In this document: piece after piece, positions 1-64,000 of the stretch
Layout of the letters: every line of letters begins with the position of its first letter
Position numbering within the stretch: position 1 is the first letter of the stretch
Source of the DNA: an uncultured Gammaproteobacteria bacterium
Lineage (GTDB): Bacteria > Patescibacteriota > Patescibacteriia > Buchananbacterales > UBA6539
Length of the DNA stretch: 64,000 bases
Direction: 5' to 3'
Assembly: GCA_964540635.1 (NCBI GenBank)
Contig: CAZINP010000001.1
Location: 9,540-73,539 of the forward strand
Made by a program: the position numbers and the translations under genes
The notes under the pieces: model-generated
What the model saw: only the letters and a program-made list of their open reading frames with translations
Told to the model about the DNA's origin: nothing
Databases searched by the model: none

Positions 1-69
1 TTAAACCTGAAAATGATATAATGCGATAAACAATCCAAACATAAATTCGCATAAATCTAGGGGAATTAA

Positions 70-753
70 ATGATACTCAACCCAAAAAAGAAATATCTTC
101 AAATTGCCTTTAACCGCTCAATGGGCGAAGTTTTAAGTATGGTTGGCCAGCTACCTGCCGCAAAAGAGATCTTACTTGAGGCCGGCACGCCGTTTATTAA
201 AGAATACGGCACCATCGGCTTAAGACGCTTGGTTAATTTTTGGGAAAGCATTAATGGTCAAAATGCCTATGTTGTTGCCGACCTTAAATGTATGGATCGC
301 GGCTTTACCGAAGTTTCTGCGGCCAAAAATGCCGGCGCGTCAGCTGCCACTTGCCTAGGCTTGGCCCCAATTGAAACAATTGATGCTTTCATCAAAACCT
401 GCCAAGACTTAAAAATTGATTCAATGGTTGATATGCTCAATGTTGAATTTCCGTTTGAAGTTTTACAACAACTTAAAACTCGACCCGATGTGGTAGTCCT
501 ACACCGTGGTGCAGATCAGGCCCTGAATTCAACCAAGGCTATTCCCTATTATGACATTAGCCGAATCAAGGGCACTTACAATATTGTTATTTCTGTTGCC
601 GGGGGCGAAAAACTGGCCGATGCCAGACGAGCATTTTTTAACAGCGCCGACATTGCCGTTGTCTGGAAAGAATTTTATGAAAACCCCAATAGAGTCGGCG
701 AATTAGCCCAGGAATTTTTAAGTTCAATCAAAGGTTATGGCAAAACCAAATAA
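70..753 (+). CDS. 3-hexulose-6-phosphate synthase-like protein (OMPDC/KGPDC suprafamily)
   Basis: 227 aa. The blocks KYLQIAFN, LLEAGTPFIK, VVADLKCMD and ISVAGG align to the HPS/KGPDC blocks LQVALD, ELGTPL, ADxK and VAGG. The first Asp is replaced by Asn. Confidence 0.6.
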   Translation: MILNPKKKYLQIAFNRSMGEVLSMVGQLPAAKEILLEAGTPFIKEYGTIGLRRLVNFWESINGQNAYVVADLKCMDRGFTEVSAAKNAGASAATCLGLAPIETIDAFIKTCQDLKIDSMVDMLNVEFPFEVLQQLKTRPDVVVLHRGADQALNSTKAIPYYDISRIKGTYNIVISVAGGEKLADARRAFFNSADIAVVWKEFYENPNRVGELAQEFLSSIKGYGKTK

Positions 754-1783
754 AAAAAACTTAAAAATTTTTATTACCACCATTGTCCTACTCGTCCTTT
801 TTTATTCCTTAAGTCTTACAAGCGTTATAAATGGTCGATTCAACCTGGAAACAATTATAAATTTTGGGGTTTTGGCTTTTATTGTTTTTTCGTTTTCAAA
901 AAATAAAAAGAATCGGGATAAAATCATAAAAATGATTTTGGAAAAACAAAATTTAAAAGGCATTAAGATGCAAGATGCGGACCCGGTTTTAGTTAAGAAT
1001 GACTTGGAAGAAATTATGGAATCGATTGTTGGCAAAAATTTGGCCGGAAAAATATCCCAGAATATACCTGATCAAAAATACCAAATTAAAAAAGATGAGT
1101 ATGTCGTTGATATTTTAAAGTCAAAAAACGACATGCGCCTGAACCGAAAAAAGAGATATCTTCAAGTTGCTTTGAACGGCACGCTAAATGATGCCTTATT
1201 AACAATTAATACTTTACCGGTTTCAGAAAAAATCATCATTGAAGCCGGCACGCCCCTGATAAAAATCCATGGCGCTCAAGCCGTTAGGGCAATCAGAAGC
1301 CGCTTGCCGTTTGCCTATATTGTGGCTGACATTAAAATCGCTGATTTAGCCGAAAGAGAAGTTGAAACTTTTAAAAACGCCGGCGCTAACGCCGTTACCG
1401 CTTTGGGCGTAGCCCCGCTTGAAACATTAAACCAATTCGTTTTAGCTTGCAAAAAATACAATGTTGACGCCATGATTGATATGATGAACGTGCCCAGCGC
1501 CATTGAAATTCTTAAAAAAATGAGCGCCTTGCCTGAAGTTGTGATTTTGCATCGCGGCGTGGATGAAACCGAGAAAACCAAAGGAAAATCAATCCCTTAC
1601 TATCAAATTAATCAGATCAAAGGTCAATATAATTTAATTGTTTCCGTGGCCGGCGGCGATACGCCCAAAGAAATTCAGAGCGCCGTTTTCAACGGTGCCA
1701 ATGTGGTGGTTGTTTGGAAAAATTTTGAAACCGGCCAAAGTGTAAAAAATTTAGCGGAAAACTTTTTAAAAGAAATTAAATAA
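737..1783 (+). CDS. Membrane-anchored HPS-like paralog (N-terminal transmembrane segment plus KGPDC-like domain)
   Basis: 348 aa. An N-terminal hydrophobic segment is followed by a Lys-rich linker. The C-terminal 210 aa repeat the HPS-like blocks (RYLQVALN, IIEAGTPLIK, VADIKIAD, VSVAGG). It forms a tandem duplicate with the upstream gene. Confidence 0.55.
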   Translation: MAKPNKKNLKIFITTIVLLVLFYSLSLTSVINGRFNLETIINFGVLAFIVFSFSKNKKNRDKIIKMILEKQNLKGIKMQDADPVLVKNDLEEIMESIVGKNLAGKISQNIPDQKYQIKKDEYVVDILKSKNDMRLNRKKRYLQVALNGTLNDALLTINTLPVSEKIIIEAGTPLIKIHGAQAVRAIRSRLPFAYIVADIKIADLAEREVETFKNAGANAVTALGVAPLETLNQFVLACKKYNVDAMIDMMNVPSAIEILKKMSALPEVVILHRGVDETEKTKGKSIPYYQINQIKGQYNLIVSVAGGDTPKEIQSAVFNGANVVVVWKNFETGQSVKNLAENFLKEIK

Positions 1784-1809
1784 TTAATAAATAATAAATA
1801 ACTAAAACT

Positions 1810-2589
1810 ATGGAAATCGCATTTGCCACTTTTTTCCTCTTCGGAGGGGGCTTCGTGTTCTTTTTTATCATCCTGCCCGGCATCAGAATCATCAACCAAT
1901 ACGAGAGGGGCGTGGTTCTGACCTTGGGCCGCTACTCCGGCACCAGAAATCCCGGTCTAACCTGGATTTTCCCGGTCATTCAAACCATGACCAAAGTTGA
2001 CATCAGAATTTTGACAGTTGATATTCCTCAACAAGAAGCCATCACCAAAGATAATGTACCGGTTGGCATAAACGGCGTTGTCTATTTTCGCGTGGAAAAA
2101 GCCGAAATGGTCGTCTTAGAAATTCAAAATTACAAAATGGCCGTCAGCCAATACGCTCAAGCGGCCTTGCGCGATGTCATCGGTTCCGTTGAGCTTGATT
2201 CACTGTTAACCGAACGAGATAAAATCGCCGAAGAAATTGAAAAAATTGTTACAACCGCAGTTAATCCTTGGGGCGTCAGTGTTTCCAGTATCAAAATCCA
2301 AGACATCGAACTGCCGGCTGATATGAAACGCGTTATGGCCAAACAAGCCGAAAGCGAACGCGAAAGACGTGCGGTAATTATCAGAGCCGAAGGCGAATTA
2401 AAAGCTTCAGAAAATTTGGCTGCGGCGGCCAATAAATTAGCAACGGCTCCGGGCGGTTTATCTTTAAGAACTCTAAAAACAATTGAAGCGATTAATCCCG
2501 ACCCGTCCAAAACCGTTATCTTTGCCCTTCCGGTTGAAGTCATGCAGGGTATTGCGGCCATTGGTGCAAACTTTGTCGGTAAAAAATAA
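1810..2589 (+). CDS. SPFH/band-7 (stomatin/prohibitin-like) membrane protein
   Basis: An N-terminal transmembrane segment is followed by a stomatin-like core (QYERGVVLTLGRY...NPGLTWIFPVIQ...VDIRILTVDIP) and a C-terminal coiled coil. Confidence 0.85.
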   Translation: MEIAFATFFLFGGGFVFFFIILPGIRIINQYERGVVLTLGRYSGTRNPGLTWIFPVIQTMTKVDIRILTVDIPQQEAITKDNVPVGINGVVYFRVEKAEMVVLEIQNYKMAVSQYAQAALRDVIGSVELDSLLTERDKIAEEIEKIVTTAVNPWGVSVSSIKIQDIELPADMKRVMAKQAESERERRAVIIRAEGELKASENLAAAANKLATAPGGLSLRTLKTIEAINPDPSKTVIFALPVEVMQGIAAIGANFVGKK

Positions 2590-2603
2590 TTCCAAATAAA
2601 AAA

Positions 2604-2631
2604 CATCCCGATTGTATCGGGATGTTTTTTA
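2604..2631. terminator. Rho-independent terminator (bidirectional; A-run upstream, T-run downstream)
   Basis: The hairpin CATCCCGAT-tgt-ATCGGGATG is followed by TTTTTT. It lies between convergent genes. Confidence 0.7.
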
Positions 2632-2641
2632 TTTAATAATT

Positions 2642-3781
2642 TTATTTTTTCTTCGGTGCGGAAATATCAGCTTTTAACCAAAACGCGCCGAAATAAGTTG
2701 AGATTGGCATAGACATTGCCACCCCGATACTGCCAACCAAAGTTCTGACAATTTCTGTTGCCACCACTTCGTTATTAATAATTTGATTAAAGGTCAAATA
2801 TGGTTCTTGTTTTAAGGTAAACAATAGCAACAACGGCAAAGAGGCGCCGGCATAAGTTAAAAAAAGCGTATTAACAATTGCGCCCAAATGAGTGTTACCA
2901 ACGCGATAAGCCATTTTAAAAACTTGCATCGGTTTTAAATTGGGATTCGCTTCTTTTATCTGCTTAACTGCCTCCAGCTGACCAACGATTATATCATCCA
3001 AAACCCCAACCGCGCCAATTAAAATACCGGCTAAAAGCAACCCCTTAAAATCAATTGCCTTTTGACCGACGCCGATTAAAAAAACCGACTCCTCCTGGGC
3101 AAAACCGGTTAAACGAGTCATGGCGGTAAACACCGAAGAAAGAATAACAATAAGCACAAGGGAAAAAGTAACGCTTATAATTGCCAAGTGAGATTTTTTA
3201 TGCCAGCCCTCAGTTAAATAAATTATAATCGTCAAAATTGTTAAAGAGCCGATTACGCTGATTAAAAAAGGATTTGCGCCATTTAAAATTTTAGGCAAAA
3301 TAAAATAAACAATTATTAAGAACGTTGCGATCAAACTAATGAGCGCTTTTATTCCCTTACTTCCCCCAATGATAATCGTAACGACGGCAAAAATAAAAGT
3401 TAAAAGATAAATTGGGTTGCGACGGACAATATCAATTATAAAATAATTGCTTTGGCCGTCTGGCGTCTCAGTTTTTTGAACTAAAACCCGATCGCCAACC
3501 TTATAATGATTCACACTCACAAAGTCAATCTCAGAAATACCATTAATCTCTATTTCTTTATTTTTATCTTCCCCTTCAAGCCCTTTTAATAAAAGATCTT
3601 GCTGGGTTGCCTTATCGCCGTCTTCACGAGCGATTTCTTTTTCTTCTAAAATTTTTATTACTCTGGCTTCAAAAATCGTCTCGGTTGGAACAACCTCATC
3701 AGGCATGGCTTCTTGGGCAAAAAGATTAACCGGATAAGATAGGATAAATAAAAATAAAAAAATGAATATTTTTTTTAACAT
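2642..3781 (-). CDS. YibE/F-family integral membrane protein
   Basis: A signal/anchor sequence and a soluble N-domain are followed by a polytopic C-terminal half typical of YibE/F. Confidence 0.55.
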   Translation of the reverse strand: MLKKIFIFLFLFILSYPVNLFAQEAMPDEVVPTETIFEARVIKILEEKEIAREDGDKATQQDLLLKGLEGEDKNKEIEINGISEIDFVSVNHYKVGDRVLVQKTETPDGQSNYFIIDIVRRNPIYLLTFIFAVVTIIIGGSKGIKALISLIATFLIIVYFILPKILNGANPFLISVIGSLTILTIIIYLTEGWHKKSHLAIISVTFSLVLIVILSSVFTAMTRLTGFAQEESVFLIGVGQKAIDFKGLLLAGILIGAVGVLDDIIVGQLEAVKQIKEANPNLKPMQVFKMAYRVGNTHLGAIVNTLFLTYAGASLPLLLLFTLKQEPYLTFNQIINNEVVATEIVRTLVGSIGVAMSMPISTYFGAFWLKADISAPKKK

Positions 3782-3785
3782 AGAT

Positions 3786-5099
3786 TTAGTTAAACATTAG
3801 CCAGCCCGGCTTAAAAATTAACAACAAACCAACTGTAAATAAAATTAATCCGCCTGCCAACCTGGAATATCTGGCATATTTCGTAGTAACTCCTGTCATC
3901 TCTAATGTTATCATTGCAAGTAAAAAGACAAAAATATCATCAAGCATAAAGAAAAAAATGTACAACAAAATCAAAAAATAATACTGCCAACTTGATAAAT
4001 TATTTAAAGCCAAGACTTGAGTATAGATCGCCGGCAAACCAGCCGAACAAACCAATTCAACCAAATTTACAACAAAGGCCAAAACGATAATGCCAAAAAT
4101 CGCTAAAATAAAATTTTTTTGTAAAGCTACCGCCTTTAATTTCTTAAAAACTTTTTGACGATTCTCACTATTAGTAACCTTGCAGCCACTGTCTTTATCT
4201 ACAAAAAATGCACGCACACTGTAAGAGCCCCCGGCCAAAGCGAATAAACCAACCAACAGTCTTACCCAAAAAACAAAGCCTAAAAATAAGATAAAGTTTA
4301 GCCATGCCGACATAAACAAAAAGTAAACCGAAGCCGACGCAACAATAAAAATAATTCCCAAAGTCCACATTCGCCTCTTATCTTCCATTCCCAGAAGCAA
4401 GCTGATTAAAAACAAAAGCGTCCATAAAGCGCAAGGATTGAATCCATCCAACGATCCTATAATCACCGCCAGGATCGGCAGAGAAAATTTAATTATATTT
4501 ACTTCTCCAAATATTGGCAACTTAATTCTTTGATCAACTCCACTCTCAGCTTCCCCCAAAAAATCCAATCCAACATTATCCTCAAATGGTTTATCTAATT
4601 CTTCCACTCCAGACTGTGTCGGCGTGTTTTGCTCAACGCTATCCACTTCTACAAATCCTTCTCTTATAGCATTTTCCTGGTAAGAAATCGTTTTTACGTT
4701 AACAATCTCGGCGACTGAATCGGGACATAATTCCTTGCTGCACTCTAAAACACGCTTTGATATCGCCGATGATGTCATACCATTGGCATATCCGATGAAA
4801 TAAGTATCACCAATCACCAAAAAAGGCACTCCATTGACTCCGGCGTTTAACTTTTCAGCTACCTTTTGCAAAATTTCTATATTGTCAAAATCGTTATAGA
4901 TTTCAAATTCAAAAACGTTCAAGTTGGGATAATTTTCCTTTAACTCACTATTTATAAACACTCTTTCAGCGCTACAGTGAGGACAAGTACTACCATAGAA
5001 AAGATAAGCGTTAACCGGAAATGTTACGGCTTTAACGGGAATTAAAACCAAGAAAAAAAATAAACTGATAGAAAATAAATATTTAAATAGATGTCTCAT
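3786..5099 (-). CDS. Thioredoxin-like (CPHC) domain fused to a CcdA/DsbD-type transmembrane thiol-disulfide transporter
   Basis: The N-terminus has a signal peptide and a YGSTCPHCSAE glutaredoxin/thioredoxin-like CxxC motif. The C-terminal multi-transmembrane core carries GFNPCALW and LVCSAGLP Cys motifs like the CcdA/DsbD beta domain. Confidence 0.65.
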   Translation of the reverse strand: MRHLFKYLFSISLFFFLVLIPVKAVTFPVNAYLFYGSTCPHCSAERVFINSELKENYPNLNVFEFEIYNDFDNIEILQKVAEKLNAGVNGVPFLVIGDTYFIGYANGMTSSAISKRVLECSKELCPDSVAEIVNVKTISYQENAIREGFVEVDSVEQNTPTQSGVEELDKPFEDNVGLDFLGEAESGVDQRIKLPIFGEVNIIKFSLPILAVIIGSLDGFNPCALWTLLFLISLLLGMEDKRRMWTLGIIFIVASASVYFLFMSAWLNFILFLGFVFWVRLLVGLFALAGGSYSVRAFFVDKDSGCKVTNSENRQKVFKKLKAVALQKNFILAIFGIIVLAFVVNLVELVCSAGLPAIYTQVLALNNLSSWQYYFLILLYIFFFMLDDIFVFLLAMITLEMTGVTTKYARYSRLAGGLILFTVGLLLIFKPGWLMFN

Positions 5100-5101
5100 G
5101 A

Positions 5102-5371
5102 TTATTTGTCTTTATTTGCGCTAATTATCTCAATCAATTTTTCTTTTTTAATTTCACCACTTAATCTTAAAAATTCTTTATTTTGACTGTCCAAAAAAAT
5201 AAAAACCGGTAAGTTTTCAACAACATTATATTTTTTTATCGCCTCCTTATCATTGTCAAAATCATAATATTCATTTTTTAACCATTCATTTTCCTTCTCA
5301 ATTTCTTTCCAAAGCGGCCTCATGACCAAGCAACCCGGGCACCAAACAGCACCAATTTTAATAACCTTCAT
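5102..5371 (-). CDS. Thioredoxin
   Basis: 89 aa with the canonical WCPGC active site. Confidence 0.8.
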   Translation of the reverse strand: MKVIKIGAVWCPGCLVMRPLWKEIEKENEWLKNEYYDFDNDKEAIKKYNVVENLPVFIFLDSQNKEFLRLSGEIKKEKLIEIISANKDK

Positions 5372-5381
5372 AATTATATTT

Positions 5382-5657
5382 TTAATTAATTATTTTAATC
5401 GCTTTGCCATTGATTAAAGCATCAGCAATCTTTTTATTTGCAGAATATAAAATTCTTTGATAAGTGCTTGCCGAAGTATTCATTTGTTTTGCCGCCTCGA
5501 TTTGATCAAGGCCTTGAACATGTCTTAAGCGATACGATTCCATCTCTTCCGTACTTAATTGAACAATTTCAAGATTAGCCAAAGGAACACCTTGCGGTTT
5601 GAAATATTTAACTCTTGGATTAAATTTAATTCTGCGAAAAAGCTTTGGTCGTGGCAT
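5382..5657 (-). CDS. DUF134/UPF0251 family putative DNA-binding protein
   Basis: MPRPKLFRRIKFNPRVKYFKPQGVP...EEMESYRLRHVQGL...NKKIADALINGKAI closely follows the DUF134 signature (MPRPRKxRRV...YFKP...sigma70-r4-like HTH). Confidence 0.75.
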   Translation of the reverse strand: MPRPKLFRRIKFNPRVKYFKPQGVPLANLEIVQLSTEEMESYRLRHVQGLDQIEAAKQMNTSASTYQRILYSANKKIADALINGKAIKIIN

Positions 5658-5752
5658 ATTTTTATTATAACAGAATTACCTTAATAAGCCGACTGCCATT
5701 TGATATTTTAATAAGAAACGGCAGTCTCTTAACTTATTAAAGGAATTACCGA

Positions 5753-5944
5753 CTAGCTGTCTGATTTAGGGCATGAAAAATCGCCGTACAAAGCAGAAAA
5801 CCTGCCTCTTCCTCGGCCTTGATTTCTTCCAAAACCCAAACCGCGACCAACAGGCTTGGTTTTATTGCTGCCAGAGCAATTTCCCATGCCTCTTCCCGTC
5901 ATCGGACCTTGGCCATTTGGCCCGGTTTTGTCTAAATTTGGCAT
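5753..5944 (-). CDS. DUF5320-like Gly/Arg-rich small protein (usual partner of DUF134)
   Basis: 63 aa. MPNLDKTGPNGQGPMTGRGMGNC...GRGRGR resembles DUF5320 proteins that commonly precede DUF134 genes. Confidence 0.5.
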   Translation of the reverse strand: MPNLDKTGPNGQGPMTGRGMGNCSGSNKTKPVGRGLGFGRNQGRGRGRFSALYGDFSCPKSDS

Positions 5945-6084
5945 AATTTTATTTATTTAAGTTAATTAGTAAAACTATTTATTATGAGTATATACCCAAA
6001 ACTATATTTCGTCAAGTTTTAATTTCAATATACGATTTTAAATGGCTGTGTTATAATCATATATATAAACTAAAATTAAAAAAT

Positions 6085-7125
6085 ATGAAAAAAATATTTT
6101 TGGGTTTAATCTTAAGTTTTTGCTTTATTCTCTTCCCCTTTTACACAAAAGCTGCCTCTAAAGAATGGCAAGCAATAACCCCCGAAGGGTTTGAAGCGAT
6201 AAATTGGGTAAAGGCAAGGGGTATAAATAGTTTTTTTAAACCTCAAACCAATAATGGCTACCTTGATTATCTAACTATAATCTATTTGCCATACAACGAA
6301 ATTGGTCTGATTACCTCTTCAACGCCCAAAACCACCTGGACACCGGCTTCCTCGGTATTTGCGGATACCTCTGCCAACAATTGGGTATTTGAAAAAAAAC
6401 CGGCCGAATTGTCAAAAAAAGATTATCCGGATGTTAAATTTGTTTGGAACATGCCGTTTTTTAATATCACCGGCACTACCACCGACCTGAGCCTAGCCTT
6501 AAAATTTAATTTGAATAAAAATCCTTTTATAACCAGCGGTAGCCGTCCAGAGCTTGATATGGCTCAGAACCGACGCATGCTAATTATTGATAATAAAAAT
6601 CATTCGGCCTTGATTTCGGATTTTAGCGAAGAAACATTTATTAACAATGGCGATTTGGCGGTTGAAGGTTTTGCGCCAGATACAACATTTAAAGGAGAAA
6701 GTTTTACCATCTCTAGATTATTTGTTGGCGTAAGGCCGGGCAATAAAGAATTGGTTATTTATTGCAGCAAAGGCGCTTCAATTGAGGATGCACAAAATGC
6801 CTTATTGGCCGCCGGCGTTCCTTTGGAAAACCAACTCCAAGCCGATGGCGGCGCCAGCGCCACTTGCGCTTACAATTTGCCCGGTCAATTCTTTACCGAA
6901 CCGGGCCGATCTTTGCCGGCCCTAGTTGGCGCTACTCCTTTTCTATTTACCGGCTCAATCATTAATGATCAAGTCAACGTTAGAAACGGTCCGGGAATAA
7001 AAAATAAAGCCGTTGATAAACTGGCCAAGGGAACAAAGGTTACAGCCTACGAAGAAAAATCAGGCTGGGTCAGAATAGGAACCTCCCCGCTCTGGGTTTT
7101 AAAAACTTTAATTAAAATTGACTAA
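6085..7125 (+). CDS. Secreted protein with C-terminal bacterial SH3 (SH3b) domain
   Basis: A signal peptide (MKKIFLGLILSFCFILFPFYTKA) is present. The C-terminal segment DQVNVRNGPGIKNKAVDKLAKGTKVTAYEEKSGWVRIG is SH3_3-like. The N-terminal domain is unassigned. Confidence 0.55.
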   Translation: MKKIFLGLILSFCFILFPFYTKAASKEWQAITPEGFEAINWVKARGINSFFKPQTNNGYLDYLTIIYLPYNEIGLITSSTPKTTWTPASSVFADTSANNWVFEKKPAELSKKDYPDVKFVWNMPFFNITGTTTDLSLALKFNLNKNPFITSGSRPELDMAQNRRMLIIDNKNHSALISDFSEETFINNGDLAVEGFAPDTTFKGESFTISRLFVGVRPGNKELVIYCSKGASIEDAQNALLAAGVPLENQLQADGGASATCAYNLPGQFFTEPGRSLPALVGATPFLFTGSIINDQVNVRNGPGIKNKAVDKLAKGTKVTAYEEKSGWVRIGTSPLWVLKTLIKID

Positions 7126-7132
7126 AATAAAA

Positions 7133-7162
7133 AAAGCCCCCGACTCTCGGGGGCTTTTTTTA
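7133..7162. terminator. Rho-independent terminator (bidirectional)
   Basis: AAAAA-GCCCCCGActcTCGGGGGC-TTTTTTT lies between convergent genes. Confidence 0.75.
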
Positions 7163-7164
7163 TT

Positions 7165-8442
7165 TTATTTTCTTTTTTTAAGCGACGCCAACTCCTCTTT
7201 TAATTGCGAGATTCTTAACTCCCGATTTATCATATGATCGTTCATCTCAGTTAACTGTTTTACTTTCTTTTCAAGCTCCAATTCGTCCTGTTTCTTTTCG
7301 TTGATATCAATAATTGAGCCAACCATTCTAATTGGTTTTTTATTTTTATCATATTGCGTGATACCATTTGCCCTAAACCAACGATACTCTCCTGTTTTGC
7401 ATTTAAGGCGATATTCTGTTTCATAAGGCTTACCGGTCTCCAAGCAGTTGTCAACAATATCAAAAGTTTTCTTTAAATCTTGAGGATGCAAAGATTTTTT
7501 GAAATCATCAAGGGTCGTACCCATTTCACCTTCTTTATATCCCAAAAGCACATAAGATTTTGGCGACCATAAAATCTTATTTGTTTTCAAATTCCAATCC
7601 CAAATACCGGCGCCAACGCCGTTAATTGCCAGGCGATAAGTTTCTTTGGCGTCAAAAAAACTTTTTTCTAACGCCTTCTGCTTTTTTATCATCTCTTCCA
7701 GAGATACTATTTTCTTTTCTAAATCAGATCTAAAATTCAATATTTCCCAAAAATGCTTTGGTTTTTCACGGCTTTCTTCAAGATATCCTTCAATCTTTAA
7801 AAAATAAGTAACCAAGGGGGCGGAAACAAAAGATAAAAATAAACGAATCGCGATGCTGCTCTGAAGTATAGAAAAATATACGCTAGAACCAAAATATGAG
7901 CCCGTCACAAAAACTAAAGAGTCAAGAAGATAAACAGAAAATATAACTAAAAAAACTCTAATAATCAAAAACAAAGATTTAACTCGAGAAAGCAGCTCCC
8001 AGATTACAGCTAAAAACAAAATATCTAAGATTATGGCTGAAATTGACCAAAAATAAACCCGAGCGGTTTGAGCATTTAATTGCACCCAACCCGAAGTGTC
8101 AACTTGCAAGCCAAGCAAATACACAACCCCGATATAGAGTAAAGATGAGAATAAAACAACCCAAAGTGCCAAGCGTCCAGCCTTTGGGCCTTCAAAAATA
8201 TAGAGATACAAAATACCAAGCATTAAACTTGTAAAAAACGAAAATGAACCTACTAGGAAAAACCACTGATTAAATATTACGGCAAAGCCCATATCGCTAA
8301 GATGATGGGTCAAAACTGTCATAACCGCAATATGCGAATAAAGCGGGATAAGAGTAAACCTGTCTTTCAAACGATAAAGTATAACCACCAAAAGCCAAAG
8401 AATTAAAGTCTGAAAGCACAAAACTAAAAATGGGTTAAACAT
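7165..8442 (-). CDS. Polytopic membrane protein with C-terminal PAS domain and coiled coil, no output domain
   Basis: About 6-7 transmembrane helices are followed by a PAS fold (GIWDWNLKTNKILWSPKSY...YRLKCKTGEYRWFRANGITQYDKNKKPIRMVGSIIDINEKK). The C-terminus is a coiled coil. No kinase or GGDEF domain is present. Confidence 0.6.
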   Translation of the reverse strand: MFNPFLVLCFQTLILWLLVVILYRLKDRFTLIPLYSHIAVMTVLTHHLSDMGFAVIFNQWFFLVGSFSFFTSLMLGILYLYIFEGPKAGRLALWVVLFSSLLYIGVVYLLGLQVDTSGWVQLNAQTARVYFWSISAIILDILFLAVIWELLSRVKSLFLIIRVFLVIFSVYLLDSLVFVTGSYFGSSVYFSILQSSIAIRLFLSFVSAPLVTYFLKIEGYLEESREKPKHFWEILNFRSDLEKKIVSLEEMIKKQKALEKSFFDAKETYRLAINGVGAGIWDWNLKTNKILWSPKSYVLLGYKEGEMGTTLDDFKKSLHPQDLKKTFDIVDNCLETGKPYETEYRLKCKTGEYRWFRANGITQYDKNKKPIRMVGSIIDINEKKQDELELEKKVKQLTEMNDHMINRELRISQLKEELASLKKRK

Positions 8443-8493
8443 ATATTTAGATTATTTAGCTTATTTAATTATACGACAAAACGCAAAGCTTAA

Positions 8494-8526
8494 CAAAAAA
8501 AGAGCCACCCCCGCAGGTATTGGCTC
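8494..8526 (-). terminator. Rho-independent terminator (minus strand) closing the GC-rich cassette
   Basis: The GAGCCA...TGGCTC hairpin has an A-run on the plus strand, which is a T-run on the minus strand, immediately after the stop of the 8540..9196 gene. Confidence 0.5.
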
Positions 8527-8539
8527 AATACTTTTCAGC

Positions 8540-9196
8540 TTACATCCGACCATCTCTGACTCGGTTGCAAGCATACATCATTTTTTTCAGTTTATCCAAA
8601 GCCTCCTCAAGAAACAGGCTCAACCCGGCAACGTCCATGTGGGCACTACCAAATTGTTCGGCAAGAAGCTGATCTTCAGCAGTTGCCATTTCCAAAGCCT
8701 TGGTAAGTAACCGCTTGAACTCTTTTCGCCTAGAGGCCGGGCTGCTTGTTTTTTTCTCATCCTGAGAATCTGGTTCATCTGACGACGAGGGAGGGAGTAA
8801 ACTCTTCCCAAGCTTTTTGCCCAAATTCAAGCGCAAGCGAGCAATGCTCATCCCGGCGGCTTCGGCTTTTTTAAGGAGACTCTCAATCTCTTCCTCTGAA
8901 ACTCCGACAAAGAAATCTTCTTTTCCTTCAGTAATGCCTCGAAAATACGCCTCCATCTGCCCAAGAACATTGTCCGGTTTTCCCTGAAAATCGGGCGGCA
9001 AAACATCCAGCACCGGCTTTGGCACAGGCGCCTCCTGCGAAACCAGCGATTTTTGCTTCGCCTTGACGTTCACGCCTTTGGGCATAAACCCATGCATGCG
9101 CTCCCTTATAGCCTTGGTTTCGGCAATTACCCTTAACAACAATTGGGAGTGTTGCACGTAGGCATTAGGGGGGGAGATTGAGAAACATTTTGCCAA
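8540..9196 (-). CDS. Hypothetical protein (GC-rich cassette, acidic/Ser-rich C-terminal half)
   Basis: 218-aa ORF with about 52% GC in a roughly 40% GC background. No recognisable domain. It overlaps the ParB-like gene by 32 nt, so the true start may be an internal Met. Confidence 0.45.
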   Translation of the reverse strand: MAKCFSISPPNAYVQHSQLLLRVIAETKAIRERMHGFMPKGVNVKAKQKSLVSQEAPVPKPVLDVLPPDFQGKPDNVLGQMEAYFRGITEGKEDFFVGVSEEEIESLLKKAEAAGMSIARLRLNLGKKLGKSLLPPSSSDEPDSQDEKKTSSPASRRKEFKRLLTKALEMATAEDQLLAEQFGSAHMDVAGLSLFLEEALDKLKKMMYACNRVRDGRM

Positions 9197-10274
9197 AACG
9201 ATCGTCTGGATATGTGGCTACAAAAGCCAACCTGTCCAGATAATTTTTCAGAATATTCCGGAAAATATCCAGGTCGTCACTGCCTCGCCGGCGTCTTTGC
9301 GACGGCGAAACCGTGTGATTTTGTTCAGCCACGCCGCGGATAATTTCGCGCGCCTCAAAACCTGACTTGCCGATAATTTGCCCGGCTGTTTCCAGTTGTT
9401 GCTCCGGTGGCAAATCTTTCAGCCGAATAGCAGTTGACAAAGAGAGTCTTTTTTCTTCCGGCTTTTCGGGAGAAATCAACTCTTGAACCTCCGGCACGAG
9501 GTCAAGAATTGAAAGATGCATATAAACCCAAGCATCACTTTTGCCATACAGCAACATAATCTGTGCAATGCTCATGCCGTGATGGCGAAGGTCGCGGATA
9601 TTCCAGGCAATTTCCAAATCAGATAACCCAACTCGGTTCTCGTTAGAGGTAACCTGAGCGATAAGCCGGCTGATTTCCGTTGTCGGACACTCCACGACCT
9701 GAATACGATAAGGCAAATTTGCCTGCTGAGTCGCGCGCCAACGGCGCTCGCCGTTTAGAACAACCCACGGATGGTCCTTGTCTTCCCCGTTGGGATTCCG
9801 ATAGGCCTGAGCGGTTTCCTGCTGCTGACAAATCGCGATTGAATGCGATAATTGCCAAAGCAAATTTTGATCGAAAAACTTCCTTGGTTGTTTTTCGTCT
9901 CTGATTGCATCGTTTGGATCGATGTAAATCACATCGTCAACCTTAACCGAGTCCAAATCGCCTTTACCAAAAACCAAAACCTCATCCCACCAACCAGGGC
10001 CACGATTCTTCCGGTCAAAAAGTCGGCGATAGTACTCGTCAATACTCAAGCCGAGCAAATCCTTTTCTTGGGCCACCAGCAAATCAGCGCTTTGGGCCAG
10101 AATCGGAATATTAGAACCCAAAACAGGTTCATCTGTTTTTGACGCCGGCAGATCAGGACCACTGCCTCTTGCTGCGTCTTGCGGCTTGCCATCCTGCCTG
10201 GCCCGCCTTCTTTCCTCTTTTTTTTGCACTCGATCGCGTTTTGCCTGGTTGACCAGGTCTTTCTTTGTTGGCAT
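9165..10274 (-). CDS. ParB/Srx-fold ParB-like protein (orphan, no adjacent ParA)
   Basis: The ParB N-domain blocks VIYIDPNDAIRD and VVLNGERRWRA (GERRxRA) are present. An HTH region (NRVGLSDLEIAWNIRDL...GKSDAWVYMHLSILDLVPEVQELIS) follows. The N-terminus is basic and disordered. GC content is elevated. Confidence 0.7.
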   Translation of the reverse strand: MPTKKDLVNQAKRDRVQKKEERRRARQDGKPQDAARGSGPDLPASKTDEPVLGSNIPILAQSADLLVAQEKDLLGLSIDEYYRRLFDRKNRGPGWWDEVLVFGKGDLDSVKVDDVIYIDPNDAIRDEKQPRKFFDQNLLWQLSHSIAICQQQETAQAYRNPNGEDKDHPWVVLNGERRWRATQQANLPYRIQVVECPTTEISRLIAQVTSNENRVGLSDLEIAWNIRDLRHHGMSIAQIMLLYGKSDAWVYMHLSILDLVPEVQELISPEKPEEKRLSLSTAIRLKDLPPEQQLETAGQIIGKSGFEAREIIRGVAEQNHTVSPSQRRRRGSDDLDIFRNILKNYLDRLAFVATYPDDRFGKMFLNLPP

Positions 10275-10428
10275 TTTCGCTCTCCTCTTGTTCCTAAAAA
10301 ATTCTTGATGGATAATGTAAAAAGAGCGACAAATCTTTGCTTACATTAACACCAAAAAAACAATAATGCAAGCCGCCAAATCACTTGCCATTCAGCGATT
10401 AGCTGATTATAATTAAACTGCAAAATAT

Positions 10429-12387
10429 ATGAGAAAAATCACTGAAATTATTTTGGAGTTTAAATCAAAATTTTCGCCTGAAAGGCTGAAAAACTATGCA
10501 TTTTACCTTGCTCATTATTTTTGGGCGCCAATTTTTTTAACCCTTCTTTTCGTTTGGCAAAACCTGGCCTTTAATAACTGGCTGGGAATTTTTCCGGGAC
10601 AATATCTTATTCGTCGCGGTTTGGTTACTTTTGCCTTAGGCACTGTTCTTTTTGGCCCGGCCGTTTTTTTTAAAAAAACCGTAAGGCACCTGTACCTATT
10701 TTTCGCCTGCGCTTTTGTTTCATCAATTTTCATTTCTGAATTTATTTATTATCAATATTTTGGCGCCTTTCTTCAGGCAAGCGCCATTAAGTATATTGGG
10801 CAGGCAACTACCCAAACGCAAACCATCTCCTCTTTCCTTACTTTTGGTCTTTTATTTTTTTTAATTAATTTTATTTTTTGGGCCATTGATTTATTTTTAT
10901 TTTCAAAATTTAACCAGGAGCATTCTAAATTAAATTTCAAAGAAAAATTATTAACCTTTATTGTCATCTCTCTAATTGTTTATACCGCTTACGGCCATCT
11001 TGTAATGGTTGAGGCAAAAGAATGGGGCCACACTGATTTTTTGTACAAAAAGATTTTTGATTATGATAATTATGTCAGTAAAGTTGGCATTGTAAACTTT
11101 TTCTTGCAAGATACCAGCAAATATATTTTTAAAAAAAACAAAGTAAGCGATTCGGACAAAGAATTTTTAAAAAATTGGCTTTCAAAAAAATCAGAAGATA
11201 GTCGCGCCCAATATTTTGGCGCGGCAAAAAATAAAAACCTGATTATGATTCAGGTTGAATCTTTAGATGGAATTTTGGTAAACACAATAATTAACAACCA
11301 AGAAATTACGCCCAATCTCAATCAACTTGCTGCTAAAGGAATTTACTTTCCCAATTATTATGCTCAATTTGCCTTGGGCACAACCGCTGACGCCGAGTTC
11401 TCAATTCTTAACTCGCTCTATCCTTTGCCTGAAGACGTGGCCTTTGAGAGATACCCAAAGAATTATTACCTTGCTTTGCCAAAAATTTTAAATCTTAACG
11501 GTTATCAAACCTTTTCTTTTCACGGTGACGTTGTTTCCTTTTGGAATCGCGCCAATATTTATCCCAACCTGGGCTTTAGCGCTTGGTTTAGCCGCGACGA
11601 TTTTGTCAGCAACAATCCTTTAGGTGGTGCTTTTGAACTTTCCGATCAAGATTTTTTTGAACAATCAATTATAAAGTTGGAAAATTTACCCAAACCTTTT
11701 GCCGCAATTTTAATGACTTTAAGCTTACACACCCCGTTTACAATTCCTGATGGTCAAAAATCTTTGAATTTGGAAAATGAAGATTATTTAAGCCAAAATC
11801 AAAAAGATTATTTACAAGCCGCCGCTTATACCGATAAAACTTTGGGGGAATTTATCAATTCCCTAAAACAAAATGGACTTTATGATCAATCAATAATTTT
11901 AATTTATGGCGATCATGGCAGTTATACTGATATTGAAAAAGTTATAGGGGAAAAAAATCATGTTCAGGAATCATTTAATAACGCTCGCGTGCCATTGATT
12001 ATTTTAAATTCAGGAATTGAAACAAATATAACAATTCAATCTCCGGCCAGCCATATTGATTTATTTCCAACCCTCATAAATCTTTTGGGCATAAAAACTC
12101 AGATAAAATTTTTGGGGCAAGACATTTTTAACACCAAAGAGCCGACGGTAACCAAGCGAAAAAATATCAGCGGTCAAATTTCCGCAATTCTAGTAGACAA
12201 TGTATTATTTGCCGCTTCTTCAAACGGAGAATTTAAAGACGGCATGTGTTATGACTTAAACGAAAATAAAAACTTGCCAATTGATTTTTGTCAGAAAATT
12301 TATCAGGATCAAAACGATACGATTAATGCTTCTGACATTATTATCAGGGGCAATCTCGCCGAATGGCTCAATGACTCAAAACCATAA
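10429..12387 (+). CDS. LTA synthase-family sulfatase/phosphoglycerol transferase (LtaS/MdoB-like)
   Basis: An N-terminal polytopic domain is followed by an alkaline-phosphatase-superfamily catalytic domain (IMIQVESLDG, YGDHGS). Confidence 0.8.
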   Translation: MRKITEIILEFKSKFSPERLKNYAFYLAHYFWAPIFLTLLFVWQNLAFNNWLGIFPGQYLIRRGLVTFALGTVLFGPAVFFKKTVRHLYLFFACAFVSSIFISEFIYYQYFGAFLQASAIKYIGQATTQTQTISSFLTFGLLFFLINFIFWAIDLFLFSKFNQEHSKLNFKEKLLTFIVISLIVYTAYGHLVMVEAKEWGHTDFLYKKIFDYDNYVSKVGIVNFFLQDTSKYIFKKNKVSDSDKEFLKNWLSKKSEDSRAQYFGAAKNKNLIMIQVESLDGILVNTIINNQEITPNLNQLAAKGIYFPNYYAQFALGTTADAEFSILNSLYPLPEDVAFERYPKNYYLALPKILNLNGYQTFSFHGDVVSFWNRANIYPNLGFSAWFSRDDFVSNNPLGGAFELSDQDFFEQSIIKLENLPKPFAAILMTLSLHTPFTIPDGQKSLNLENEDYLSQNQKDYLQAAAYTDKTLGEFINSLKQNGLYDQSIILIYGDHGSYTDIEKVIGEKNHVQESFNNARVPLIILNSGIETNITIQSPASHIDLFPTLINLLGIKTQIKFLGQDIFNTKEPTVTKRKNISGQISAILVDNVLFAASSNGEFKDGMCYDLNENKNLPIDFCQKIYQDQNDTINASDIIIRGNLAEWLNDSKP

Positions 12388-12405
12388 ATTTGTTATAATT
12401 AATAA

Positions 12406-13377
12406 ATGTTAAATCTAGGAATTTTAATCGGACTTTTAACGCTTTTCTACCTTTTGGGCAAATCGGCTGATTTAGTTATTTCAAATATCAGAATTATTGC
12501 CGAAAAATTAGGGATAAAAATCTTTTTTATCGGCTTATTGCTCGGCGGCTTCACCTCTTTGCCAGAACTGGCCGTAGGCATTAATACGGTCGTTGACGAC
12601 ATCTCCTCAATTTCTTTCGGCAATCTTACCGGCGGGCTAATCGTTCTATTCGGCTTAGTGCTTGGTACCAGCGTTTACCTAAATAAAAAAATTGAATCTA
12701 CGGAAAAAATCAGCAGCCTGATTGTTATTTTTGCCTATTTATTGCTTCCACTGATTCTCGGCTTATTTAATCTTTTGAATATTGTCGGCGGAATAATACT
12801 CTCTGTCCTCTATTTTATTATTATCATCTTTCTTTATCATCAGCAAAAACATCACTTCCTTGAAAATTTTAGGGTTAATTTTGAAAATGGAAAAATCTTA
12901 AAAAATATTTTTTTATTAATCCTTGGCATTGTTTTGATCGTCGGTTTTTCAAACCTGATTGTCAGACTAACTGAATCAATTTTGGTTCAATGGGAAATCT
13001 CGCCATTTATTATCGGTTTGATTATTTTTTCAATTGGCACTAATCTGCCGGAAATTGTAGTAATGATCAAATCTTACCGGAAAAAAATCAGCGATTTATC
13101 TTTAAGCAACTTGATCGGTTCGGGTCTAGCCAATGTCTTAATCGTCGGTTTTCTGATTATCATCAAACCTTTAGAAATAAACATTACTCCGGCATATTTG
13201 ACTCTTCTATTTTTCTCGGCAATTACTTATATCTTGGTGATAATATTTTACAAATCAGGCAAATCGCTTGACTACCAAGAAGGATTTATCTTGATTTTAA
13301 CTTATTTGCTTTTTTTGGTCTTGCAAGGATACTTCCTTTTCTTACCCCTGCCTTTTACTTTTAACTATATTAATTAA
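12406..13377 (+). CDS. CaCA-family (Na+/Ca2+ exchanger-like) membrane protein, degenerate alpha-repeats
   Basis: The alpha-repeat-like segments GGFTSLPELAVGIN and GTNLPEIVV...NLIGSGLANVLIV are present. The canonical GNVIGSN motif is weaker than in the downstream paralog. Confidence 0.6.
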   Translation: MLNLGILIGLLTLFYLLGKSADLVISNIRIIAEKLGIKIFFIGLLLGGFTSLPELAVGINTVVDDISSISFGNLTGGLIVLFGLVLGTSVYLNKKIESTEKISSLIVIFAYLLLPLILGLFNLLNIVGGIILSVLYFIIIIFLYHQQKHHFLENFRVNFENGKILKNIFLLILGIVLIVGFSNLIVRLTESILVQWEISPFIIGLIIFSIGTNLPEIVVMIKSYRKKISDLSLSNLIGSGLANVLIVGFLIIIKPLEINITPAYLTLLFFSAITYILVIIFYKSGKSLDYQEGFILILTYLLFLVLQGYFLFLPLPFTFNYIN

Positions 13378-13379
13378 GT

Positions 13380-14339
13380 ATGTTTCTATCTCTACTGCTG
13401 ATTGCCGTCGGACTTGGCATCCTGGTCTATTCAGCCGATTTCCTGGTTCGCGGCTCATCTTCGGTTGCCCAAAAATTTGGCCTCTCGCCACTTTTTATCG
13501 GCTTAACCATCGTGGCCTTCGGCACATCTTTACCGGAATTAATCGTTAACATTTTTGCCAGTATAAAAGGCAGTGCCGATATAGCGGTTGGCAATGTTAT
13601 TGGTTCAAATATCAGTAACATCCTTTTAATCTTGGGCTGCTCGGCTTTTATTTTTCCACTCAAGGTCAAACACACCACCATTAGCAAAGAGATTCCCTTT
13701 GCTCTCTTAGCGGTTGTGGCGGTTTTTATTTTAGCCAACGATTATTTAATTGACGGCTTTGGCAAATCTTTTATCAGTCGCGGCGACGGCTTGATTTTAA
13801 TCGGTTTCTTCGCAATTTTTCTTTATTACACTATCGGCATCAGCCAAGAAGAAGAAAATAAAGAAGCCGATCCGATTAAAACTTACGGTTTATTTTTATC
13901 GCTTATCATGATTCTGGGAGGTATAATCGGTCTGGTCATTGGCGGCAATCTATTAGTTGATAATGCCATAACCATTGCCAAAATTTTTGGCGTATCAGAA
14001 GCCCTAATCGGCTTAACGGTTGTGGCCGTTGGCACTTCACTGCCGGAGCTAGCCACCTCCGTAGTTGCGGCTTGGAGAAAAAACAGCGACATTGCCATTG
14101 GCAACGTCGTTGGTTCAAATATTTTTAATATTTTCTGGATCCTTGGGCTGAGCTCAACGATTAATCCAATAAACTTTAGCGCTTCAATGAATTTTGATAT
14201 TGGCGTTTGTTTTCTGGCGACTCTAATTCTAATTCCTTTTATGTTTGTCGGAAAAAGAAATATACTTGAGCGCTGGCAGGGTTTAATATTAATTTTATTA
14301 TATATTTCTTACACTGCCTACTTAATATATCGCGGATAA
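13380..14339 (+). CDS. CaCA-family cation/Ca2+ exchanger (YrbG-like)
   Basis: Two canonical alpha-repeats are present: GTSLPELIVNIFAS...GNVIGSNISNILLILG and GTSLPELATSVVAA...GNVVGSNIFNIFWILG. Confidence 0.8.
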   Translation: MFLSLLLIAVGLGILVYSADFLVRGSSSVAQKFGLSPLFIGLTIVAFGTSLPELIVNIFASIKGSADIAVGNVIGSNISNILLILGCSAFIFPLKVKHTTISKEIPFALLAVVAVFILANDYLIDGFGKSFISRGDGLILIGFFAIFLYYTIGISQEEENKEADPIKTYGLFLSLIMILGGIIGLVIGGNLLVDNAITIAKIFGVSEALIGLTVVAVGTSLPELATSVVAAWRKNSDIAIGNVVGSNIFNIFWILGLSSTINPINFSASMNFDIGVCFLATLILIPFMFVGKRNILERWQGLILILLYISYTAYLIYRG

Positions 14340-14350
14340 AATTAGTAAAT

Positions 14351-14382
14351 AAAAAACACGCTTAATTTAAGCGTGTTTTTTA
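14351..14382. terminator. Rho-independent terminator (bidirectional)
   Basis: AAAAAA-CACGCttaatttaaGCGTG-TTTTTT. Confidence 0.7.
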
Positions 14383-14388
14383 TTTTAT

Positions 14389-15018
14389 TTAAATCTCTGA
14401 TTTGTCTTTTGTTCTGGGTATAAATACAATTGAGGGGGCGCTTAAAAGAGACGTTGATAGTTTTACCAAAATGTTAACCAAAATTATTTGGAAAACCACA
14501 TTGATTGGAACTGCGCCCAAAAAGGCTAAAAAACTAAAAATAAAGCTGTCAAAAATTATACTGATGAAATTGGAAACTAAGGCCGCCAACCAATCATTAA
14601 ATCTCCTATAAACATAACTGAATACCTCTGTATCAATTAACTCTGAAATTATCTGTGCAATTACGCTGGCAAAAACAATTCTTGATACCGGCAATAAAAT
14701 TGCCTCATAAGCGCTTTGATAAGCCCAGCTGGGATCAGCCGGGATTTTGCCCACCACCCAAAACAAACCAATCATTATTAAATTAAGAAGACCGGCAATA
14801 ATCACCAGCTGTCTGGCGCTTTCTTTTCCCCAAGTCTTATGAACAAAATCGCGCAAGGTAAAAGTTAGGGGGTAAATAATTGTGCCACCGTCAACCGATA
14901 ATTTTAAAATCGGCAAAAAAACAATTTTTGTCGACAAGATATTGGCAAATAATTGAAATGATAAATAAAGCGAACTGCTCAGCAAACCGATGTTAATTTT
15001 ACTCATAATTTTGTTCAT
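14389..15018 (-). CDS. YhhQ/VUT-family (queuosine precursor) transporter
   Basis: VDGGTIIYPLTFTLRDFVHKTWGK matches the YhhQ/DUF165 signature. There are about 6 transmembrane helices. Confidence 0.65.
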   Translation of the reverse strand: MNKIMSKINIGLLSSSLYLSFQLFANILSTKIVFLPILKLSVDGGTIIYPLTFTLRDFVHKTWGKESARQLVIIAGLLNLIMIGLFWVVGKIPADPSWAYQSAYEAILLPVSRIVFASVIAQIISELIDTEVFSYVYRRFNDWLAALVSNFISIIFDSFIFSFLAFLGAVPINVVFQIILVNILVKLSTSLLSAPSIVFIPRTKDKSEI

Positions 15019-15086
15019 CTAAAAAATCTATCATAAAACATAAAATAAATAAAGACCAAATCTTTTCTTTAAAAAATAACCAAATT

Positions 15087-17540
15087 TTGTTAAAATATGT
15101 GTATATGCAAAACTTTGGATTAACTTCAGCCCAAGCGCTGGAAAAACAAAAAAAATACGGTTTTAATCAACTCCCGGAGAAAGGTGGCCGGCCAAGCTGG
15201 GCGATATTTTTTGCTCAGTTCAAAAGTCCCATAATCTATATCTTGTTGGTTGTTACTTTTCTATCAATGGTTTTCGGGGAAATAACCGATGCCGGGTTGA
15301 TTGCCATTTTGATTGTCATTAACGTGCTTATGGGTTTTTATCAGGAAAACAAAGCCGAAAAAACCATGGCCAGTTTGAAAAAAATTATTCGGCCGATTTC
15401 CACTGTTTTAAGAGACGGCCAGATCATTAAAATTGAATCAAAAGAACTTGTTCCCGGCGACGTGGTTATTTTAAGCCAAGGCGATAAAATTCCGGCTGAC
15501 GGAAAATTAATCTTAGGTAGCAGCATCTCTGTCAATGAATCAATGTTGACCGGCGAAAATGAAGCGGTCATTAAAACAGTTGAGGATCACAATGATCTTT
15601 TATTCATGGGCACGGCCATTGTTACCGGGCGCGGTCAAATGCTGGTGGAAAAAATTGGCCAAGACACTGAAATTGGAAAAATTGGCAAAAGTTTATCCGA
15701 AATCAAAGAAGATAAAACACCACTACAAAAAAAATTATCAAGTTTTTCTAAAACCTTAACCTTATTTATTATCTTCTTAAGTTTAATTATATTTATCATC
15801 GGACTTTTGGCCAAACAAGAGATTTGGGAGATGATAAGATTTTCGGTTGTCCTTGCAGTTTCAGCCATCCCGGAAGCTCTGCCAATTGGCGTAACCGTAA
15901 TTTTAACCTTGGGCATGTCAAGAATCTTGAAAAAGAAAGGTTTAGTCAGAAAATTAATTTCAATTGAAACGCTGGGTTCAACCTCGGTAATCTGCACGGA
16001 CAAAACCGGCACCCTAACCGAAGGCATAATGAAAGTAGAAAAATTTGAATTTGCCCACGAAGAAGAAGCAATAAAAACTTTGCTAATTGCCAATATTCCA
16101 AAAAGCGGTCTTGAAGTTGCCCTGTGGGAATTTGCAAAAAAAGAGGGTAAAAACAAATACGATAAAGAAATTGCCTCGGCCAAGCGCGTTTATGAAAACC
16201 CTTTTGATAGTGAAAAAAAATATTCCCTTAACGTAATTGAGGCTAACAAAAAACAAACTGGTTATATTATTGGGGCACCAGAGATTGTAATTAATTTTTG
16301 CAAAACAAATGAAGAAACAGAATCATCGGTTTTATCCAATCTTGAAAAATGGACCACGCAAGGACTGCGCGTTGTGGGCTTGGCCACAAAGAAGTCCGGT
16401 GATTTAGAAAATCCGAACGATTACCAATGGGCCGGTTTAATCGGTGTCGTTGATCCAATCAGAAAAGAGGTTAAAGAAGCAATTGATATGGCCGCTGAAG
16501 CCGGAATCAAAGTTAAAATTATTACCGGCGATTACCTTAAAACCGCCCAAAAAGTCGCTACTCTATTAGGCTTAAATGCCAAAGACGATTATTGCATGGA
16601 GGGTCGCGACCTTGAATCGATTTCTGAAGCCGAGTTGGCAAAAAGAATCGATAAAATTACGATTTTTGCCCGCGTCACTCCTCATCAAAAACTAAAAATT
16701 GTTAATGCCCTGCAAAGTCGAGGCGAAGTTGTAGCCATGACCGGAGATGGTATAAATGACGCTCCGGCTCTTAAGAAAGCAAATATCGGCGTAGCGGTTG
16801 GCAATGCCACCGACGTTGCCAAAGAAGCCAGTGATTTGGTTTTATTGGACAGTAATTTCAAAACCATTATGGCAGCCTGCGCCGAAGGACGTTTGATTTT
16901 TTCCAACATCAAAAAAGTCGTTGGCTATATGATTTCAAATTCATTTGCCAACATTATTCTAATTCTTGGCACCGTCATCTTCAATCTACCGTATCCGGTT
17001 ACCATAGTTCAAATTCTTTGGATTCAATTAATTTGCGACGGCCCGCCGGATTTGCTTTTAGCCTTTGAACCAAAAGAGGAGGGTTTAATGAAAGAAGATC
17101 CGAAAAAGTTTATTGGTGAAGAAATTTTGAATCAGTGGATGAAAATGATTATTGCCCTAATCAGCACCAGCGTCGGTATAATCAGTTTTATTCTTTTTGT
17201 CTATCTATACAAGACAACTAACGACCTAGAGATGGCCAGAACGGTTGTATTTTTAACTCTCGGCAGCGTTAGCATTATTTACGTAATCTCATTTAAGAAT
17301 TTAACTCATTCCATATTTACCAGCCGCAACCTTTTTAAGAATATTTACTTATATTTGGGTATAATTTACGGCTTTGCCCTTTTGGCGATAGCCGTGTATG
17401 TTCCCTGGGCAAGAAACTTGCTTCAACTTAAAATACCGGAACCAAAATTGCTTTTACTTATCGGCTTAATAGGCTTGTTTATTACCATGATGGTCGAGTT
17501 CGCCAAAGTCTTTAATCATATATCCAAAAAAAGATCATAA
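15087..17540 (+). CDS. P2-type cation (Ca2+)-transporting P-type ATPase
   Basis: ICTDKTGTLTEG (phosphorylation site), MTGDGINDAPALKKANIGVA and a SERCA-like PEALPIGVTVILTLG motif are present. The probable true start is M7 at 15105. Confidence 0.85.
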   Translation: MLKYVYMQNFGLTSAQALEKQKKYGFNQLPEKGGRPSWAIFFAQFKSPIIYILLVVTFLSMVFGEITDAGLIAILIVINVLMGFYQENKAEKTMASLKKIIRPISTVLRDGQIIKIESKELVPGDVVILSQGDKIPADGKLILGSSISVNESMLTGENEAVIKTVEDHNDLLFMGTAIVTGRGQMLVEKIGQDTEIGKIGKSLSEIKEDKTPLQKKLSSFSKTLTLFIIFLSLIIFIIGLLAKQEIWEMIRFSVVLAVSAIPEALPIGVTVILTLGMSRILKKKGLVRKLISIETLGSTSVICTDKTGTLTEGIMKVEKFEFAHEEEAIKTLLIANIPKSGLEVALWEFAKKEGKNKYDKEIASAKRVYENPFDSEKKYSLNVIEANKKQTGYIIGAPEIVINFCKTNEETESSVLSNLEKWTTQGLRVVGLATKKSGDLENPNDYQWAGLIGVVDPIRKEVKEAIDMAAEAGIKVKIITGDYLKTAQKVATLLGLNAKDDYCMEGRDLESISEAELAKRIDKITIFARVTPHQKLKIVNALQSRGEVVAMTGDGINDAPALKKANIGVAVGNATDVAKEASDLVLLDSNFKTIMAACAEGRLIFSNIKKVVGYMISNSFANIILILGTVIFNLPYPVTIVQILWIQLICDGPPDLLLAFEPKEEGLMKEDPKKFIGEEILNQWMKMIIALISTSVGIISFILFVYLYKTTNDLEMARTVVFLTLGSVSIIYVISFKNLTHSIFTSRNLFKNIYLYLGIIYGFALLAIAVYVPWARNLLQLKIPEPKLLLLIGLIGLFITMMVEFAKVFNHISKKRS

Positions 17541-17544
17541 AATA

Positions 17545-17577
17545 AAAAAAGCCCCCGAGCTCGGGGGCTTTTTTTAT
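17545..17577. terminator. Rho-independent terminator (bidirectional)
   Basis: AAAAAAA-GCCCCCGAGCTCGGGGGC-TTTTTTT. Confidence 0.8.
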
Positions 17578-17580
17578 TTT

Positions 17581-18165
17581 CTAAATCCCGGCAAAATACA
17601 TGCTTAGAATTGTAAAAAATATTGAGACGACAAAAATACCGGAAATAGATGCGCTCAAAAAACTGTTATCTGGCATTTGAGCAAAAATTAAAAGAAAAAA
17701 CACACCACAAACTTGCATAAACATTTTAACCTTGCCGTAAACATTTGCTTTCATTCTAATTTTTGGATTCTTCCATTTTAAGTAAAAGGCAGCGGCAATC
17801 GTCGTAAATTCAAGCGCTAAAATGGCAATGATTAAAAATAAATGTAAATAACGATAAATCAAAATCAACCCAACTGAACCGATTAATAATTTGTCGGCCA
17901 CCGGATCAAACAGCTCACCCCATTCCGTAATTTGTTTTCTTGTGCGTGCCATTGTGCCGTCAATCGCATCAGTTAAAGCGGCAATAACAAATAAGGCGGC
18001 GGCAATGTCATAATTTCGTGTGAAAACCAACCAAATAACCGGCGGCACTAAAATAAACCTAACGATTGTTACGTGATTAGGTTTAACCCACTCCGGTATG
18101 GCCCACAAAAAAAGTCTCTTTACAATAAAATCATGCGGATGATGTTTTATTTCGTTTTCTTGCAT
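17581..18165 (-). CDS. CDP-alcohol phosphatidyltransferase (PgsA-like)
   Basis: A perfect D(x2)DG(x2)AR(x8)G(x3)D(x3)D motif is present: DAIDGTMARTRKQITEWGELFDPVAD. Confidence 0.85.
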   Translation of the reverse strand: MQENEIKHHPHDFIVKRLFLWAIPEWVKPNHVTIVRFILVPPVIWLVFTRNYDIAAALFVIAALTDAIDGTMARTRKQITEWGELFDPVADKLLIGSVGLILIYRYLHLFLIIAILALEFTTIAAAFYLKWKNPKIRMKANVYGKVKMFMQVCGVFFLLIFAQMPDNSFLSASISGIFVVSIFFTILSMYFAGI

Positions 18166-18326
18166 ATATAAATAATAACACCAAATACTTTTTTAAAAAA
18201 GTAAAAAATAATTAATCTTTAACGCAAAAATCGTTAATATTAATAATAATGTAGCTGACTCAAAAGATAAAAAAGTTAAATCTCATAAAAAATATGTAAA
18301 TTTAGCCAAATTTGAAATTTATACCC

Positions 18327-18354
18327 TTGACAGTTTCATTATTTTCTCTATACT
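18327..18354 (+). promoter_or_regulatory. Sigma70-type promoter of the V-type ATPase operon
   Basis: TTGACA, a 16-nt spacer and TATACT lie about 80 nt upstream of the first operon gene. Confidence 0.5.
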
Positions 18355-18432
18355 AAATTCATACTTTTCTGCATATAAATTTATCTAATTTAAGCAAAAT
18401 TTTGAATAAATTAATTATCTTTTTTTTATTTT

Positions 18433-18744
18433 ATGACAGATAGCGCTATTGCAAAAATCAAAAAAACTGAATCAGAAGCAGCCGCTTCCCTTGAAAATGC
18501 CAAGGCCGAGGTTGATAGTTTGGTTCAAAAAACCACAAAAGAATTTGAGCAAAATCTCTCTGAAGCCGAAAATTTAGCTTCCCCGGAAATCGGCACAATT
18601 TTAACTGAGGCCCAAAAGAGTTTACAGGGGCTTAAGATAAAACACGATGCAACATTGGCAAAAGAATTGGAAAAAATTAAGTCAGTAAGCTCACAAAAAA
18701 TTAAAGCAGCAGCCGAGACGATCGTCAAAGCTATCTTAAAATAA
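18433..18744 (+). CDS. atpH: V/A-type ATPase small coiled-coil stator subunit (H/G-like)
   Basis: 103-aa all-helical Ala/Glu/Lys-rich protein at the first position of the V-ATPase operon. Confidence 0.6.
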   Translation: MTDSAIAKIKKTESEAAASLENAKAEVDSLVQKTTKEFEQNLSEAENLASPEIGTILTEAQKSLQGLKIKHDATLAKELEKIKSVSSQKIKAAAETIVKAILK

Positions 18745-18746
18745 AT

Positions 18747-21225
<2,479 letters not shown>

Positions 21226-21235
21226 AAATAAAACT

Positions 21236-21796
21236 ATGCCACTTGCAGATATAAACAAAGCAATAATGGCCGAGGCCGAAGAACAAATTCGCGCCATAAA
21301 AGCCGAAGGTGAAAAAAAATTGGAAGCGCTCAAGGCTGAATGGACAGAAAAGATTGCCAAACGTAAAACCGAAATTATTGCCGGTGCCCAGAGAAAAGCC
21401 AACCAAAAAATTCAGCAAATGCAATTTAAACTGCAAGCTCAATTTCAAGCCGAAACCTTAAAAGCTAAAAACGAGATTATAAATAAAGCTTACGAGCAGG
21501 CCAAAAAAACCTTAGGTGAGCTTTCCGAAAAAGAATACGAGGATTTTATGGTTAAATTGATTAAAAAAATCAATGTAACAGAAGGTGAATTAATCTCGGT
21601 GCAAGGCAAAGAAAAAATCCTCAGAAAAGCTTTGCAAAAATCTGAAAAGAAATTTACTATTTCAGAAAAAACAACAAAGGATATCGGCGGCTTTATCTTC
21701 CAATCAAATAAATTGGAAATTGACAACACTTTCTCGCGACTAATCTCTGATTTGCGAGAACAAACCGTTCTTGAAGTAACAAAAATTTTATTTTAA
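21236..21796 (+). CDS. atpE: V/A-type ATPase subunit E
   Basis: 186 aa. An N-terminal long helix (AEEQIRAIKAEGEKKLEALKAEW) and a C-terminal globular domain are present, in the expected operon position. Confidence 0.8.
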   Translation: MPLADINKAIMAEAEEQIRAIKAEGEKKLEALKAEWTEKIAKRKTEIIAGAQRKANQKIQQMQFKLQAQFQAETLKAKNEIINKAYEQAKKTLGELSEKEYEDFMVKLIKKINVTEGELISVQGKEKILRKALQKSEKKFTISEKTTKDIGGFIFQSNKLEIDNTFSRLISDLREQTVLEVTKILF

Positions 21797-21811
21797 CATC
21801 TTTTAATACCT

Positions 21812-22849
21812 ATGAAAGGCACTAATTACATCTACGCTTCCGCCAAAGTCAGGGCGCTTGAGAAAAAAATATTAGACGAAACGGACATTGAGCGCATGGT
21901 TGACGCGCCGGATTTTTTTAGTGCCTTTAAGGTACTAAACGATACTGATTTTGGCGATAATCTATTAGACTTAGATCCCTTGGATTATCGCAAAGCAATT
22001 AGCGCTGATTTTGAACAAATGCATGATCTGCTTCAAAAAATAACGCCCGAAGAAAATTTGTTTGAATTAATGTTGCTTGAAAGAGATTTCATCAATATAA
22101 AACTTTTCTTTAAGGAAAAACATTTTAAGATTAATGTGGTTGATTACGTTCGTGAAAACACTATTTACGGAAAAGATCATTTAAAAGATTTTGTTTACGA
22201 AACCCACATTCACGAGCCGGCAATTCTTGAGGCTTATGTCATGGAACAGAAAGGCCAAGTTTTAGATCAAGAAATTAAAGATGTTATTTATAGAACCGCC
22301 AAAAAAATTACGGAAAAAACCAGGCCGGATGAAATTGACGCAATGCTTACCCAAGAATACTTTGATCTTAAATTTGAGTTAGCCAAAAATACGGGCAGTC
22401 GCTTTATTGTCAATTACATTAAAATGGAAATTGATGTCAGCAATCTTTTGGTTTGGCTTCGCGCCAAAAGATTAAAGTTAAGCAAAGAGCAGTTAACTCA
22501 AAAACTTATCAAAGGCGGTCATGCTGATGTTAAGAGAATGATTCAATATTATTCTGAAGACGCCAGAAGTTTGAAGTTTTTTGTTAATGCTCATTTTGAC
22601 TTAAGAATTGTTGAAGCATACGATAATTTTTGCGAAAACGACAACTTGTTCGTATTAGAAAAAGCCTTGCAAGACTATAAAATCCGTTATGCCCAAGAAG
22701 CAAAAAGATACAGCTACGGTCCGGAAGTTTTATTTGGATATTTTTTAGCCAAACAAAACGCCAATAACAATATCAGAATTATCTTAACCGGCAAGCTCAA
22801 TAATATGCCGGCCGAAGCGATTAAACAAACAATTAGAGAAGCCTACTAA
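21812..22849 (+). CDS. atpC: V/A-type ATPase subunit C
   Basis: 345-aa helical protein in the operon position between E and F. Confidence 0.75.
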   Translation: MKGTNYIYASAKVRALEKKILDETDIERMVDAPDFFSAFKVLNDTDFGDNLLDLDPLDYRKAISADFEQMHDLLQKITPEENLFELMLLERDFINIKLFFKEKHFKINVVDYVRENTIYGKDHLKDFVYETHIHEPAILEAYVMEQKGQVLDQEIKDVIYRTAKKITEKTRPDEIDAMLTQEYFDLKFELAKNTGSRFIVNYIKMEIDVSNLLVWLRAKRLKLSKEQLTQKLIKGGHADVKRMIQYYSEDARSLKFFVNAHFDLRIVEAYDNFCENDNLFVLEKALQDYKIRYAQEAKRYSYGPEVLFGYFLAKQNANNNIRIILTGKLNNMPAEAIKQTIREAY

Positions 22850-22850
22850 T

Positions 22851-23168
22851 ATGGACTATAAAATTATTATCATCGGCAACGAAGACGCCATCACCGGCTT
22901 TAAGGCTATCGGCCTTGATACTTTTGGCGTTAAATCACAAGAAGACTGTGAAAAAAAGATTTCTGAAATATATGGCTCATCAGACTACGGCGTAATTTTT
23001 ATCACTGAGGACTGGGCCGACAAAGTAAAAATATTTTTAAGTCAATTGCCGCCCAAAGCCTTGCCGGCCATTGTTGCTGTTCCCTCTCAAGCCGGATCAA
23101 CCGGGGCCGGACTGGCTAATCTGAAAAAAATTGTTGAGCAGGCGGTGGGCTCAGATATTCTTTCTTAA
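22851..23168 (+). CDS. atpF: V/A-type ATPase subunit F
   Basis: 105 aa. IIIIGNEDAITGFKAIGLD is typical of subunit F. Confidence 0.8.
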   Translation: MDYKIIIIGNEDAITGFKAIGLDTFGVKSQEDCEKKISEIYGSSDYGVIFITEDWADKVKIFLSQLPPKALPAIVAVPSQAGSTGAGLANLKKIVEQAVGSDILS

Positions 23169-23201
23169 TTTTAAATATTAATCATAAAGATATTAAAAAA
23201 T

Positions 23202-24938
23202 ATGACTGCACAGAACGCAAAAATCATTAAAGTTTCTGGCCCACTAGTCATCGCCTCGGGAATGAAAAATGCCAAGATGTACGAAGTGGTTAAAGTTTCA
23301 GAACAAAAATTGATCGGAGAAATTATCGAACTCAAAGGCGATACCGCTTCGATTCAGGTTTACGAAGAAACCTCCGGGCTAGGACCAGGAGAACCGGTTT
23401 ACCAAACAGGCCAACCGCTATCTGTTGAACTTGGACCGGGTTTATTAAAATCAATTTATGACGGCATTCAACGTCCGCTAAACTTGATCTGCGAAAAGGC
23501 CGGCGATTTTATTACCCGCGGCATAGAAGTACCTTCTATTGATCGCCAGAAAAAATGGCGCTTTGAACCAACGGTAAAAGTTGGCGATCAGGTTGAATCT
23601 GGAGACGTCATTGGCACGGTTAAAGAAACAGAATTGATTGTCCATAAGATTATGGTTCCGTTTGGAATTTCCGGTAAGGTAGAAAAAATAAATGCCGGTG
23701 ATTTTACCGTTGTTGAACCGGTTGCCAAAGTTAACGGACACGATGTAATTATGATGCAGATTTGGCCGATTCGCCAACCACGACCAATCACAGAAAAGCT
23801 CTTACCAACCGAACCGCTTTTAACCGGCCAGCGCGTCATTGATGCTTTTTTTCCGGTTGTAAAAGGCGGAACTGCTTGCGTTCCCGGACCTTTTGGTTCA
23901 GGTAAAACCGTTGTTCAACATCAGTTGGCCAAATGGGCTGATGCAGACGTTATTTTATTTATCGGTTGCGGTGAAAGAGGCAATGAAATGACTGACGTTC
24001 TTCAGGAGTTTCCCGAATTGATTGATCCAAAATCCGGCAAACCCCTAATGGAAAGAACCGTTTTGATTGCCAACACTTCTAACATGCCGGTCGCCGCGCG
24101 TGAAGCTTCAGTTTATACCGGTATTACCATTGCTGAATATTTCAGAGATATGGGCCTTAAAGTTGCCTTAATGGGCGATTCAACCTCACGCTGGGCCGAA
24201 GCCTTAAGAGAAATGTCCGGTCGCTTGGAAGAAATGCCCGGCGAAGAAGGTTACCCGGCTTATTTGGGTTCTCGTACCGCCAGTTTTTACGAACGCGCCG
24301 GCTACGTAAAATGCTTAGGCTCCCAAGGACGCACCGGCTCACTGACTGTTATTGGTGCTGTTTCCCCTCCAGGTGGCGACCTTTCTGAACCGGTTACTCA
24401 AAACACTTTACGCGTAGTTAAAGTTTTCTGGGGCTTAGACGCTCAATTGGCTTATCGCCGCCACTTCCCCGCCATTAATTGGCTGACAAGTTATTCACTC
24501 TATTCTGATGACATTTCTGACTTTATGAGAAAAAACGCCGGTTCAGATTGGCCGGAAATGAAAACAGAAGCCATGAGCTTACTGCAGCAAGAAGCCAAGC
24601 TTGAAGAAATTGTGAGATTGGTCGGCGTTGAATCGTTATCAGCCAAAGAACAGTTAATTTTGGACACTGCTAAATCTTTACGTGAAGACTTCTTACATCA
24701 AAACGCTTTTGATGATATTGACACCTTTACATCCGCCAAAAAAATGTATTGGATGTTAAAAGCCATTTTAACTTTCCACGCCGAATCAACTGAAGCCTTG
24801 GAAAAAGGCGAAAAGTTAAAAGACTTAATTAACTTGCCGATTAAAGAAAAAATTGGCAAGGCAAAAATGGTTGAAGAAAAAAATCTCAACCAGCTAGAAA
24901 AGTTGGTTTTGGAAATTAAATCAGAAATTAACAAATAA
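23202..24938 (+). CDS. atpA: V/A-type ATPase catalytic subunit A
   Basis: Walker A GPFGSGKT is present, with non-homologous region and catalytic blocks typical of A subunits. Confidence 0.95.
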
Positions 24939-24949
24939 ATAGAATTAAT

Positions 24950-26338
24950 ATGCTTAAACAGTACAAAACCATCAAGCAAATAGCCGGCCCGCTTTTGATC
25001 GTTGAAGGCGTCAGTGACGTCAAATACGAAGAAATGGTAGAAGTTGAACTCTCAGACGGTTCAAAACGCCGCGGCCGTGTCTTGGAAATATCTCAAGACA
25101 AAGCCGTTGTCCAGATGTTTGAAGAATCTCGCGGCTTGGAAGTAGCCGGCGCTAAAGTTACTTTCCTTGGCAAAACCATGGAAGTCGGCGTAAGTAAAGA
25201 CATGCTCGGCAGAATCTTTGACGGCGCCGGCAAACCAAAAGACGGTCTGCCCAATATTATCCCCGAAAAAAAATTAGATATCAACAGCGCCCCGATTAAT
25301 CCCTACGCCAGAAATTTCCCCAACGACTTCATTCAAACCGGTATTTCCACCATTGACGGACTTAACACCTTGGTGCGCGGTCAAAAATTACCTATCTTTT
25401 CCGCTTCCGGCCTGCCCCACTCTGAATTTGCCGCTCAAATCGCCAGACAAGCCAAAGTCGCCAAACCAGACGGCACAACCGAAGGAAACTTTGCGGTTGT
25501 ATTCGCTGCCATGGGCATCACCTTTGAAGAATCAGAATTTTTTATCAACCAGTTCAAAGAAACCGGCGCTATTTCAAGGGCCGTACTTTACGTTAACTTG
25601 GCCAATGATCCGGTGGTTGAGCGTATCACCCTGCCGCGCATTGCCTTAACAACTGCCGAATATCTGGCCTTTGAACTTGATATGCACGTTTTGGTGATTT
25701 TAACTGACTTAACCAATTACTGCGAAGCCTTACGCGAAATATCCGCAGCCAGAAAAGAAATTCCTGGCCGCCGCGGTTACCCGGGCTATCTATATACCGA
25801 CCTTTCCACCATTTATGAGCGCGCCGGCAGAATTAAGGGCCGAAAAGGTTCCATTACCCAAATCCCGGTTTTAACCATGCCTGAAGACGATAAGACTCAT
25901 CCGATCCCCGACTTAACCGGTTATATTACCGAAGGTCAAATTATGCTTTCACGCGAATTGCATCGCAAAGGTATTTATCCGCCGGTTGATGTTTTACCTT
26001 CACTTTCTCGTTTAAAAGATAAGGGTATTGGCGACGGCAAAACTCGCGAAGATCACTCCGGTGTTTTAAACCAAATCTTTGCTGCCTATGCCAGGGGCAA
26101 AGAAGCCAAAGAGTTAGCTGTTATCTTGGGTGAATCAGCACTTTCCGAAGAAGATAAAAAGTTCGCCCAATTTGCCGATGCCTTTGAAAATTGCTACGTT
26201 CGCCAAGGCCGCGACCAAGACAGAAGCATTAAAGAAACTTTGGATTTAAGTTGGGACTTACTTTCAATTTTACCGCGCTCGGAACTAAAACGCGTTAAAG
26301 AAAATCACATCGAAAAATATCTTCCCAAAAAAGATTAA
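24950..26338 (+). CDS. atpB: V/A-type ATPase subunit B
   Basis: 462 aa. The blocks are homologous to the non-catalytic B subunit (no P-loop lysine context, [16 protein letters not shown]). Confidence 0.9.
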
Positions 26339-26366
26339 ACCAAACGATAAATAACCATCAATTTTT

Positions 26367-26996
26367 GTGGCTAATAAACTCAACGTCAATCCAACCCGCC
26401 AAGAATTGCTTAAGCTTAAAGTCAAGCTTAAGACGATTCAGCGCGGTCATAAATTGCTCAAAGAAAAGCGAGACGGGCTGATGAAAAATTTCATGGCAAT
26501 CATTCGTCAAGCAAAAACTTTGCGAGAACAAATTGAACAAGACTTGGGCAAAGGTTTTTTCTCCTATGTTTTTTTCTCTTCAAAAATTCCAATGTCTGTT
26601 ATTAACGAATCATTGGCAGTCCCAACCAAAAAAGTAAGCTTGCAGGCTAAAACCAGAAATGTCATGGGTGTGGAAGTGCCGGAATTCGTTTACCAAGAAA
26701 ATGGTGATTTTATGTGTTATGATTTAGTTACCACCTCAACCAGTTTGGACAAAGCTTTAATCACTTTTTCGGAAGCGATAAAAAACATGGTTAAGCTAGC
26801 TGAAATTGAACACTCCGCAAAACTTTTGGCAACGGAAATTGAAAAAACCAGAAGGCGCGTTAATGCTTTGGAATATGTTTACATTCCCGATACGATTGAA
26901 ACTATCAAATATATCACCAGTAAACTCAACGAACAAGAACGAGGAACAATAATCACCTTAATGAAGGTCAAAGAATTAATCGCCGCTCAAGAATAA
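26367..26996 (+). CDS. atpD: V/A-type ATPase central stalk subunit D
   Basis: GTG start. Long coiled-coil helices (NPTRQELLKLKVKLKTIQRGHKLLKEKRDGL) are typical of subunit D. Confidence 0.8.
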   Translation: MANKLNVNPTRQELLKLKVKLKTIQRGHKLLKEKRDGLMKNFMAIIRQAKTLREQIEQDLGKGFFSYVFFSSKIPMSVINESLAVPTKKVSLQAKTRNVMGVEVPEFVYQENGDFMCYDLVTTSTSLDKALITFSEAIKNMVKLAEIEHSAKLLATEIEKTRRRVNALEYVYIPDTIETIKYITSKLNEQERGTIITLMKVKELIAAQE

Positions 26997-27008
26997 AACA
27001 GTATAAAC

Positions 27009-27038
27009 AAAAAACCCGGCATGGTCGGGTTTTTTGTT
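27009..27038 (+). terminator. Rho-independent terminator of the ATPase operon
   Basis: AAAAA-ACCCGgcatggtCGGGT-TTTTTGTTTTT. Confidence 0.65.
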
Positions 27039-27123
27039 TTTAAAAAATTTGCTTGCTTTTCGGTAGAAAACTAGGTAAATTAATATTGGTTATTTAATGA
27101 GAAAAAATGGTATAATTATTTTT

Positions 27124-28371
27124 ATGAATAACGATAAAAAATACGATGTGGCAGTCATCGGCGGCGGTCCGGCCGGCCTGATGGCAGCCGGTTGGGCTGC
27201 CCAAAACGGCGCGCGCGCCGTTTTAATTGAAAAAAATCCAATACTGGGCCGCAAACTTTTAATAACCGGCAAAGGGCGATGCAATTTGACCAGCGCCGAA
27301 GAAGATTCAAAAAAATTTATCAAAACCGTTGGCGAAAACGGTAATTTTTTACACTCCGCCCTTTATGCCTTTGGCACCAAACAAACCATGGATTTTTTTC
27401 AAAATCAAGGCCTGGCAATTAAAGTTGAACGCGGACAAAGGGTTTTTCCGGTTTCGGATAAATCTTATGATGTGCTATCAGCCCTGGAAAAATTTTTGCA
27501 AAAAGGGAAAGTCCAAATAATTAAAAATCAAAACGTCAAAGATATGGTTTTAAAAAATAATAAAATTGAAAAAATAATTTTAAACGATTCTGAAATCACG
27601 GCTAAAAATTATATAATTTCAACGGGTGGATTATCTTATCCTGAAACCGGCTGCCAAGGCGACGGCTACAAATGGTGCGAAAAAATGGGCCACACCATAA
27701 ATAAAACCCGTCCCGGGCTGGTCCCGATTTTGGTTAAGGAAAAATGGGTTAAAAAAATTGAAGGCTTAAGCTTGAAAAACGTTTCCATTAGTCTTTGGCA
27801 AAATAATAAAAAACAAGCCGAGGAATTTGGCGAAGCGATTTTTACGGCCAAGGGCTTGAGCGGGCCGATTATTTTAAATTTAAGCAAAGTGGCGGGCGAA
27901 TTGCTGCCCTTGGGCGATATTGAAATCAAAATAAATTTCAAACCCGCCATTACCCTGCAAACCCTAGAAAAAAGATTGTTGACTGAAATCGTACAATCAC
28001 CAAACGAACATTATAAAAATTTTTTAACACGGCTTTTGCCACAAAAAATGATTCCGACATTTATTGAATTATCAAAAATTTTGCCGAACCAAAAAATCGG
28101 GCAGCTCACCAAAGAAAATCGAAAAAATATTTTAAAGTTATTAACCGAATTCAAACTAAATATTTTAAGCTTAGACGGCTACGAAAAAGCAATAATCACC
28201 CTGGGTGGAGTTGAGCCAAAAGAAATTGATCCTAAAACAATGCGATCAAAAATTATTGAAAATCTTTTTTTGGCCGGGGAAATAATTGACGTTCACGGAC
28301 CAACCGGCGGCTATAATCTGCAGATTTGTTTTGCCACAGGTTATCTGGCCGGTAAAAACTCTGCACCATAA
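27124..28371 (+). CDS. HI0933/YhiN-like NAD(FAD)-utilising flavoprotein
   Basis: An N-terminal Rossmann motif (YDVAVIGGGPAGLMAA) is present. The LITGKGRCNLT and GGLSYPETG blocks are typical of the HI0933-like family. The start is moved to M10 of the track ORF. Confidence 0.75.
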   Translation: MNNDKKYDVAVIGGGPAGLMAAGWAAQNGARAVLIEKNPILGRKLLITGKGRCNLTSAEEDSKKFIKTVGENGNFLHSALYAFGTKQTMDFFQNQGLAIKVERGQRVFPVSDKSYDVLSALEKFLQKGKVQIIKNQNVKDMVLKNNKIEKIILNDSEITAKNYIISTGGLSYPETGCQGDGYKWCEKMGHTINKTRPGLVPILVKEKWVKKIEGLSLKNVSISLWQNNKKQAEEFGEAIFTAKGLSGPIILNLSKVAGELLPLGDIEIKINFKPAITLQTLEKRLLTEIVQSPNEHYKNFLTRLLPQKMIPTFIELSKILPNQKIGQLTKENRKNILKLLTEFKLNILSLDGYEKAIITLGGVEPKEIDPKTMRSKIIENLFLAGEIIDVHGPTGGYNLQICFATGYLAGKNSAP

Positions 28372-28430
28372 ACTCATTTGACAAACAAGATTATATAAAC
28401 TAAACTTTTCAGAATACGGAGGAAACAGAA

Positions 28431-28820
28431 ATGAAAAGCATGATCATTTTAAATTTTACTTGGGCACACCAAGGATTGATTGCCACCGGCCAAAAGCCAA
28501 CCCGACCCGAGCAAATCGATTGGCTCATTGGCCAAGGCATTCGAGCGATTGTTTCGCTTGAAGATATTCCGGATTCGATTGCTTTACTAATACGATCGTG
28601 CGGGCTAGATTATTTATTCTTTGACCTGGACGAGTGGTCTGACAGCGATCATTTCGATGTTAGCAAAGTACCGGAAGAAAAATTTGTGGAATTCAACGAT
28701 TTTGTTTTAGGCTCACTTGGGCTAAATCGCCCGATTTTTGTTCACTGCTCCGGCGGCATCAGACGTTCACCGGAAATGGTTAAAAGGTTTTTGAAAAAAT
28801 ACCTACAACCAAAAATCTAA
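28431..28820 (+). CDS. Small dual-specificity/tyrosine phosphatase-like protein (CX5R)
   Basis: VHCSGGIRRSP is a PTP-loop CX5R signature. The protein is 129 aa. Confidence 0.65.
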   Translation: MKSMIILNFTWAHQGLIATGQKPTRPEQIDWLIGQGIRAIVSLEDIPDSIALLIRSCGLDYLFFDLDEWSDSDHFDVSKVPEEKFVEFNDFVLGSLGLNRPIFVHCSGGIRRSPEMVKRFLKKYLQPKI

Positions 28821-28903
28821 ATGTTCCGACCGATTTGCGGCCGGTTTTTTTAATTTGCCAAAGACAAAAAAAACCGCTAAAATTGATAAATAATCTACCC
28901 ACT

Positions 28904-30424
28904 ATGAATTTCAAAAAACAAATTGTCCTAATCATACTTGACGGCTGGGGACATCGTACCGAAAAAGAATACAACGCAATTATTGAAGCTGATACCCCTT
29001 TTTTTGATCGACTTTGGCAAACCTATCCGCACACCTTGCTTGAGGCTAGCGGTTTGGCCGTAGGTTTACCCGAAGGTCAAATGGGAACCTCTGAAGTCGG
29101 CCACACCACAATTGGACTTGGCCGAACTATTGATACTGATCTGGTTAGAATTAATAAATCAGCCGCCAATGGTGAATTTAAAAACAATCCGACCTTTCAT
29201 GGTCTTTTTAATCATGTTAAAAAATACGACTCAACTTTGCATGTTCAAGGCTTAATCGGTCCAGGCGGCGTTCACAGCAGCCAGGAACATCTATTTGCAT
29301 TTATCAAGGCAGCTAAAGAAGCTGAGATTAATAAAATTGCCATTCACGCATTTACTGACGGTCGCGACACCGCCCCGCAAAGTTCAGCCGGCTTTTTAGA
29401 AGAATTGGAAAAATTTCTCTCAGAAATCGGCATTGGATTTATTGCCAGCACCAGCGGCCGCTATTACGCCATGGATAGAGATAACAATTGGGACAGATTA
29501 GATTTAGCCTATCAAGCAATGTTTTGCGGTCAAGCAAAAAAAACTTGCCAAACCCGCCAGCCATCAACGGTCTTAAAAGAACTTTATTTAAATAATATAA
29601 TTGATGAACAGCTTGAACCGATTGTTTTTCTGGATGAAAAGGGCTGCAGTTGGCCCGTTGGGAAAAATGACGGTATCTTCTTTTTTAACTTCAGGTCTGA
29701 TCGGGCAAAAATGCTAGCCAAAAAAATAATGGAAGATGCGGAAAAAAACAACTGGTATTTTGCCACTATGACAGAATACAGTAAAGACATAAAATCAAAC
29801 ATCGCCTTTCCTTCACTAAAAATTGAAACCACGCTGGCCGAACAAATTTCGTTGGCCGGCTTGAGCCAGGCCCATATCGCGGAGACGGAAAAATTTGCTC
29901 ACGCCACCTTATTTCTAAACGGTGGTCGCGAAACTCCATACGAAAACGAAGTTGACATTCTAATTGAAAGCCGCAAAGACATAAAAACTCACGATCTAGC
30001 GCCAAAAATGAAGGCCAAAGAAATAGCCGATGAGGCGATTAAACAGATTAAAAATGGAACAAATTTTATTTTCATAAATTTTGCCAATGCAGATATGGTT
30101 GGTCACACCGCTAATCGCGAGGCACTAATTCAAGCTGTTGAAGAAGTTGATTTTCAATTTGATAGAGTCATTGACGAGGCAATTAAAAATAATGCTGCCG
30201 CGATCGTCACGGCTGATCATGGCAATGCGGAAGTATATTATGATATTGTTACCGATAGCAAACACACGGCCCACACAACAAGCCTGGTGCCGTTTATTCT
30301 AACAGAAGAAAAGATTGAACTAAGTGATCACGGCAGCTTAGCTGATATTGCGCCAACAATCTTAGAAATTTTGGAAATAAAAAAACCGGAATTCATGACC
30401 GGTAAAAGTTTAATTAAAAAATAA
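28904..30424 (+). CDS. gpmI: 2,3-bisphosphoglycerate-independent phosphoglycerate mutase
   Basis: LIILDGWG, GQMGTSEVGH and the ADMVGHT and ADHGNAE metal-site blocks are present. The track ORF starts at an upstream TTG. An ATG at 28904 fits iPGM N-termini. Confidence 0.85.
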   Translation: MNFKKQIVLIILDGWGHRTEKEYNAIIEADTPFFDRLWQTYPHTLLEASGLAVGLPEGQMGTSEVGHTTIGLGRTIDTDLVRINKSAANGEFKNNPTFHGLFNHVKKYDSTLHVQGLIGPGGVHSSQEHLFAFIKAAKEAEINKIAIHAFTDGRDTAPQSSAGFLEELEKFLSEIGIGFIASTSGRYYAMDRDNNWDRLDLAYQAMFCGQAKKTCQTRQPSTVLKELYLNNIIDEQLEPIVFLDEKGCSWPVGKNDGIFFFNFRSDRAKMLAKKIMEDAEKNNWYFATMTEYSKDIKSNIAFPSLKIETTLAEQISLAGLSQAHIAETEKFAHATLFLNGGRETPYENEVDILIESRKDIKTHDLAPKMKAKEIADEAIKQIKNGTNFIFINFANADMVGHTANREALIQAVEEVDFQFDRVIDEAIKNNAAAIVTADHGNAEVYYDIVTDSKHTAHTTSLVPFILTEEKIELSDHGSLADIAPTILEILEIKKPEFMTGKSLIKK

Positions 30425-30432
30425 CTTCTCAA

Positions 30433-30462
30433 TGCCCCGCAAAAGCGGGGTATTTTTATTTT
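30433..30462 (+). terminator. Rho-independent terminator
   Basis: The hairpin CCCCGCaaaaGCGGGG is followed by TATTTTTATTTT. Confidence 0.6.
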
Positions 30463-31919
30463 ACTTCGTGATATTCTTTTTCCGTATTAACCAACCAAAT
30501 ATTTTCCTTATCTTTTCTTCCAGCCCTGATATTATCAACGGCAGTCATTGCACTTAAAATTGAATGGTCCATATTATTATAGTGATGCATTCCATTGCGA
30601 CCAATCAAAAAAAGATTATCAAATTTATCAAACTCTTCTTTAATAAAGTTAAATTTTTCATATACTCCGAAATAGGCCGGATAAGCTTTTTTTTGTCTAA
30701 AAACTTTTGCCGAAACCAAATCATTTTCAATAATCAGCCCAAGGGACTTAAGTTCACTTTGGGCCATCTTAATAATCTTTTCATCCGTTTTTTCCCAAAG
30801 ATCATCTCCTTGGTTGGAAAAATATTCCGCACCGACAACAAGCGATTGCTTGGTCGGCAACATGGCCGAACTGAAATTATTAACAAAATCCAAGCGACCC
30901 ATCTTTAAATTTTTTTCCTGGACATAAATCCAATTATCTTTTATTTTTTTAATAATCTCTTCTGACTTTAAACCTTCAAACAAAAAACCAACTAGAATAT
31001 AATCTCGATAAATTAAATTCTTTGCCAGTTCAAAAATATGATTATCAATCGCTTCTTTTAAATATTCGGCTAATTCATCAATCGGAATAGAGCTTAAAAA
31101 ATAATTACCAGAAAAATTAACTTCTTGGCCATTGTTTAAATCAAACGATTTTACGTTCAATAATGAAGTGCCGTCACAATCAATTGAAATTATTTTCTGA
31201 TTATAGTAAATCTCTCCACCTAATGAAACAATTTTTTTGGCCAGACTTTCATACATCTGCCCGGCACCCATTCTTGGATAATAAAATTTTTCAATCAGGC
31301 TGGTTTGGACATTCTTATTCTTTACCATCTTAAAAATTTTTTTTATAGCATGGGCTAGCACCTCTTTAATAGAAACGCCTTTAACTCGTTGCGAACCCCA
31401 ATCTGCCGGAATCTTTTCGCAACCAACTCCCCAAACTTTTTGTGTGTAATCTTTAAAAAAGGTTTTGTATAATTCATAACCAAACCGATTAATATAAAAA
31501 TCAGCCAAAGATTTTTCCGGCTTAATGGGCTTGAATCTTACATATAAATAACTTAAAGCAATTTTAATTATACGCCTAAAACCCAACTGACGCAGCGTTT
31601 TTAAATTCAAAGCAATCGGATAATCAAAAAAATTATTTTCAAAAATTATTCTTGTCTGCCTTGATACTTCAAAAAAATCATTCTTATCCGGAAGTATTTT
31701 TTGCCAGAAATCAAAGACTCGATCGGATTTGGTAAAAAACCGATGCGGGCCCAAATCAATCAAAGCTTTATTAAAACCAACTGTTTTTGATATACCACCC
31801 GGCCTATCTTCTTTTTCTAAAATAATAGGTTTAATTTGTGTCTTTTCCAATAATTCTAAAGCGGCTGTTAAACCAGCCGGACCAGCTCCCAAAATTATCG
31901 CTATTTTATTTTCCATCAA
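30456..31919 (-). CDS. FAD/NAD(P)-binding amine-oxidase-fold protein, UDP-galactopyranose mutase-like
   Basis: The Rossmann motif [15 protein letters not shown] is present. RPGGISKT...GPHRFFT...DFWQKI follows the Glf/UGM N-terminal pattern. At 487 aa it is longer than canonical Glf. Confidence 0.5.
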
Positions 31920-31920
31920 A

Positions 31921-33738
31921 TTATTTAAAATGATAAACCCTAAAAACTAAATCGCCTTTATTGTTATAAATTTCCATTGGTTTAATTTTTAATTCTTTAA
32001 GCCTTGCTTCCGTATTTTCAATTAAAGACTTAAAGCTTGAAAAATATGTGGCATTAGCGTCGTAAACTTTGCTGCTTACCGGCACTATAAACCAAAAATC
32101 TTTTACGCCCAAAGATTTTAGTTCTTTAATGCCCGTGTTTGGGTCAGACCAATACTGAAAAAGCTGCGAAAGAGAAAAAACAGGCTGGTGACCATAAATT
32201 AGATGGCGATTAAAAATCCAAATTGAACTGAACCAAGAAATTCTATCATCATAGATCAAAACACTTCTATCTTTCAAAGACTCTGGCAGAATTTTTAATT
32301 CAAGCTCACTATTGCTTCTATAAATCTTTTCATCGGGATAAATATTCTCCGAAATAAATTTATCAAGCTGATTAAAACCAAAATTATATGACCTATCTAG
32401 GGCGTAATGACGACCAGGTAAGCCAAACGGTTTATTGGTCAAGTTGGTGTTAACCGAATAGACGAACTCAATAATTAAAAAAATAAAAATTAAAATTAAA
32501 ATTGAATTTCTGATTGTATAAATCGCTCTATTCTTTAAAAAAGAACTTAGGTCAAAAATCAGCATAATAATACCGATAATCAAAAATGGTTCAATAATCG
32601 TAATATACCTGGCCGAAGGGCCCATGAACAAAAACATTAAAATCAAAAATAACAAATGCCAAAAAACAATCTTTTCAAAATTATTATTTTTTCTAAAAAT
32701 CTGCTTTAAAAAAATATATAAACCACCAATAATCTTTAAAACAAAATAACCAAGTGAAGAAAAAGAAAGAATTGAAACGTATTCAGCAAAAAAGTTTTTT
32801 GTTAAACTAAAATTTACAACTTTATTTTTAATTATGGCAAAATCGTCAGGTCGCATCCCAACCATATGACTCAAAGAGGCATCAAAATGACCGCGAGAAA
32901 TAAAAACAAAAAAATTGCAAATTACAATCGGCAAAATTGTAAAAATAAAACCGGCAGCTGCCAGATAAAATTCTCTGGAACGAAAAGTTTTTTTCTGATT
33001 TAAAATTATGTAAATAAAGGCAGCTGGCAATATGTAAATTGCGGTATACTTTGACATAATTGCCAGACCGACAAATATTGCTGCTAAAATAAAATAATAT
33101 TTTTTTTCAAGCGAAAAATAATTAACAAAAAAATAAAGATACATTATCTCAAAAGCAAGAACCAAGCCGTCATTTAAACTCAATCGCGATATCCAGACCG
33201 CAAAAGTTGAAATTGCCAAAAGAAATATCGCCAAAAGCGCTTGTTTTTCATTTTTTTCTTTTTTAATTAAAAAATAAAAAAATAAAATAGCAACCAGATT
33301 CAGTATAGCAATAAAAAAACGAGCCGAAAATGCACTGGCACCAAATAATAAAAAAGCCAACCACTGAAAGAAAAAAAGTAGAGGCGGATGATCATGAAAA
33401 GATAGATTTGCCCACCACGGAATTTTAGAAAACCACTGAATTGGGGTTGTCTGCTGGCTGCTGCCCAGATAATCAAACCAACCCAAAGAACGAAAGGCGT
33501 AATGACCGTCATCATTTAAAAAATCAGCTTGCCCAAGGCCCCAAAATCTAAAAATAAACGCCAAAAAAATTATGGCTAAAAAAAGCAAAAATAACTTTTT
33601 TGAAGAAAAATTATTATTTATCAATTCAATTAATTTTTCTCTTAAATTAGCAATCATACCAATATAAATATACCACTTTTTTATATCTAAACATAGATTG
33701 AGCAAACTGTAACAGATTGCAATTTCTGCCGTCAACAT
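31921..33738 (-). CDS. GT39/GT83-like (PMT/ArnT-type) polytopic glycosyltransferase
   Basis: A DDGHY motif sits in the first extracytoplasmic loop, with 10 or more transmembrane helices and a C-terminal soluble domain. The start is uncertain (M1 at 33738 or M28 at 33657). Confidence 0.6.
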
Positions 33739-33742
33739 ATAT

Positions 33743-33894
33743 GCAGGGGGTAATCCTGGAGTAAATTTGACCTAAAAATCACCCAAAATGAGTCCAAGAG
33801 GTCAGGTTCCAGGCATTAATTCCCAAAAAACAGAAAGACTTGTTGCCATACAAAGGTCAGAAAGGCAACGCAAAGGCAGAGGTTTACCCCCTGC
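33743..33894 (-). promoter_or_regulatory. Structured leader RNA candidate upstream of the GT39-like gene
   Basis: The long-range helix GCAGGGGGTAA (33743-53) pairs with TTACCCCCTGC (33884-94). Nested helices CCTGGA/TCCAGG, TGACCT/AGGTCA and TTGCC/GGCAA lie inside it. A mutually exclusive local hairpin AAAGGCAG/CTGCCTTT is possible. The start codon sits 4 nt from one arm. Confidence 0.3.
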
Positions 33895-33899
33895 CTTTG

Positions 33900-33941
33900 T
33901 TTTAAAAAGCAACCCTTCAGAGAAAGGGTTGCTTTAAAAAA
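33900..33941 (-). terminator. Rho-independent terminator after the valS-tyrS-REC operon
   Basis: GCAACCCTTcagagAAAGGGTTGC is flanked by T/A runs and is functional on the minus strand. Confidence 0.55.
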
Positions 33942-33945
33942 TAAT

Positions 33946-34311
33946 CTAATCAATTAATTCCTTTGTTTTATCAACAATGTCCTGAATGTTTAAATCTGTT
34001 TTAGACCAAAATTCTTTGCCACCGGAAGCTAAAACTCCAGAAACTGTACTTGCGTCAACCTTGTTGGTTAAAACCACAATTGGTATTTCCCTAAACTTAT
34101 CCTCTTCTTTCAATTGGCGCAAAACCTCCAAGCCGGTCATGTCCGGCAACATATAATCAAGCAAAATTAAATCGGGACTTTTCTCTCTGGCCAATGCTAA
34201 GCCGGAATTAGCAGTTGCTGCCAAATAAATTTCATAATCACCATCTAAAGCGATTTTTATATTTTCAGCAATTGCCTCGTCATCTTCAATGATGAGAATT
34301 TTTTTAGCCAT
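33946..34311 (-). CDS. Stand-alone response-regulator receiver (CheY-like) protein
   Basis: The full REC signature is present (ILIIEDDE, DLILLDYMLPDMTG, VVLTNK). It lies directly downstream of tyrS. Confidence 0.8.
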   Translation of the reverse strand: MAKKILIIEDDEAIAENIKIALDGDYEIYLAATANSGLALAREKSPDLILLDYMLPDMTGLEVLRQLKEEDKFREIPIVVLTNKVDASTVSGVLASGGKEFWSKTDLNIQDIVDKTKELID

Positions 34312-34314
34312 ATT

Positions 34315-35505
34315 TTATTTTATTATTTTGGCAAAAAATCTTTTTCCCTTTTGAATAACCACCCCGTCCTTATCAATTTCAGAAATTTCAAAATTTTCAT
34401 CCTTAACTACTTTCTGATCAACTTTTACCCCGCCCTCCTTAATCAAACGACGAGCTTGGCTTTTTGACTCGGCTAATTTGGTGGCAACCAAAATTTCAAC
34501 AATGTTTCTTTCTTTAATCTTGAATGAAGGAATATTTTCCGGATTTAAACCTTCTTCAAAAATTTGCTTAAAGCTTTCCTCAGCAGAAATTGCCTTATCT
34601 TTTCCGCAATAAATCTCAACCACCCGATAAGCCAAAAGCATTTTGAATTTTTTGGGATTTTGGCCGGCCTTGATTTCTTTTTCAATTTGGGCAATCTCTT
34701 CTTGCGGCGTATCGGTTAATATTTCCAAGGCGGGCAAAATCATTTCGTCTGACCAACTCATAACCTTACCATAAATATCTTTTGGTTCATCGGATAATGT
34801 TATCATATTGCCTTCAGACTTACCCATTTTTTTTCCGCTTGGATCAGAAAGCAATTTGGTTGTCAAGACAAATTTATCTTTGCCTTTCATGGCCTTCATC
34901 AAAGTTCGGCCGGCTAACATATTAAACGTCTGGTCATTACCGCCAAGCTCCAAATCAACATCCATTTCCACCGAATCATAAGCTTGCATCAAAGGATAAA
35001 AAAATTCATGCAAATAAATCGGCCTCTCTTCTTTTAATCTTTCTTGAAACATATCACGGGCAATCATTTGCTGAACCGTAAAATTCTGAGCAATATTAAT
35101 AATATCGGCAAAATTTAATTTACCCAACCACTTTGAATTAAATTTAAATTCAATCTTATCAATGTCAATTAAATTTTTAATTTGCTTCTTCCAACCTTTT
35201 AAATTTTCCAGGACTTGCTCGTGGGTTATTTGCTGACGAACGCTTAGCTTGTCCGGATCACCAATCTGGCCGGTAAAATCACCAAATAGAAAAATGACGT
35301 GATGGCCCAGCTCTTGAAATTTGGCCAAACGCCTGATGGCTATGCCGTGACCAAGATGCAGGGTTGGCGCATTAGGATCAAAGCCGCAATATAATTTAAT
35401 TTTCTTGCCTGAAAGCAAAACCTTTCTCAGACTTTCTTTGTCGGGATAAACATTTTCTGTGCCGCGATTTAAGATTTCATCAACTTTTTTTTCCAAATCT
35501 TTCAT
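34315..35505 (-). CDS. tyrS: Tyrosyl-tRNA synthetase
   Basis: HIGH (PTLHLGHG) and KMSKS (KMGKS) motifs are present, with a C-terminal S4-like domain. Confidence 0.9.
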   Translation of the reverse strand: MKDLEKKVDEILNRGTENVYPDKESLRKVLLSGKKIKLYCGFDPNAPTLHLGHGIAIRRLAKFQELGHHVIFLFGDFTGQIGDPDKLSVRQQITHEQVLENLKGWKKQIKNLIDIDKIEFKFNSKWLGKLNFADIINIAQNFTVQQMIARDMFQERLKEERPIYLHEFFYPLMQAYDSVEMDVDLELGGNDQTFNMLAGRTLMKAMKGKDKFVLTTKLLSDPSGKKMGKSEGNMITLSDEPKDIYGKVMSWSDEMILPALEILTDTPQEEIAQIEKEIKAGQNPKKFKMLLAYRVVEIYCGKDKAISAEESFKQIFEEGLNPENIPSFKIKERNIVEILVATKLAESKSQARRLIKEGGVKVDQKVVKDENFEISEIDKDGVVIQKGKRFFAKIIK

Positions 35506-35509
35506 ATAT

Positions 35510-38119
35510 TTATTTTAATGATTTTAGCTGCTGATTAATTTTTTCTAAATTCTCCTGATTATCTTTCAGTTTCTGCTTTTCTATTTCAACAATTTCTTTT
35601 GGCGCTTTGGCCACAAATTTTTCATTGGTTAATTTTACCTCCAAATGATTAATAAAATCACTCAGCCTCTTTGCTTCTTCCTCAAGCCTGACTATTTCCT
35701 TTTTAATATCAATCATCCCGGCAACCGGCAAATAGACCTCAACCTTGGGTAAAATTAAGGAAAGAGATTCGGATGGCTTTTTACCCTTTGCCAAAACCTT
35801 TAATTCTTGAATTCTGGCTAAGGTTTCGATGATCGGCGCCTGCTCCTTAATAATTTTTTCATATTTGGAAGAAATTATCACGGCATTAATTTTTTGACCG
35901 GGCTGAATTCGGCTCTCTGATCTGAGATTTCTAATTCCCGAAACAATTTCTTGAATTAAAGAAAACTCCTGCTGAACTTTATTTTCGGGCTTGCCCTTGA
36001 ACGCCGGCCAAGACTGAACCATTAACAGCTCATCGGTATTTAATTGTTTCCAAATTTCTTCGGTAACAAACGGACAAAACGGATGCCAAAGTTTCAGCAA
36101 ATTTTGCAAGATGTATAATAATATCTCATCACTTGATTTGTCCTTGGAGTCAATTTTAGAAATCTCCAAATACCAATCGGCCAATTTTGACCAAGTAAAT
36201 TCATAAACCCTTTCTCCCACAATTGAAAAATTATACTTATCCAAATTTTCAGTCGCATATGAAACCAAAGAATGCAATTCCGCCAAAATCCACTTATCCG
36301 CCAAGGTTTTGGCTTTTGGTTCTTTTTCAACCAGCTTGACTTCTGGCACTTTCAAAAGAATATAACGAGAGATATTCCAAAGCTTATTGACAAAATTACG
36401 ATAGCCTTCAATCTTATTTTCCGAAACCGTGATGTCATTTCCCGGCGCCGTGCCGATAATTAGAGCCAGACGCGTCGCATCAGCGCCAAATTTATCAATT
36501 GCAATCAAAGGGTCAATGGCATTATCGGAAGATTTGCTCATCTTTTTACCTTTTTCATCTCTGACCATGCCGTGCAAATAAACTTGTTTAAACGGTATTT
36601 CCTCCAGCAAATAGGTAGACATGATAATCATTCTGGCAATCCAAAAAAATAAAATATCATACCCGGTCTCCATTAATGAAGTTGGATGAAAAGTTTTTAA
36701 ATCAGAAGTCTGTTTGGGCCAACCCAAAGTTGAAAAAGTCCAAAGGCCGGAAGAAAACCAAGTATCAAGTGTGTCATTGTCCTGAACCCAGCCCTCCCCG
36801 TCCGGTTTTTGGCGGCCGACAAAAATTTCTTCGCCTCTATACCAAACCGGAATTCTATGGCCAAACCAAATTTGCCTTGAAATACACCAGTCGCGAAGAT
36901 TTTCCATCCAATTAAAATACGTTTTTTCAAAACGATCGGGAATTATTTCAATCTCTTTTTCTCGAACGACTTCTAAACATTTTTCTTTGATTGATTTATT
37001 GCCGAATTTCTTTAATGGCAGATTAACATTAATAAACCACTGCTTAGAAATTAATGGCTCAATCACATGTTCGCAGCGATAACAAACCGACAAATTATTA
37101 TCAACCTCCTCAATCTTTGAAATCAAGCCGGCATTCTCCAAATCTTGAACAAACGCCTTGCGACATTCGACAACGGGCAAACCTGCATATGACCTGGCCT
37201 TATCGGTCATTTTTCCGTCTTCGCCGATTACCTGGATTAAAGGTAAATTATTTTTTTGCGCCATTTCAAAGTCAATCGCCGAATGAGCCGGCGTCACACC
37301 CAGCGCGCCGGTACCCAAATTTGGGTCAACCGAATCATCAGCAATCACCTTAACGTGAACATCAACCTTGCCCAAATTTACATCCATTTCCTGGCCGATA
37401 TATTTTTGATAGCGCGAATCGTTTGGGTTGACCGCCACAGCCGTATCACCAATTTTTGTTTCGGGTCTGGTGGTAGCCACAATAAACGGTCCATATTTGA
37501 TATAATAAAATTTTCCTTTCTGAGGTTGATATTCCACCTCGTCATCAGCCAAAGTTGAAGCGCAACGCGGGCACCAATTAACAATCCTGTAGCCCTGGTA
37601 AATCAAACCATCGTCATACATTCTAATAAACGCTTCATTAACCGCTTCTGACAAACCACTGTCCAGTGTATACCTTTCGCGCGACCAGTCGCAAGAAGAG
37701 CCCATCTTTTTCATTTGACCTCTTATGGTGCTGCGTGAATTTTCAACAAATTCGTCAACTCGTTTTAAAAATTCCTCGCGACCCAAATCGTGGCGCGACT
37801 TGCCTTCTTCTTTTTTAATTATTTTTTCCACCTTTGTCTGAGTGGCAATGGAAGCGTGATCGGTCCCGGGCAGCCAAAGAGTTTTTTTGCCCTTAAGGCG
37901 CTGGTAGCGAATAACCAAATCTTGAATGGCCAACATTACGGAATGGCCCAAATGCAACACGCCGGTAGCGTTTGGCGGCGGCAAAGAAATCGTAAATGCC
38001 TCATTGCGTTTACCGGGTAAGTTATCAGGATTAAAAAATCCGGACTCTTCCCACTTTTTGTAGATAGAGTCCTCTACGTTTTTAGGCTCATAGGCCTTGC
38101 TAATTTCAGAGTCTTTCAT
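35510..38119 (-). CDS. valS: Valyl-tRNA synthetase
   Basis: PPPNATGVLHLGHS (HIGH) and KMSKS motifs are present, with an editing domain and a C-terminal coiled coil. Confidence 0.9.
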   Translation of the reverse strand: MKDSEISKAYEPKNVEDSIYKKWEESGFFNPDNLPGKRNEAFTISLPPPNATGVLHLGHSVMLAIQDLVIRYQRLKGKKTLWLPGTDHASIATQTKVEKIIKKEEGKSRHDLGREEFLKRVDEFVENSRSTIRGQMKKMGSSCDWSRERYTLDSGLSEAVNEAFIRMYDDGLIYQGYRIVNWCPRCASTLADDEVEYQPQKGKFYYIKYGPFIVATTRPETKIGDTAVAVNPNDSRYQKYIGQEMDVNLGKVDVHVKVIADDSVDPNLGTGALGVTPAHSAIDFEMAQKNNLPLIQVIGEDGKMTDKARSYAGLPVVECRKAFVQDLENAGLISKIEEVDNNLSVCYRCEHVIEPLISKQWFINVNLPLKKFGNKSIKEKCLEVVREKEIEIIPDRFEKTYFNWMENLRDWCISRQIWFGHRIPVWYRGEEIFVGRQKPDGEGWVQDNDTLDTWFSSGLWTFSTLGWPKQTSDLKTFHPTSLMETGYDILFFWIARMIIMSTYLLEEIPFKQVYLHGMVRDEKGKKMSKSSDNAIDPLIAIDKFGADATRLALIIGTAPGNDITVSENKIEGYRNFVNKLWNISRYILLKVPEVKLVEKEPKAKTLADKWILAELHSLVSYATENLDKYNFSIVGERVYEFTWSKLADWYLEISKIDSKDKSSDEILLYILQNLLKLWHPFCPFVTEEIWKQLNTDELLMVQSWPAFKGKPENKVQQEFSLIQEIVSGIRNLRSESRIQPGQKINAVIISSKYEKIIKEQAPIIETLARIQELKVLAKGKKPSESLSLILPKVEVYLPVAGMIDIKKEIVRLEEEAKRLSDFINHLEVKLTNEKFVAKAPKEIVEIEKQKLKDNQENLEKINQQLKSLK

Positions 38120-38209
38120 AATTATCAGGTCAAAATTATGCTTTAATTATAGCCATTTTATTCGATTTTTGCAAGTTTTTCTAATCTAGATATTGTCATG
38201 AAATCAATC

Positions 38210-38238
38210 TTGACAGCCCCAAAGAATACTATTAATAT
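38210..38238 (+). promoter_or_regulatory. Sigma70-type promoter for the DHH-family gene
   Basis: TTGACA, a 17-nt spacer and TAATAT. Confidence 0.5.
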
Positions 38239-38284
38239 TATAAATCGGCCAATTCATTTGGCTCAAAACAATAAAAAACCATAA

Positions 38285-39415
38285 ATGGCATTAAAAGAAA
38301 ACGAACAGATCATTTCGGCAATTGAAAATAGCCGCCATGTCTTAATTACATTCAAAAAAGATTACTCGGCCGACGCCCTATCAAGTGCGCTTGGGCTTTC
38401 TTTATTTTTAGAAAAGGAAGGGAAACTGGTTGACATTGCCTGTGACGATTTTAAAGCTTCTGCCAATTTTGATTTTTTAGGGAATATTGGAAAAGTTTTG
38501 GATAAAATTAACCATTTGCAGAAATTTGTTATCTCGCTGGATACAAGCGTAAATAAAATTGAAGAGTTCAGTTATAATTATGAAGGCGAACACCTCAAAA
38601 TTTATATTACGCCAAAGAACGGCGCCTTTAGCCGAGAAGACGTTTCCACCTCTCAAACCGATTATCGCTATGATTTGATAATTACTTTGGACACGCCCGA
38701 TCTTGATTCTCTGGGCAAAATTTACCAATCGTCCACGGATTTTTTCTTCAATACGACTATAATAAACATTGACAACAATCCTGAGAACGAACACTATGGA
38801 CAAATAAATTTGATAAACTTGAATGCGACTGCCAGTGCTGAAATTGTTTATGACCTTCTTAAAAATTGGAAGCCGGACTTGATTGATTCTAAAATCGCCA
38901 CGGCATTTTTGGCCGGCTTGATTGCCAAAACAAAAAGCTTTAAAACACCAAATGTCACTCCCAAAACCCTGGAAATTGCCGGCGAACTTTTAGCCGCCGA
39001 GGCTGATCGCGATTTGATTGTAAAAAAATTATATCGCAGCCGTTCACTTTCAACACTAAATTTGTGGGGCCGAGCTTTAGCGCGACTCAAAAGCCACGAC
39101 AACAACCGCTTAATTTGGTCTCTGATTACTGATAATGATTTTATTGAATCTCAATCAAACCCAGGCGAACTGCCGGAAGTGATTGAAGAATTAATTTCTT
39201 TTATCCCGGGAGTGGAAGCGGTAGTTTTGTTTTATCAGCAAGGACAAAATGTCTGCGTGATTATAAAAACCTTAAAAAATCATAATGCCTTGTACCTAGT
39301 CGGCAACTTTGAAGCTAAGGGCAACACAAACACCGCCGAGTTTTGTCTGGAAAACAAAAACCTGGTGGACGCCGAAAAAGAAGTAGTGGAAAATATCAAA
39401 GAAAAATTGAAGTAA
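38285..39415 (+). CDS. DHH/DHHA1-fold NrnA-like protein with degenerate catalytic motifs
   Basis: It is collinear with NrnA. Motif II (VISLDTS) is retained. The DHH motif reads IDNNPE and the DHHA1 GGGH is replaced by KGNTNT. Confidence 0.6.
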   Translation: MALKENEQIISAIENSRHVLITFKKDYSADALSSALGLSLFLEKEGKLVDIACDDFKASANFDFLGNIGKVLDKINHLQKFVISLDTSVNKIEEFSYNYEGEHLKIYITPKNGAFSREDVSTSQTDYRYDLIITLDTPDLDSLGKIYQSSTDFFFNTTIINIDNNPENEHYGQINLINLNATASAEIVYDLLKNWKPDLIDSKIATAFLAGLIAKTKSFKTPNVTPKTLEIAGELLAAEADRDLIVKKLYRSRSLSTLNLWGRALARLKSHDNNRLIWSLITDNDFIESQSNPGELPEVIEELISFIPGVEAVVLFYQQGQNVCVIIKTLKNHNALYLVGNFEAKGNTNTAEFCLENKNLVDAEKEVVENIKEKLK

Positions 39416-39421
39416 ATAGGT

Positions 39422-39449
39422 TTGAATTTTAATTTTTTGTTGCTATAAT
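39422..39449 (+). promoter_or_regulatory. Candidate promoter for the tRNA pair
   Basis: TTGAAT, a 16-nt spacer and an extended -10 tGcTATAAT lie about 95 nt upstream of tRNA-Ile. Confidence 0.45.
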
Positions 39450-39544
39450 ATATAGATAATTAGCCAAATTGCTTGAGATAATAAATCTTTCATGCAAACA
39501 ATACTTGGCCATTAATAATTTATTAAAACGTAATAATCCTTTGT

Positions 39545-39621
39545 GCGCCTGTAGCTCAGTTGGTTAGAGCGCCACCCTTATAAGGTGGATGTCCCTGGTT
39601 CAAGTCCAGGCAGGCGCACCA
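39545..39621 (+). tRNA. tRNA-Ile, anticodon UAU (gene TAT)
   Basis: 77 nt cloverleaf with a 7-bp acceptor (GCGCCTG/CAGGCGC), anticodon stem CCACC/GGTGG, loop C-T-TAT-A-A and 3' CCA encoded. Confidence 0.8.
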
Positions 39622-39678
39622 AATAAATATTGACTTTTTGAAATAAAAAGTCTAAAATACAGAAGTTAATAATACTGG

Positions 39679-39755
39679 GGGCGTATAGCTCAGTTGGTTA
39701 GAGCGTTACGTTGACATCGTAAAGGTCCATGGTTCGAGTCCATGTACGCCCACCA
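39679..39755 (+). tRNA. tRNA-Val (GAC)
   Basis: 77 nt with acceptor GGGCGTA/TACGCCC, anticodon stem TTACG/CGTAA, loop TT-GAC-AT and CCA encoded. Confidence 0.85.
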
Positions 39756-39863
39756 AAAAGCATCTCTTTTAGAGGTGTTTTTTGATTTATCATATATTTG
39801 ATTGAATTATATAAATCTTGACATTTTTACCAATATTGCATATTATAACTATATCAATATTAA

Positions 39864-40187
39864 TTGATATATATGAAACATAAATGTTGTTGCAATAAAT
39901 CGGATTTGCTGAATTTGAATAATTTGGCCGATTTCCTAAAAATTATTGCCGAACCAAACCGCTTAAAAATTTTATGCTTGCTGAAAAACGACAAGCGCTG
40001 TGTTTGTGAAATATGGCAAGCTTTAAATTTACCGCAAAATTTAATTTCAAGTCATTTAAAGATCTTGCGACAAGCCAAACTTATTGATTTTAAAAAAGAC
40101 GGTTTAAAAGTCTATTACTTTATCAATAAACAAAATATCAAAAAGCATAAATCATTATTAAATAAATTATTAAAATCATATGAATGA
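39864..40187 (+). CDS. ArsR/SmtB-family transcriptional regulator
   Basis: ArsR-type HTH (NRLKILCLLKNDKRCVCEIWQALNLPQNLISSHLKILRQAKLI). An N-terminal Cys cluster is present. Confidence 0.8.
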   Translation: MIYMKHKCCCNKSDLLNLNNLADFLKIIAEPNRLKILCLLKNDKRCVCEIWQALNLPQNLISSHLKILRQAKLIDFKKDGLKVYYFINKQNIKKHKSLLNKLLKSYE

Positions 40188-40488
40188 AAAAATTCAAAAA
40201 ATCCAAGTCTTGGGCGCCGGCTGCCCCAGCTGCAAAAAAATGTTTGAACTAACCAAACAAACCGCCCTTGAACTTGGCTTGAAAATTGAAGTTGAATATA
40301 TTACCGATATTACCGTGTTGGTTAAAATGGGTGTAATGTCCGCTCCGGCTTTGGCCATAAATGATAAATTGGTTTTTGCCGGCGCCTTGCCCAACAGTCA
40401 AAGAATAAAAGAACTGATTCAAAATTACGCCTTAAAACAAGAAGTTGAGAAGCCAAAGAGTAATTGTTCTTGCCACGGTTGTTGCTAA
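40180..40488 (+). CDS. Thioredoxin-fold 'redox-active disulfide protein 2' family protein
   Basis: IQVLGAGCPSCKKMFEL has a CxxC motif and follows the TIGR00412-like pattern. A C-terminal CSCHGCC tail is present. Confidence 0.7.
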   Translation: MNEKIQKIQVLGAGCPSCKKMFELTKQTALELGLKIEVEYITDITVLVKMGVMSAPALAINDKLVFAGALPNSQRIKELIQNYALKQEVEKPKSNCSCHGCC

Positions 40489-40495
40489 AAATTGT

Positions 40496-41467
40496 ATGGA
40501 TATTTTTTTTCCCCTTCAATCATTTGCCGATCTTTTTGTTTATAATCTTTTAGGTTTGAGCAAAGACTCCCATTTGGGCGAGGCTTTAAATTATTTTATT
40601 TATGATGTCATAAAAATAATCATCCTGCTTTTGATTGTTAATTATTTTATGGCAATTATAAGACACTATTTACCGGCCGAAAGACTGCGCAATTTTTTGG
40701 CTTCTCGGCGCTGGTTTGGATTTGACTATTTACTGGCCGCCTTATTTGGCACCATCACTCCTTTTTGTTCCTGTTCATCCATTCCCCTATTTATCGGTTT
40801 TATCAGTGCCGGCATTCCTTTGGGCGTGACTTTGTCATTCTTAATCACCTCGCCGCTGGTTAATGAGATAGCCATTGTACTTTTAATCGGATTGTTCGGC
40901 TGGAAAATTACTTTATACTATGTACTTGCCGCCATTGCTCTTGGCGTTTTGGGCGGTATGATTTTGAACAGATTAAAATTGGAAAAATACGTAGCCGAAG
41001 AGATTTGGAAAATCAAAAGTCAAAAACAAGAATTAATGATTGACAAGCTTAACCTAAAAACTTTGCTTAAAAAATTTTGGTCCGAGGGCTTTGAAATTAC
41101 CAAAAAAATAACACCTTATGTTATCTTGGGCATTGGGGCGGGTGCAGTCATACACGGTTTTGTTCCAAGCGGATTTTTTGAAAAATATCTCAATTCACAA
41201 AACTTATTAGCCGTTCCCGTGGCGGTTTTGGTGGGAGTGCCCCTGTATGCCGGCGCCGTGGGTGTAATTCCAATCGTTCAATCTCTGGTGGATAAAGGCG
41301 TGGCTTTAGGCACAGCCTTGGCTCTAATGATGGCCGTCGTCGGCCTATCGCTACCGGAAGCTTTAATTTTAAAAAAAGTAATGAAGCTGAAATTGCTTTT
41401 ATATTTTTTTGGCATCACCACCATCAATATAATTATTATCGGTTATTTATTTAACGCTTTAGCTTAA
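40496..41467 (+). CDS. DUF318/ArsP-like permease with TPFCSCSS motif
   Basis: A polytopic permease. TPFCSCSSIP is the hallmark of the COG0701/ArsP family. The start is taken at the ATG after the upstream stop. Confidence 0.7.
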   Translation: MDIFFPLQSFADLFVYNLLGLSKDSHLGEALNYFIYDVIKIIILLLIVNYFMAIIRHYLPAERLRNFLASRRWFGFDYLLAALFGTITPFCSCSSIPLFIGFISAGIPLGVTLSFLITSPLVNEIAIVLLIGLFGWKITLYYVLAAIALGVLGGMILNRLKLEKYVAEEIWKIKSQKQELMIDKLNLKTLLKKFWSEGFEITKKITPYVILGIGAGAVIHGFVPSGFFEKYLNSQNLLAVPVAVLVGVPLYAGAVGVIPIVQSLVDKGVALGTALALMMAVVGLSLPEALILKKVMKLKLLLYFFGITTINIIIIGYLFNALA

Positions 41468-41471
41468 AAAA

Positions 41472-41951
41472 ATGAAAAAAGAAATACTTATCGGCTCTGC
41501 CATTGGCACCACTTTAGTCATTATTATCGGCTTTGTTTTGATTTTACTTTCCTCTTTGGGGAATGAAGCAAAAAATAATCAAAATGATTTCGATCTTACT
41601 CAGAATCAAAACGCTCCCGCGGAAAAAATAGAAATTATTCACTTTCACGCAGCCCAGCAATGTTGGTCGTGCATTACCGTAGGCAATTATACCCTAAAAA
41701 CCATCCAAGAAAAATTTCCGGAAGAATACCAATCCGGAAAAATCACTTTCACCGATATTAACGTTGAATCACCTGAAAATAAAAATGTGGTTTTGAAATT
41801 TCGTGCCGCAGGATCATCCCTTTTTATCAATACCATTAGAGACGGTAAAGATAATATTTCCGAGGAAGTAACGGTTTGGCGTTTGGTTAATAATGAAAAA
41901 CAATTTATTGATTATTTTGAAAATAAAATTAAATCTTTATTGGGCAAATAA
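41472..41951 (+). CDS. Membrane-anchored thioredoxin-like CxxC protein
   Basis: An N-terminal transmembrane anchor is followed by a thioredoxin-like fold with a CWSC motif (HFHAAQQCWSCITVGN). Confidence 0.5.
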   Translation: MKKEILIGSAIGTTLVIIIGFVLILLSSLGNEAKNNQNDFDLTQNQNAPAEKIEIIHFHAAQQCWSCITVGNYTLKTIQEKFPEEYQSGKITFTDINVESPENKNVVLKFRAAGSSLFINTIRDGKDNISEEVTVWRLVNNEKQFIDYFENKIKSLLGK

Positions 41952-42674
41952 ATGGAAATCATTAATTTTTTAATTGATAATTACAACCTTCCGGCCTTAA
42001 GCGCCTTTTTACTTGGCATACTAACGGCCATCAGCCCTTGTCCTTTAGCAACCAATATTACAGCCATTGCCTATATTTCAAAAGAAATTAATAATACAAA
42101 AAAAATAATTCTCTCCGGGCTAACTTATACTCTGGGCCGAGCCATCACCTACACCCTTTTGGCCGTTTTATTGTTTTTCGGACTATCGTCCTTTGAAATG
42201 TCCAGACTGTTTCAAGGCTGGGGAAACAAAATCTTAGGTCCAATCTTGATTTTTATCGGCTTGGTTATGTTCGGGATAATAAAAATAAAAACAGGTAACC
42301 AAAATCAACGGCTGGAAAAAATTAAAACATGGTTGGCCCAAAAGGGTTATTTGGGTTCAATGCTTTTAGGTGGATTTTTCGCTTTGGCTTTCTGCCCCTA
42401 CAGCGCAGTTTTATTTTTTGGCGCACTTATGCCCATTGTTCTGAAATCAAACGGCGGTCTTTTACTGCCGATTGTTTTTGCCCTTGGAACCGGCTTACCT
42501 GTTATTGTTTTTGCCATTTTAATCGCTTACAGCCTGCAAAAAATGGGTAAGGTTTTCAAAGTTTTAACTGAATTGGAAAAATGGATTCGTTTTGCTATAG
42601 CTTTGATTTTTATTTTAATTGGAATTTATTATTCGCAAAATTTGTTTGATTATCTGTTGAAAATAATTTTATGA
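41952..42674 (+). CDS. ccdA: CcdA/DsbD-family cytochrome-c-biogenesis-type thiol-disulfide transporter
   Basis: Six transmembrane helices with ISPCPLATN and FCPYSAVLFFG Cys motifs. Confidence 0.8.
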   Translation: MEIINFLIDNYNLPALSAFLLGILTAISPCPLATNITAIAYISKEINNTKKIILSGLTYTLGRAITYTLLAVLLFFGLSSFEMSRLFQGWGNKILGPILIFIGLVMFGIIKIKTGNQNQRLEKIKTWLAQKGYLGSMLLGGFFALAFCPYSAVLFFGALMPIVLKSNGGLLLPIVFALGTGLPVIVFAILIAYSLQKMGKVFKVLTELEKWIRFAIALIFILIGIYYSQNLFDYLLKIIL

Positions 42675-43048
42675 ATACTAAAAAATTAATCATTGTCTGG
42701 CAACGACTTATTGTAAATGAAAAAACTGGCTTTCGCTGCGGCGCTACTGAAACCGAACTTTAAAAAGCCGTCAAACAACTTAAAAAGAAAATTAGTCCGA
42801 TGGGAATAGAGGTGATTCTAAAAAAATCAAAACTTGCACTAAAAAAATTTGAAAATAATCCGACAGAATCAAACAAAATCACAATAAATGACATACCATT
42901 GGAAAAATTAATTAATGCCAAAACCAAAACAAGCAGGTGCTGCGGCGCATGCAATGGCAATGAGTGTCGTACAATGGTAATAGACGGTCAATCTCAAGAA
43001 GTGATTAAAGCCGATGTGATAATTAAGGCGGGACTGAAAGCTTTATAG
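42671..43048 (+). pseudogene. DUF2703-like small CxxC protein interrupted by in-frame TAA at 42761-42763
   Basis: The full frame reads MNTKKLIIVWQRLIVNEKTGFRCGATETEL-*-KAVKQLKKKISPMGIEVILKK...SRCCGACNGNECRTMVIDGQ...ADVIIKAGLKAL. This matches DUF2703 (KKLxIxWQRLV...CPRCG...IEV...CC..C....CR.....G.....IPADVIIKAGL). The first Cys of CPRC is lost (GFRC). The ATG overlaps the ccdA stop (ATGA). Confidence 0.6.
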
Positions 43049-43074
43049 TTAAAATAATTTAAAAAAATAAAAAA

Positions 43075-43108
43075 GCGAGCGCTCGGCGTGAGGCTCGCCA
43101 CTGTTTTT
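43075..43108 (+). terminator. Rho-independent terminator
   Basis: The hairpin GCGAGC...GCTCGC is followed by CACTGTTTTT. Confidence 0.45.
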
Positions 43109-43128
43109 CACAAAGATCTTACCAGCCC

Positions 43129-44289
43129 CTACTCGGGCTGAATTTCAATCACTTCGCCACCGCCAAACTTGGAGTGGATTAAAACCGAAGGATTACGACC
43201 GGCTGGCGTGGGCAGAATCTTGCCGGCCACTTTTGCGGTTACACCAAACTTCACTGCCAAATGGCAGAATTGCGCAACGTCAGACTCATCAATGACAACC
43301 AGCATTCCCTGGCCGCAATTCCAGGTGTCGTAGCAGTCATTTACGGACATGCCACGCCAATCAGCGCAAAGCCGAACGATCTCCGGCGGCTCGAAAAGGT
43401 CGTCCAATATCGCCGAGAAACCCTGGGGAAAAAGAACGTCGCGGGCAAATTTGCTCTTGATTGAGCCGCCGGTAACGTGAGCAATCAAGTGCATCCTAAC
43501 CAGCGGCAGAAAGTCGGCTTCATACCAGCCGTGAAGCTTAGTCAAAAAGCAATCATACAAGAATGAGGGCACGGCAGCCGAACGAAGATGCTCCTTTGCC
43601 TCCGGCTCAATGGCCCAATTGTCGCCGAAACGCTTGGCAAAAGCTTTGCGCACAGAGCTGATGCCGTTGCTGCGAAACCCATTCTCTTGCAGAGCCACGA
43701 CAACTTGTCCGGGCGCCAAAGTGTCACCGAGAATCATTTTGTCCGGGTGGTAGGCACCGATTGCAAACCCGGACCAATTGTATTTTGCCGTAGCCGCCTC
43801 ATTGCTGGAACCAACACACACGCCAAGCTCGGCGGTTTCACCGCAAAGCATGACCATTTGGTTGTTGCCGCAAGCCACCATCAGGCCGTTAATCAACTGC
43901 CGAAAAGCCTGATTGGTTTGGTCTCCGGCTTGGCCAAGGGTGCAGACGTCCAAAACATTGCAGAAAACCAGAGGTATGCCACCCCAGCGCGTAATGTCAC
44001 CGGCCGTCATGGCCAGCACGTCTTTTCCGGAAGCAAAATGAAACCCTGCGGCATCAGAAATTATCACTTTGGTTCCGATTCCGTCCGGCGCACACGCCAA
44101 GCTACTGCCGGGCAGTAGGCCCTCAACGGTAAATCCACGAGGCCCGCGGAAGTGGCCACGAGAAAAATCATGGATCTTAACAAACGGGCTTGCCTCATAA
44201 GTTCCGCGGCAACACTTTGCCGCAAAGGCGCTAAAGCTATCGCCTTCTTTTACGTTTACACCATCCCGGGTGTAGGGATCATTGCTCAT
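43129..44289 (-). CDS. PurM-like (AIR synthase family) protein, GC-rich cassette
   Basis: PYTRDGVNV, DGIGTKV, CGETAE, SNGISSVRK, IAHVTGG and NCGQGM align to the PurM blocks. GC is about 55% in a roughly 40% GC genome. The start is taken at M28 of the track ORF. Confidence 0.7.
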   Translation of the reverse strand: MSNDPYTRDGVNVKEGDSFSAFAAKCCRGTYEASPFVKIHDFSRGHFRGPRGFTVEGLLPGSSLACAPDGIGTKVIISDAAGFHFASGKDVLAMTAGDITRWGGIPLVFCNVLDVCTLGQAGDQTNQAFRQLINGLMVACGNNQMVMLCGETAELGVCVGSSNEAATAKYNWSGFAIGAYHPDKMILGDTLAPGQVVVALQENGFRSNGISSVRKAFAKRFGDNWAIEPEAKEHLRSAAVPSFLYDCFLTKLHGWYEADFLPLVRMHLIAHVTGGSIKSKFARDVLFPQGFSAILDDLFEPPEIVRLCADWRGMSVNDCYDTWNCGQGMLVVIDESDVAQFCHLAVKFGVTAKVAGKILPTPAGRNPSVLIHSKFGGGEVIEIQPE

Positions 44290-44500
44290 TGTTTTCTCCT
44301 TTTCTGTAGTAGACAACACCGCCCACTTTTCTGGAAACAACCACCAAACGTTCTTTTTGAAGAGCCTCAATCGCTCTTTCCACCTCCTGGTGAGTACAAA
44401 AACCCAATGAGGCCGTTAGCGATCGCTTAAGAGCACAAACATTGCAGTCGCTGCTGTGCTCCAAAATCTTCAAAACTTCACCCTGTACATCCCTAGACAT
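44279..44500 (-). CDS. Small winged-helix-like protein, translationally coupled to the PurM-like gene
   Basis: 73 aa from the ATG at 44500, preceded by AAGGAAAGGAAA. The GC-rich part begins exactly here. The stop overlaps the PurM-like ATG (ATGAGCAATGA). Confidence 0.45.
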   Translation of the reverse strand: MSRDVQGEVLKILEHSSDCNVCALKRSLTASLGFCTHQEVERAIEALQKERLVVVSRKVGGVVYYRKGENNEQ

Positions 44501-44620
44501 GAAAGTTTCCTTTCCTTGAGTTTTCAAAAAAGCGAAGCCTTCAAAAAATTGTCGGCTTGACGCCTTTATCTTATATATAATAAAGTGGCTTGTCAAATAA
44601 ATTTATGCTAAAATAAAACC

Positions 44621-46093
44621 ATGAAAACCAACTACGAAAAATCGTTTAAATTGTGGGAAAAACAGCCCTTTTTGAAGCGGCTTTTTTCTAAATATCCGAA
44701 AGCCAAGGCTTATTTGGTTGGCGGCGCCGTGCGCGATGCGATCCTAGAGAAACCAACAAAAGATTATGACTTTGTTATCGCCGGCCTGGAACCAAAGCTG
44801 TTGGAAAAATTTTTGCTTACCCAGGGCAAGGTTAATTTGGTTGGCAAACACTTTGGGGTTTTTAAATTTAAACCCAAGGGCTGGCAAGGGGAAGAAATTG
44901 ATATCGCCCTGCCACGAACCGAACACTCCATTGCTTTCAGCGGCGCTTACAAAGATTTTCTTGTTACCAGCGATCCCAATCTTAAAATAGAAGACGATCT
45001 TTCTCGTCGGGATTTTACAATTAATGCCACGGCTTGGGATTTGAAAGAAAAAAAATTGATTGATCCGTTTGGCGGCCTAAAAGATTTGCAAGGCGGAATT
45101 GTCAAAACTGTTGGCAAGCCCCAGGACAGATTTAAAGAAGATTACTCTCGCATGCTTCGCGCAATTCGTTTTGCCTGTCAACTTAATTTTGAAATTGAAA
45201 CCAGAACCTGGAGTGCCATTAAAAAAAATATAAAAAATTTAAACAAAAAAACCGGCGGCCAAAGAATCGTACCCCTTGAAGTGATTGCCAAAGAATTAAA
45301 CAAAGCTATAATCAATAATCCGATTTGGGCCATAGAACTCTTAGATCAAACCAAGACTATTGATCTGTTTTTCCCCGAACTGCTTAAGCAAAAAAAATGC
45401 CCTCAACCAAAAATTTTTCACAGCGAAGGTGATGCTTGGGCGCATATGATTATTGCTCTAGAAACCCTTTTTAGTAAAAATTTTACCAAAGAGTTTAAAA
45501 ACCAAAAGCCCACCCCTGAGGTTATTTGGGCAGTAATGTTTCATGATATCGGCAAGCCGTTTACCCTAACCATGTCAGATCGTATTCGTTTTAACAATCA
45601 CGACAATGTTTCCGTTAAACTTTGGCAAAAAATTTCAGACGACCTAAGGTTGTCTTCGGCCGGCCTAGACACCGATAAGGTTAAAAACTTAATTGGTAAA
45701 CACATGCTAACGATTCAGTCTCAGGTGATAAATATGAAAGATACCACCTTGGAAAAATACTTTTTTAACCCGCTTTTTCCGGGCGACGAATTAATGATGG
45801 TAATGTTTGCCGATATTTCCGCCACCATTCCGCCGTCAAACAAACCGGATTTTACCAGCTACAATCTACTTAAAAAAAGAATTGAAAAGCTGGGCCGTCA
45901 AGGAAAAAATAAAAAAACTTTGCCCAAGCCCTTTGTTGATGGCCACGATTTAATTAAAAATTTCAAACTTAAATCTAGCCCCCAGATTGGAATAATCCTA
46001 GAAATGCTGCGTGAGGCCCAATTGGCCCAAAAGATAAAAAATAAAACTCAAGGCTTAAAGTATGCCGGCCGATTTATTAAGAAAATCAAATGA
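44621..46093 (+). CDS. cca: CCA-adding tRNA nucleotidyltransferase with HD domain
   Basis: PolyA_pol head motif YLVGGAVRD and HD-domain motif MFHDIGKP are present. Confidence 0.8.
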   Translation: MKTNYEKSFKLWEKQPFLKRLFSKYPKAKAYLVGGAVRDAILEKPTKDYDFVIAGLEPKLLEKFLLTQGKVNLVGKHFGVFKFKPKGWQGEEIDIALPRTEHSIAFSGAYKDFLVTSDPNLKIEDDLSRRDFTINATAWDLKEKKLIDPFGGLKDLQGGIVKTVGKPQDRFKEDYSRMLRAIRFACQLNFEIETRTWSAIKKNIKNLNKKTGGQRIVPLEVIAKELNKAIINNPIWAIELLDQTKTIDLFFPELLKQKKCPQPKIFHSEGDAWAHMIIALETLFSKNFTKEFKNQKPTPEVIWAVMFHDIGKPFTLTMSDRIRFNNHDNVSVKLWQKISDDLRLSSAGLDTDKVKNLIGKHMLTIQSQVINMKDTTLEKYFFNPLFPGDELMMVMFADISATIPPSNKPDFTSYNLLKKRIEKLGRQGKNKKTLPKPFVDGHDLIKNFKLKSSPQIGIILEMLREAQLAQKIKNKTQGLKYAGRFIKKIK

Positions 46094-47079
46094 AAAAAAA
46101 CGAAATAACAATTGAACCGGAAAATAACGGCCAACGCCTGGATAAATTTTTGATTGAAATTCGTCCTGAGATTTCTCGCTCCCAAATCCAAAAGCTGATT
46201 AAGACCGGCCGCATTTTAGTCGAAAACAAACCCGCGAAAGTTCATCGATTTCTAAAAACCGGCGAAAAGGTGTCTTTAATTTTTGAAGAAAATAAACCTA
46301 AGGTTGAGGTAAAAAAAATTTCTCCGGTTCCGGCCGATAAAACCAAAGATTTATTGCCAAAAATAATTTTTGAAACCGATGATTATTTAATTTTGGAAAA
46401 ACCGGCCGGACTGCTGGTGCATGCCACGGAAAAAAATGAAAAAAATACTTTGGTTGATTGGTTATTAAATTACTACCCGCCAATAGAAAAAGTCGGTGAG
46501 GATAAGTATCGAGCCGGTATAATTCATCGCCTGGATAAAGATGTCTCCGGCATTATGGTGGTAGCCAAAAATAACAACGCCTACTTTCATCTTAAAGATC
46601 AATTTAAAGAAAGAAAGGTTAAAAAAGAATATCTGGCGCTTGTTTATGGCCGAATTAAAGATTTTGAAGGTGAAATTGATTTACCAATCGGCCGCAGCAA
46701 AGACGGGCAATTTGTTGCCCACCCCAAAAAGGGTTCTGAAAAATTTCAAGTTGAAGATCGTTGGGCAAAAACAAAATATAAAGTTATTGAATACATCAAA
46801 GACTATTCACTTTTGGAAGTAAAAATTTTAACCGGCAGAACTCACCAAATTCGCGTGCATCTCTCAGCTATTGGCCACCCGATTCTCGGTGATTTAATTT
46901 ACAAACCGAAAAAGAAATTTTTTCATTTATTTTCCAAAAAAATAAAAGTAATAGATCTGTCCAGAATATTCTTGCACTCAATAAAAATCGGATTTTTTGA
47001 TCTGAATGATAATTGGCAAGAATTCCAAAGCCAAGTTCCGGATGAACTAAAAAATTTTTTAGACACTCTTAAAAAATAA
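46090..47079 (+). CDS. rluD: RluA-family 23S rRNA pseudouridine synthase (RluD-like)
   Basis: S4 domain plus the catalytic HRLDKDVSGIMVVAKN motif. It overlaps the cca stop by 4 nt. Confidence 0.85.
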   Translation: MKKNEITIEPENNGQRLDKFLIEIRPEISRSQIQKLIKTGRILVENKPAKVHRFLKTGEKVSLIFEENKPKVEVKKISPVPADKTKDLLPKIIFETDDYLILEKPAGLLVHATEKNEKNTLVDWLLNYYPPIEKVGEDKYRAGIIHRLDKDVSGIMVVAKNNNAYFHLKDQFKERKVKKEYLALVYGRIKDFEGEIDLPIGRSKDGQFVAHPKKGSEKFQVEDRWAKTKYKVIEYIKDYSLLEVKILTGRTHQIRVHLSAIGHPILGDLIYKPKKKFFHLFSKKIKVIDLSRIFLHSIKIGFFDLNDNWQEFQSQVPDELKNFLDTLKK

Positions 47080-47088
47080 TGCCTTTAT

Positions 47089-47697
47089 ATGGCCAAGACC
47101 TTGAATAAAAAAAACGAACCGGAGATAAACGCCGGCATTTTTATAATTTCTGGGCCGTCGGGTGCGGGCGAAGATGCGGTAATCGATAGACTAAAAAAGA
47201 AAATCAAATTCAATACCGTAATTACCACTGTAACCAGAAAGAAAAGAAAGGGTGAGTCGCAAGGCAAACCATACTACTTTGTTTCCCAAGAAAAATTTAA
47301 AAAAATGTTGAAAGAAAAAATGTTTGTTGAATGGGCTTACGTTTACGGCTGCTATCGTGGCTGTACATATAAAGAAATTAAAAGATTAAAAACAGCCGGC
47401 AAACCCATAGTTTGGAAGGTTGACTGGAAAGGCGTTAAATCAATTAAAAAAATATTCCCTGGGGCCGTAGCCATATTTATTACCGTTCCTTCTTATCAAA
47501 TTTTAGTAAGACGATTGGAAAAACGCGGCCTTGATTCCAAGGAAACCATCAAAAAAAGGGAAAAATACACCAAGGATTGGTTAACCCAAAAAAAATTATA
47601 CGATTATACCGTAATAAACAGAGATAATCACCTGAACCAAGCCGTTGAAAAAATAGAGTCAATAATCAAAAAATCGATAAAAAGACTGGGCAAATAA
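47089..47697 (+). CDS. Guanylate-kinase-like protein with degenerate Walker A (GPSGAGED)
   Basis: Gmk-like blocks YYFVSQEKF and VDWKG are present with matching overall length. The P-loop Lys-Ser/Thr is replaced by Glu-Asp. Confidence 0.6.
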   Translation: MAKTLNKKNEPEINAGIFIISGPSGAGEDAVIDRLKKKIKFNTVITTVTRKKRKGESQGKPYYFVSQEKFKKMLKEKMFVEWAYVYGCYRGCTYKEIKRLKTAGKPIVWKVDWKGVKSIKKIFPGAVAIFITVPSYQILVRRLEKRGLDSKETIKKREKYTKDWLTQKKLYDYTVINRDNHLNQAVEKIESIIKKSIKRLGK

Positions 47698-47701
47698 ACT
47701 C

Positions 47702-47730
47702 TTGACTTTATTAGAGATTTCGTTTATAAT
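47702..47730 (+). promoter_or_regulatory. Sigma70 promoter upstream of rplS
   Basis: TTGACT, a 17-nt spacer and TATAAT. The leader contains a TTATCTctaacAGATAA hairpin. Confidence 0.55.
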
Positions 47731-47777
47731 CTAAAAGTGCTTTATCTCTAACAGATAAGTTATTTTATTACAATTTT

Positions 47778-48161
47778 ATGGCTAAAAAAGAAGTAAAAAA
47801 AGTTGACCATGGCGATAAGCTGGCCAAGAAAAAAATCGAAAAAGAGGAAATACCGGAAATTAAACCTGGCATGACCGTAAAGGTTCACCAAAAGATTACC
47901 GAAACCGGTCCTAAGGGCGAAAAACAGCGCATCCAGATTTTTGAAGGCATCATCATTGCTCATAAGCATGGAATGGAGCCGGGTGCGACCATCACCGTTA
48001 GGAAAATTTCTGAGGGAGTTGGCGTGGAAAAAATATTTCCCTTGCACTCACCCAACGTTATTAAGATTGAACCGATTAAACAAGCTAAGGTCAGAAAATC
48101 AAAACTCTACTATCTCAGAGACTATCGCAAACGCTTAAAAGAAAAGGCGATCAAAAAATAA
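47778..48161 (+). CDS. rplS: 50S ribosomal protein L19
   Basis: KPGMTVKVHQKI...RIQIFEGIIIAHKHG...ITVRKIS matches the L19 core. A Lys-rich N-terminal extension is present. Confidence 0.9.
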   Translation: MAKKEVKKVDHGDKLAKKKIEKEEIPEIKPGMTVKVHQKITETGPKGEKQRIQIFEGIIIAHKHGMEPGATITVRKISEGVGVEKIFPLHSPNVIKIEPIKQAKVRKSKLYYLRDYRKRLKEKAIKK

Positions 48162-48179
48162 ATCAAGTAGATTCCAAAT

Positions 48180-48216
48180 GCCCCGCCCTCGACTTCGTTC
48201 GGGGCGGGGCGTATAA
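48180..48216 (+). terminator. GC-rich hairpin terminator after rplS
   Basis: GCCCCGCCCtcgacttcgttcGGGCGGGGC. The downstream region is AT-rich but not a clean U-run. Confidence 0.45.
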
Positions 48217-48230
48217 TATTAATGATATTT

Positions 48231-48315
48231 GCGGACGTGGCGGAATTGGTATACGCGCATGCTTGAGGTGCATGTGCCGCAAGGCTTGGAGGTTCGAGTC
48301 CTCTCGTCCGCACCA
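48231..48315 (+). tRNA. tRNA-Leu (GAG)
   Basis: 85 nt with acceptor GCGGACG/CGTCCGC, anticodon loop TT-GAG-GT, a long variable arm and CCA encoded. Confidence 0.85.
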
Positions 48316-48335
48316 ATTAGAAATAAAATTAATTT

Positions 48336-48409
48336 GGGCAGCTAGCTCAGTTGGTTAGAGCGCCTCGTTTACACCGAGGAGGTCATAGGTTCGACTCCTA
48401 TGCTGCCCA
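48336..48409 (+). tRNA. tRNA-Val (UAC)
   Basis: Acceptor GGGCAGC/GCTGCCC and anticodon stem CCTCG/CGAGG with loop TT-TAC-AC. CCA is not encoded. Confidence 0.8.
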
Positions 48410-48424
48410 TTTAAAACCAAAAAT

Positions 48425-48679
48425 ATGTTTCAATTTTTTCTTGGCTTAATTATTGTCATTGTCGGCGCTGTAGTTACTATCAAATCAGACTGGTTTTACA
48501 GAAACTTTGGACCAATCCCCTCATTTGATAAATATTTGGGAACTGAAGGTGGCAGTCGTCTTGGCTATCAAGTAATCGGAATTATTGCCTGCATCATCGG
48601 TTTCATGGTTATGACAAATTTAATTGGCGTCTTCTTGATGGCAACGGTTGGTAGACTTTTTACCGGAAGATTAAACTAA
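48425..48679 (+). CDS. Small two-transmembrane membrane protein (hypothetical)
   Basis: 84 aa with two clear hydrophobic helices, lying between tRNA genes. No Shine-Dalgarno, which is common in this genome. Confidence 0.4.
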   Translation: MFQFFLGLIIVIVGAVVTIKSDWFYRNFGPIPSFDKYLGTEGGSRLGYQVIGIIACIIGFMVMTNLIGVFLMATVGRLFTGRLN

Positions 48680-48694
48680 ACATAAAATATTTTT

Positions 48695-48771
48695 GGGCCC
48701 GTAGTTCAGCTGGTTAGAATGCCTCGTTTGCAACGAGGAGGTCAGCGGTTCGAATCCGCTCGGGTCCACCA
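48695..48771 (+). tRNA. tRNA-Ala (UGC)
   Basis: The G3:U70 identity pair is present (GGGCCCG/CGGGTCC). Anticodon loop TT-TGC-AA. CCA is encoded and followed by a U-G hairpin plus T-run. Confidence 0.9.
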
Positions 48772-48853
48772 AAAAATCTCAGTTATGGGATTTTTTTGTT
48801 TGATTTATATAAAAAAATTTGCTAAAATTTAAACGAATTATTAATATTCAAAT

Positions 48854-50401
48854 ATGGACAACCCGGAGAAACAAGGTTATATACCAAGCCAAGAGCAGGA
48901 AAATGCAAACCAAGAAAAAAACGGATTTACTGAAAGCGTCAAAGCAATTGATGAGTTATATCAATTGGTTGTTGACGACGCAGATATGGAAGCAAATAAG
49001 GAAAAAATTCTTCAACTTACCGAAAGAATACTATCTGCATATAATGTATTGGATCATTTCAAAAGAGGTGATGAAGAAAAAGTGGAAGAAAACAATGTGA
49101 ATCCAGTTTCTCCTAAAATTCTGGAGCTACTCCCAACTCTTTCCAAAATGAAAGTAATTCATGGTGCGTTTTCAAAAAAAGATGAAAACGGGCAATCATT
49201 AATTGACAAAAATCCTCAATTAAATTTTTCAATCCGTTTGTTGGAAAGTGACATCAGATACATATTATATGATGGGATTTTACGTCTAGACAATAAAACT
49301 TTAACTGAAATTGATCCGCATCAAGCCAGGGATCTTCTTTTACTTCTTAGATTATCACTAGCCAAAGGCAATGACTCTGAGATAACTGATACGCTCAATT
49401 TTCTTAAAAATTATAAGAATTTATTTGAAAGACTCAATCAATCAAATGGTTCTTTGGAAATCGCAAATGAATATGCCAAACTTCAAGATTTCTTAGACAC
49501 CGAAGAATTTGCAAGAAACCTGATAAGATCATTACACTTTAAACAAACAACATCCAAATCAACTGACACATACCTTGAAAATCAAGAGGGACTCCTTGAA
49601 AGAATTTTTATCAAGTTCGGCCTGAAGCCTGAAGAATTTTATGACATCCTGGACGCATGGGATAGCTTCAATGACGAATCCCGTAAAGATAATATTTTAG
49701 AAGCAAACATGAATACAATCCTCGATTTGGAAAAAGCACGGCTCGGCATCATTGTATTGCTTTATAGAGAATTTGGCATTAGAAACTTTAATCGCTACCC
49801 AAAATCAATTTTAATTGCTCAATTTGACGAATTTAAAAATAATGAAAAGCCTTATGGAATAATCCTTCAGGCCACTCACGACTGGAATAGCGCTTTTTCT
49901 CACAACAATGATGTGTGGGAGGATTTATTCTCTCAAATTAAGGATCAATATGGCTTAAGAATTATTGAAGCCAAAAGCAGGACCGAAATTGCCAGGAATT
50001 TAATTAAACTTAACAGAAGATACGGAGCAAATCATAAAATATCTTTTGCGTTTATTGGTGGTCATGGCAGCAAAAATTCAATTACTCTCGGTAACGAGGA
50101 GGATGACTCTCGAATATTAATTGAAGATTTTTTAGGCAGAGGAGTAAAAAGATTAGGTAATTTTTTTGAACCGAACCCGACCATAGTCTTAAATTCATGT
50201 TCAACCGGAAAAATGGGCGGCATTGGTCAAAGGATGTCAGAAACATACGACACAAAAATAATTGCACCAAATATTCCCGCCTCTCTTAAGAAAATTAATG
50301 CCATAATTTCAAATGGAAATATTGATTTTGATATAAAGTATACAAAAAAAGGAAGAAACAAAAAAGTTGATCAAGCTTTTTCTTCCGGTAAAAAAATATA
50401 A
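48854..50401 (+). CDS. Hypothetical protein with N-terminal helical domain and C-terminal caspase-like (peptidase C14/CHAT-fold) candidate His-Cys dyad
   Basis: The C-terminal 200 aa follow caspase-fold topology: GIILQATHDW, then RIIEAKSRTEIARNLIKL, ISFAFIGGHGS, about 48 aa, then PTIVLNSCSTG. The His to Cys spacing is about 48 aa, as in caspases. The N-terminal 300 aa have no recognised domain. Confidence 0.4.
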   Translation: MDNPEKQGYIPSQEQENANQEKNGFTESVKAIDELYQLVVDDADMEANKEKILQLTERILSAYNVLDHFKRGDEEKVEENNVNPVSPKILELLPTLSKMKVIHGAFSKKDENGQSLIDKNPQLNFSIRLLESDIRYILYDGILRLDNKTLTEIDPHQARDLLLLLRLSLAKGNDSEITDTLNFLKNYKNLFERLNQSNGSLEIANEYAKLQDFLDTEEFARNLIRSLHFKQTTSKSTDTYLENQEGLLERIFIKFGLKPEEFYDILDAWDSFNDESRKDNILEANMNTILDLEKARLGIIVLLYREFGIRNFNRYPKSILIAQFDEFKNNEKPYGIILQATHDWNSAFSHNNDVWEDLFSQIKDQYGLRIIEAKSRTEIARNLIKLNRRYGANHKISFAFIGGHGSKNSITLGNEEDDSRILIEDFLGRGVKRLGNFFEPNPTIVLNSCSTGKMGGIGQRMSETYDTKIIAPNIPASLKKINAIISNGNIDFDIKYTKKGRNKKVDQAFSSGKKI

Positions 50402-50446
50402 AAAAACAAATCGTGATCAATTTTAATTATTTTTATCAAAAATCTC

Positions 50447-50475
50447 TTGCGTGAATTTATAATTTATGCTATAAT
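50447..50475 (+). promoter_or_regulatory. Near-consensus sigma70 promoter
   Basis: TTGCGT, a 17-nt spacer and TATAAT lie about 60 nt upstream of the small basic ORF. Confidence 0.6.
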
Positions 50476-50535
50476 TAAGATAATCTAATTTATAAAGCTT
50501 CGATTTTTTTAAATCGTCGCTTAAAGGAGGTTATC

Positions 50536-50661
50536 ATGCCTGCAAAAAAGAAAGCGGCTAAGAAAAAGGTAGCAAAAAGAAAGCCGGCCAAAAAAGTAAC
50601 CAAGAAAAAGGTTGCTAAGAAAAAACCGGCTAAAAAGAAAGTAGCCAAAAAGAGAAGATAA
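50536..50661 (+). CDS. 41-aa Lys/Ala-rich basic peptide (histone H1/HctB-like KAKK repeats)
   Basis: MPAKKKAAKKKVAKRKPAKKVTKKKVAKKKPAKKKVAKKRR. A perfect SD AAAGGAGG lies 7 nt upstream, with the promoter above and a terminator below. It falls below the ORF-track length cutoff. Confidence 0.6.
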   Translation: MPAKKKAAKKKVAKRKPAKKVTKKKVAKKKPAKKKVAKKRR

Positions 50662-50677
50662 CATTCTCAATACAAAA

Positions 50678-50706
50678 ACACTCGACCAAAGCGCCGAGTG
50701 TTTTTG
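50678..50706. terminator. Rho-independent terminator (bidirectional)
   Basis: ACACTCGaccaaagcgcCGAGTGT-TTTTT. Confidence 0.65.
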
Positions 50707-50710
50707 ATTA

Positions 50711-51958
50711 TTAAATCAATTTGTCTTGTTTTGGTTTAACGGCTTTAATATTTACGCCAACCTTGCCATACACGCCATCATAACCCGGGGTAATTTTTAC
50801 ATTACCATTTCTTACAGCCAAAATTCCCTGAGCAATTTCTTTGGTGGTTATGTTTTTTAATTCCTCCGGAGTTTTATCAAGTAATATGGCAAACTCATTA
50901 TCACCCTTTTTTATCGCTTCAAAATAATAATTCATTACTTTTTTTGAAGCCTTGCCAACACCGTAAATGTCACTGATAATTTCAGCTAGAGGCACCAAAG
51001 ATTTATAACCAATTGTATCCAACTTATACCCAGCCGGCCTGTCAGCCAAAGCGGCGACTCGATTTAAACCGCCAATCGTCAAAGGTTTTTTGCAAACCGG
51101 ACAAATATTGTTTAATTTTTTTGACTCTTCCGGCAGAAGCGAAACCTTGCAAGCACCGTGACCATCAAGGTGATATTTTCCCTCTTCCGGATAAAATTCA
51201 ATGGTGTACAAAAATCTTTTTTTATCTTTTTTAATTAAAATCTGCGATAAATTATCAAAATCAAAATCATTTTTTACAAATTCAAAAACATTTGCCTCTC
51301 GGCCGAGATTGCTGGGAGAATGAGCATCGGAATTTGAAACCAAGGTAATTTTATCAAGTGCCGAAAGACGCCAATTCATTGGCGGGTCAGAAGATAGGCC
51401 GGTTTCAATCGCATAAATATATTTTTCATATTCGCCGAAACACTCACCTAAAGAATCAAATCCGGAGTATGAACCAAAAACCGAAAACCACGGCGTCCAA
51501 ACGTGAGCCGGGATTATTAATGTTTTTGGATTCACCCCAAAAACAATCGCCGCCAAATCTTTGGCAGATATTCCCATGATCGGTCGACCGTCTGATTTCA
51601 AATTTACCTTTCGCTTTTCCAATTCTAAAATTATTTTATCAACCGTCTCAAAATCAGGCGCTAAAAGACAAGTGTGGATACGTCGCGTTTTCCCTCCTTG
51701 AGAATAAATAGAAGAAAGTTCCGAGCTTAAAATAAAACGAGTTGAGTTTTTATCTGACTTCAACTTAAAAAATCCATTCTCGGCCGGCTGCAACTTTGAC
51801 TTTAATTCTTTAAGCCAGGCCGGATGCGTAAAGTCGCCGGTAGCGACCAAATCAATCCCCTTTATTTTTGCCCATTCGTTTATGTGTTCCAAATCTAAAT
51901 CTTTCGAGCAAGCGCGCGAATATTTTGAATGGATGTGGAGGTCGGCAATAATTCTCAT
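50711..51958 (-). CDS. PHP-domain protein with internal Cys4 zinc-ribbon, endonuclease Q-like
   Basis: The N-terminal metal-binding motif ADLHIHSKYSRACS, an internal CPVCKKPLT zinc ribbon and a C-terminal helical region match the EndoQ/TIGR00375-like architecture. Confidence 0.45.
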   Translation of the reverse strand: MRIIADLHIHSKYSRACSKDLDLEHINEWAKIKGIDLVATGDFTHPAWLKELKSKLQPAENGFFKLKSDKNSTRFILSSELSSIYSQGGKTRRIHTCLLAPDFETVDKIILELEKRKVNLKSDGRPIMGISAKDLAAIVFGVNPKTLIIPAHVWTPWFSVFGSYSGFDSLGECFGEYEKYIYAIETGLSSDPPMNWRLSALDKITLVSNSDAHSPSNLGREANVFEFVKNDFDFDNLSQILIKKDKKRFLYTIEFYPEEGKYHLDGHGACKVSLLPEESKKLNNICPVCKKPLTIGGLNRVAALADRPAGYKLDTIGYKSLVPLAEIISDIYGVGKASKKVMNYYFEAIKKGDNEFAILLDKTPEELKNITTKEIAQGILAVRNGNVKITPGYDGVYGKVGVNIKAVKPKQDKLI

Positions 51959-52049
51959 ATTAGTTTAATAATTTTATCATTATTTTTATAATAAAAAAAG
52001 GGCGCCGAAAACAAACCGAACGCCCGATAAATTTCTCTTTGATGCCATT

Positions 52050-52877
52050 TTAAAAGCATCGCCAATTTTTCAAATGAACATCAACTTCTTGACCGAAACC
52101 GGCCGTTTTCACGTCTTCCAGGGCCGACAAAACGTGAAGAGCATGGGTGCCAAAACGCTCAACTCGATCCTCCTTGTTCGAAGGCGAGTATTCACGATTA
52201 AGCAAACCCAATTCACTGTGATTTTGGTAGATGGCCGGATGCGGCACTTCTACCACTTCTACCGAACCGCCCTCAAAGAGGTAAGAAAGCTTGACCAGCC
52301 CCTCAAGGCAAGTGCCGTAGCGTTCAAGCTTGAGCTCGTGTCCCAAGAAACTTGCAACCAACGCCGGCATAGCCCAGAAACCACTTAAAGGATCAGTGAT
52401 GTCTTTCCATTTTGTTACTGAACGGATGATCGCCGTAAAAGCAACGTTGAGCAAATCGCGGTCAAGGGGCGTGCCATAGCGTTCAGATTCGGGGTGATAG
52501 CGCGAACCGATCACCAAACGAGGCAAATCATCAACACGCAAGCGCGCCAGGATCGGTTCAAGCAAATTGACGTCGTGCTGACCATCAGAATCCATGGTGA
52601 CCAGATAGTCATAACCTTGCTTAACCGTACGCTCATACAGGCGTCGCAGCGAATAGCCCAAGCCGATGTTGCCATTGTTTGAAAGCAGCTTGACCCTATC
52701 GCCAAAAGACAAGACCACATCTTGAGTGTCGTCGTTTGAACCGTCATCGACGACGCAGACATCAAACTCAAGATCTTTGATCGTGCTAGTCACCGCCAGC
52801 AAACGCGGCAAAAAAACTTTCAGGGAAGTTCCCTCATTGCAGGCCGGAACGCCTATCAGACAAACTTTTTTTCTCAT
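52050..52877 (-). CDS. GT2-family glycosyltransferase (DPM1/polyprenol-phosphate glycosyltransferase-like), GC-rich
   Basis: PACNEG, VVDDGSNDDT and TMDSDGQHD (DxD) are present. GC is about 50% against a roughly 40% background. Confidence 0.75.
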   Translation of the reverse strand: MRKKVCLIGVPACNEGTSLKVFLPRLLAVTSTIKDLEFDVCVVDDGSNDDTQDVVLSFGDRVKLLSNNGNIGLGYSLRRLYERTVKQGYDYLVTMDSDGQHDVNLLEPILARLRVDDLPRLVIGSRYHPESERYGTPLDRDLLNVAFTAIIRSVTKWKDITDPLSGFWAMPALVASFLGHELKLERYGTCLEGLVKLSYLFEGGSVEVVEVPHPAIYQNHSELGLLNREYSPSNKEDRVERFGTHALHVLSALEDVKTAGFGQEVDVHLKNWRCF

Positions 52878-52894
52878 GTGCCCTCCTTTGCGGG

Positions 52895-53467
52895 TCAGGG
52901 TTTGGCTTGTTGAAATAATGACTTAATATACTCAATGGTTTGAGCTAAATTAGTGGAATTATCAACCAGAAACTTATTTTTCATCCGGCTTTTATTAAAA
53001 AAATATCGATATAAATCACGTTTCTCGGTAATTTTCGAAAGGTTCTCATCTCCATAAGGCGCTTCCTTATCCGTTGCCATCCTTGTTTCGATTCTCTCTT
53101 TGATTGCTTGATCATTAAAATCAGCTAAAATATAATACACGCCCAAACGATTTAATTCTTCTTCAATTGGATAAAAGTATTCTTCTTGGTCATAAAATAA
53201 TTTTAAATAAACGCTAGCCGTTAAATGAAAACGATTAAAAATTAAGGGCTCAGCGGTAATATTTTCAAACACCGGCAAAAAAGATTTTAATCTTTTTTGA
53301 TGATAAGCTATGGCCGCTGCTGGATTATTATTCTGCCTGATAAAATCCGGATGAACATAGCCGTGCAGAGTGGTAACAACCGAGTGTACATACTGCTTTT
53401 CTAAAGCTTCAACAATACTGGATTTGCCGGAGAGATTTCCACCCTCAACAATGATTTTTGGCACCAT
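52895..53467 (-). CDS. P-loop nucleoside/nucleotide kinase-like protein (dNK/TMPK superfamily)
   Basis: IIVEGGNLSGKSS is Walker A. 190 aa. No finer assignment is possible. Confidence 0.4.
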   Translation of the reverse strand: MVPKIIVEGGNLSGKSSIVEALEKQYVHSVVTTLHGYVHPDFIRQNNNPAAAIAYHQKRLKSFLPVFENITAEPLIFNRFHLTASVYLKLFYDQEEYFYPIEEELNRLGVYYILADFNDQAIKERIETRMATDKEAPYGDENLSKITEKRDLYRYFFNKSRMKNKFLVDNSTNLAQTIEYIKSLFQQAKP

Positions 53468-53472
53468 AATGA

Positions 53473-54222
53473 TTAATCAATTAAATTCGTAATTAACACA
53501 AGCTGTTCTTCATTATTAATCCCTACTGCTTCACGCGGTTCGATAGGAACTGTATTTATTTTTAAACCTTGCCCGCAGGCCATCTTGGCCAAGTCCGTTA
53601 GGTAGTATTCTTGTTGATTGTTATCGTTCTTCAACCGATGTAGATTTTGCCAAAGCCATTCTGCCTTAAAGCAGAAGTAGCTAGGATTAACTTCTTTAAT
53701 CTGTAATTGATTTCCGTTAGCATCTTTTTTTTCAACAATCGAACAAACTGTATTATCACTGTTTCTAAGAACTCTGCCAAAATCATAAAATCCGGCTTCC
53801 CAGCCTTTATACTCATCAACCTTAACCGTGCCCATAGTTAATTCACAATCACTTTCCAGGTGACTGAGGGCTAAATTTTTGATCGTATTGGGTTTTAACA
53901 ACGGCATATCACCATACAAAACCAAAATATTTTCCGCTTGGTCTTTTAAAAATTTCTCGGCACACGCTACCGCATGGCCGGTTCCCAATTGTTCGGCCTG
54001 AAAAACATAATCATATTTATCACCCAGTGATTCTTTAACCAATTCAGCTTTTTTGCCAACAACAATCGTTGGGCGGGGATCAACTCCGGATTTTTCAATT
54101 GCCTCCAACAAATACTCAATTAAAGGCTTGCCCTTAAGCTTAACTAAAACTTTAGGCAGGTCGGGATTATTCATACGCTTGCCCAAGCCACCGGCTAAAA
54201 TTAATATTTTTACTTTTTCCAT
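53473..54222 (-). CDS. GlmU N-terminal-like sugar-1-phosphate nucleotidyltransferase (UDP-GlcNAc pyrophosphorylase-like)
   Basis: ILILAGGLGKRM...LPKVL and QAEQLGTGHAV match the GlmU uridyltransferase blocks. The start is taken at M17 of the track ORF to remove the overlap. Confidence 0.7.
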   Translation of the reverse strand: MEKVKILILAGGLGKRMNNPDLPKVLVKLKGKPLIEYLLEAIEKSGVDPRPTIVVGKKAELVKESLGDKYDYVFQAEQLGTGHAVACAEKFLKDQAENILVLYGDMPLLKPNTIKNLALSHLESDCELTMGTVKVDEYKGWEAGFYDFGRVLRNSDNTVCSIVEKKDANGNQLQIKEVNPSYFCFKAEWLWQNLHRLKNDNNQQEYYLTDLAKMACGQGLKINTVPIEPREAVGINNEEQLVLITNLID

Positions 54223-54226
54223 ATAA

Positions 54227-55426
54227 TTAAATTTTAAACTCCAATCGACCAGAGAAAATATTTTGTGCACTTCTCTCTGATTTAGTTATTTCAAAAATTT
54301 TAGTCAAAATATTTATATCTTCCGTTGTTTGTTCCCGATTGCGACGGGCAAACATGGCCTGCTGAGCCTTGATTGCCACCGGCAAAGCCAGTTCAATTAC
54401 GCACCCCAAATGAGCCGCATAGTTTGTAAACGAAACAATATCTTTGGTAATTGTGCCGTAAACAAAACTGCTAACCCCAATGATTCGGCCGGTAAAAATT
54501 GAAGTGTTGATTGCCGTGTGACTAAAATCACCAATAATGGTCCCCAAAAATTGTTGTCCGGTTTCCGTGCCACCCACCTTGACTGTACTGTAAGTATTTT
54601 TTAAATCGGAATTTGAAGTACCGGCAGCAATGTTTATCCACTCACCTAAATAACTATGTCCTAAAAAACCATAATGCTGTTTATTGGAATAACCTTGAAT
54701 AATTGTCGCCTCAACCTCACCGCCAATTTTGCAAACCGGACCAAAACAGCAGTTATCTTTAATGGAAGCAAATTCTTTAATCAAACAATTTTTCCCGATA
54801 TACAATGGCCCAAATAAACACGAGAATGGCAAAATTTTAGAACCCTCATCAATTATAATTATTCCTTTTTTTGTTTCAAAAACAACGTTATCAGATAATT
54901 CGACATTTTCACCGACAAATACACCAGGTTTTATTTTTTTATAATTTTTTTTAAGATAATCCAAATTCTGAGCAAGAATTTTTTGATTAAAAATAACCGT
55001 TTCCCAAGAATATTCAAATGTAGGCCAATCGATTTCAATGGGTTCGTTTGCGACACTGCTTTTTAAATGACCCTCAATGTCTTCAACTCGTTTTTTTGAC
55101 AAAAAACCTATCGCTTTTTTGGAGTTAAATATCGTCGCCGATTCCTTTCCCTTTAATAACTCAAATAATTCTTTGGCCAAAAAGAAGCTTGGAATTAAGG
55201 AAGCGTCTAAGTATAAATAAAAATCGGAATCAGAAAAGTCAGAAATATAATCTGCTCTTACAATCTCACTTATTTCTTCGCGAACCTTGAAATCAATTTT
55301 ATTATTGAAAATGTCACAAATTACCCGACGTAAGGTTGTTGCCCCACAAAAAATATCAAAAGCTGGACGAGTATAAGTTATTGGCAATAAACCCTTGATA
55401 TCAGTTTCATATAAAATTATTTTCAT
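54227..55426 (-). CDS. Degenerate nucleotidyltransferase-like N-domain fused to left-handed beta-helix (hexapeptide) acyltransferase-like domain
   Basis: The N-terminus follows the NTP-transferase pattern (LLPITYTRPAFDIFCGATTL) but lacks the GxG(T/S)R loop. The C-terminus has hexapeptide repeats (IGKNCLIKEFASIKDNCCFGPVCKIGGEVEATII). Confidence 0.55.
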   Translation of the reverse strand: MKIILYETDIKGLLPITYTRPAFDIFCGATTLRRVICDIFNNKIDFKVREEISEIVRADYISDFSDSDFYLYLDASLIPSFFLAKELFELLKGKESATIFNSKKAIGFLSKKRVEDIEGHLKSSVANEPIEIDWPTFEYSWETVIFNQKILAQNLDYLKKNYKKIKPGVFVGENVELSDNVVFETKKGIIIIDEGSKILPFSCLFGPLYIGKNCLIKEFASIKDNCCFGPVCKIGGEVEATIIQGYSNKQHYGFLGHSYLGEWINIAAGTSNSDLKNTYSTVKVGGTETGQQFLGTIIGDFSHTAINTSIFTGRIIGVSSFVYGTITKDIVSFTNYAAHLGCVIELALPVAIKAQQAMFARRNREQTTEDINILTKIFEITKSERSAQNIFSGRLEFKI

Positions 55427-55431
55427 ATCAA

Positions 55432-55791
55432 CTATAATTTCCTCTGAATAAAACTAATTATATGATCAAGCATTTTATCGCCTGCAGTAATTTGGTCCGT
55501 GGTTGTCTTGCCGTGAAGCTTACTGGCGGTTTCGGTATAAAAATAATCAAAATCTTTTTTTAAATCCTCGGGCAAATTACCTGAAAGCAAATAGTCCAAT
55601 TCTTCATAGACCCAAATTATTTGCTGAAACCAAGAGGATCTGACTTTCCAGTTATGATTTTCGTCTACTGAATGTTTAATTTCATCAGGAATCTCATTAC
55701 TCCAATCATTTTTTAAGGAATTTGAACTCAATAAAAGCTCATTTAACTTGCTTTGAATTTCGGGGTTAAATTTATTTTCTGATTCGCCCAT
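55432..55791 (-). CDS. Hypothetical protein
   Basis: 119-aa ORF in an operon with the TrmB-like regulator. No recognised motif. Confidence 0.35.
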   Translation of the reverse strand: MGESENKFNPEIQSKLNELLLSSNSLKNDWSNEIPDEIKHSVDENHNWKVRSSWFQQIIWVYEELDYLLSGNLPEDLKKDFDYFYTETASKLHGKTTTDQITAGDKMLDHIISFIQRKL

Positions 55792-55793
55792 AA

Positions 55794-56537
55794 TTATTTA
55801 GCAATTTTATCCCAAACAAACTCAAAGATCATCTTCTGAGTTTGATATAAATTAGTATCTTTGATAATCACCCCGATTGGATTTTTATTTTCGTCCAAAG
55901 AAATCATGGCAACCTTGCCGGCATAAATTAATGTATATGTTGGTGCGCTCTCTTTTTCCGTCAACCACTTTCGCTCATCCAAACCCTGAGTCTGCCCACC
56001 GGGTCCGATTGAAATCACCTTAACACTCACACCGGCCTTAATGCGATCATTGGAAAAATCAGGATAAGCTTCATAAAGACAATTTTTAATGGCCGAAGAA
56101 GAAAACACATAATAGTTTTTTTCAGTACTCACTAAACAGGAAGAAATAACATCTTGCAAAATAATTTTTAATCCTAAATTGCCGTCGTAAAGCTTCATGA
56201 CCGGTTTAGAGCCAGACTGCTCAAAAATTGATTTTAGCTGAGGGATAATATCGGCGACTTCATTTTTGACTTCTAATAATTCTTTTTGTCTTTTCTCTAA
56301 AGCGTCATTTAAACGAGACGGGTCTTCGGCACTAAAATATTGATGTTTGTCTTGATGGTAGTAACTAACCAAACCCAATTCAATCAGAGATTTTAGGATA
56401 TCATAAGCTGTGCCACGATTTATCTCGGCACTAAAAGCAATTTTTCTAACCGGGGATGGCCCGAGCTTAAGACAGGACAAATAAACTCTGATTTCTTTTT
56501 CGCTCAAACCAAGTTTTTTGAGAGTATTCTCTATCAT
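55794..56537 (-). CDS. TrmB-family transcriptional regulator
   Basis: An N-terminal TrmB wHTH (LGLSEKEIRVYLSCLKLGPSPVRKIA...GTAYDILKSLIELGLV) is followed by a C-terminal effector domain. Confidence 0.7.
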   Translation of the reverse strand: MIENTLKKLGLSEKEIRVYLSCLKLGPSPVRKIAFSAEINRGTAYDILKSLIELGLVSYYHQDKHQYFSAEDPSRLNDALEKRQKELLEVKNEVADIIPQLKSIFEQSGSKPVMKLYDGNLGLKIILQDVISSCLVSTEKNYYVFSSSAIKNCLYEAYPDFSNDRIKAGVSVKVISIGPGGQTQGLDERKWLTEKESAPTYTLIYAGKVAMISLDENKNPIGVIIKDTNLYQTQKMIFEFVWDKIAK

Positions 56538-56664
56538 ATATTAATAAATATTGATAATCATATTATACTCTTTGCCAAAAACTTGTCAATTTTTTTTCTA
56601 CATTTTTTACAGAATAAATAAAAAATAGCTCAATTTAGCTATTTTATTATAAATAATTTGTCAA

Positions 56665-57240
56665 TTAATACTTTATAAGCTTATTTAAAAATTCTATTGA
56701 TTTAAAATCAAAATCTTTTTTTCTTAATATATCTTTAGCCGATTCTGACATTCGCTGATACATATAATTTACCTTGTTTACTGTTTTTTCCAATCCCTTA
56801 TCTTTATAGTATTCAATAATATTTTTATCAAAAAATGAGAGGCTGTCAGCATTTTTTAAAATTTCAGCCAACTCGTTTCCACCAACCTCATGAACTTTGA
56901 TTAATGATTTAACTTCTTCAATATGATCATTCAAACCAAGCTCGGCTAACAATTCTGAAGCAATATTTGCCGAATAATTCTGATGATTTGATTTATATTC
57001 CTGATAGGTTTCACTTAAACCTTTACGTGCTCTTCTTTGATCAAAAAACCTGTCGACATCGTGCATTAAAGCGGCCAATTGCAAGGACAATGGAGAATCT
57101 GACTTTAAGACAAAAAGCCACTCCAAAATATTGAGCGAGTGATTGATTTCATGTCTTAACCTTGAAACGCCAAGGTCTGATTTTTTTATCATCAAAGCCA
57201 GAGCTTCTTTGAGATAATCATTTAATAATAATCTATTCAT
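56665..57240 (-). CDS. HD-domain phosphohydrolase-like protein
   Basis: His...HD motif (LRHEINHS...AALMHDVDR). Confidence 0.55.
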   Translation of the reverse strand: MNRLLLNDYLKEALALMIKKSDLGVSRLRHEINHSLNILEWLFVLKSDSPLSLQLAALMHDVDRFFDQRRARKGLSETYQEYKSNHQNYSANIASELLAELGLNDHIEEVKSLIKVHEVGGNELAEILKNADSLSFFDKNIIEYYKDKGLEKTVNKVNYMYQRMSESAKDILRKKDFDFKSIEFLNKLIKY

Positions 57241-57283
57241 ATTCTTATATTAACACATTTTTAGATTAAAAAAAGGGCTCGGC

Positions 57284-58129
57284 CTAAACCAAGCCCCGGT
57301 AGGTTTTCAACCAATCGATAATTCCTTCGCAGAAATAATCAATTGACAATGGATGGAAAAACGCGTTGGGGCAGATGTTCAGATCAATGACCTGATCGCC
57401 GATAAACTCAACGCACATAAACTCACAGCCAAATTCACGTACAAGCAAATCAACTGTTCTCTGATGAGAAGCCAAAGTGTCAGGTACAAGTTTTTTGGGC
57501 TGTCTCAAGGACGGTTCCACGCAAAAAGCGTCAGATTTTAAAGCCGTAAAAACATGGCCAAAAACCCAATAGACTGTTCGCGTCACTTGTTCAGGGTTGG
57601 CTAAAACTTCCTGATAAAACCCCAACTCATCAAATGAGTGAATCCGCTTCGGGTCAACAATGTTGACTAAGTGGCCGTTGTTGGCCTTTTGAACGACCTG
57701 AGGCCCAAGCTCGCTAGGGATACTCCCCGGGTATCCAAAATACCAACGGGGCTGTTTGACCTGAAGTTGATCAAGGAAAGAACAAACCCCGACTCGATCA
57801 AGCAGCCTCTCGGTCAAAACCGGCGAGTTCATCACTTTAATCCCGGCATACTCCAAGGCCAGCATCGGGCTGTCCCACTCGTTGGGCTTACCAACGTGAA
57901 AATACAGCGCCAAGTCGGGCCGTTCGTATTTTCCCCAGCTTGAAATTCTCAAGCACTGAGCAAATTCCTTGGCACTCTGAGGCCGAATTACTTGCACCCC
58001 TCTTTCAATCAGGGCTTGAGCAATTTTTTCTATTTCCCCGCGAACATCGCTGGGCAGGTCAACAATCAAGACTTTGCACATATGAAGTCCTCCATGTACT
58101 GGTTGAAAATTTTGGGTTTGAAAGACCAA
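57284..58129 (-). CDS. ATP-grasp-like protein (tentative), GC-elevated
   Basis: The C-terminal VEFIGDQVIDLNICPNAFF resembles the ATP-grasp E-x-N...P block. GC is about 46%. The alternative start M17 is at 58081. A minus-strand terminator lies at 57270-57300. Confidence 0.35.
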   Translation of the reverse strand: MVFQTQNFQPVHGGLHMCKVLIVDLPSDVRGEIEKIAQALIERGVQVIRPQSAKEFAQCLRISSWGKYERPDLALYFHVGKPNEWDSPMLALEYAGIKVMNSPVLTERLLDRVGVCSFLDQLQVKQPRWYFGYPGSIPSELGPQVVQKANNGHLVNIVDPKRIHSFDELGFYQEVLANPEQVTRTVYWVFGHVFTALKSDAFCVEPSLRQPKKLVPDTLASHQRTVDLLVREFGCEFMCVEFIGDQVIDLNICPNAFFHPLSIDYFCEGIIDWLKTYRGLV

Positions 58130-58260
58130 TTTTCAATTCAAATATTTAAATTGAAAATTCATCTTTTAAAAAAAATAAAAATTGAGTATAATACAAAAGG
58201 CACTAAATTTCCTACCAGATATTTTTTGCCTTGCCTCCCCCTGACCGGGGAGGTTTTATT

Positions 58261-59094
58261 TTATCGCCAATGCTTTATTGCTTTTTCGTAGCTTTCCGGA
58301 TTACCAACATCAAACCACTGTCCGGCAAACAAATAGCCATACAATTTGTTTTGTTCAACCAGGATGGGCAACACCTCTCTTTCAAAACGCTTCATTGTTG
58401 GTTTTAAATAATCAAAAATTTTAGGATCAAATATATAAACTCCGGCATTAATGACATTTGACAAATCTTTTCTTTGATCGGGTTTTTCCAAATATGAATA
58501 AACTCGACTGCCTTGAAGCCTGACCACGCCCCAATCAGCCGAGCGAGAAACCGAGGTTAAGGCCATGGTCACAAGACCGTTATTGCTCAAATGAAAATCA
58601 GACATATCATCCAAATCAATACTGGCCAAGACATCGCCATAGTAAACAAAAAATGGTTTTTGACCGATTATTTTTTTTGCCTGAAGTATGGGTTGGGCCG
58701 TACCGTTCTGAAATTTTCCTTGTTCAATATATTGAATCTTTACACCAAATTTTGAGCCATCACCAAAATACTGTTTTATTTTTTGCCCTTGGTGACCAAT
58801 TGAAATTATCAAATCACGAACATCAAAGCGCCTTAAATTTTCAATTGTATATTCAAGGACTGCCCGATTATTTACCGGGATCATGCCTTTGGGCATTTCG
58901 TAAGTAAAAGGCCGCATCTTTGCGCCTTGACCACCGGCCAAAATTAAAGCCTGCTTGATTTTAGGCGAAAAATTTTTCGCCAAGACATACTCAATTGCAT
59001 GTGACCTGTTTCTGATACGAGACCCGTCAATATATTCATCAAGTTTTTTTATAATGTCTTTTTTGAGAGTGATTGTCAGGCGTGATCGATCCAT
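58261..59094 (-). CDS. Sugar-phosphate nucleotidyltransferase with N-terminal ribbon-helix-helix (CopG-like) domain
   Basis: The N-terminal RLTITLKKDIIKKLDEYI...RNRSHAIEYVL has RHH beta-alpha-alpha character. ILAGGQGAKMRPFTYEMPKGMIPV is an NTP_transferase core (RmlA/ManC-like). Confidence 0.6.
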   Translation of the reverse strand: MDRSRLTITLKKDIIKKLDEYIDGSRIRNRSHAIEYVLAKNFSPKIKQALILAGGQGAKMRPFTYEMPKGMIPVNNRAVLEYTIENLRRFDVRDLIISIGHQGQKIKQYFGDGSKFGVKIQYIEQGKFQNGTAQPILQAKKIIGQKPFFVYYGDVLASIDLDDMSDFHLSNNGLVTMALTSVSRSADWGVVRLQGSRVYSYLEKPDQRKDLSNVINAGVYIFDPKIFDYLKPTMKRFEREVLPILVEQNKLYGYLFAGQWFDVGNPESYEKAIKHWR

Positions 59095-59238
59095 ATATTT
59101 AACTTTATAATCTTAGCCCTAAAAAAATAATCTTGGGGATATTTTAATAGATAGTTCCGACATTATCATACTACATCATACAAATTTTAATGTCAATAAT
59201 AAAAAACAGCCCTAATTTCTAAGCTGTTTTCCATTATC

Positions 59239-59970
59239 TTAAAGCAAAGAAGCGGCTTGCTTGTCGGCAATAACCGTGGCATCAAAATGATTCACCAAAA
59301 TTGAAGCCGGTAAATTTGGGGTCGGCCTAGACTCAAAAAGCTTTTTGATTGCCTTTGCTTTGTCCTTGCCACTTGCTAATAAAACAATCTTTTTGGCGCA
59401 AAAAATTGTCGCTAAACCCATAGAAATTGCTTCTTTGGGAACTTCATTTTTATTCTTAAAAAAACGTGAATTTGCCTTTATGGTCTCCGGAGTTAATTTA
59501 ACTAAACGAGTTTTTGAATTTAATGGGGAACCGGGTTCATTAAAACCAATATGCCCGTTATCGCCTATTCCTAAAATCTGCAAATCTATGCCGCCGGCTT
59601 TTAGAATTAAACTATCATATTCTCGACAAGATTTATCAATATCTTTTTTGGGGATTAAACCACCGGGGACGTGTGTATTTTTTAAATCAATATCTAGTTG
59701 TGAAAATAAATTTTTATCCATGAAATATCTATAGCTTTGAGGGTCGTTGGGTGATAGGCCATAATATTCGTCCAAATTAAAAGATTTAACCTTTTTAAAA
59801 CTGATTTTCTTTTCTTTATTTAATTTGATTAAATATTGATATAATCCCAATGGTGTTGAGCCGGTCGCCAGGCCCAAAACCGAATCCGGCTTTTCTTCAA
59901 TTTGCTTAACCACAAAGTCAGCGCCCAAAACCGAAAGTTCACTATAATCTTTAACAATTATAAGTTCCAT
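59239..59970 (-). CDS. nagB: Glucosamine-6-phosphate deaminase/isomerase
   Basis: LGLATGSTPLGLY, FNLDEY and IGDNGHIGFNEPGS match the NagB signature. Confidence 0.85.
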   Translation of the reverse strand: MELIIVKDYSELSVLGADFVVKQIEEKPDSVLGLATGSTPLGLYQYLIKLNKEKKISFKKVKSFNLDEYYGLSPNDPQSYRYFMDKNLFSQLDIDLKNTHVPGGLIPKKDIDKSCREYDSLILKAGGIDLQILGIGDNGHIGFNEPGSPLNSKTRLVKLTPETIKANSRFFKNKNEVPKEAISMGLATIFCAKKIVLLASGKDKAKAIKKLFESRPTPNLPASILVNHFDATVIADKQAASLL

Positions 59971-60049
59971 AAATTATTAATATTTCAATTATTCATTAAA
60001 ATAAGACCCGACGATGTCGGATCAAAGTTTTATCAAGCCTAGCCTTATT

Positions 60050-60700
60050 TTAAAGCAATTGCTTGAGAATGTCCACGGTTTCATTCCTCCCCCCAGAAAC
60101 AACCACTGCACCCATATAACCGGCATTAAGCGCCGGCTGACAATCAGTATGAAAACGATTGCCAATGCTGATGCAGTCTCGCGATCGGGTTTTGGCCAAG
60201 TAAGAGGCGGCCAAGAAAAAATTCGGATCAGGTTTATAGAAATTAACCATGTCTGTTGCCATAAAACGGCAACCAATTTCTTCGGGAATAATTCCCAAAA
60301 GGCCCAAAATCTTTCGGCCGAGCTTTTCCGGAGAATTCGTGGCAAAAACCAACGAAAATGACCTTGCGGCCAACAAAATAACATCAACCAACTCTTGATC
60401 CCGCACCAGAAAAAGCTCCGGGCACAAACGGTTGCGCAGACCATTCCACTCCCGGGCATTAATCCCCAGGGAAATAACCGTTTCGGTCAAAGCAAACTTT
60501 CGGCCGTAACGAAGCTTAAGCGCTTCTTTTCTTTTCTTGACAACCACGGCCGCTTCCTCCGAAGTTAAGTCAAGCAACTCGGCAATACCGCTAAACTTCA
60601 TTTCTTTCCAATGCGCGGTATATTCCGGGCAATTATAGCAAGTGTCATCGACATCAATGACAATGGTACTTGCGTTTTCCAAAGAGCCGATAATCTCCAT
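60050..60700 (-). CDS. HAD-superfamily hydrolase
   Basis: Motif I is IVIDVDDTCYN (DxDxT). Size and fold are consistent with HAD phosphatases. Confidence 0.55.
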   Translation of the reverse strand: MEIIGSLENASTIVIDVDDTCYNCPEYTAHWKEMKFSGIAELLDLTSEEAAVVVKKRKEALKLRYGRKFALTETVISLGINAREWNGLRNRLCPELFLVRDQELVDVILLAARSFSLVFATNSPEKLGRKILGLLGIIPEEIGCRFMATDMVNFYKPDPNFFLAASYLAKTRSRDCISIGNRFHTDCQPALNAGYMGAVVVSGGRNETVDILKQLL

Positions 60701-60790
60701 CTGATTACTCCTGTCAGGTTGGGTTTCAAAAATAAATTATAGCAAAATATCTTTAAAAATCAAAATAAAAAACCGAACGCGGGGTCGGGG

Positions 60791-61207
60791 TTATTTCAAA
60801 AGAGCATCAACGATTTTTTGGAATTCCGAAATCGGATGTTCGCTATCAAGACCAATAATCGTGACGCCAAGCTTTTCCAGTTCGGCCAAAAGGTCGGGAT
60901 TTTTTGTCACCGAAAGCGAAATCAGATGTGCGCTTTTGGGTGTTAAAAACTCACCTTGCCTGAGCCGACGAATAAGCCTGAGTCCGGGGGCGCGCCTTTC
61001 GAGGCTGTCAAAAGTCAAGATTTCAGCGCCCACGTTCATACTGCACAAAGGGTCAATCACAAATAAGTCATAGGCTTTTGTTTGCAATGACCGCAAGGCA
61101 TCGGCGTAATACCGGGTTTCCGAAACCGGATAACCTGCTTCTTTGAGCCGGTCAATGTGAAAATGACTGCCGTAGTCAGTGTAGGATAAAATTTCCTTAG
61201 CAGACAT
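60791..61207 (-). CDS. Receiver-like (divergent CheY-fold) protein, tentative
   Basis: YDLFVIDPLCSMNVGAEILTFDSLERR...ISLSVTKNPDLLAELEKLG follows a REC beta3-alpha3...beta5 pattern. The N-terminal acidic pocket is not canonical. Confidence 0.3.
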   Translation of the reverse strand: MSAKEILSYTDYGSHFHIDRLKEAGYPVSETRYYADALRSLQTKAYDLFVIDPLCSMNVGAEILTFDSLERRAPGLRLIRRLRQGEFLTPKSAHLISLSVTKNPDLLAELEKLGVTIIGLDSEHPISEFQKIVDALLK

Positions 61208-61339
61208 CGGCGCGACTCCTCAAAAACGACACAATAATACTCACTGGTTTAATCCTTATTTATTGACTTCAAGCCAGACTGTCATGGGATTATAATTGGA
61301 ACAATCCCTGGCACCGTGGTCAAAATACCACCGGGCAAC

Positions 61340-61978
61340 TCATTTGTTTCCACAATAATAAGCGCTTTCCAAGCCAGAAACTTGACGATCTTCAAGCTTG
61401 GTGTCAATTTCAAAGCCGGCCTTTACCACCCGTTGAGCGATTTTGTAGTTACCGTTTACAACCGCCTCAAGAACTGCGGTAGCGATTTTACTGTTGCCAC
61501 AAATAACCGACTTGTCTTCAATCGCATCAAGCAAGTATAAAACGATCAAGTCCAATTTCGGGTGATCGGGAACAGAATAGTAGGGACATGAGCCATTGTC
61601 TTCTTCCCTGGGCTCAATTACCTCATGGTTCAAAGCCTGGATTAAAGCATAGATGATATTAGCCCCAGACTTGACCAAGATTTTTACCGCCTCCAAATCA
61701 AGGCTATAAATCGCGCCTTCAATCGGCGTTTTAGAATAACCAAAACTCACGTAATTTACATTGGCGCCAAGCGAAATCAAAATAGAAATCGCTTTGATTT
61801 TTTCCGGTTGCGGCGCTTGATAGCAAACCGAGCTTAAAGCCGAGTTTAGAAACAACTCATCGGCTCGAAGCGAACAACACTTCTTGGCAAACGAAAGCCA
61901 AAAAAGCGCTTTTTTCATGGAGTGCTTGGCAATCGCACTCCTAATCCTAACCTCGATCAGCCTCCTTAGGATTATCAT
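61340..61978 (-). CDS. Ankyrin-repeat-like protein
   Basis: Repeats of the G-TP...A......LV.(S/A)GA.(I/V) type are present (SKTPIEGAIYSLDLEAVKILVKSGANI, IATAVLEAVVNGNYKIAQRVVKAGFEID). The track ORF extends to 62158 across a terminator and the repeat array. The start is taken at the internal Met. Confidence 0.4.
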   Translation of the reverse strand: MIILRRLIEVRIRSAIAKHSMKKALFWLSFAKKCCSLRADELFLNSALSSVCYQAPQPEKIKAISILISLGANVNYVSFGYSKTPIEGAIYSLDLEAVKILVKSGANIIYALIQALNHEVIEPREEDNGSCPYYSVPDHPKLDLIVLYLLDAIEDKSVICGNSKIATAVLEAVVNGNYKIAQRVVKAGFEIDTKLEDRQVSGLESAYYCGNK

Positions 61979-62074
61979 TTTCTTAAGCCTTTTGGTTACG
62001 GCCCTCGTTTCAAAGAACACGCAAGCACGAACAAGCAAGATAAGGTTAACAAATAAGCACAATAAAATCAAGAA

Positions 62075-62097
62075 TGAAAAAACCGGCCTTAGCCGGT
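62075..62097 (-). terminator. Rho-independent terminator downstream of the rRNA operon (minus strand)
   Basis: CCGGCTAAGGCCGG followed by TTTTTT on the minus strand. Confidence 0.55.
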
Positions 62098-62126
62098 AAA
62101 CAAATATTCGTAGATTCAAGTTTATT

Positions 62127-62374
62127 TCTGAATTTGAGAATAAAAAAATTGGATGCAAAGTTCCCGCGATGACCTATCCCGCTAAAGCGGGATTTCGCCC
62201 CGCAGATGCGGGGCTCAACTTTCCCAAAATGTTTTTTATCTGAATTTGAGAATAAAAAAATTGGATGCAAAGTTCCCGCGATGACCTATCCCGCTAAAGC
62301 GGGATTTCGCCCCGCAGATGCGGGGCTCAACTTTCCCAAAATGTTTTTTATCTGAATTTGAGAATAAAAAAATT
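62127..62374. repeat. 112-bp direct tandem repeat (2.2 copies) carrying pseudo-copies of the 5S rRNA 3' end plus two GC hairpins
   Basis: The unit GGATGCAAAGTTCCCGCGATGACCTA-TCCCGCtaaaGCGGGA-tttcg-CCCCGCagatGCGGGG-ctcaactttcccaaaatgttttttatctgaatttgagaataaaaaaatt begins at 62151 and 62263. The first 26 nt are identical to the 5S 3' end. Confidence 0.85.
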
Positions 62375-62503
62375 GGATGCAAAGTTCCCGCGATGACCTA
62401 CTTTCCCCCGAAGGAGTATCATCGGCTCTGTGAGGCTTAACTTCTGTGTTCGGGATGGGAACAGGTGTGACCCTCACGATAGAATCACGGGAACACTGCA
62501 TCC
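62375..62503 (-). rRNA. rrf: 5S ribosomal RNA
   Basis: The minus-strand sequence GGATGCAGTG...CCCATCCCGAACACAGAAGTTAAGCC...GGGAACTTTGCATCC has a terminal helix I and a conserved loop C region. Confidence 0.85.
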
Positions 62504-62559
62504 AATTGATGTAGTGTAATTTTTAGGTAATTGATTTTTTACCCAATTCTTGTGGTTAA

Positions 62560-64000
<1,441 letters not shown>

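Follow-up and report, generated by a model that had tools for sequence, protein, structure and literature searches.

Several stand-alone DHH-DHHA1 phosphodiesterases of the NrnA type have known structures, and the following were compared with the protein reported here: B. subtilis NrnA (5IPP/5J21), S. aureus Pde2/NrnA (8IU7), T. maritima TmPDE (5O25) and M. tuberculosis CnpB/Rv2837c (5JJU). The active site of B. subtilis NrnA consists of H20, D24, D26, D80, H103, H104 and D156, and the motifs GGGH-x-x-ASG and RxRxR of the DHHA1 domain serve substrate recognition (PMC9757072). The RNase activity of the D80N/D156N mutant is undetectable, and this mutant still binds dinucleotides with divalent metals (PMC9757072). 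TmPDE D80N/D154N is likewise called inactive in the titles of PDB entries.

The gene described here lies in the window, i.e. the whole 64 kb stretch of DNA that was analysed. Its open reading frame is full-length and free of frameshifts, and the start codon is backed by the family consensus MAL.E.QQI, in which M1 and L3 are almost invariant. The features of the gene are as follows.

38285..39415, plus strand: degenerate NrnA-like DHH/DHHA1 gene, 376 aa, stop codon included (ORF, Pfam DHH, PDB matches, AF2 and Foldseek)
38351..38392, plus strand: degenerate motif I, residues 23-36, FKKDYSADALSSAL (hhalign and family census)
38513..38662, plus strand: family-specific insert of about 50 residues, residues ~77-126 (hhalign gap against canonical NrnA; DSSP strands)
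38669..38701, plus strand: true motif II, residues 129-139, YDLIITLDTPD, with D136 kept (aligned with TmPDE and canonical paralogs)
38762..38803, plus strand: motif III, residues 160-173, INIDNNPENEHYGQ, DHH changed to D163-N164-N165 (PDB and canonical-paralog alignments, census)
38915..38944, plus strand: motif IV, residues 211-220, GLIAKTKSFK (hhalign and census)
39254..39277, plus strand: DHHA1 strand equivalent to RxRxR, residues 324-331, CVIIKTLK (alignments; motif as defined in PMC9757072)
39311..39328, plus strand: equivalent of GGGH, residues 343-348, EAKGNT (alignments and census)

The preliminary description of this DNA had called the product an NrnA-like DHH protein, and this assignment holds at every level of comparison. 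Pfam places a DHH domain (PF01368) at residues 20-211 (E=4.9e-8, 33.7 bits with a gathering cutoff of 28.1), phmmer against the PDB finds NrnA 8iu7 (E=2e-17), and the family profile finds the NrnA/TmPDE structures with E=4e-31. The AF2 model of the protein has a pLDDT of 90.1, and its best Foldseek matches are TmPDE, S. aureus NrnA, Rv2837c and B. subtilis NrnA (E from 1e-28 to 1e-21; TM against NrnA-type structures at most 0.80, normalised to the target). The RecJ/Cdc45 structures rank beneath all NrnA/GdpP/PPase-II structures (Foldseek E~1e-9, TMq 0.44); a RecJ-type architecture is not seen, and the protein falls outside the RecJ/Cdc45 branch. PF02272 (DHHA1) gave no Pfam match in the protein at E<=1, and residues ~260-376 align with the DHHA1 domains of TmPDE and NrnA. 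In other words, the DHHA1 domain is present by fold and degenerate by sequence. Pfam found no extra domains beyond DHH in the 376-aa protein, and its score with the NCBIfam NrnA equivalog NF053633 is 29.1 bits, below the cutoff of 350. Both the degenerate proteins and canonical CPR NrnA carry a lineage-specific signature, LxLWGRALxRL, which the S. aureus and T. maritima enzymes do not have.

Residue equivalences were set by hhalign profile-profile alignment to the canonical CPR NrnA paralogs (probability 100%, E=1.2e-50). The counterparts of the seven active-site residues of NrnA are K24, S28, D30, D136, N164, N165 and K215, i.e. two out of seven are kept, the survivors being D30 (=D26) and D136 (=D80). 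Motif I, described earlier as degraded (KKDYSADA), has indeed exchanged its His for K24 and its first Asp for S28, with the second Asp kept as D30. The reported change of DHH to DNN is equally clear, as IDNNPENEHYGQI is aligned with IDHHP..YG of NrnA; both catalytic His are gone (N164/N165) and the fold is kept, as had been proposed. At the GGGH site, which had been described as replaced and which now reads KGNT, the equivalents are A344-K345-G346-N347, and G346-N347-T348 are aligned with G-H-K of GGGGHK. The RxRxR positions are C324, I326 and K328, so two of the three basic positions are gone and the sole remaining one, K328, is variable within the family. The substrate-recognition motifs of NrnA (GGGH-x-x-ASG and RxRxR) are thus both degraded in the 376-aa protein. 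In motif IV, GLIAKTKSF stands against the canonical GIxTDTGxF: the catalytic Asp is replaced by K215 and the Gly by K217, and together with K220 this makes a basic patch where the acidic metal ligand stood. We note that the Asp to Lys215 change of motif IV, the degradation of RxRxR and the insert had gone unmentioned in the preliminary description.

The alignment with NrnA had been called collinear, which is correct apart from the insert of about 50 residues that interrupts it. The insert is located in the DHH lobe, following the second strand region and preceding motif II, and is predicted as beta strands (E81-85, E92-100, E103-110 and E120-124; DSSP on the AF2 model). It was found in all 80 of the 80 orthologs, whereas canonical NrnA is without it. 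VISLD86TS falls within this insert. That VISLDTS is motif II, as first suggested, is overruled by the profile-profile alignment and by the conservation of LIITLD136TPD in the canonical relatives; the part of the claim that stands is that the motif II Asp is kept, as D136. Position 136 is D in all nine of the fully canonical relatives (9/9). Across the family it is D in about two-thirds of the members, and Gly in 26 of 80 species representatives.

The variability of these positions was investigated in 120 close homologs, in 269 sequences and in 80 species-representative orthologs. Retention of DHH and GGGH in orthologs had been named as the observation that would speak against degeneration, and the species representatives show the opposite for most positions: the GGGH His and the H20-equivalent are present in 0/80, the motif IV Asp in 0/80 (with Lys at 215 in 65/80), the first motif I Asp in 4/80 and the second DHH His in 10/80, while the first DHH His (H164) is kept in 71/80. 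D30 is near-invariant (259/269 family sequences and 80/80 species representatives). Position 164 is N in 32 of the 269 sequences, S/A/C/Y also occur there, and the six closest homologs of the 376-aa protein have N/S/A. The first DHH His was thus lost repeatedly, including in the closest relatives, and is therefore dispensable. Position 165 is variable (S/N/T/H/D/Q/K), and so is position 215 (K/A/G/N). Invariant residues in an alignment of 72 sequences include D30, N161, D163, N168, E169, G172, T216 and S218. The motif positions lining the cleft are among the most conserved of the protein, which suggests that the cleft is still its working site.

The family is large: 3,552 clusters (50% identity) were found at E<1e-30, the best 150 all scoring above 360 bits, and a relative is encoded in at least 530 GTDB species genomes, with hosts named Buchanan-, Uhr-, Falkow-, Magasanik-, Kerfeld- and Veblenbacteria. 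The dN/dS of the degenerate gene is 0.061, as compared to 0.056 for the adjacent ValRS and 0.027 for TyrRS, and the mean identities over 25 genomes are 49.4% for the degenerate protein, 53.3% for TyrRS and 57.9% for ValRS. The degenerate gene is under strong purifying selection, comparable with ValRS, and its divergence is close to that of TyrRS. Three features by which a pseudoenzyme is recognised are found here, i.e. homology and fold shared with an active family, loss of essential residues across orthologs, and purifying selection with retention.

The closest intact relatives are the canonical NrnA proteins of Patescibacteria (about 323-325 aa; L071:2083-3051, L059:4518-5483, P0270-P0389), which are 26% identical to the protein (hhalign E=1.2e-50), share LxLWGRALxRL with it and co-occur in the same genomes. 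They differ in that DHH, DTG, S-L/F-R-T-T/V and GGGGHKKAAGF are intact, the insert is missing and the neighbourhood is another one in most lineages. A second, intact DHH gene, the presence of which the preliminary description had left as a question, does exist in relatives: a canonical NrnA (DHH, DTG, SLRTTR, GGGGH) is located 2-6 kb from the degenerate gene in 8 of 80 loci, on the opposite strand and non-adjacent. The degenerate form is therefore a paralog, present alongside the true enzyme, as eight relatives encode an intact NrnA within 6 kb. In the 64 kb window, no canonical NrnA was found by the family HMM scan or by Pfam on 20 further large ORFs. These ORFs were included because the family HMM scan is blind to RecJ (it missed RecJ in L085), and Pfam found neither DHH nor RecJ domains in them. 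The best 120 canonical NrnA matches include no Buchananbacteria by name.

A second group of intact relatives carries the insert. These long forms (454-662 aa; P0217, P0233, P0235, P0214, P0253, P0258, P0252, P0238 and P0267) match the family profile end to end, insert included, at more than 360 bits, and are 34-39% identical to the 376-aa protein. They differ from it by keeping all 8 canonical residues, by matching Pfam DHHA1, and by C-terminal tails of ~80-290 residues that are of low complexity and look disordered. The tails were considered as a functional fused domain, but they are rich in Pro/Glu/Lys/Gln and have no Pfam match. Nor do the canonical long forms appear to be positional orthologs, as neither of the two that were looked at adjoins valS. 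In a rough NJ tree, rooted on the canonical paralogs, with catalytic columns excluded and without support values, the insert-bearing canonical relatives are basal to the degenerate clade, so the degenerate family would nest inside catalytically intact, insert-bearing relatives.

The surroundings of the gene contain the following features.

35510..38119, minus strand: valS (valyl-tRNA synthetase), divergent conserved neighbour (Pfam)
38210..38238, plus strand: sigma70-like match TTGACA-17-TAATAT (10/12 consensus match)
39545..39621, plus strand: tRNA-Ile (anticodon UAU), conserved downstream neighbour (ARAGORN; Rfam, 75.6 bits)
39679..39755, plus strand: tRNA-Val (anticodon GAC), conserved downstream neighbour (ARAGORN and Rfam)
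39754-39784: terminator-like hairpin after tRNA-Val

The gene had been credited with its own sigma70-like promoter. The site is there, 47 nt upstream of the ATG in the 165-nt divergent spacer between valS and the DHH-like gene, but it is no more than a match to the consensus, and sigma70-like matches occur in this AT-rich spacer at about twice the shuffle expectation. A loose -35/-10 pattern lies upstream in 48 of 74 orthologous loci. A T-box or other regulatory RNA was not seen in the flanking spacers, where the two tRNAs are the only Rfam matches above the gathering score. The gene order is conserved in part: valS is upstream and divergent in 46 of 64 loci (directly adjacent in 36), up to 27 of 69 loci have the tRNA-Ile/tRNA-Val pair on the downstream side (20 pairs share the strand of the gene, 4 lie on the other strand), and a cca neighbourhood occurs in 12 of 58. 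The adjacency of tyrS and valS is conserved to a similar degree, and the valS/tyrS/tRNA synteny may be the inherited order of a housekeeping cluster and not a sign of functional coupling. A fusion of DHH-DHHA1 with a CCA-adding enzyme is mentioned in PMC9757072; as a Rosetta-stone link to the 12 loci with cca nearby it is a weak hint.

Taken together, the gene probably encodes a functional but non-hydrolytic NrnA paralog, i.e. a pseudo-phosphoesterase, and we regard it as a member of a widespread, selected pseudo-phosphoesterase family in Patescibacteria (CPR). The preliminary description had arrived at the same reading, which holds up in every computational test run here. We infer the loss of hydrolytic activity from the loss of residues and, by analogy, from the D80N/D156N result in B. 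subtilis NrnA. The two-metal hydrolytic chemistry would be gone, the metal-1 ligands having become Lys/Ser and the metal-2 ligand Asp having become Lys215, the amine of which may fill the place of the lost metal, facing D30/D136/D163. Instead of an acidic cleft that binds metal there would now be a basic one (K24, K215, K217, K220). Most likely such a cleft would bind, but not cleave, a ligand that is anionic or phosphorylated; short RNA, nucleotides and tRNA-related substrates are candidates, and the target might also be a protein partner. Hydrolysis of nanoRNA, pAp or c-di-AMP is not expected, since most of the active-site residues are lost and the NrnA equivalog score is low, and binding of nanoRNA in the canonical mode would be unexpected because GGGH and RxRxR are degraded. 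The valS - gene - tRNA-Ile/tRNA-Val - (cca, rluD) neighbourhood weakly suggests a housekeeping role in RNA/tRNA metabolism. A more specific form of this idea, which we consider rather improbable, is an RNA-binding protein specific to Patescibacteria that arose from NrnA, is non-catalytic and cooperates with the translation machinery, e.g. as a trans-acting cofactor that binds or presents tRNA for ValRS or the CCA-adding enzyme, by analogy with the C-Ala domain of AlaRS. The lysine-rich cleft and the beta insert of ~50 residues would then form a new RNA-binding surface, and the order valS <-> gene -> tRNA-Ile(UAU)/tRNA-Val(GAC) -> cca/rluD is compatible with it.

Other explanations have to be weighed against a non-hydrolytic paralog. 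That the gene is a decaying pseudogene, or a normal nrnA distorted by sequencing or assembly, might be thought from the lost catalytic motifs, the Pfam DHH score barely above threshold and the unmatched DHHA1, but it is extremely improbable in view of the frameshift-free ORF of 376 aa, the pLDDT of 90 and the conserved synteny. Moreover, the same substitutions recur in hundreds of independent assemblies (NCBI, JGI, ENA, Logan), and this recurrence across homologs together with the dN/dS of 0.06 rules out local mutation, sequencing noise and a pseudogene. The protein could still be an enzyme, i.e. a divergent phosphoesterase with non-canonical chemistry, in which one metal would be held by D30/D136/D163 (with His/Asn164), Lys215/Lys217/Lys220 would stabilise the transition state, and the insert might help to select a possibly new substrate. 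D30 and D163 are near-invariant, D136 is present in about two-thirds of the members and H164 in 71/80, so the protein might still hold one metal or have some non-canonical activity. The conserved cleft-lining positions, a level of conservation like that of essential enzymes, and the lack of canonical NrnA in the window and of named Buchananbacteria among the best 120 canonical matches all point the same way. This explanation is nevertheless unlikely: the 376-aa protein has kept two of the seven active-site residues and lost the GGGH His, positions that any common mechanism would need (164, 165, 136, 215) vary freely, and D80N/D156N abolishes the activity of B. subtilis NrnA (PMC9757072). In the eight relatives with an intact NrnA nearby, moreover, the degenerate protein need not be active. 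The case for residual activity would be stronger if the source genome were without an intact NrnA, Orn or NrnC.

Many pseudoenzyme paralogs tune or localise the activity of a partner enzyme, and the protein might similarly be a regulatory or scaffolding subunit, forming a heterodimer with canonical NrnA or another DHH enzyme and tuning or localising its activity with no small ligand bound. The shared LxLWGRALxRL signature and the presence of both genes within 2-6 kb in 8/80 loci are in line with this, and PMC4081065 describes NrnA-type enzymes as dimers formed via the DHH domain. We think it doubtful, however, as the two genes are on opposite strands and non-adjacent in those eight loci, and the conserved neighbour in most lineages is valS and not nrnA. 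The insert lies in the DHH lobe, which is the dimer interface of known NrnA, and its effect on such pairing could be favourable or disruptive.

Patescibacteria genomes are very small, and a gene retained by no fewer than 530 species, under a constraint close to that on the neighbouring aminoacyl-tRNA synthetases, is very likely important. Literature searches found nothing relevant on degenerate NrnA in CPR/Patescibacteria. In the databases, members are labelled 'DHH family phosphoesterase' and some 'bifunctional oligoribonuclease and PAP phosphatase NrnA'; the NrnA/phosphoesterase labels are probably over-annotation, and metabolic reconstructions of CPR genomes can be led astray by them where the turnover of nanoRNA, pAp and c-di-AMP is concerned. 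The family and its relatives also offer a natural series of repurposing of a two-metal cleft, with intact NrnA at one end and the fully degraded proteins with Asp changed to Lys at the other; insert-bearing intact forms and then partly degraded ones come in between. If the partner were a tRNA or an aminoacyl-tRNA synthetase, the protein would be a new accessory factor of CPR translation.

As compared to the known systems, the protein has the same two-domain DHH + DHHA1 fold in the same order as NrnA and TmPDE. What it has kept are the Asp residues of motif II and of DHH, the second Asp of motif I, the motif IV Thr/Phe and the final Gly of GGGH. Unlike NrnA, it has only two of the seven active-site residues, has lost the GGGH His along with most of RxRxR, has Lys for the motif IV Asp, and carries the extra insert of ~50 residues. 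Cdc45 and other catalytically dead proteins of the DHH superfamily are a precedent for lost catalysis with an essential non-enzymatic role kept; Cdc45, however, is RecJ-derived, eukaryotic, equipped with extra domains and a helicase cofactor, whereas the protein here is NrnA-type, bacterial and stand-alone. C-Ala, the C-terminal DHHA1-like domain of alanyl-tRNA synthetase, is a non-catalytic module of the DHHA1 fold that binds tRNA. With the gene located between valS and tRNA genes it may serve as an analogy only, as C-Ala is a single fused domain and not a stand-alone DHH+DHHA1 protein. On present evidence, the protein is a well-supported pseudoenzyme among these systems and not a new type of system.

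The degenerate NrnA-like gene (38285..39415, + strand) is an intact ORF encoding 376 aa, here called the query, and its start codon is backed by the consensus MAL.E.QQI of a 72-sequence family alignment. In Pfam the protein only just passed the gathering cutoff of the DHH model (PF01368, E=4.9e-8, 33.7 bits, cutoff 28.1), and a DHHA1 match was absent. It scored 29 bits against the cutoff of 350 of the NrnA equivalog of NCBIfam, and no other NCBIfam model matched. A phmmer search of PDB sequences matched S. aureus NrnA/Pde2 (8IU7, E=2e-17), together with SH1221, T. maritima TmPDE, B. subtilis NrnA and Rv2837c. Here INIDNNPENEHYG of the query was aligned over IKIDHHPAVDQYG, i.e. the protein is indeed NrnA-like with DHH changed to DNN, as the preliminary description had it. 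The sigma70-like promoter ascribed there to the gene corresponds to a TTGACA-17-TAATAT match at 38210-38238, a consensus match only, in the 165-nt spacer common to the gene and the divergent valS.

The fold was modelled with AlphaFold2 using the family alignment, which gave a mean pLDDT of 90.1, a pTM of 0.70 and no disordered segment. Foldseek against the PDB ranked TmPDE first (E=1e-28, TM 0.80 normalised to the target), next S. aureus NrnA, M. smegmatis NrnA, Rv2837c and B. subtilis NrnA, and then D. radiodurans RecJ-like, B. fragilis Nrn, Borrelia DhhP and the GdpP catalytic domain. Far lower in the ranking were family II pyrophosphatases and RecJ/Cdc45. The predicted structure has the stand-alone NrnA-type DHH-DHHA1 fold, in line with the proposal that the fold is retained.

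The active site of B. subtilis NrnA consists of H20, D24, D26, D80, H103, H104 and D156, and its DHHA1 motifs are GGGH-x-x-ASG and RxRxR (PMC9757072). Residue equivalences were obtained by profile-to-profile comparison of the family alignment with an alignment of eight canonical NrnA paralogs from related genomes (probability 100%, E=1.2e-50).

Equivalent residues in the profile alignment (B. subtilis NrnA numbering in the first six lines)
H20: query K24
D24: query S28
D26: query D30
D80: query D136
D-H103-H104: query D163-N164-N165
D156: query K215
motif IV Gly of NrnA: query K217
RxRxR equivalent: query C324 / I326 / K328
G-H-K of GGGGHK: query G346-N347-T348

In other words, two of the seven active-site residues are kept, and the reported disappearance of GGGH is confirmed. 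The preliminary description did not mention the motif IV Asp to Lys change, the degradation of RxRxR, or an insertion of about 50 residues (about 77-126) that canonical NrnA does not have and that AlphaFold2 predicts as several additional beta strands. VISLD86TS, which had been taken for motif II, sits within this insertion. Both it and YDLIITLD136TPD were aligned by phmmer to one TmPDE motif II; the profile-profile alignment settles this ambiguity and rules out VISLD86TS, so that the true motif II is YDLIITLD136TPD, which does have its Asp.

A word-indexed search returned 1,045 homologs. The best 120 of these are 45-100% identical to the query, about 110 of them are 372-395 aa long, and those with names are Patescibacteria or Candidatus Buchananbacteria. 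A profile search run exhaustively over 1.84 billion cluster representatives gave 16,322 matches at E<1e-3, of which 3,552 reached E<1e-30; the best 150 all exceeded 360 bits. When one genome per GTDB species was scanned, at least 530 genomes were found to encode a relative, the named ones being Buchanan-, Uhr-, Falkow-, Magasanik-, Kerfeld- and Veblenbacteria.

The residue census covered the 80 best species-representative orthologs. Not one has Asp at position 215 (motif IV, D156), where 65 have Lys, or His at positions 347 (GGGH) and 24 (H20). Asp occurs at position 28 (D24) in 4 and His at position 165 (H104) in 10; His at position 164 (H103) is kept by 71, and position 136 (D80) is Gly in 26. 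Asp is found at position 30 (D26) in all 80 and at position 163 (D102) in 79, and all 80 carry the insert. The census answers the question of whether relatives keep DHH/GGGH: the GGGH His is gone from all 80 orthologs and H104 from most, and catalytic residue loss is a family trait rather than noise. H164 is also lost in the immediate sublineage of the query: P0002, 79% identical, has N164/N165, and P0003-P0006 have S or A. With N164 recurring in 32 scattered family sequences, even the last metal-ligand His is dispensable.

We note that some members carry the source-database name 'nanoRNase/pAp phosphatase (c-di-AMP/oligoRNAs hydrolase)' or NrnA (P0023, P0074, P0120), in some cases as the full label 'bifunctional oligoribonuclease and PAP phosphatase NrnA'. 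For degenerate members, whose catalytic residues are missing, this is probably over-annotation. Many MAG records with this Patescibacteria-type locus bear the title 'uncultured Gammaproteobacteria bacterium' (e.g. L011, L012, L048 = OZ246408.1); on these TPA assemblies the taxonomic label seems to be a default or a wrong one.

Selection was assessed against L087, the closest relative with DNA available (79% aa identity). The dN/dS was 0.061 for the query gene, and 0.056 for the adjacent ValRS and 0.027 for TyrRS in the same genome pair; dS is saturated in this pair and the ratios are approximate. In 25 genomes with all three genes the mean identity to the window proteins was 49.4% for the query, 57.9% for ValRS and 53.3% for TyrRS, with identity correlations of r = 0.87 and 0.78. 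The constraint thus resembles that on essential housekeeping enzymes, and with an intact ORF under such constraint a pseudogene or artefact is hardly conceivable.

All eight canonical residues are present in 9 of the 269 collected sequences, and six more have 6/8. The nine are all long (454-662 aa) and also match Pfam DHHA1; their surplus length is a low-complexity, disordered-looking tail. A rough neighbour-joining tree without support values, rooted on insert-less canonical paralogs and excluding the catalytic columns, had the fully canonical long forms as its earliest branches, followed by a mixed 5-8/8 clade, with every short degenerate form nested inside. The tails (~80-290 residues in P0217, P0233, P0235, P0238, P0252, P0258 and others) are rich in Pro/Glu/Lys/Gln; degenerate short forms have none, i.e. 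tail loss and catalytic loss coincide in the sample.

A second DHH-family ORF was detected with the family HMM in 8 of 80 species loci; it lies on the opposite strand and 2-6 kb upstream. These ORFs (~323 aa) have intact DHH, DTG, S-L/F-R-T-T/V and GGGGHKKAAGF motifs and no insert, and belong to a very large Patescibacteria group with Pfam DHH+DHHA1, many named NrnA. A lineage-specific LxLWGRALxRL signature is common to canonical and degenerate forms. With intact NrnA in these loci, the degenerate protein is a coexisting paralog, at least in those genomes. The second intact DHH gene looked for thus exists in relatives; a family HMM scan and Pfam on large ORFs found no other DHH gene in the 64 kb window. 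In five of these eight canonical paralogs from CPR genomes (L054, L059 at 4518-5483, L061, L072, L075) motif I reads H-K-(N/D)-C-G-D, not H-x-x-x-D-G-D: the first Asp is absent, one residue is deleted and there is a Cys close by, and DHH, DTG and GGGGH are intact. Judged by sequence, these may be enzymes that are canonical in all but a variant metal-1 site.

Features of the window, the gene's own neighbourhood included, are as follows.

10429-12387, sulfatase-domain protein, beside the Na+/Ca2+ exchanger-family pair
12406-14339 (+), two tandem Na+/Ca2+ exchanger-family genes
15087-17540, P-type cation ATPase, beside the same pair
18747-20708 (+), V/A-type ATPase subunit I
21812-22849 (+), V/A-type ATPase C/AC39
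23202-24938 (+), V/A-type ATPase A
24950-26338 (+), V/A-type ATPase B
35510-38119, valS, divergent from the query gene; tyrS and a response regulator lie further out
39545-39621, tRNA-Ile(UAU), just 3' of the query gene
39864-44370, ArsR-to-AIRS_C stretch: ArsR-family regulator, thioredoxin-like protein, ArsP-type permease, 159-aa protein without a Pfam match, DsbD_2 membrane protein, then AIRS_C-domain gene (-)
44621-48161, cca-rluD-like-gmk-rplS block, after the AIRS_C-domain gene

The V/A-type ATPase cluster (18747-26996, +) lies in an apparent Patescibacteria genome. ORFs of 159-515 aa without a Pfam match at E<=1e-5 are found at 3786-5099 (-), 41472-41951 (+), 48854-50401 (+), 50711-51958 (-) and 57284-58129 (-).

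Downstream of the query gene, tRNA-Ile(UAU) and tRNA-Val(GAC) are followed by a terminator-like hairpin and the ArsR-to-AIRS_C stretch. In L001, the locus of a 58% identical relative, cca and its neighbours are directly 3' of the gene; compared with it, this stretch is interposed, and it has the look of a redox/metalloid-handling cassette inserted in one lineage. Upstream, valS is divergent in 46 of the 64 loci with enough upstream DNA, and adjacent in 36. The tRNA pair occurs within 1.2 kb downstream in up to 27 of 69 loci (20 pairs on the same strand, 4 opposite; e.g. a subset of L005-L084), and a CCA-adding enzyme homolog lies downstream on the same strand in 12 of 58. Of 80 loci, 27 have argS, 21 a TPR protein and 11 an RluD-type pseudouridine synthase. 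This translation/tRNA housekeeping neighbourhood is a weak hint at function, and inherited gene order may explain it equally well. In most bacteria AUA is read by a CAU tRNA modified with lysidine; the conserved tRNA-Ile(UAU) of this lineage may represent a tilS-independent AUA decoding strategy.

DHH enzymes hold two metal ions by active-site Asp and His residues, and from the replacements the query would have lost two-metal phosphoester hydrolysis. The place of metal 2, against D30/D136/D163, may be taken by Lys215, and K24, K215, K217 and K220 would switch the cleft from acidic to basic. Conservation within the protein is still among the highest at the motif positions lining the cleft, which suggests that the cleft is still the functional site; it would probably bind an anionic ligand or partner without cleavage. 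B. subtilis NrnA D80N/D156N has undetectable RNase activity and keeps dinucleotide binding (PMC9757072), and PDB titles describe TmPDE D80N/D154N, the variant in the substrate complexes, as 'inactive'. Loss of catalysis with an essential role retained has a DHH-fold precedent in Cdc45 (PMC4873980).

Homology, fold, the residue replacements, their consistency across the family and purifying selection are shown, as is coexistence with an intact NrnA in some relatives, and we lean towards a selected, non-hydrolytic NrnA paralog. Within the non-hydrolytic reading, an RNA/nucleotide binder in tRNA/RNA housekeeping has well under an even chance. Residual or novel catalysis, for which D30 and D163 are still at hand and the motif IV Asp and GGGH His are gone throughout the census, is unlikely. 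That the protein is a heterodimeric regulator of canonical NrnA, a partner found in some of the relatives' loci and not in the window, is likewise improbable.

Full-text literature searches for degenerate NrnA-like proteins of CPR/Patescibacteria turned up no account of them. The query is likened to NrnA, from which it descends, and departs from it in its active-site residues, DHHA1 motifs and equivalog score. We rate it as a branch of pseudoenzymes within the DHH superfamily, of interest for its breadth, its strong constraint and its presence in minimal genomes.

Follow-up and report, generated by a model that had tools for sequence, protein, structure and literature searches.

The 64,000-nt stretch of DNA analysed here (the window) carries an interrupted gene of the DUF2703 family (PF10865), in the reading frame of which a TAA codon stands at a position occupied by a sense codon in a sister sequence. 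This raises the question of whether the gene is dead, whether the codon is an error of the record, whether the codon is read through or otherwise recoded, or whether the part behind it survives as a protein of its own. The initial annotation had left the choice open between recent pseudogenisation, a sequencing error, and programmed readthrough or recoding. The evidence set out below argues that 42671–43048 is most probably a recently inactivated (pseudogenised) DUF2703 gene.

The gene (42671–43048, + strand) is composed of 125 sense codons plus a single internal stop, the TAA of codon 31 (42761–42763), and ends in TAG (43046–43048). The translation reads MNTKKLIIVWQRLIVNEKTGFRCGATETEL up to the internal stop and KAVKQLKKKISPMGIEV…KAGLKAL from there to the final stop. 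When the TAA is replaced by a sense residue, the translation matches PF10865, a family of thioredoxin fold, with 109.3 bits (E 1.6e-31; gathering cutoff, 23.6 bits) from residue 6 to residue 120 and over profile positions 1–119 of 120; this end-to-end match of 42671–43048 needs the TAA to be read through. The piece after Met44 alone scores 69.9 bits (profile positions 39–119), the stop-spanning region contributes ~39 bits of the PF10865 signal, and the frame is the same on either side of the TAA. A match that is collinear from end to end indicates that the two halves were formerly one gene and is not a chance resemblance. Thus, both the 125-aa frame collinear with the family and the TAA at codon 31, which had been described at the outset, are borne out by profile search and translation.

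An uninterrupted reading frame, as expected of a functional DUF2703 member, is therefore absent from the window copy. The N-terminal motif at the start of α1 is degenerate as well: codons 20–23 (GGC TTT CGC TGC, 42728–42739, + strand) encode G-F-R-C, where the family has C-x-R-C. The C-terminal cysteine cluster CCGACNGNEC (42938–42967, + strand) is intact, and residues 90–101, CCGACNGNECRT, follow the family pattern C(C)-x2-C-x4-C-R-T, with both of the leading cysteines of C-C-x2-C-x4-C-R-T. Downstream of the stop, an ORF of 82 aa opens at ATG 42800 (42800–43048, + strand), and without β1, the CxRC motif and α1. The public gene call (P0001, in both NCBI and Logan) covers a remnant of 78 aa only, starting at GTG 42812.

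DUF2703 has been described as a predicted family of the thioredoxin-like clan with a CXXC motif and an ars-cluster context (PMC3091736, PMC6514093), and the literature searched goes no further than this prediction. Its proteins are small, of thioredoxin fold, with C-x-R-C at the start of α1 and a second cluster, CC-x2-C-x4-C. We infer a role in thiol-based redox or metalloid handling. To judge the two altered codons, we used a family sample of 152 representatives of clusters at ≤50% identity, drawn from a scan of 1.84 billion proteins. The stop had been taken to replace a conserved Glu, which is not the case: the aligned column is variable among the 152 representatives (E 39, D 20, R 18, Q 16, K 8, and others); the closest intact homologs have Gly there, and the sister contig L081 has Asn. 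Of 129 representatives, 123 have the first motif Cys and none has Gly in its place. All 80 genome loci have this Cys too, within TCPRCG, and the search pattern used for them permitted G and F at the positions concerned. The second motif position is variable among the representatives (CPRC 41, CDRC 28, CERC 13, CQRC 9, and others). Hence the earlier claim that the first Cys of a CPRC motif had become Gly stands as far as the aberrant Cys-to-Gly change goes, but the motif is really C-x-R-C with a free second position. Phe at that position is absent among the 113 sampled motifs; because the position varies across the family, Phe was rejected as a sign of earlier decay. On the aligned sequences, Cys to Gly is the only aberrant change of the motif, Phe being unusual but at a tolerant position. 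Selenocysteine at the motif was also rejected, the codon being GGC and not TGA. The cysteines of the second cluster are conserved, C90 in 133 of 142, C94 in 127 of 140 and C99 in 123 of 134 representatives.

DUF2703 closes a tightly packed run of six genes, all on the + strand. A promoter-like site (TTGACA-17-TATTAT, 39818–39846) lies before arsR, which is the first gene of the cassette and encodes an ArsR/SmtB-family repressor (39864–40187; profile matches). It is followed by a small thioredoxin-like protein of the MTH895/ArsE family (40180–40488; TIGR00412, 81.4 bits, cutoff 62; Pfam Thioredoxin_3), an ArsP_1-type permease, the exact start codon of which is uncertain (40445–41467; PF03773, E 1.1e-65, positions 1–293 of 294), an arsF-family protein (41472–41951; NF040494, 94.9 bits, cutoff 60, positions 1–105 of 106), and an arsG-family transporter (41952–42674; NCBIfam equivalog NF040495, 292.6 bits, cutoff 200; Pfam DsbD_2). 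All five genes are open and intact, with end-to-end profile matches, and ArsG, ArsF and the MTH895/ArsE protein are encoded together, all above the NCBIfam cutoffs. The ATG of DUF2703 (42671–42673) overlaps the TGA of arsG (42672–42674) as ATGA. The initial annotation had noted this overlap, which is in the sequence, as one with the stop of "ccdA"; that label gives way to ArsG, the NCBIfam assignment.

Downstream, a G+C-rich, terminator-like hairpin with A/T runs on either side (43075–43098) lies between the convergent DUF2703 and purM-like genes. The predicted folding energies are −14.5 (+ strand) and −15.6 kcal/mol (− strand; z −3.2), and U runs follow. Identity to the sister contig L081 falls from 97% to 74% at this hairpin.

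The same gene order is found elsewhere. The six-gene order with an intact DUF2703 occurs in three Patescibacteria-type MAGs (L005, L006 and L026), indicating that the ancestral sixth gene was functional. The five-gene core recurs in two metagenomic contigs (L083 and L084). DUF2703 genes are found alongside permease and thioredoxin genes at loci for metal(loid) resistance. Of 80 DUF2703 loci, 32 have an ArsP_1 permease in the vicinity and 30 have a Thioredoxin_3 protein; a plasmid of Citrobacter carries permease, thioredoxin, rhodanese and DUF2703 in this order.

The decisive evidence comes from a sister sequence. The cluster of P0001 has one further member, P0154, which is encoded on L081, a contig of 1,804 bp from an independent ENA assembly. 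L081 is the only close relative found, and P0154 was the only route to it: exact-protein look-ups for P0001 and ArsG found no contig, and a scan of metagenome contigs with the DUF2703 protein found no relative. L081 aligns to window positions 42337–44126 and is 97% identical over the 3′ end of arsG and DUF2703. Its codon 20 is TGC (TGC TTT CGC TGC, CFRC) and its codon 31 is AAT (Asn), so neither lesion of the window copy, the TAA or the Cys-to-Gly change, is present in it. L081 has instead a net 1-nt deletion in the A-rich codons 37–41, ~9 codons past codon 31, which shifts the frame; translation from its ATG runs for 45 codons into a TAG, and the gene call is again a 78-aa remnant. The TAA and Cys-to-Gly change in the window and the 1-nt deletion in L081 are therefore separate, lineage-specific disabling lesions, and, judging from the two sequences, their common ancestor presumably had an intact CFRC gene. 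The initial annotation had suggested a comparison with orthologs, and this one proved decisive, the sister lacking the stop but carrying a frameshift of its own.

The neighbouring gene shows a different pattern. In the 3′ end of arsG, the window and L081 differ by 9 synonymous and 0 nonsynonymous changes. In DUF2703, they differ by 4 synonymous and 3 nonsynonymous changes, to which the nonsense codon and the frameshift are to be added. Fisher's test of DUF2703 against arsG gives P = 0.03 with both stop-codon bases counted and P = 0.06 without them. The purely synonymous differences in arsG, set against the pattern in DUF2703, fit a relaxation of selection on DUF2703 alone. Differing lineage-specific lesions beside constrained neighbours are what is expected of a pseudogene. 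The proposal of recent pseudogenisation is thus supported by the second lesion (Cys to Gly), by L081's own frameshift and by the synonymous-only differences in arsG.

The sister sequence also bears on whether the TAA, and possibly the GGC, could be an error of sequencing, assembly or strain consensus in a gene that is really intact. The source, a contig of 240,809 bp, is evidently from a metagenome-type assembly, which leaves room for such an error. However, codon 31 differs from the sister by two base changes and codon 20 by a separate one; three separate miscalls within 35 nt with no change of frame would be unusual. In addition, consensus substitution errors are rare, and the changes here are not homopolymer indels. 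The 78-aa remnant is called in both NCBI and Logan, which implies that both records have the interruption before it, and the sister assembly has a break too, at another place. An error is therefore very unlikely.

If the codon is real, it could still be read as sense. Among the 53 long, non-overlapping ORFs in the window, 45 end in TAA, 4 in TAG and 4 in TGA; within the DUF2703 operon itself, arsF and the permease gene end in TAA. Therefore, TAA is not reassigned, and reassignment was rejected on this stop-codon usage. The use of TAA, which had been proposed as a check, was in this way examined within the window, where TAA is the ordinary terminator. A prfB-type +1 shift at CTT-TAA was rejected as well, because the homologous frame is the same before and after the TAA. 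With the frame unchanged across the TAA, only readthrough could restore the protein. The features of programmed readthrough are missing at the site: codon 31 of the sister is AAT, and a folding test on the 91 nt around and behind the stop showed no gain in stability over shuffled sequences (z +0.69), so no RNA structure was found to follow the TAA.

A broader version of this idea is that programmed recoding attenuates expression in both lineages, with low-level readthrough of the TAA in the window copy and −1 slippage on A_AAA_AAG in the sister, each yielding some full-length protein. L081 does have the heptamer A_AAA_AAG in the correct phase directly upstream of its deletion, and ribosomes slipping by −1 at this point would return to the family frame (…KQLKKEISPMGIEV…); the zero frame stops 6 codons later. 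However, 18,326 codons of ordinary genes here contain 48 in-phase A_AAA_AAR heptamers, so that the motif is common, and there is no structure after the TAA (z +0.7) or after the L081 heptamer (−3.5 versus −4.0 kcal/mol for shuffled sequences). For these reasons, −1 frameshifting in L081 was rejected. A-runs are also deletion hotspots, so the coincidence of heptamer and deletion is expected. As to the window copy, TAA is the dominant stop, the stop is absent from the sister, and a full-length product would still lack the first motif cysteine. Recoding is extremely unlikely, and the suggestion of programmed readthrough made in the initial annotation is not upheld. The sister broke the same gene in a different way, which points to ordinary gene decay and not to a new way of reading the genetic code.

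To place the lesions in the fold, we used an AlphaFold2 model of P0003, an intact homolog that is 50% identical (88-sequence alignment; pLDDT 90.8, pTM 0.82). In the model, β1 spans residues 16–25, CPRC (32–35) is at the start of α1 (33–56), β2 spans 58–67, and further strands and a C-terminal helix follow. The alignment pairs residue n of the window copy with n+12 of P0003, which positions the stop at residue 43 of the model, in the middle of α1, and has α1 ending at Met44. Translation up to the stop would yield a 30-aa N-terminal peptide made of β1 and half a helix; restarting at Met44 would leave out β1, the CxRC motif and α1. Neither piece, then, is predicted to have a complete thioredoxin fold. 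A Foldseek search of the PDB found no close solved homolog; the matches were weak (E 0.04 or worse) and mostly of thioredoxin fold, in agreement with the published fold assignment.

These features bear on the alternative that the C-terminal 82-aa module, with its ATG at 42800 and its CC-x2-C-x4-C cluster, survives by re-initiation as a small thiol- or metal(loid)-binding protein. The ORF is open with the same in-frame ATG in both sister lineages, the cysteine cluster is intact, and an AT-rich leader precedes ATG 42800, as it does for most genes here. Over the 84 codons after the lesions, the window and L081 differ by 2 nonsynonymous and 4 synonymous changes, giving a pN/pS of 0.13 (P = 0.02 against a naive neutral expectation), in a divergence much of which may predate the lesions. 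However, with no more than six substitutions, constraint that still acts cannot be told from constraint before the lesions. The fragment also lacks β1 and α1 of the thioredoxin core, according to the model, and no free-standing C-terminal domain was found among the two short members examined (L087 and L086). A Shine–Dalgarno test for the internal start was uninformative, since the motif is rare here (10 of 53 ORFs). Survival of the module in this form is very unlikely. That the locus is alive at all, either through a C-terminal module (residues 44–125) that the two sister lineages independently uncoupled from the CxRC strand-helix and keep under purifying selection, or through traces of full-length protein made by TAA readthrough in one lineage and A_AAA_AAG slippage in the other, is very unlikely too. 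Beyond the lesions, neither the window copy nor L081 shows further decay, which fits very recent inactivation and also fits a C-terminal piece that is still useful.

The course of events under recent pseudogenisation may be sketched as follows. An intact, translationally coupled DUF2703 would have closed a cassette under ArsR control, in the order arsR, arsE-like gene, ArsP_1 permease gene, arsF, arsG, DUF2703. Selection on DUF2703 would then have been relaxed in this lineage. The window copy would have lost the first motif Cys (TGC to GGC) and gained a nonsense codon in α1; the TAA of codon 31 can be reached from AAA, GAA or TAT by a single base change but from the AAT of the sister only by two. 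With the TAA in place, translation from the coupled ATG ends after 30 residues, and the DUF2703 product is probably non-functional. The sister lineage would have lost DUF2703 independently, by the 1-nt deletion in an A-run ~9 codons further on.

Other searches returned the family mostly at a distance. In 5.8 billion protein clusters, no intact close ortholog was found; there were 78-aa remnants and homologs of ≤50% identity only. The scan of genome contigs gave the 80 DUF2703 loci, with a best identity of 55%. No ArsG homolog closer than 76% was found, and the closest contig, L082, has no DUF2703 downstream. Broken DUF2703 genes occur elsewhere: one locus has two stops (L063), one has a frameshift (L035), and one has a TTA-to-TAA change at codon 4 (L086). 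N-terminally short members were considered as free-standing C-terminal domains, and this was rejected for both of those examined: L087 is a mis-called start on an intact gene, and L086 is the nonsense-interrupted gene.

The separate losses of DUF2703, with arsR, arsE, arsP, arsF and arsG intact, suggest that DUF2703 is a dispensable accessory of the resistance cassette. This dispensability is a small clue to the function of the family. For annotation, the proper label of the locus is DUF2703 pseudogene, in place of a 78-aa "DUF2703 protein", and that of the gene before it is ArsG-family transporter. Beyond annotation, the locus matters little, and it offers no evidence for recoding of TAA. The family is known and so is the type of operon; the finding is real but ordinary.

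In comparison with PF10865 members in general, the window copy shares the full-length collinear profile match, the C-terminal CC-x2-C-x4-C-R-T cluster and a neighbourhood with ArsR, ArsP_1 permease and Thioredoxin_3 genes, the latter two as in 30–32 of the 80 loci. It differs in its TAA-interrupted ORF and in the Gly at the first motif cysteine. The nearest intact Patescibacteria homologs have a Cys-rich N-terminal tail (e.g., MNKCNCQCDC…), which the window copy lacks.

Programmed recoding sites offer a second comparison. A_AAA_AAG is the −1 frameshift site of the dnaX/IS type. The window copy resembles recoded genes in having an in-frame stop within a conserved frame, and the sister resembles them in having an in-phase A_AAA_AAG at its frameshift. 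Unlike programmed sites, those in the window and the sister are not conserved, have no stimulatory structure and, as to the heptamer, involve a sequence common in ordinary genes.

Among arsenic proteins, DUF2703 may be likened to the metallochaperone ArsD, also a small thioredoxin-fold protein with clustered cysteines from ars operons. DUF2703 is reported to be fused to ArsD domains in some proteins (PMC3091736). Profile searches here gave no match to ArsD, and the link is a functional analogy from the literature.

The closest parallel for the operon is ArsEFG, described as a detoxification system for nitro-aromatic arsenicals (Chen, Zhang and Rosen 2019, Environ Sci Technol 53:6182, cited in PMC9144182). 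The cassette in the window agrees with it in encoding members of the ArsG, ArsF and MTH895/ArsE families, all scoring above the cutoffs, with arsE upstream of the arsF-arsG pair and the whole under ArsR. As described, ArsEFG comprises neither an ArsP_1 permease nor DUF2703, whereas the cassette here contains the former and originally had the latter. ArsEFG is thus the operon context of the DUF2703 gene and not the finding itself, and, going by gene content, the role of the cassette in resistance is putative.

The ars cassette and its downstream neighbor differ in how closely they match the sister contig L081 (1,804 bp). In the alignment of window positions 42337–44126 with L081 positions 1–1787, the two sequences are 97% identical through arsG, the DUF2703 gene, and the hairpin. 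Near 43100, the identity falls sharply, and within the convergent purM-like gene it is 74%. This pattern suggests that the ars cassette underwent recent exchange or recombination between genomes that have otherwise diverged. Alternatively, the drop could reflect very fast evolution of the purM-like gene itself.

The purM-like gene is an AIR-synthase-related ORF on the reverse strand (43129–44370). Its G+C content is ~52%, compared with ~36% for the surrounding genome region, and it is compositionally foreign. With just 120 bits, its match to the purM model falls short of the 236-bit cutoff. The ORF probably does not encode a canonical PurM.

The nearest intact DUF2703 homologs, at loci L004, L005, L006, L020, and L026 (start near 3944–3956) and among the proteins P0002 and P0003, carry a Cys-rich N-terminal tail, as exemplified by MNKCNCQCDCNKQ and MNTKNQCGCQGGNCEP. 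The copies in the window and L081 lack the tail and have the N-terminus MNTKKLIIVW. This looks like either an in-frame deletion in the common ancestor of the two copies or a subfamily-specific extension. Another family representative, P0082 (149 residues), starts like a low-molecular-weight phosphatase/ArsC-type protein (MKKVLFLCTENACRSQMAEG), and this N-terminus runs straight into the C-terminal two-thirds of DUF2703. Such an arrangement could come from a fusion by deletion or from a gene pair with a frameshift.

Interrupted DUF2703 genes are also found in unrelated MAGs and contigs. The gene in L086 (about 1400–1851), which adjoins cas2, has a TAA at codon 4 (TTA to TAA); the gene in L063 (2350–2664) has one TAA and one TAG; and the gene in L035 (4001–4366) has a frameshift close to the C-terminus. 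Loss of the family appears to be fairly frequent. In L081, a dnaX-type slippery heptamer, A_AAA_AAG (445–451), lies in phase right before the 1-nt deletion of the sister gene. The first A of the heptamer results from a CTT-to-CTA change in the Leu codon just before, and the heptamer is probably there by coincidence.

Earlier in the cassette, the ArsE-like thioredoxin ORF closes with a Cys-rich tail (…SNCSCHGCC). The end of this ORF overlaps the longest possible ArsP_1 permease ORF, starting at TTG 40445, by 44 nt (40445–40488); the true permease start probably lies further downstream.

The best matches of ArsG and DUF2703 bear names that indicate Patescibacteria/Parcubacteria. A 5S rRNA and the 3′ half of a 23S rRNA are located on the reverse strand at the window edge (62385–64000) and would permit a taxonomic assignment. 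Directly upstream of the ars cassette are two forward-strand tRNA genes, a tRNA-Ile with the uncommon UAU anticodon (39545–39621) and a tRNA-Val(GAC) (39679–39755). Since tRNA genes are classical insertion points of islands, these neighbors are consistent with a mobile ars cassette.

Follow-up and report, generated by a model that had tools for sequence, protein, structure and literature searches.

The cassette examined here lies on the minus strand of the window, the 64-kb stretch of DNA that was analyzed, and comprises a PurM-like coding sequence, a small upstream ORF, and their putative expression signals (Table 1). The string ATGAGCAATGA is present at the junction of the two reading frames, so the small ORF and the PurM gene overlap by 11 nt, bearing out the overlapping stop and start described in an earlier note on this DNA. 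The PurM gene carries its own Shine-Dalgarno sequence (AAGGAG, 44301-44296) 6 nt ahead of its ATG, and its start at 44289 is backed by the N-termini in the family alignment. This arrangement of overlap and AAGGAG would allow translational coupling of the two frames. The small ORF is also called as a gene on a Logan contig.

Table 1. Features of the small ORF/PurM cassette (window coordinates)
Feature	Position	Strand	Remarks
PurM (Patescibacteria-type, AIR synthetase family)	43129..44289	minus	386 aa; ATG 44289-44287, TAG 43131-43129; GC 0.537, GC3 0.587; direct reading
73-aa small ORF, possibly winged-helix-like	44279..44500	minus	ATG 44500-44498, TGA 44281-44279; GC just 0.45; ORF list and direct reading; no homolog
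Purine-rich Shine-Dalgarno-like run AAGGAAAGGAAA	44506..44517	minus	5 nt 5′ of the small-ORF ATG; direct reading
Small-ORF stop/PurM start overlap ATGAGCAATGA	44279..44289	minus	11 nt; direct reading
Sigma-70-like promoter TTGACA-17 nt-TAAGAT	44568..44596	minus	consensus match only, 10/12
Terminator-like hairpin (GGCGAGCCUC...GAG.CGCUCGC) followed by UUUUUUAUUUUUUU	43061..43099	minus	in MFE and centroid folds

The promoter-like site is placed in the AT-rich stretch that separates the cassette from the divergently oriented CCA-adding-enzyme gene, a region holding three promoter-like sites compared with 1.4 ± 1.4 in shuffled sequences. The segment containing the terminator-like hairpin has a whole-segment z-score of -0.44, which is not significant, and a terminator scan did not pick the hairpin up. 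An Rfam E-value scan of the 5′ leader (44200-44700) returned no riboswitch or known RNA, with nothing below E 1.9, and a gathering scan of the whole window returned rRNA and tRNA only. The cassette probably forms a two-ORF transcription unit in which a sigma-70-like promoter, a 73-codon ORF, the overlapping 386-aa gene, and a hairpin with a U-run terminator follow one another.

The 73-aa ORF carries a C19-x-x-C22 pair and an additional cysteine, C35. Zero homologs were found among 5.8 billion proteins and no counterpart in any of 84 loci, so the small ORF and PurM are not a conserved unit; the genes 5′ of PurM vary from locus to locus. The coupled regulator-like partner suggested by the earlier note is thus not supported, no homologous small ORF having appeared anywhere searched when conservation of the pair was checked. 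The ORF has no Pfam or NCBIfam match below E 0.07 and no wHTH family among its Pfam matches; its best wHTH profile matches (ArsR/SmtB, E 0.075; HutC, E 0.085) are not significant, and a marginal PHROG match is Ren-like (E 0.001, 20 bits). A single-sequence AF2 model of low pLDDT (58) places H5-15, H21-32, H37-49, E52-54, and E65-67, and a Foldseek search with this low-confidence model returns mostly winged-helix domains (Fur, KAT6A WH, F-93, histone H1, BlaI; best E 0.1). A winged-helix fold is plausible but unproven: the note's description of the ORF as winged-helix-like agrees, at low confidence, with the H-H-H-E-E pattern but not with the profile searches. Two other candidates were rejected. 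A PurS or other pur-associated protein is contradicted by the lack of Pfam/NCBIfam matches and of similarity to ORFs near PurM in the loci, and a decayed upstream gene of a donor by a blastx search of 44251-44650 against 1529 locus ORFs, which gave self-matches only. The ORF is probably an addition specific to its lineage that might encode a small DNA-binding protein or be no more than a translated leader; it is not a conserved functional partner of PurM.

The larger frame is a full-length PurM-family gene, as first described. It has the two-domain architecture of canonical PurM (E. coli, PDB 1CLI and 9JZW; TIGR00878; EC 6.3.3.1), with AIRS (PF00586, 24.3 bits; cutoff 24) and AIRS_C (PF02769, 32.2 bits; cutoff 23.1) matched in Pfam. 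The match to TIGR00878 (E 8.8e-35, 120.5 bits) falls below the equivalog cutoff of 236.35 bits. Ten family members, operon-embedded as well as lone, score 88-139 bits, so the shortfall is a property of the whole family. No NCBIfam model besides purM matched the window PurM; a few of its relatives show trace matches to methanogenesis-marker-2 and SelD only. Its 18 best PDB sequence matches are AIR synthetases without exception (E 6e-22 to 9e-14). The AF2 model (pLDDT 94.3, pTM 0.92) retrieves AIR synthetases at ranks 1-31 of a Foldseek search of the PDB (E 3.5e-25 to 9e-18, target TM up to 0.87), with canonical PurM as the best match (E 3.5e-25, target TM 0.85). The Dx4GxxP motif and the ATP-binding fold also occur in SelD, ThiL, HypE, and the PurL core, but these come up only at about 1e-12 (TM 0.43-0.63), and the E-value lead of AIR synthetases over SelD, ThiL, and HypE is 13 orders of magnitude. 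The putative PurMs of Bacteroidetes type (3KIZ, Cytophaga hutchinsonii; 3MDO, Parabacteroides distasonis) are likewise longer (~390 aa) and divergent and also adopt this fold (E about 1e-20 in Foldseek), but their sequence similarity to the window PurM is marginal (phmmer E 0.0066) and their TM of 0.67-0.70 is lower than that to canonical PurM. A phage origin was also considered and rejected: the PHROG phage-PurM match (87 bits) is below that of the cellular PurM model, and there are no phage genes nearby.

Compared with canonical PurM, the window protein is ~40 residues longer and 20-25% identical, with motifs DGxGTK (G2), Dx4G(A/G)xP (M1), GETAE, SNG...RK, and H-x-T/S-G-G (His247 equivalent) in common. 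It retains 82 of the 86 columns conserved at 90% or more in its family and all 42 invariant positions of a 32-sequence family alignment. The proposed active-site residues Asp65, Asp94, and His247 in E. coli numbering (PMC3261824) correspond to D69, D98, and H271, which are invariant in 78/78 family sequences. So are the G2 (GVGTK) and M1 (Dx4GAxP) motifs of PurM (PMC2978367), here D69-G-I-G-T-K and D98-ITRW-G-G-I-P, the latter with GA replaced by GG. Two further sites differ. His190, a proposed catalytic residue (human His620) reported as 100% conserved in archaeal PurMs (PMC3261824), aligns to R206 in PDB alignments (G-F-R-S-N-G versus G-x-H-S-N-G), with Arg at this site in 77/78 sequences of the family. 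Near the N-terminus, where PurM has a glycine-rich G1 loop (E. coli GGLGGFGA; PMC2978367) thought to bind ATP, both subclades carry an invariant F47-R48-G49-P50-R51 instead, within a G-(H/N)-F-R-G-P-R consensus. The window gene is an intact copy of a divergent Patescibacteria form of PurM.

This form corresponds to the "AIR synthase-related protein" family in NCBI/JGI MAG naming (Moran-, Sung-, Nomura-, and Paceibacterota, among others). The window PurM has 866 homologs at 47-57% identity over the full length; none but itself is closer than 57%, and the overlapping 73-aa ORF upstream is unique to it. The family is large and confined to Patescibacteria as far as names tell: the source names among the matches listed, and 74 of 80 related-locus titles, are Patescibacteria/CPR lineages or a bare "bacterium"; the other six titles name Gammaproteobacteria, Lysobacteraceae, or "uncultured bacterium," with at least one of these (L005) on a Buchananbacteria-like contig. 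About 40 of the 78 loci have complete purF-purQ/L-purN-purD-purE-[PurM]-purC-purB operons in which a family member stands where purM is expected, the same position between purE and purC as canonical PurM, and no second PurM is present in these operons. Neighbor clustering across the 78 loci places purE directly upstream in 35 and purC directly downstream in 31, while purL, purB, purD, purN, purQ, and purF are each found at 23-33 loci, in every case on the same strand; the gene labels of operon neighbors were confirmed by NCBIfam. The non-canonical function suggested by the earlier note is at odds with this placement. Because His190 is replaced by Arg (R206) and the G1 loop by FRGPR, we infer a probable AIR synthetase activity of the window PurM from the operon slot of its family rather than from its residues.

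Members of the window PurM's subclade are lone or adjoin purL, purN, or purD; purH-PurM, PurM-purK, purF, and purQ linkages also occur. In this subclade, PurM is lone at 14 loci whose flanks exceed 4 kb on either side and at another 11 on short contigs, so a PurM gene standing by itself is less surprising than first supposed. Three syntenic Staskawiczbacteria loci carry purH with PurM, purL with PurM, or PurM alone in the same slot. In a neighbor-joining (NJ) tree, the window PurM is sister to that of L005 (PurM-purN-purL), followed by those of L013 and L026 (purD-PurM...purL and PurM-purN-purL), all from the broad lineage to which the host belongs. The host is Buchananbacteria-like by ValRS, and relatives of this ValRS are present on the L005 and L013 contigs. 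This grouping with PurMs that adjoin purN, purL, or purD in Buchananbacteria-like relatives also counts against the earlier proposal of a non-canonical function, and it supplies one half of what the earlier note named as refuting that proposal, the clustering with PurMs of related organisms. The absence of purine-biosynthesis neighbors in the window was confirmed: tblastn of Patescibacteria purE, L, B, C, D, N, Q, F, K, A, and H, guaA, and guaB against the 64 kb gave no hit at E ≤ 1e-3. No hyp, sel, or thi neighbors lie by the window PurM.

The window has a GC content of 38%, and its 56 ORFs average 0.390 in GC (SD 0.052) and 0.387 in GC3 (SD 0.068). The PurM CDS (GC1 0.579, GC2 0.447) ranks first of the 56 in both measures, about 2.8 SD above the mean, with GC shifted upward at all three codon positions, so the claim of a composition foreign to the surrounding DNA holds. 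The amino-acid usage follows the same trend (GARP 0.295 and FYMINK 0.238 versus 0.191 and 0.352 in neighboring proteins). The GC-rich cassette spans ~1.4 kb, with sharp boundaries that coincide with the cassette promoter and terminator. GC is 0.33 at 44500-44599 and 0.47 at 44400-44499 and exceeds 0.5 only within PurM; the switch from AT-rich to GC-rich that had been placed exactly at the small-ORF ATG is therefore real but stepwise, not a single jump. Other GC-enriched ORFs in the window (ParB-like, GT2, HAD, and others) reach 0.46-0.50, making the cassette the most extreme compositional outlier but not the sole one.

AIR synthetase catalyzes step 5 of de novo purine synthesis, converting FGAM and ATP to AIR, ADP, and Pi. 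The explanation we favor, with moderate confidence, is that an intact PurM of Patescibacteria lineage acts as the host's AIR synthetase, that its GC richness stems from lateral acquisition or replacement, and that the small ORF is a lineage-specific addition. As an intact copy of a form common in Patescibacteria, the gene probably has an ordinary function, and only its origin is probably unusual. The remaining pur genes would lie dispersed at other genomic sites, as they do in other subclade members; since no pur or gua gene was found in the 64 kb searched, a functioning pathway in the host is assumed. In one survey, ~32% of CPR MAGs encode complete de novo IMP synthesis (PMC11608272). GC richness at all three codon positions and GARP-rich amino-acid usage point to a lateral origin, in which a Patescibacterium of higher GC, probably another member of the Buchananbacteria-like lineage, would have donated the gene as a new acquisition or a replacement. 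No integrase or flanking repeats are present at the cassette. Direct and inverted repeats considered as insertion scars occur at chance level only; the best 12-nt inverted pair (43101-43112/44654-44665) has its second arm within the CCA gene. In a check for an empty site, the closest CCA-enzyme relative in the metagenome scan is 51% identical, and relatives whose CCA enzyme is 46-51% identical retain CCA-RluD-Gmk-L19 with no PurM upstream. In the 77% ValRS relative, synteny is lost just past the DHH gene, and the contig of the 87% relative ends there, before the cassette position.

The origin, and only that part of the explanation, is contested by vertical inheritance, a possibility we hold in some doubt, whereby subclade PurMs and the adjacent purL, purN, purD, and purH intrinsically stay GC-richer than their genomes, which drift toward AT, for reasons such as expression-linked codon choice or constraint. 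The lone/early subclade PurMs are systematically GC-richer than their hosts (mean offset +0.073, SD 0.046), gene GC tracks host GC across the 32 loci with usable flanks (r 0.68, slope 0.68), and the pur genes adjoining these PurMs have the same offset. The closest PurM relatives (L005, L013, L026) come from genomes near the host by ValRS too, and the missing mobility signatures fit this account as well. However, the window copy is an extreme case: its offset over the host, +0.164, is the second-largest among the 32 loci and 2 SD over even the subclade mean, while the family's operon clade stands at -0.002, essentially zero. The window housekeeping genes show no excess (ValRS 0.40, TyrRS 0.365, CCA enzyme 0.39), PurM differs from the ORF average in GC3 (0.587 versus 0.387) and is shifted at every codon position, and the GC boundaries match the cassette promoter and terminator. 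The window ValRS has relatives at 87, 77, 74, and 72% identity, yet no PurM above 57% was found.

Lateral acquisition of a working enzyme also has to be set against an orphan remnant, in which the pathway has eroded and PurM is a leftover, or has arrived recently without a pathway, and is inert or uses host-scavenged intermediates. The empty 64-kb neighborhood and the pur content that varies around a kept PurM at the three Staskawiczbacteria loci agree with such a remnant, as does the absence of de novo nucleotide synthesis from many Patescibacteria (PMC11809585). We consider this unlikely. The PurM ORF is full-length, retains 82/86 conserved positions, and has a strong SD and its own predicted promoter and terminator; 64 kb is a mere fraction of the genome, and subclade members are linked to purF, purD, purN, purL, purQ, purK, or purH. 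Use of scavenged intermediates would also need FGAM uptake, which is not known to occur.

More speculatively, and with little confidence, pur genes (PurM with purL, purN, purD, or purH) could be variable GC-rich islets in AT-rich Patescibacteria of Paceibacteria type, traded piecemeal by symbionts that re-assemble or erode the pathway gene by gene, with the window cassette, promoter to terminator and with its unique leader ORF, as a freshly arrived module; His190-to-Arg and FRGPR might further mark a mechanistically distinct AIR synthetase. Least probable is a neofunctionalized PurM-superfamily enzyme with a non-FGAM substrate, acquired horizontally with a dedicated winged-helix regulator, for although the sub-cutoff TIGR00878 score, the altered His190 and G1 sites, the lone position in the window, and the winged-helix-like pattern and CxxC pair of the upstream ORF would suit it, the same oddities of the enzyme recur in 77/78 family members, including the sole PurMs of complete pur operons, the small ORF lacks any homolog and so forms no conserved enzyme-regulator pair, the neighbors point to no other pathway, and the fold is nearest that of AIR synthetases by the E-value lead given above.

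For the window itself, the outcome is modest: one ordinary enzyme gene of unusual composition and a small ORF found nowhere else. Judged by operon position, the "AIR synthase-related protein" that fails the purM equivalog cutoff is almost certainly the working PurM of a large share of Patescibacteria, which matters when one estimates how many such reduced organisms can make their own purines. GC-rich pur genes in AT-rich genomes hint at a patchy, possibly inter-lineage-exchanged nucleotide biosynthesis in symbionts, and the same hint comes from the purH, purL, or no companion found beside PurM at one chromosomal slot.

The cassette, on the minus strand of the window, comprises a 73-codon ORF (the small ORF) and a 386-codon PurM-family gene (the large gene). 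An earlier note had the stop of the former overlapping the start of the latter, and the overlap measures 11 nt (ATGAGCAATGA). Given this overlap, a promoter-like site, and a GC-rich hairpin followed by UUUUUUAUUUUUUU, the pair has the appearance of a self-contained unit running from promoter to terminator. It is flanked by a convergent DUF2703 gene on one side and a divergent CCA-RluD-Gmk-L19 block on the other, and Rfam scans of its leader returned no riboswitch or other Rfam family. Adjoining it at 39900-43048 is a cluster of normal composition (ArsR-type HTH, thioredoxin-like, ArsP permease, 159-aa ORF, DsbD-like, DUF2703), missing at the matching position in L092, the locus of a 77% ValRS relative.

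Positions of the cassette elements, of further GC-enriched ORFs, and of features in three Staskawiczbacteria loci
Feature	Locus	Position	Strand	Remark
Small ORF, 73 codons	window	ATG 44500 to TGA 44279	minus	read from sequence
Large gene, 386 codons	window	ATG 44289 to TAG 43129	minus	read from sequence
AAGGAAAGGAAA	window	44517-44506		5 nt ahead of small-ORF ATG
AAGGAG	window	44301-44296		6 nt ahead of large-gene ATG
Promoter-like site TTGACA-17-TAAGAT	window	44596-44568		AT-rich spacer, common to divergent CCA-adding-enzyme gene
GC-rich hairpin then UUUUUUAUUUUUUU	window	43099-43061		directly past large-gene stop
Other GC-enriched ORFs	window	8540-10274; 52050-52877; 57284-58129; 60050-61207		
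Variable pur slot	L036	8147-11128		
Variable pur slot	L038	5994-11128		
Variable pur slot	L044	9980-11146		
Two-tier hairpin	L036	9903-9950		35-40 nt upstream of PurM start
Two-tier hairpin	L038	9907-9954		35-40 nt upstream of PurM start
Two-tier hairpin	L044	9909-9958		35-40 nt upstream of PurM start

Pfam detects AIRS and AIRS_C in the large-gene protein, both barely over threshold, and its sole NCBIfam match is TIGR00878 purM (8.8e-35), at 120.5 bits far under the 236-bit equivalog cutoff. In a PDB sequence search, AIR synthetases fill the top 18 places (E 6e-22 to 9e-14). An AlphaFold2 model built from a 32-sequence alignment (pLDDT 94.3, pTM 0.92) retrieves AIR synthetase chains at ranks 1-31 of a Foldseek search against the PDB (E 3.5e-25 to 9e-18, target TM up to 0.87), with selenophosphate synthetase, PurL, ThiL, and HypE following at ~1e-12.

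A search of 5.8 billion proteins returned 866 homologs, the best non-self match being 57% identical; where given, their names are Moran-, Sung-, Nomura-, or Paceibacterota, or "Patescibacteria group". A pattern scan with one genome per species yielded 80 loci, mostly titled Patescibacteria MAGs, with a handful titled Gammaproteobacteria, Lysobacteraceae, or just "bacterium". Loci L005, L064, L073, and L077 carry a Patescibacteria-type PurM on contigs titled "uncultured Gammaproteobacteria" or "Lysobacteraceae", probably through mislabelling or bin contamination; the L005 contig additionally bears a Buchananbacteria-like ValRS.

Operon context provides the decisive evidence. ORFs were called in 82 loci, 78 of them with a full-length PurM, and the 1529 products were clustered and mapped relative to PurM. 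The frequent neighbour clusters all lie on the same strand, with purE directly upstream (35 loci), purC directly downstream (31 loci), and purL (33), purB (32), purD (30), purN (28), purQ (27), purF (23), purK (12), purA (10), purH (8), guaA (7), and guaB (6) nearby. NCBIfam confirmed purE, L, B, C, D, N, Q, F, K, and H, of which purE, B, C, D, F, K, Q, and H exceed equivalog cutoffs; the purA, guaA, and guaB labels come from sequence alone. The usual order is purF-purN-purD-(purK)-purE-[PurM homolog]-purC-purB, and purL and purQ lie upstream. Because the homologs occupy this position and these operons hold no other PurM, the window's family is the PurM of the pur operons. The large-gene protein is a genuine member of this Patescibacteria lineage. 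Against TIGR00878, operon-embedded members score 129-139 bits and those of the window's subclade 88-132; scoring below the threshold is common to the family and does not mark out the window's copy. The earlier idea of a non-canonical enzyme with a coupled regulator finds no backing: many members of the family are operon PurMs, and the fold predicted for the window's copy is nearest AIR synthetases.

Residue roles in E. coli PurM have been described for Asp65, Asp94, His190, and His247 (PMC3261824), and PurM motifs comprise G1 (GGLGGFGA), G2 (GVGTK), and M1 (Dx4GAxP), with His620 and His680 in the human protein (PMC2978367). Across the 78 family sequences, D69-G-x-G-T-K, D98-x4-G-G-x-P, and H271 are invariant. 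The His190/His620 position, where His190 is proposed to be catalytic, is Arg (R206) in 77 of 78, and the G1 loop (glycine-rich, ATP) is swapped for an invariant F-R-G-P-R (F47-R51). Both changes occur in both subclades, operon-embedded members included, and as family-wide features are mildly interesting. The window's copy keeps 82 of the 86 columns conserved at ≥90% (family median 97.7%) and is intact; its function is most likely ordinary AIR synthetase activity.

A neighbour-joining tree of the 78 proteins comprises two groups. Members of the first (43 loci) are nearly all embedded in full pur operons, and their PurM GC equals that of the flanks (offset -0.002, sd 0.026, from the 41 loci whose flanks were usable). 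The second (35 loci), which includes the window, contains no full pur operon: 14 loci have "early" neighbours only (purL, purN, purD, purQ, or purF), two have purH or purK, 14 are lone with >4 kb of flank on each side, and most of the remainder are lone on short contigs. A lone PurM, earlier called unexpected, is thus paralleled in those 14 well-flanked loci. Second-group PurM is GC-richer than its flanks (mean +0.073, sd 0.046; 32 loci), with a median within-locus z-score of +1.7 and top rank in 12 of 31 loci, and the excess is also present in adjoining pur genes. The window's offset of +0.164 lies ~2 sd over this mean and is the second-largest residual. Such foreign composition, which pur genes throughout the lone/early subclade show in weaker form, is a further point of mild interest. 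L005 (PurM-purN-purL) is the sister of the window's PurM, and L013 and L026 (purD-PurM...purL and PurM-purN-purL) come next.

Within the window (38.4% GC), the GC-rich segment claimed earlier holds up: the large gene ranks top of 56 ORFs in both GC (0.537; mean 0.390, sd 0.052) and GC3 (0.587; mean 0.387, sd 0.068), with a shift at all three codon positions, and its protein is GARP-rich (0.295 vs 0.191 in neighbouring proteins) and FYMINK-poor (0.238 vs 0.352). The small ORF is intermediate (0.45), and the 100-nt GC profile climbs from 0.33 upstream of its ATG to 0.47 within it and 0.50-0.60 in the large gene. The large gene is the most extreme compositional outlier, not the sole one: a ParB-like protein with an adjoining ORF, a GT2 glycosyltransferase, a 281-aa ORF, and a HAD hydrolase with a 138-aa ORF reach 0.46-0.50 and could likewise be foreign. 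The window also encodes a complete V/A-type ATPase operon (18747-26996; subunits I, c, E, C, A, B, D by Pfam), in which the A, B, and c subunit genes are moderately GC-enriched (0.44-0.48).

Lateral acquisition of the cassette from a GC-richer Patescibacterium is favoured, because GC3 is shifted, the boundaries are sharp, and housekeeping genes of the window are normal in composition. Vertical descent, with the GC excess not a transfer signal, is the less likely origin. Relatives of the window ValRS are 87, 77, 74, and 72% identical to it, and several bear the name Candidatus Buchananbacteria. Since the L005 and L013 contigs bear ValRS relatives (~69-70%), the tree neighbours of the window's PurM belong to the host's broad lineage, which fits vertical descent or within-lineage transfer alike. 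No PurM closer than 57% was found in the database, though ValRS relatives reach 72-87%; on contigs of the close ValRS relatives, the sequence or the synteny stops immediately past the DHH gene, short of where the cassette would lie. In more distant relatives, whose CCA enzyme is 46-51% identical, the CCA-RluD-Gmk-L19 block is retained but the genes upstream of it are unrelated. No insertion scars were found around the cassette.

Three syntenic Staskawiczbacteria loci (L036, L038, and L044) share an identical set of AT-rich flanking genes around purH+PurM (GC 0.57, 0.55), purL+PurM (0.53, 0.53), or PurM alone (0.51), the pur genes spanning 0.51-0.57 vs 0.31-0.42 in the flanks. Thus, pur content beside a retained PurM varies at a fixed chromosomal slot, and one state that such an islet can take is PurM by itself. 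Only these three loci, and not the window, carry a conserved two-tier hairpin of ~50 nt (CACCUGAAA...AUCCGAA..UUCGGAU...UUUCAGGUG plus a U-run), which may be a terminator or attenuator; it matches no Rfam family and displays no covariation across the three sequences.

The small ORF has no homolog among 5.8 billion proteins, no tblastn or blastx match in 84 loci, and no Pfam or NCBIfam profile match better than E 0.07; a PHROG "Ren-like" match is marginal (E 0.001, 20 bits). The winged helix-PurM pair, whose recurrence was checked in these searches, is not seen elsewhere, and the genes upstream of PurM change from one locus to another; the small ORF is not a conserved PurM partner. A winged helix is a plausible prediction for its putative product, given a single-sequence AlphaFold2 model with a helix-helix-helix-strand-strand order (pLDDT only 58) and mostly winged-helix Foldseek matches (best E only 0.1). 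This unique leader ORF is likewise mildly interesting. The sole locus with a recognisable regulator adjoining PurM is L029 (Falkowbacteria), where a divergent MarR-like 134-aa ORF (9426-9830, minus strand) lies directly upstream of PurM-purL.

The absence of purine-biosynthesis neighbours, claimed earlier, is borne out within the 64-kb window: 13 pur and gua families, six Patescibacteria representatives each, gave no tblastn match. Complete de novo IMP synthesis occurs in about 32% of 399 surveyed CPR MAGs (PMC11608272), and other Patescibacteria are without it (PMC11809585). An OMP decarboxylase/HUMPS-family protein (70-753; Pfam 2.7e-18) is the sole other nucleotide-related enzyme among the ORFs examined. 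At 39545-39621, adjoining tRNA-Val(GAC), the window encodes a tRNA-Ile with a UAU anticodon, which is uncommon among bacteria.

Follow-up and report, generated by a model that had tools for sequence, protein, structure and literature searches.

A probable free-standing gene for a 41-residue lysine-pentad microprotein in a CPR bacterium

Within a 64,000-nucleotide stretch of Patescibacteria/CPR DNA (hereafter the window), we identified a complete mini-gene at 50447-50706 whose promoter, 5'-UTR hairpin, Shine-Dalgarno sequence (SD), 41-codon ORF and terminator can all be read from the sequence. We conclude that this is a real gene encoding a polycationic microprotein, and we put at roughly 0.6 the fuller reading, in which a monocistronic, efficiently translated gene produces a disordered 41-residue polycation that acts electrostatically on nucleic acid. 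An earlier sequence-only reading of the window had proposed a genuine, independently transcribed and strongly SD-led mini-gene here, a proposal borne out by the gene's own promoter and terminator and by conservation of the ORF elsewhere. The parts it had named, TTGCGT, a 17-nt spacer, TATAAT, an SD, an ORF at 50536-50661 and a bidirectional terminator, are all present where it had placed them. The features of the locus and its neighbours are as follows.

48854-50401 (+): gene for a 515-aa protein, 134 nt upstream of the mini-ORF and on the same strand; no Pfam family
50447-50452 (+): -35-like hexamer TTGCGT, matching TTGACA at 3 of 6 positions, with a 17-nt spacer to the -10
50467-50475 (+): extended -10 TGCTATAAT, with TATAAT at 50470-50475 preceded by TG
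50495-50522 (+): 5'-UTR hairpin AAGC..CGATTT-TTTT-AAATCG..GCTT, ending directly 5' of the SD
50523-50531 (+): Shine-Dalgarno sequence AAAGGAGGT, 4-5 nt upstream of the ATG at 50536
50536-50661 (+): 41-codon ORF MPAKKKAAKKKVAKRKPAKKVTKKKVAKKKPAKKKVAKKRR, with its ATG at 50536 and a TAA stop at 50659-50661
50673-50706 (both strands): bidirectional intrinsic terminator, a 12-bp stem with A5 on its 5' side and T5 on its 3' side
50711-51958 (-): gene for a 415-aa Endonuclease Q (EndoQ) homologue (phmmer E 2e-54 to PfuEndoQ 5zb8/7k30; TIGR00375; MJ0043_C)

The -35-like hexamer was not picked up by a generic consensus promoter scan because, with only 3 of 6 positions matching TTGACA, it is too weak. 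In the window, 12 copies of the extended -10 motif TGNTATAAT were found where 2.9 were expected, a four-fold excess that 0 of 100 shuffles reached, and the majority lie just 5' of genes or tRNAs. This points to TGNTATAAT as the organism's preferred promoter form and suggests that its promoters typically pair an extended -10 with a weak -35 box. The sites include 14, 5664(-), 6049, 12391, 39441, 50467 and 60736(-). As a separate observation on the tRNAs of the window, ARAGORN predicted a tRNA-Ile at 39545-39621(+) with the anticodon TAT (UAU); the usual bacterial solution for AUA is a CAU/lysidine tRNA-Ile2.

Both ends of the predicted transcript fold more stably than shuffled sequence. The 5'-UTR region (50482-50545) has an MFE of -15.8 kcal/mol (z -3.6), with 0 of 200 shuffles folding equally well, and its hairpin may act as a stabiliser or regulator of the mRNA; an Rfam search of the mini-gene locus and this hairpin returned chance-level matches only and no family. 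The terminator (dG -15.4, z -5.7; again 0 of 200 shuffles folding equally well) is common to the mini-gene and the convergent Endonuclease Q gene, whose end lies at 50711. We considered and rejected a lysine-codon leader or attenuator, since a terminator and a convergent gene follow the ORF and there is no downstream gene to regulate.

The SD core AAAGGAGG occupies 50523-50530, 5 nt from the ATG, and the full match to the anti-SD complement is AAGGAGGT. The spacing of 4-5 nt corrects the 7 nt given by the sequence-only reading, which was right that such sites are rare on the neighbouring genes: 44 of the 58 long ORFs in the window have no SD match of at least 4 nt, and a match of at least 7 nt occurs in only two of the 58, at 43129-44370(-) and in a GT2 gene at 52050-52877(-). 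SD-like motifs nevertheless mark 7 of 58 gene starts against a background of 2.7% (4.4-fold enriched, p=0.001), and because of this enrichment the SD mechanism probably works in the organism, with the mini-ORF as one of its few strong users. Only 48% of Parcubacteria have a detectable anti-SD motif, about half being without it (PMC9297842). A second AAGGAGG, at 5242(-), was examined as the possible start of a further mini-gene and set aside, as it lies within a thioredoxin-like ORF.

How much of this could arise by chance was assessed element by element. AAGGAGG occurs 7 times in the window against 6.7 expected, which is chance frequency, and the T-poor tract that carries the ORF stays open in one frame in 16% of mononucleotide shuffles. 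No single element exceeds chance; what is significant is that the elements occur together and are conserved elsewhere. Codon choice adds a further feature. AAG supplies 9 of the 21 Lys codons in the mini-ORF compared with 22% genome-wide, and AAA-AAA encodes 71% of KK pairs in ordinary genes. The longest A-run in the mini-ORF is 6 (P=0.005 under genomic codon usage), a ceiling to be expected if slippery poly(A) is selected against in an expressed frame, and T is absent from codon position 1. The mini-ORF was called as a gene on the Logan copy of the contig and is apparently absent among NCBI proteins.

The encoded peptide is almost pure repeat. Its 41 residues include 21 K, 3 R, 8 A, 4 V, 3 P and 1 T, so that 59% are Lys or Arg and none is acidic; the product is 4.6 kDa in size and its net charge is about +24. 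It can be divided into eight pentads of the [A/V/P][A/T]KKK type (AKKK, AAKKK, VAKRK, PAKK, VTKKK, VAKKK, PAKKK and VAKKRR). AF2 predicted no secondary structure (pTM 0.14), and the sequence has no signal peptide, leader or hydrophobic face. Because the peptide is of low complexity, standard homology tools find nothing significant: phmmer returned zero matches against 5.8 G clustered proteins and against 1.84 G representatives, a blank probably due to HMMER's composition correction, and searches of Pfam, NCBIfam, PHROGs and PDB sequences gave only sub-threshold matches to HC2 and NF038053. That the peptide is highly expressed, binds nucleic acid and serves in the nucleoid is inferred.

We therefore scanned a metagenome collection with a degenerate-codon pattern that covered the 14 N-terminal residues; with 29 of its positions fixed and 7 two-fold, chance matches should be negligible. 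Seven loci were recovered, each a stand-alone ORF of 17-41 aa starting MPAKKKAAKKKVAK, one of them cut by a contig end. These ORFs use K, A and V only (plus P, T or G) and lie on contigs of 37-62% GC, their codons differing while the peptide stays constant. Although the pattern required neither, a strong SD and a hairpin terminator accompany most of the seven. A profile built from the scan peptides retrieved 14 further short K-pentad proteins, several with over-extended called starts, and at 9 of 11 other loci (scan loci together with related mini-ORFs from the profile search) the SD match is at least 6 nt, several of these loci also having hairpin terminators. Stand-alone relatives were found in L129-L136 and L142; one of them, MPAKKKAAKKKVAKKKAAKKKVAKKKPAKKKVAKKAAKRRR from L130, is also 41 aa long, ends KRRR and is 95% identical to the window peptide in alignment. 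If a provisional group is drawn to include ORFs of at most 45 aa that consist only of xxKKK pentads, start M(P/A)AKKK and have their own SD and terminator, the window gene falls within it, and relatives of like layout were seen. The patterns and profiles used for retrieval enforced the N-terminus or the composition, and such low-complexity similarity may be convergent rather than homologous.

Several relatives showed features of their own. Two from GC-rich lineages, at L136 ~4990-5075 and L142 ~236-322, have in common a 5' leader hairpin, AGCACCCC...GGGGTGCT, before the SD AAGGAG; Rfam searches of these two leaders gave chance-level matches only. L142 looks chimeric, with an overall GC of 0.33 and a similarity to L136 that ends inside the ORF. 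At L145/L146 4001-4189, a 62-aa protein begins with the same kind of N-terminus, MPAKKKAAKKKVAKKK, continues into a motif rich in Cys, RCSATTKEGKRCKR...CSSH, and has a second K-rich tail, so that the K-pentad module also occurs joined to a putative zinc-binding element. SD-led stand-alone mini-ORFs of 31-38 aa made of Lys, Ala, Pro and Thr were also seen on phage contigs (L038/L049, L040/L048, L104/L116 and L144). The one at L144 3727-3843 encodes 38 aa and lies directly 3' of the major capsid gene, a position that would fit a packaged DNA-neutralising peptide.

One relative stands in the same place as the window gene. L141 is a second CPR genome, of 45% GC, whose EndoQ is 53% identical to that of the window. 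Its mini-ORF, MPAKKKATKKKVTKKKVTKKKATKKKVTKKKVTKKKKR (beginning MPAKKKATKKKVTKKK...; 38 aa; entry P0042 from the profile search), has the same position and orientation as the window's, convergent with endoQ and with the terminator in common. An SD, GAGGAGGT, lies 6 nt before its ATG and an extended -10, TGTTATACT, lies upstream, and PolyA_pol and TrmB genes are found near the mini-gene in both L141 and the window. When the two loci are aligned, the coding part aligns and the flanks do not. An internal duplication of 45 nt in the L141 gene illustrates how the number of repeats changes, and the upstream neighbour of this gene is a divergent RRM gene. Together with the stand-alone mini-ORFs at 37-62% GC, this positional counterpart answers the question of whether the ORF, rather than only the nucleotide sequence, is conserved, in favour of the ORF.

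The link to EndoQ is otherwise loose. The best relatives of a neighbouring gene are in Kuenenbacteria and Magasanikbacteria MAGs (~55% identity), and the presence of EndoQ, a DNA-repair nuclease, in a CPR bacterium is an observation in itself, homologues being found in many Patescibacteria and DPANN MAGs. The mini-ORF was in place at none of 16 GTDB EndoQ loci, so that, counting L141, 1 of 17 EndoQ-homologue loci keeps it, and the remaining relatives beyond L141 lie in unrelated gene contexts. Judging by these contexts, the mini-gene is a free-standing gene without a fixed partner, because EndoQ loci mostly lack the ORF and the relatives' surroundings are unrelated. In a separate Candidatus Kuenenbacteria contig (L004 7223-7492(-)), a longer KAAPKK(R)K-repeat ORF runs off the contig end ~2 kb from the EndoQ homologue of that genome, so that a further CPR member seems to encode an H1-like Lys/Ala/Pro protein of larger size.

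The upstream 515-aa gene was also examined as a partner, as the sequence-only reading had called its product caspase-like and the peptide its possible partner. About 31 homologues were found, at identities of up to 43%. The protein is all-helical in its N-terminal region and ends in an alpha/beta domain with invariant G403-H404-G405 and S448-C449-S450 (GHG...SCST), a His404/Cys449 dyad. Foldseek searches with its AF2 model (pLDDT 80.7) gave weak but repeated matches to clan-CD peptidases (TcdA CPD, caspases 4, 7, 8 and 11, and SAVED-CHAT; E>=0.03). The dyad and the fold matches speak for the caspase-like label, and the weakness of those matches leaves it short of established; we regard it as plausible but weak. 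A partnership is not supported, because no K-rich ORF lies near any of the three 515-aa homologues whose surroundings were inspected; at L141, moreover, the gene upstream is the divergent RRM gene.

We propose that transcription would start at the extended -10 promoter and yield an mRNA of ~220 nt, with the 5' hairpin followed by the strong SD, and would end at the strong terminator shared with the convergent Endonuclease Q gene. The peptide would then most likely act by charge, as a counter-ion encoded in the genome that binds nucleic acid and condenses it, in the manner of Bordetella BpH1, of the Lys/Ala pentamers in chlamydial Hc2 and of the Lys-rich tails found on HU, Ku and PhaF. Chromosomal DNA is the candidate primary target, and RNA is possible. 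Pentads would be gained and lost through in-frame repeat slippage, which would explain the spread of lengths from 17 to 41 aa among the relatives.

Other readings were weighed against this one, the main rival being a role at the ribosome or on RNA. Since the gene is tiny, extremely basic and strongly SD-driven, its product might instead be a ribosome- or rRNA-associated microprotein, a trans-acting equivalent of basic tails or of bTHX, bS22, bL37 and eL41 that neutralises rRNA charge. The idea was prompted by the lineage-specific Ala/Lys-rich C-terminal extension of ~25 aa on Parcubacteria uS19 (PMC9297842), which indicates that A/K-rich segments are in use on CPR ribosomes; in addition, Hc2 and the disordered region of PhaF bind RNA too, and the upstream neighbour at L141 encodes an RRM protein. 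We consider this reading unlikely, as a length of 17-41 aa with free repeat expansion is atypical for a fixed ribosomal site, no PDB chain matches at E<=10, and the mini-gene lies outside any ribosomal-protein operon. It is more improbable still that the A-rich tract is non-coding, either an ncRNA or a spacer open by chance whose signals are chance matches in AT-rich intergenic DNA. The 16% of shuffles that stay open, the chance frequency of AAGGAGG, the poor -35 and the apparent absence of the ORF among NCBI proteins would all fit such a tract, but the peptide start, SD spacing, stop and terminator recur at 37-62% GC with other codons, L141 has a positional orthologue, A-runs do not exceed 6 (P=0.005), codon position 1 is free of T, and no Rfam family was found.

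The remaining readings give the peptide, or its strand, a different role. The 515-aa protein might use it as a partner, substrate or regulator: the genes are adjacent on the same strand with 134 nt between them, the invariant His404/Cys449 and the weak fold matches to caspases, TcdA CPD and CHAT suggest a clan-CD peptidase, and some clan-CD enzymes cut after Lys or Arg. We disfavour this and think it scarcely credible, given the mini-gene's own promoter and terminator, the three 515-aa homologues in contexts free of any K-rich ORF, and the different upstream gene of the L141 orthologue and unrelated contexts of other relatives. CPR bacteria are commonly episymbionts, and an exported polycationic antimicrobial or cell-penetrating effector acting on the host is conceivable; Lys-rich disordered peptides from Ku tails are described as cell-penetrating (PMC10739243). 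Against such an effector, which we rate as very improbable, the peptide lacks a signal peptide, a leader and a hydrophobic face, its neighbours include neither a transporter nor an immunity gene, and relatives occur in many non-CPR contexts and in phages. Finally, the product could come from the other strand, where Phe/Leu-rich hydrophobic ORFs at 50490-50648(-) and 50521-50670(-) could encode, for example, a type I toxin-like membrane peptide. Both are open, a similar one is open in L130, and the terminator is bidirectional. A K/A/V/P ORF makes antisense frames nearly stop-free by construction, however; these ORFs have TTG starts and no SD, their C-termini enter the non-conserved 5' UTR of the sense gene, and all loci carry their SD and ATG on the strand that encodes Lys. 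We rejected them as by-products of the sense composition and see hardly any chance that they are the true product.

If the peptide is abundant, it would be a chromatin or RNA-neutralising component that has gone uncounted, and it would weigh most in bacteria with small cell volume, extreme nucleic-acid packing and few known nucleoid proteins. The locus also exposes a systematic blind spot: the gene falls under ORF-length cut-offs and is removed by low-complexity filters, and a simple degenerate-codon pattern recovered relatives over a wide GC range and in phages where phmmer gave none. For the study of selective SD use in Patescibacteria the gene is a convenient test case, its SD being strong in a genome otherwise poor in such sites. 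The main value of the finding lies in a probably widespread, overlooked class of polycationic microproteins, along with this clean instance of selective SD use. More speculatively, and as a possibility we hold only tentatively, these may form a cross-phylum and essentially unannotated class of 17-41-aa polylysine-pentad "bacterial protamines", each with its own promoter, strong SD and terminator, serving as abundant DNA/RNA counter-ions in the cells of ultra-small CPR bacteria, in Gram-negative lineages that are GC-rich and in phage particles; size cut-offs and low-complexity filters would have kept the class out of sight of gene callers and of HMM or BLAST searches. The literature we searched contained no paper on stand-alone K-pentad microproteins or on H1-like proteins in Patescibacteria.

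The nearest known systems are the histone H1-like and Hc2-type proteins, to which the sequence-only reading had likened the peptide. That likeness holds at the level of composition, and HC2 and NF038053 were its sole database matches; membership of the HctB, AlgP or H1 families does not follow. The window peptide scores 10.4 bits (E 0.7) against Pfam PF07382 HC2, whose cutoff is 40, and 10.3 bits (E 0.6) against NCBIfam NF038053 (Burkholderiales histone H1-like), whose cutoff is 80; the L130 relative scores 12.7 bits against HC2 and the L141 relative has no match to it. As in Hc2 (HctB) and BpH1, Lys-rich pentamers follow one another consecutively, the other residues are Ala, Val, Thr or Pro, acidic residues are absent, and length changes by in-frame gain and loss of repeats. 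Proteins of these families bind DNA and RNA by charge, and the pentamers of Hc2, made of basic and A/V/T/P residues, bind both and contain 2 basic residues each (PMC2848022), compared with 3 in the window peptide. Proteins of the Hc2/BpH1 type are 150-240 aa long, with 36-aa super-repeats and conserved flanking regions, whereas the window peptide reaches at most one quarter of the Hc2 size and lacks a flanking domain; set against the Hc2 architecture of 165-237 aa with 36-aa repeat elements and flanks, the window peptide has 41 aa and its relatives 17-41 aa. With eukaryotic linker histones H1/H5, in which Lys-rich tails surround a globular winged-helix domain, it has in common only a composition like that of their C-terminal tail, there being no Pfam Linker_histone match and no predicted structure.

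The disordered Lys/Ala/Pro repeats of AlgP, of the PhaF KPAA region and of the PAKKA tails of mycobacterial HupB/MDP1 and Ku, which bind polyanions, are similar in kind. For AlgP the sites of action are DNA and polyphosphate granules (PMC9239181); PhaF, like AlgP a Pseudomonas protein, binds RNA via the lysines of its disordered KPAA region (PMC12818456), and the Ku tail modulates DNA binding (PMC3553676). The repeats of AlgP, PhaF, HupB and Ku are tails on folded domains, built of 4-5-residue units with 1-2 Lys each, whereas in the window peptide the repeat is the whole protein and the unit is xxKKK; it contains three PAKK motifs, no KPAA array and no other domain.

In size class and extreme basicity the peptide resembles bTHX, bS22, bL37 and eL41, which have fixed lengths and specific sequences, whereas the window peptide varies in repeat number; no PDB chain, ribosome structures included, matches it at E<=10. 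Coxiella burnetii ScvA is a basic DNA-binding peptide of ~30 aa that is specific to the small-cell variant and tied to condensed chromatin. Like the window peptide it is a stand-alone, very small and very basic bacterial peptide, although ScvA is Arg/Gln-rich, has no Lys/Ala pentads and is found in Coxiella only, and the comparison is one of description, with no sequence relationship expected. ScvA is abundant in proteomes (PMC6759588). The phage mini-ORFs, at 31-38 aa, resemble the window gene in starting MPAKKK or MATKK, in being SD-led and in using Lys and small residues only; Pro and Thr are more frequent in their repeat units (PAVKK, TTAKK), and homology to the window peptide is inseparable from convergence. 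By analogy with these systems, the peptide most likely works like the H1-like and Hc2-type nucleic-acid binders while standing outside those families.

Follow-up and report, generated by a model that had tools for sequence, protein, structure and literature searches.

Processing of pre-5S rRNA is known from Bacillus, where RNase M5 acts on a double-stranded precursor, and from Escherichia coli, where RNase E acts on the 9S precursor. Operons with two complete 5S genes exist (e.g., E. coli rrnD), and tandem terminators are known to follow rRNA operons, as do T1 and T2 of E. coli rrnB. Bacterial intergenic minisatellites provide the VNTR loci used in MLVA typing, and genomic islands duplicate the ends of tRNA genes as att sites. 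Here, these systems are compared with an array of 112-bp tandem repeats found downstream of a 5S rRNA gene in the window, that is, the whole 64-kb stretch of DNA that was analysed.

The array resembles a tandem duplication at the distal end of an rRNA operon, in that 3'-end material is duplicated in direct orientation inside the transcription unit. In contrast to operons with two 5S genes, only the last 16 nt of the 5S (26 nt with the stem extension) and the trailer are copied, and the units fail the Rfam 5S model. With minisatellites and VNTR loci it shares head-to-tail units of about 100 bp, near-perfect identity, a noninteger copy number and absence from a relative, but, unlike them, it has a unit that extends into the end of a structural RNA gene and includes the 3' strand of that gene's processing stem. 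As in the pre-5S stems of Bacillus and E. coli, helix I is extended by pairing of the flanks (24 positions here), with a compensatory change in a relative, and a single-stranded A/U-rich segment follows; those precursors, however, have one 3' strand, whereas three are present here. The array belongs to a known kind, that of tandem duplications or minisatellites situated where an rRNA operon ends. For a unit made of a partial 5S end and a 23S-like hairpin, we found no described counterpart in the literature, nor were partial 5S duplications downstream of bacterial 5S genes found there.

Layout of the array in the rRNA operon

Tandem Repeats Finder delimited one array at 62120-62400 (period 112, 2.5 copies, 98% matches, no indels, score 548), and no other strong tandem repeat was present within the 64-kb window. 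The copies lie head to tail with high identity, as in a tandem repeat or minisatellite. Together with the exact repeats, this bears out an earlier reading made from the sequence only, which had placed tandem 112-bp repeats downstream of the 5S on the minus strand. All the sequence elements listed in that sequence-only reading were found in their places, and its interval, 62127-62503, also includes the whole 5S gene. On the same strand lie the 3' part of a 23S rRNA gene cut by the window end (62552-64000; Rfam RF02541, 1328.7 bits, model positions 1394-2925) and the full-length 5S rRNA gene (62385-62492 by Rfam boundaries; RF00001, 88.2 bits). The order on the transcribed (minus) strand is the 5' part of the 5S, then x-y-x-y-x, and then a terminator.

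Block x (50 nt) consists of TAGGTCATCGCGGGAACTTTGCATCC followed by AATTTTTTTATTCTCAAATTCAGA, which together supply the 3' strand of the pre-5S stem, then a U-run and the first part of the trailer. The native block (62351-62400) comprises 16 nt of the 5S, 10 nt of stem extension and the 24-nt trailer AATTTTTTTATTCTCAAATTCAGA; all 50 nt are repeated exactly and in direct orientation in pseudo-copy 1 (62239-62288) and in the terminal pseudo-copy 2 (62127-62176), so that the three x copies are identical. Beyond the latter, 62120-62126 still follow the repeat except at 62124 and 62126. Block y (62 nt) is composed of TAAAAAACATTTTGGGAAAGTTGA, hairpin 1 (GCCCCGCATCTGCGGGGC), GAA and hairpin 2 (ATCCCGCTTTAGCGGGAT), an A/T-rich trailer with two stable GC hairpins. 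Its two copies, also identical, are found at 62289-62350 (hairpin 1 at 62309-62326, hairpin 2 at 62288-62305) and at 62177-62238 (hairpin 1 at 62197-62214, hairpin 2 at 62176-62193). For the 42-nt double hairpin, the folding energy is -27.5 kcal/mol (z -5.0). As to a dispersed palindromic repeat of the REP or MITE kind, which has many copies in a genome, this segment has two exact occurrences in the window, and no further copy of it or of hairpin 2 was detected with up to 3 mismatches over the 64 kb. The 21-mer AGGTCATCGCGGGAACTTTGC occurs three times (62155, 62267 and 62379), against 0 expected, and the 18-mer GCCCCGCAGATGCGGGGC is found in both copies of hairpin 1 and at 63664-63681 inside the 23S gene. 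Except for this hairpin, no part of the unit was seen elsewhere in the window. The junction sequence specific to the array is GCGGGATAGGTCATCGC.

The native 5S 3' end (62375-62400) is followed by two exact pseudo-3' ends (62263-62288 and 62151-62176). Two full units and one partial unit had been counted from the sequence; the 2.5 copies include the native 5S end, which leaves two pseudo-ends, not three, and two hairpin pairs, each pair preceding a pseudo-3' end. Each unit had also been said to carry the last 26 nt of the 5S. The repeat is present, but only 16 of these nucleotides are within the Rfam 5S boundaries, and the other 10 (CTTTGCATCC) form the 3' strand of the helix I extension. Apart from the 26 nt, the unit has nothing in common with the 5S but the 8-mer GGGAAAGT, which is located in block y. 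A permissive cmscan (E ≤ 10) of 62000-62560 returned only the full 5S gene and matched the units to no Rfam family, and the idea that the units are 5S genes or pseudogenes (RF00001) was rejected. Open reading frames running through the array had no homologues among 5.8 billion proteins, and exact and homology look-ups of those through the 5S and the array gave no matches. Past the array, the terminator scan found a canonical intrinsic terminator at 62075-62097 on the minus strand, where the sequence-only reading had placed it: ACCGGCTAAGGCCGGT and then TTTTTT, with hairpin and T tract at 62082-62097 and a tail to 62075 (fold -11 kcal/mol, z -3.8). It is probably the end of the rRNA operon transcript.

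Origin of the array and its occurrence in relatives

The closest relative recovered was L122 (metagenome contig CEPX01191821.1), with 86% identity in the 5S and 89% in the 3' end of the 23S. L122 has one 5S 3' end and no second copy with up to 3 mismatches; therefore, the array is a lineage-specific duplication. We consider it most probable (about 0.65) that the array is a real and recent 112-bp tandem duplication in the distal part of the rRNA operon, transcribed as trailer and devoid of a function of its own. It would have arisen by replication slippage or by unequal recombination between x copies, and could expand or contract in the same way. Situated between the 5S and the sole canonical terminator, it would be transcribed only as a 3' trailer, by polymerases passing the 5S stem and the U-run, and cleavage of the extended stem in the course of 5S maturation would remove this trailer. 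The pseudo-3' ends would then be by-products, at most weak competitors of the native strand. The array is probably neutral, one relative and one sister strain being available for comparison.

A slipped-strand expansion seeded by the rRNA hairpin had been among the earlier proposals. The expansion itself agrees with copies that lie head to tail and are identical except for two edge bases, and with the single copy in L122. The seeding does not hold, because the block common to all three copies is the 5S 3' end with its trailer, whereas the hairpin is interior to the unit. If a tandem duplication is the right explanation, the array is an ordinary structural polymorphism that could be used as a strain marker. 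Annotators should also be warned that, with such an array, short-read assemblies break where the rRNA operon ends and spurious open reading frames appear.

Common to L122 and the window are the extended stem, the U-run after it and about 20 nt at the start of the trailer. At a similar distance past its 5S, the L122 trailer has a GC hairpin without a U tract (GCCCCGGCGAAGGCCGGGGT; motif GCCCCGGCGAAGGCCGGGG(C/U)), followed by a canonical terminator. The unusual stability of the unit hairpins, together with the presence of a trailer GC hairpin in L122 too, hints that this hairpin may have a conserved role. Homology of block y to the L122 trailer was considered and downgraded to suggestive, the score of 16 (vs. 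12 ± 2.1) being reached in 128 of 2000 shuffles, which is not significant. In the more distant L126 (23S 83% identical), there is neither an extended stem nor a U-run, and the 5S is directly followed by an ordinary separate terminator. The metagenome scan for array-like sequence returned only L122 and one chance match (L123), which was located within a coding region and was rejected. No viral or phage contig contained the unit.

Relatives L124, L126 and L127-L130 were recovered through spurious open reading frames inside the 23S. L124 is the closest 23S match (93.5% over 554 nt); it covers neither the hairpin helix nor the 5S, and L126 and L127-L130 are too distant for comparison of the array. 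The similarity of L124 stops abruptly at window position 63481, and its positions 555-1075 contain a 150-aa open reading frame on the opposite strand, which could represent a 23S insertion or intron, or a chimeric contig. In L127-L130, Hainich groundwater contigs from a distant relative, several insertions that code for LAGLIDADG homing endonucleases split the 23S genes.

The 23S-5S spacer of L122 (positions 385-421) contains a fragment of about 34 nt, TGGTGGTTTTAGCAGTGGGGTCACACCTGTTCCT, that is close to positions ~4-38 of its own 5S, 120 nt downstream. This partial 5' copy of the 5S lies upstream of the gene, is followed by a GC-rich hairpin and escapes detection by Rfam. It would seem, therefore, that partial duplication of the 5S is recurrent in the lineage.

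The pre-5S stem and the hairpin shared with 23S rRNA

The 5' flank and 5' end of the 5S (62484-62507) pair with 62371-62394 over 24 positions (23 bp and one U.U), giving a pre-5S stem about 13 pairs longer than canonical helix I. A U7 run comes directly after the stem strand in every x copy, and L122 carries the same run (AAUUUUUUUAU) after its stem. The stem is kept in L122; in the extension, one pair is changed on both sides and two pairs on one side, as seen in these two sequences. Thus, in the window and in L122, the 5S flanks extend helix I and the pairing is preserved. Since the stem and the U-run are kept in L122 and absent from the more distant L126, the extended stem appears, from the two sequences compared, to be a conserved feature of the lineage. 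A pre-5S stem of this unusual length, with a U-run directly after it, is present in at least two related uncultured lineages and bears on 5S maturation or termination there.

The 5' strand of the stem is single, whereas each x copy keeps a complete 3' strand. Complementarity to the 5' flank of the 5S (47 nt, 72%; core of 23 bp) is found in each of the three x copies, and in the minimum-energy fold of the whole transcript the 5' strand is paired with the last of them. As a thermodynamic possibility, the pseudo-3' strands could compete with the native one for the single 5' strand. On these grounds a functional array can be imagined, in which alternative 3' strands modulate the folding or maturation of 5S rRNA, titrate an RNase that cleaves the stem or yield 3'-extended 5S isoforms, while hairpin 1 mimics the 23S tip and recruits a shared factor. 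The decoy or processing-site array proposed in the sequence-only reading is structurally possible in the same sense; of its conservation or use there was no evidence, and a single copy suffices in L122. We regard a functional array as rather unlikely. The native strand is made first and would be expected to pair first, the copies are identical and hence display no covariation that would signal selection, and the array had no other occurrence in the metagenome, viral or protein collections.

The hairpin that the units share with the 23S gene bears on the same question. Unit hairpin 1 is identical in 18 of 18 nt, on the same strand, to the tip of a hairpin in 23S domain IV located 1.4 kb away (63664-63681), and the identity ends exactly at the hairpin edges, with unrelated flanks on either side. 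The 23S hairpin (Rfam model positions 1751-1778), which is probably helix 63, sits just 5' of the universal CGACUGUUUACCAAAAACACAG. Its tip is reduced here to a 4-nt loop on 7 bp; the base, GCCCC/GGGGC, corresponds to the bacterial consensus in the alignment to the LSU model. The helix is variable, L126 having GCUUUCCUUCGGGAGAAGGAGAGC at this place and L127 an expansion of about 130 nt; that the hairpin forms the tip of a variable helix in the 23S, as had been suggested, was thus confirmed by the alignment and by the differences in sequence and length. In L126, the 23S tip and the 5S trailer hairpin are unrelated, which argues against a functional array. L122 starts downstream of the domain IV helix, so that its own 23S tip lies outside any comparison with its trailer hairpin.

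A scan of the genome collection with the 18-mer gave more than 120 matches in unrelated GC-rich genomes (Pseudomonas, Aeromonas and others); as a route to relatives, it was abandoned, the 18-mer being a generic stable hairpin that led to none. Similar GCCCC(C)G stems are also found in the terminators of this genome, and the sequence class of the hairpin is therefore common. Nevertheless, chance identity of the stem top and loop within one 2-kb locus is unlikely (1e-3 to 1e-4 by a rough post hoc estimate, after allowing for the hairpin class). We also considered block y as a patchwork of rRNA snippets and rejected it, since matches beyond the 18-mer were at chance level (156 of 500 shuffles).

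We favour the view that the 18-nt identity is a separate and secondary event, namely a brief switch of template from one to the other of two similar hairpins (GCCCCG...CGGGGC) that lie 1.4 kb from each other; coincidence is a possible alternative source, as is a functional mimic of the 23S tip. The identity patch confined to the hairpin, the unrelated flanks and the distance between the loci resemble short template-switch mutations between quasi-repeats or hairpins. The case differs from these in that we only infer the switch, and the L122 trailer hairpin shares with hairpin 1 no more than the CCCCG/CGGGG base. That the array is a selected device, with three interchangeable 3' strands, each after a copy of the 23S tip, coupling 5S maturation to a factor that also recognizes the 23S hairpin, is in our estimate highly improbable. 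Were it true, the shared factor might be an assembly or processing protein, and the cell could tune its 5S output or make alternative 3'-extended 5S precursors. Only if the shared hairpin co-varied with the 23S helix in relatives would the finding bear on rRNA processing.

Assembly, termination and integration as alternative sources

The preferred reading, a real tandem duplication, has to be set against an assembly artefact, in which the assembler would have expanded a short repeat in a genome with a single 5S 3' end. In favour of an artefact, the perfectly identical units do not reach the length of typical read pairs, and the full array was found in no second assembly. Tandem repeats are, however, usually collapsed by assemblers and rarely expanded. 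The neighbouring gene is present on one other public contig, from the Logan short-read assembly of SRR8925758, which is 99.1% identical to the window over 11.4 kb. At 0.9% divergence, this contig therefore represents another strain and an independent read set, and its end falls at window base 62156, within the terminal x copy. In Logan contigs, built with k=31, every 31-mer is unique (PMC12424806). When the window is turned into a k=31 graph, the unitig from the flanking gene stops exactly at 62156 if the array is kept, since two different 31-mers precede the one that comes next; if the array is reduced to one copy, the unitig continues into the 5S and 23S. Because the independent contig breaks at the very base predicted by the graph, where a collapsed array would give read-through, the sister strain, too, probably carries at least one x copy beyond the native one, with an identical left boundary. 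The break gives a lower bound on the number of x copies, and a second rRNA operon with homology ending at 62156 would give the same break. Judged on this comparison, an artefact of assembly appears unlikely. Between the window and the Logan strain, the rRNA terminator and the array edge are identical, and the differences cluster at 61700-62010, in the 5' part and upstream of the ankyrin-like gene that adjoins the rRNA operon.

It had also been proposed that the array is a multi-terminator, in which the repeated hairpins act as successive terminators that guard the downstream gene from read-through of the rRNA operon. Two very stable hairpins per unit, and the U7 run directly past the stem strand in every x copy, would suit this role. 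Yet a T tract is missing after both unit hairpins, whichever strand is read, and the U-runs of the pseudo-copies have no local hairpin before them. A GC hairpin with a U tract directly after it, as in an intrinsic terminator, was found on the transcribed strand of the array region only at 62082-62097. All the evident terminators of this genome (7135, 17550, 30434, 58234 and 62082) have a T tract, the first four being GC hairpins flanked by A and T tracts. A multi-terminator is accordingly very unlikely, and the proposal failed on the T tracts.

Among these terminators, those at 7124-7166 and 17539-17580 are near-identical and bidirectional (AAAATAAAAAA-AGCCCCCGA...TCGGGGGCT-TTTTTTATTTT). The two agree in the 11 nt that flank them on either side and differ in the loop alone. 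Comparable hairpins, likewise set between A and T tracts, are located at 30434-30451 and 58234-58253, and together these elements may form a small family of palindromic terminator repeats.

Least probable of all is an att-site scar, left when a site-specific integrative element inserted at the 5S 3' end and duplicated it: partial copies of the 3' end of a stable-RNA gene do lie in direct orientation immediately downstream of the gene, as in att duplications of tRNA or tmRNA 3' ends, but a mere 62 nt separates the repeats, their regular head-to-tail period better fits a tandem duplication, no phage or viral contig contains the unit, Pfam gives no match to the neighbouring gene, and no integrase family or element cargo was seen between the repeats or in the 11 kb downstream.

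As to the gene content and composition of the window, a V-type ATPase, the ankyrin-like gene next to the rRNA operon and about 40% GC would fit a host-associated lineage from the environment, for instance Chlamydiota, but no lineage-specific family was found. A V-type (archaeal-type) ATP synthase cluster with subunits I, A and B (18747-26338) is found in this genome with a bacterial 23S, and a PMR1-like P-type ATPase is encoded at 15087-17540. Two tRNA clusters are located on the plus strand, one with two tRNAs (39545-39752) and the other with three (48231-48768).
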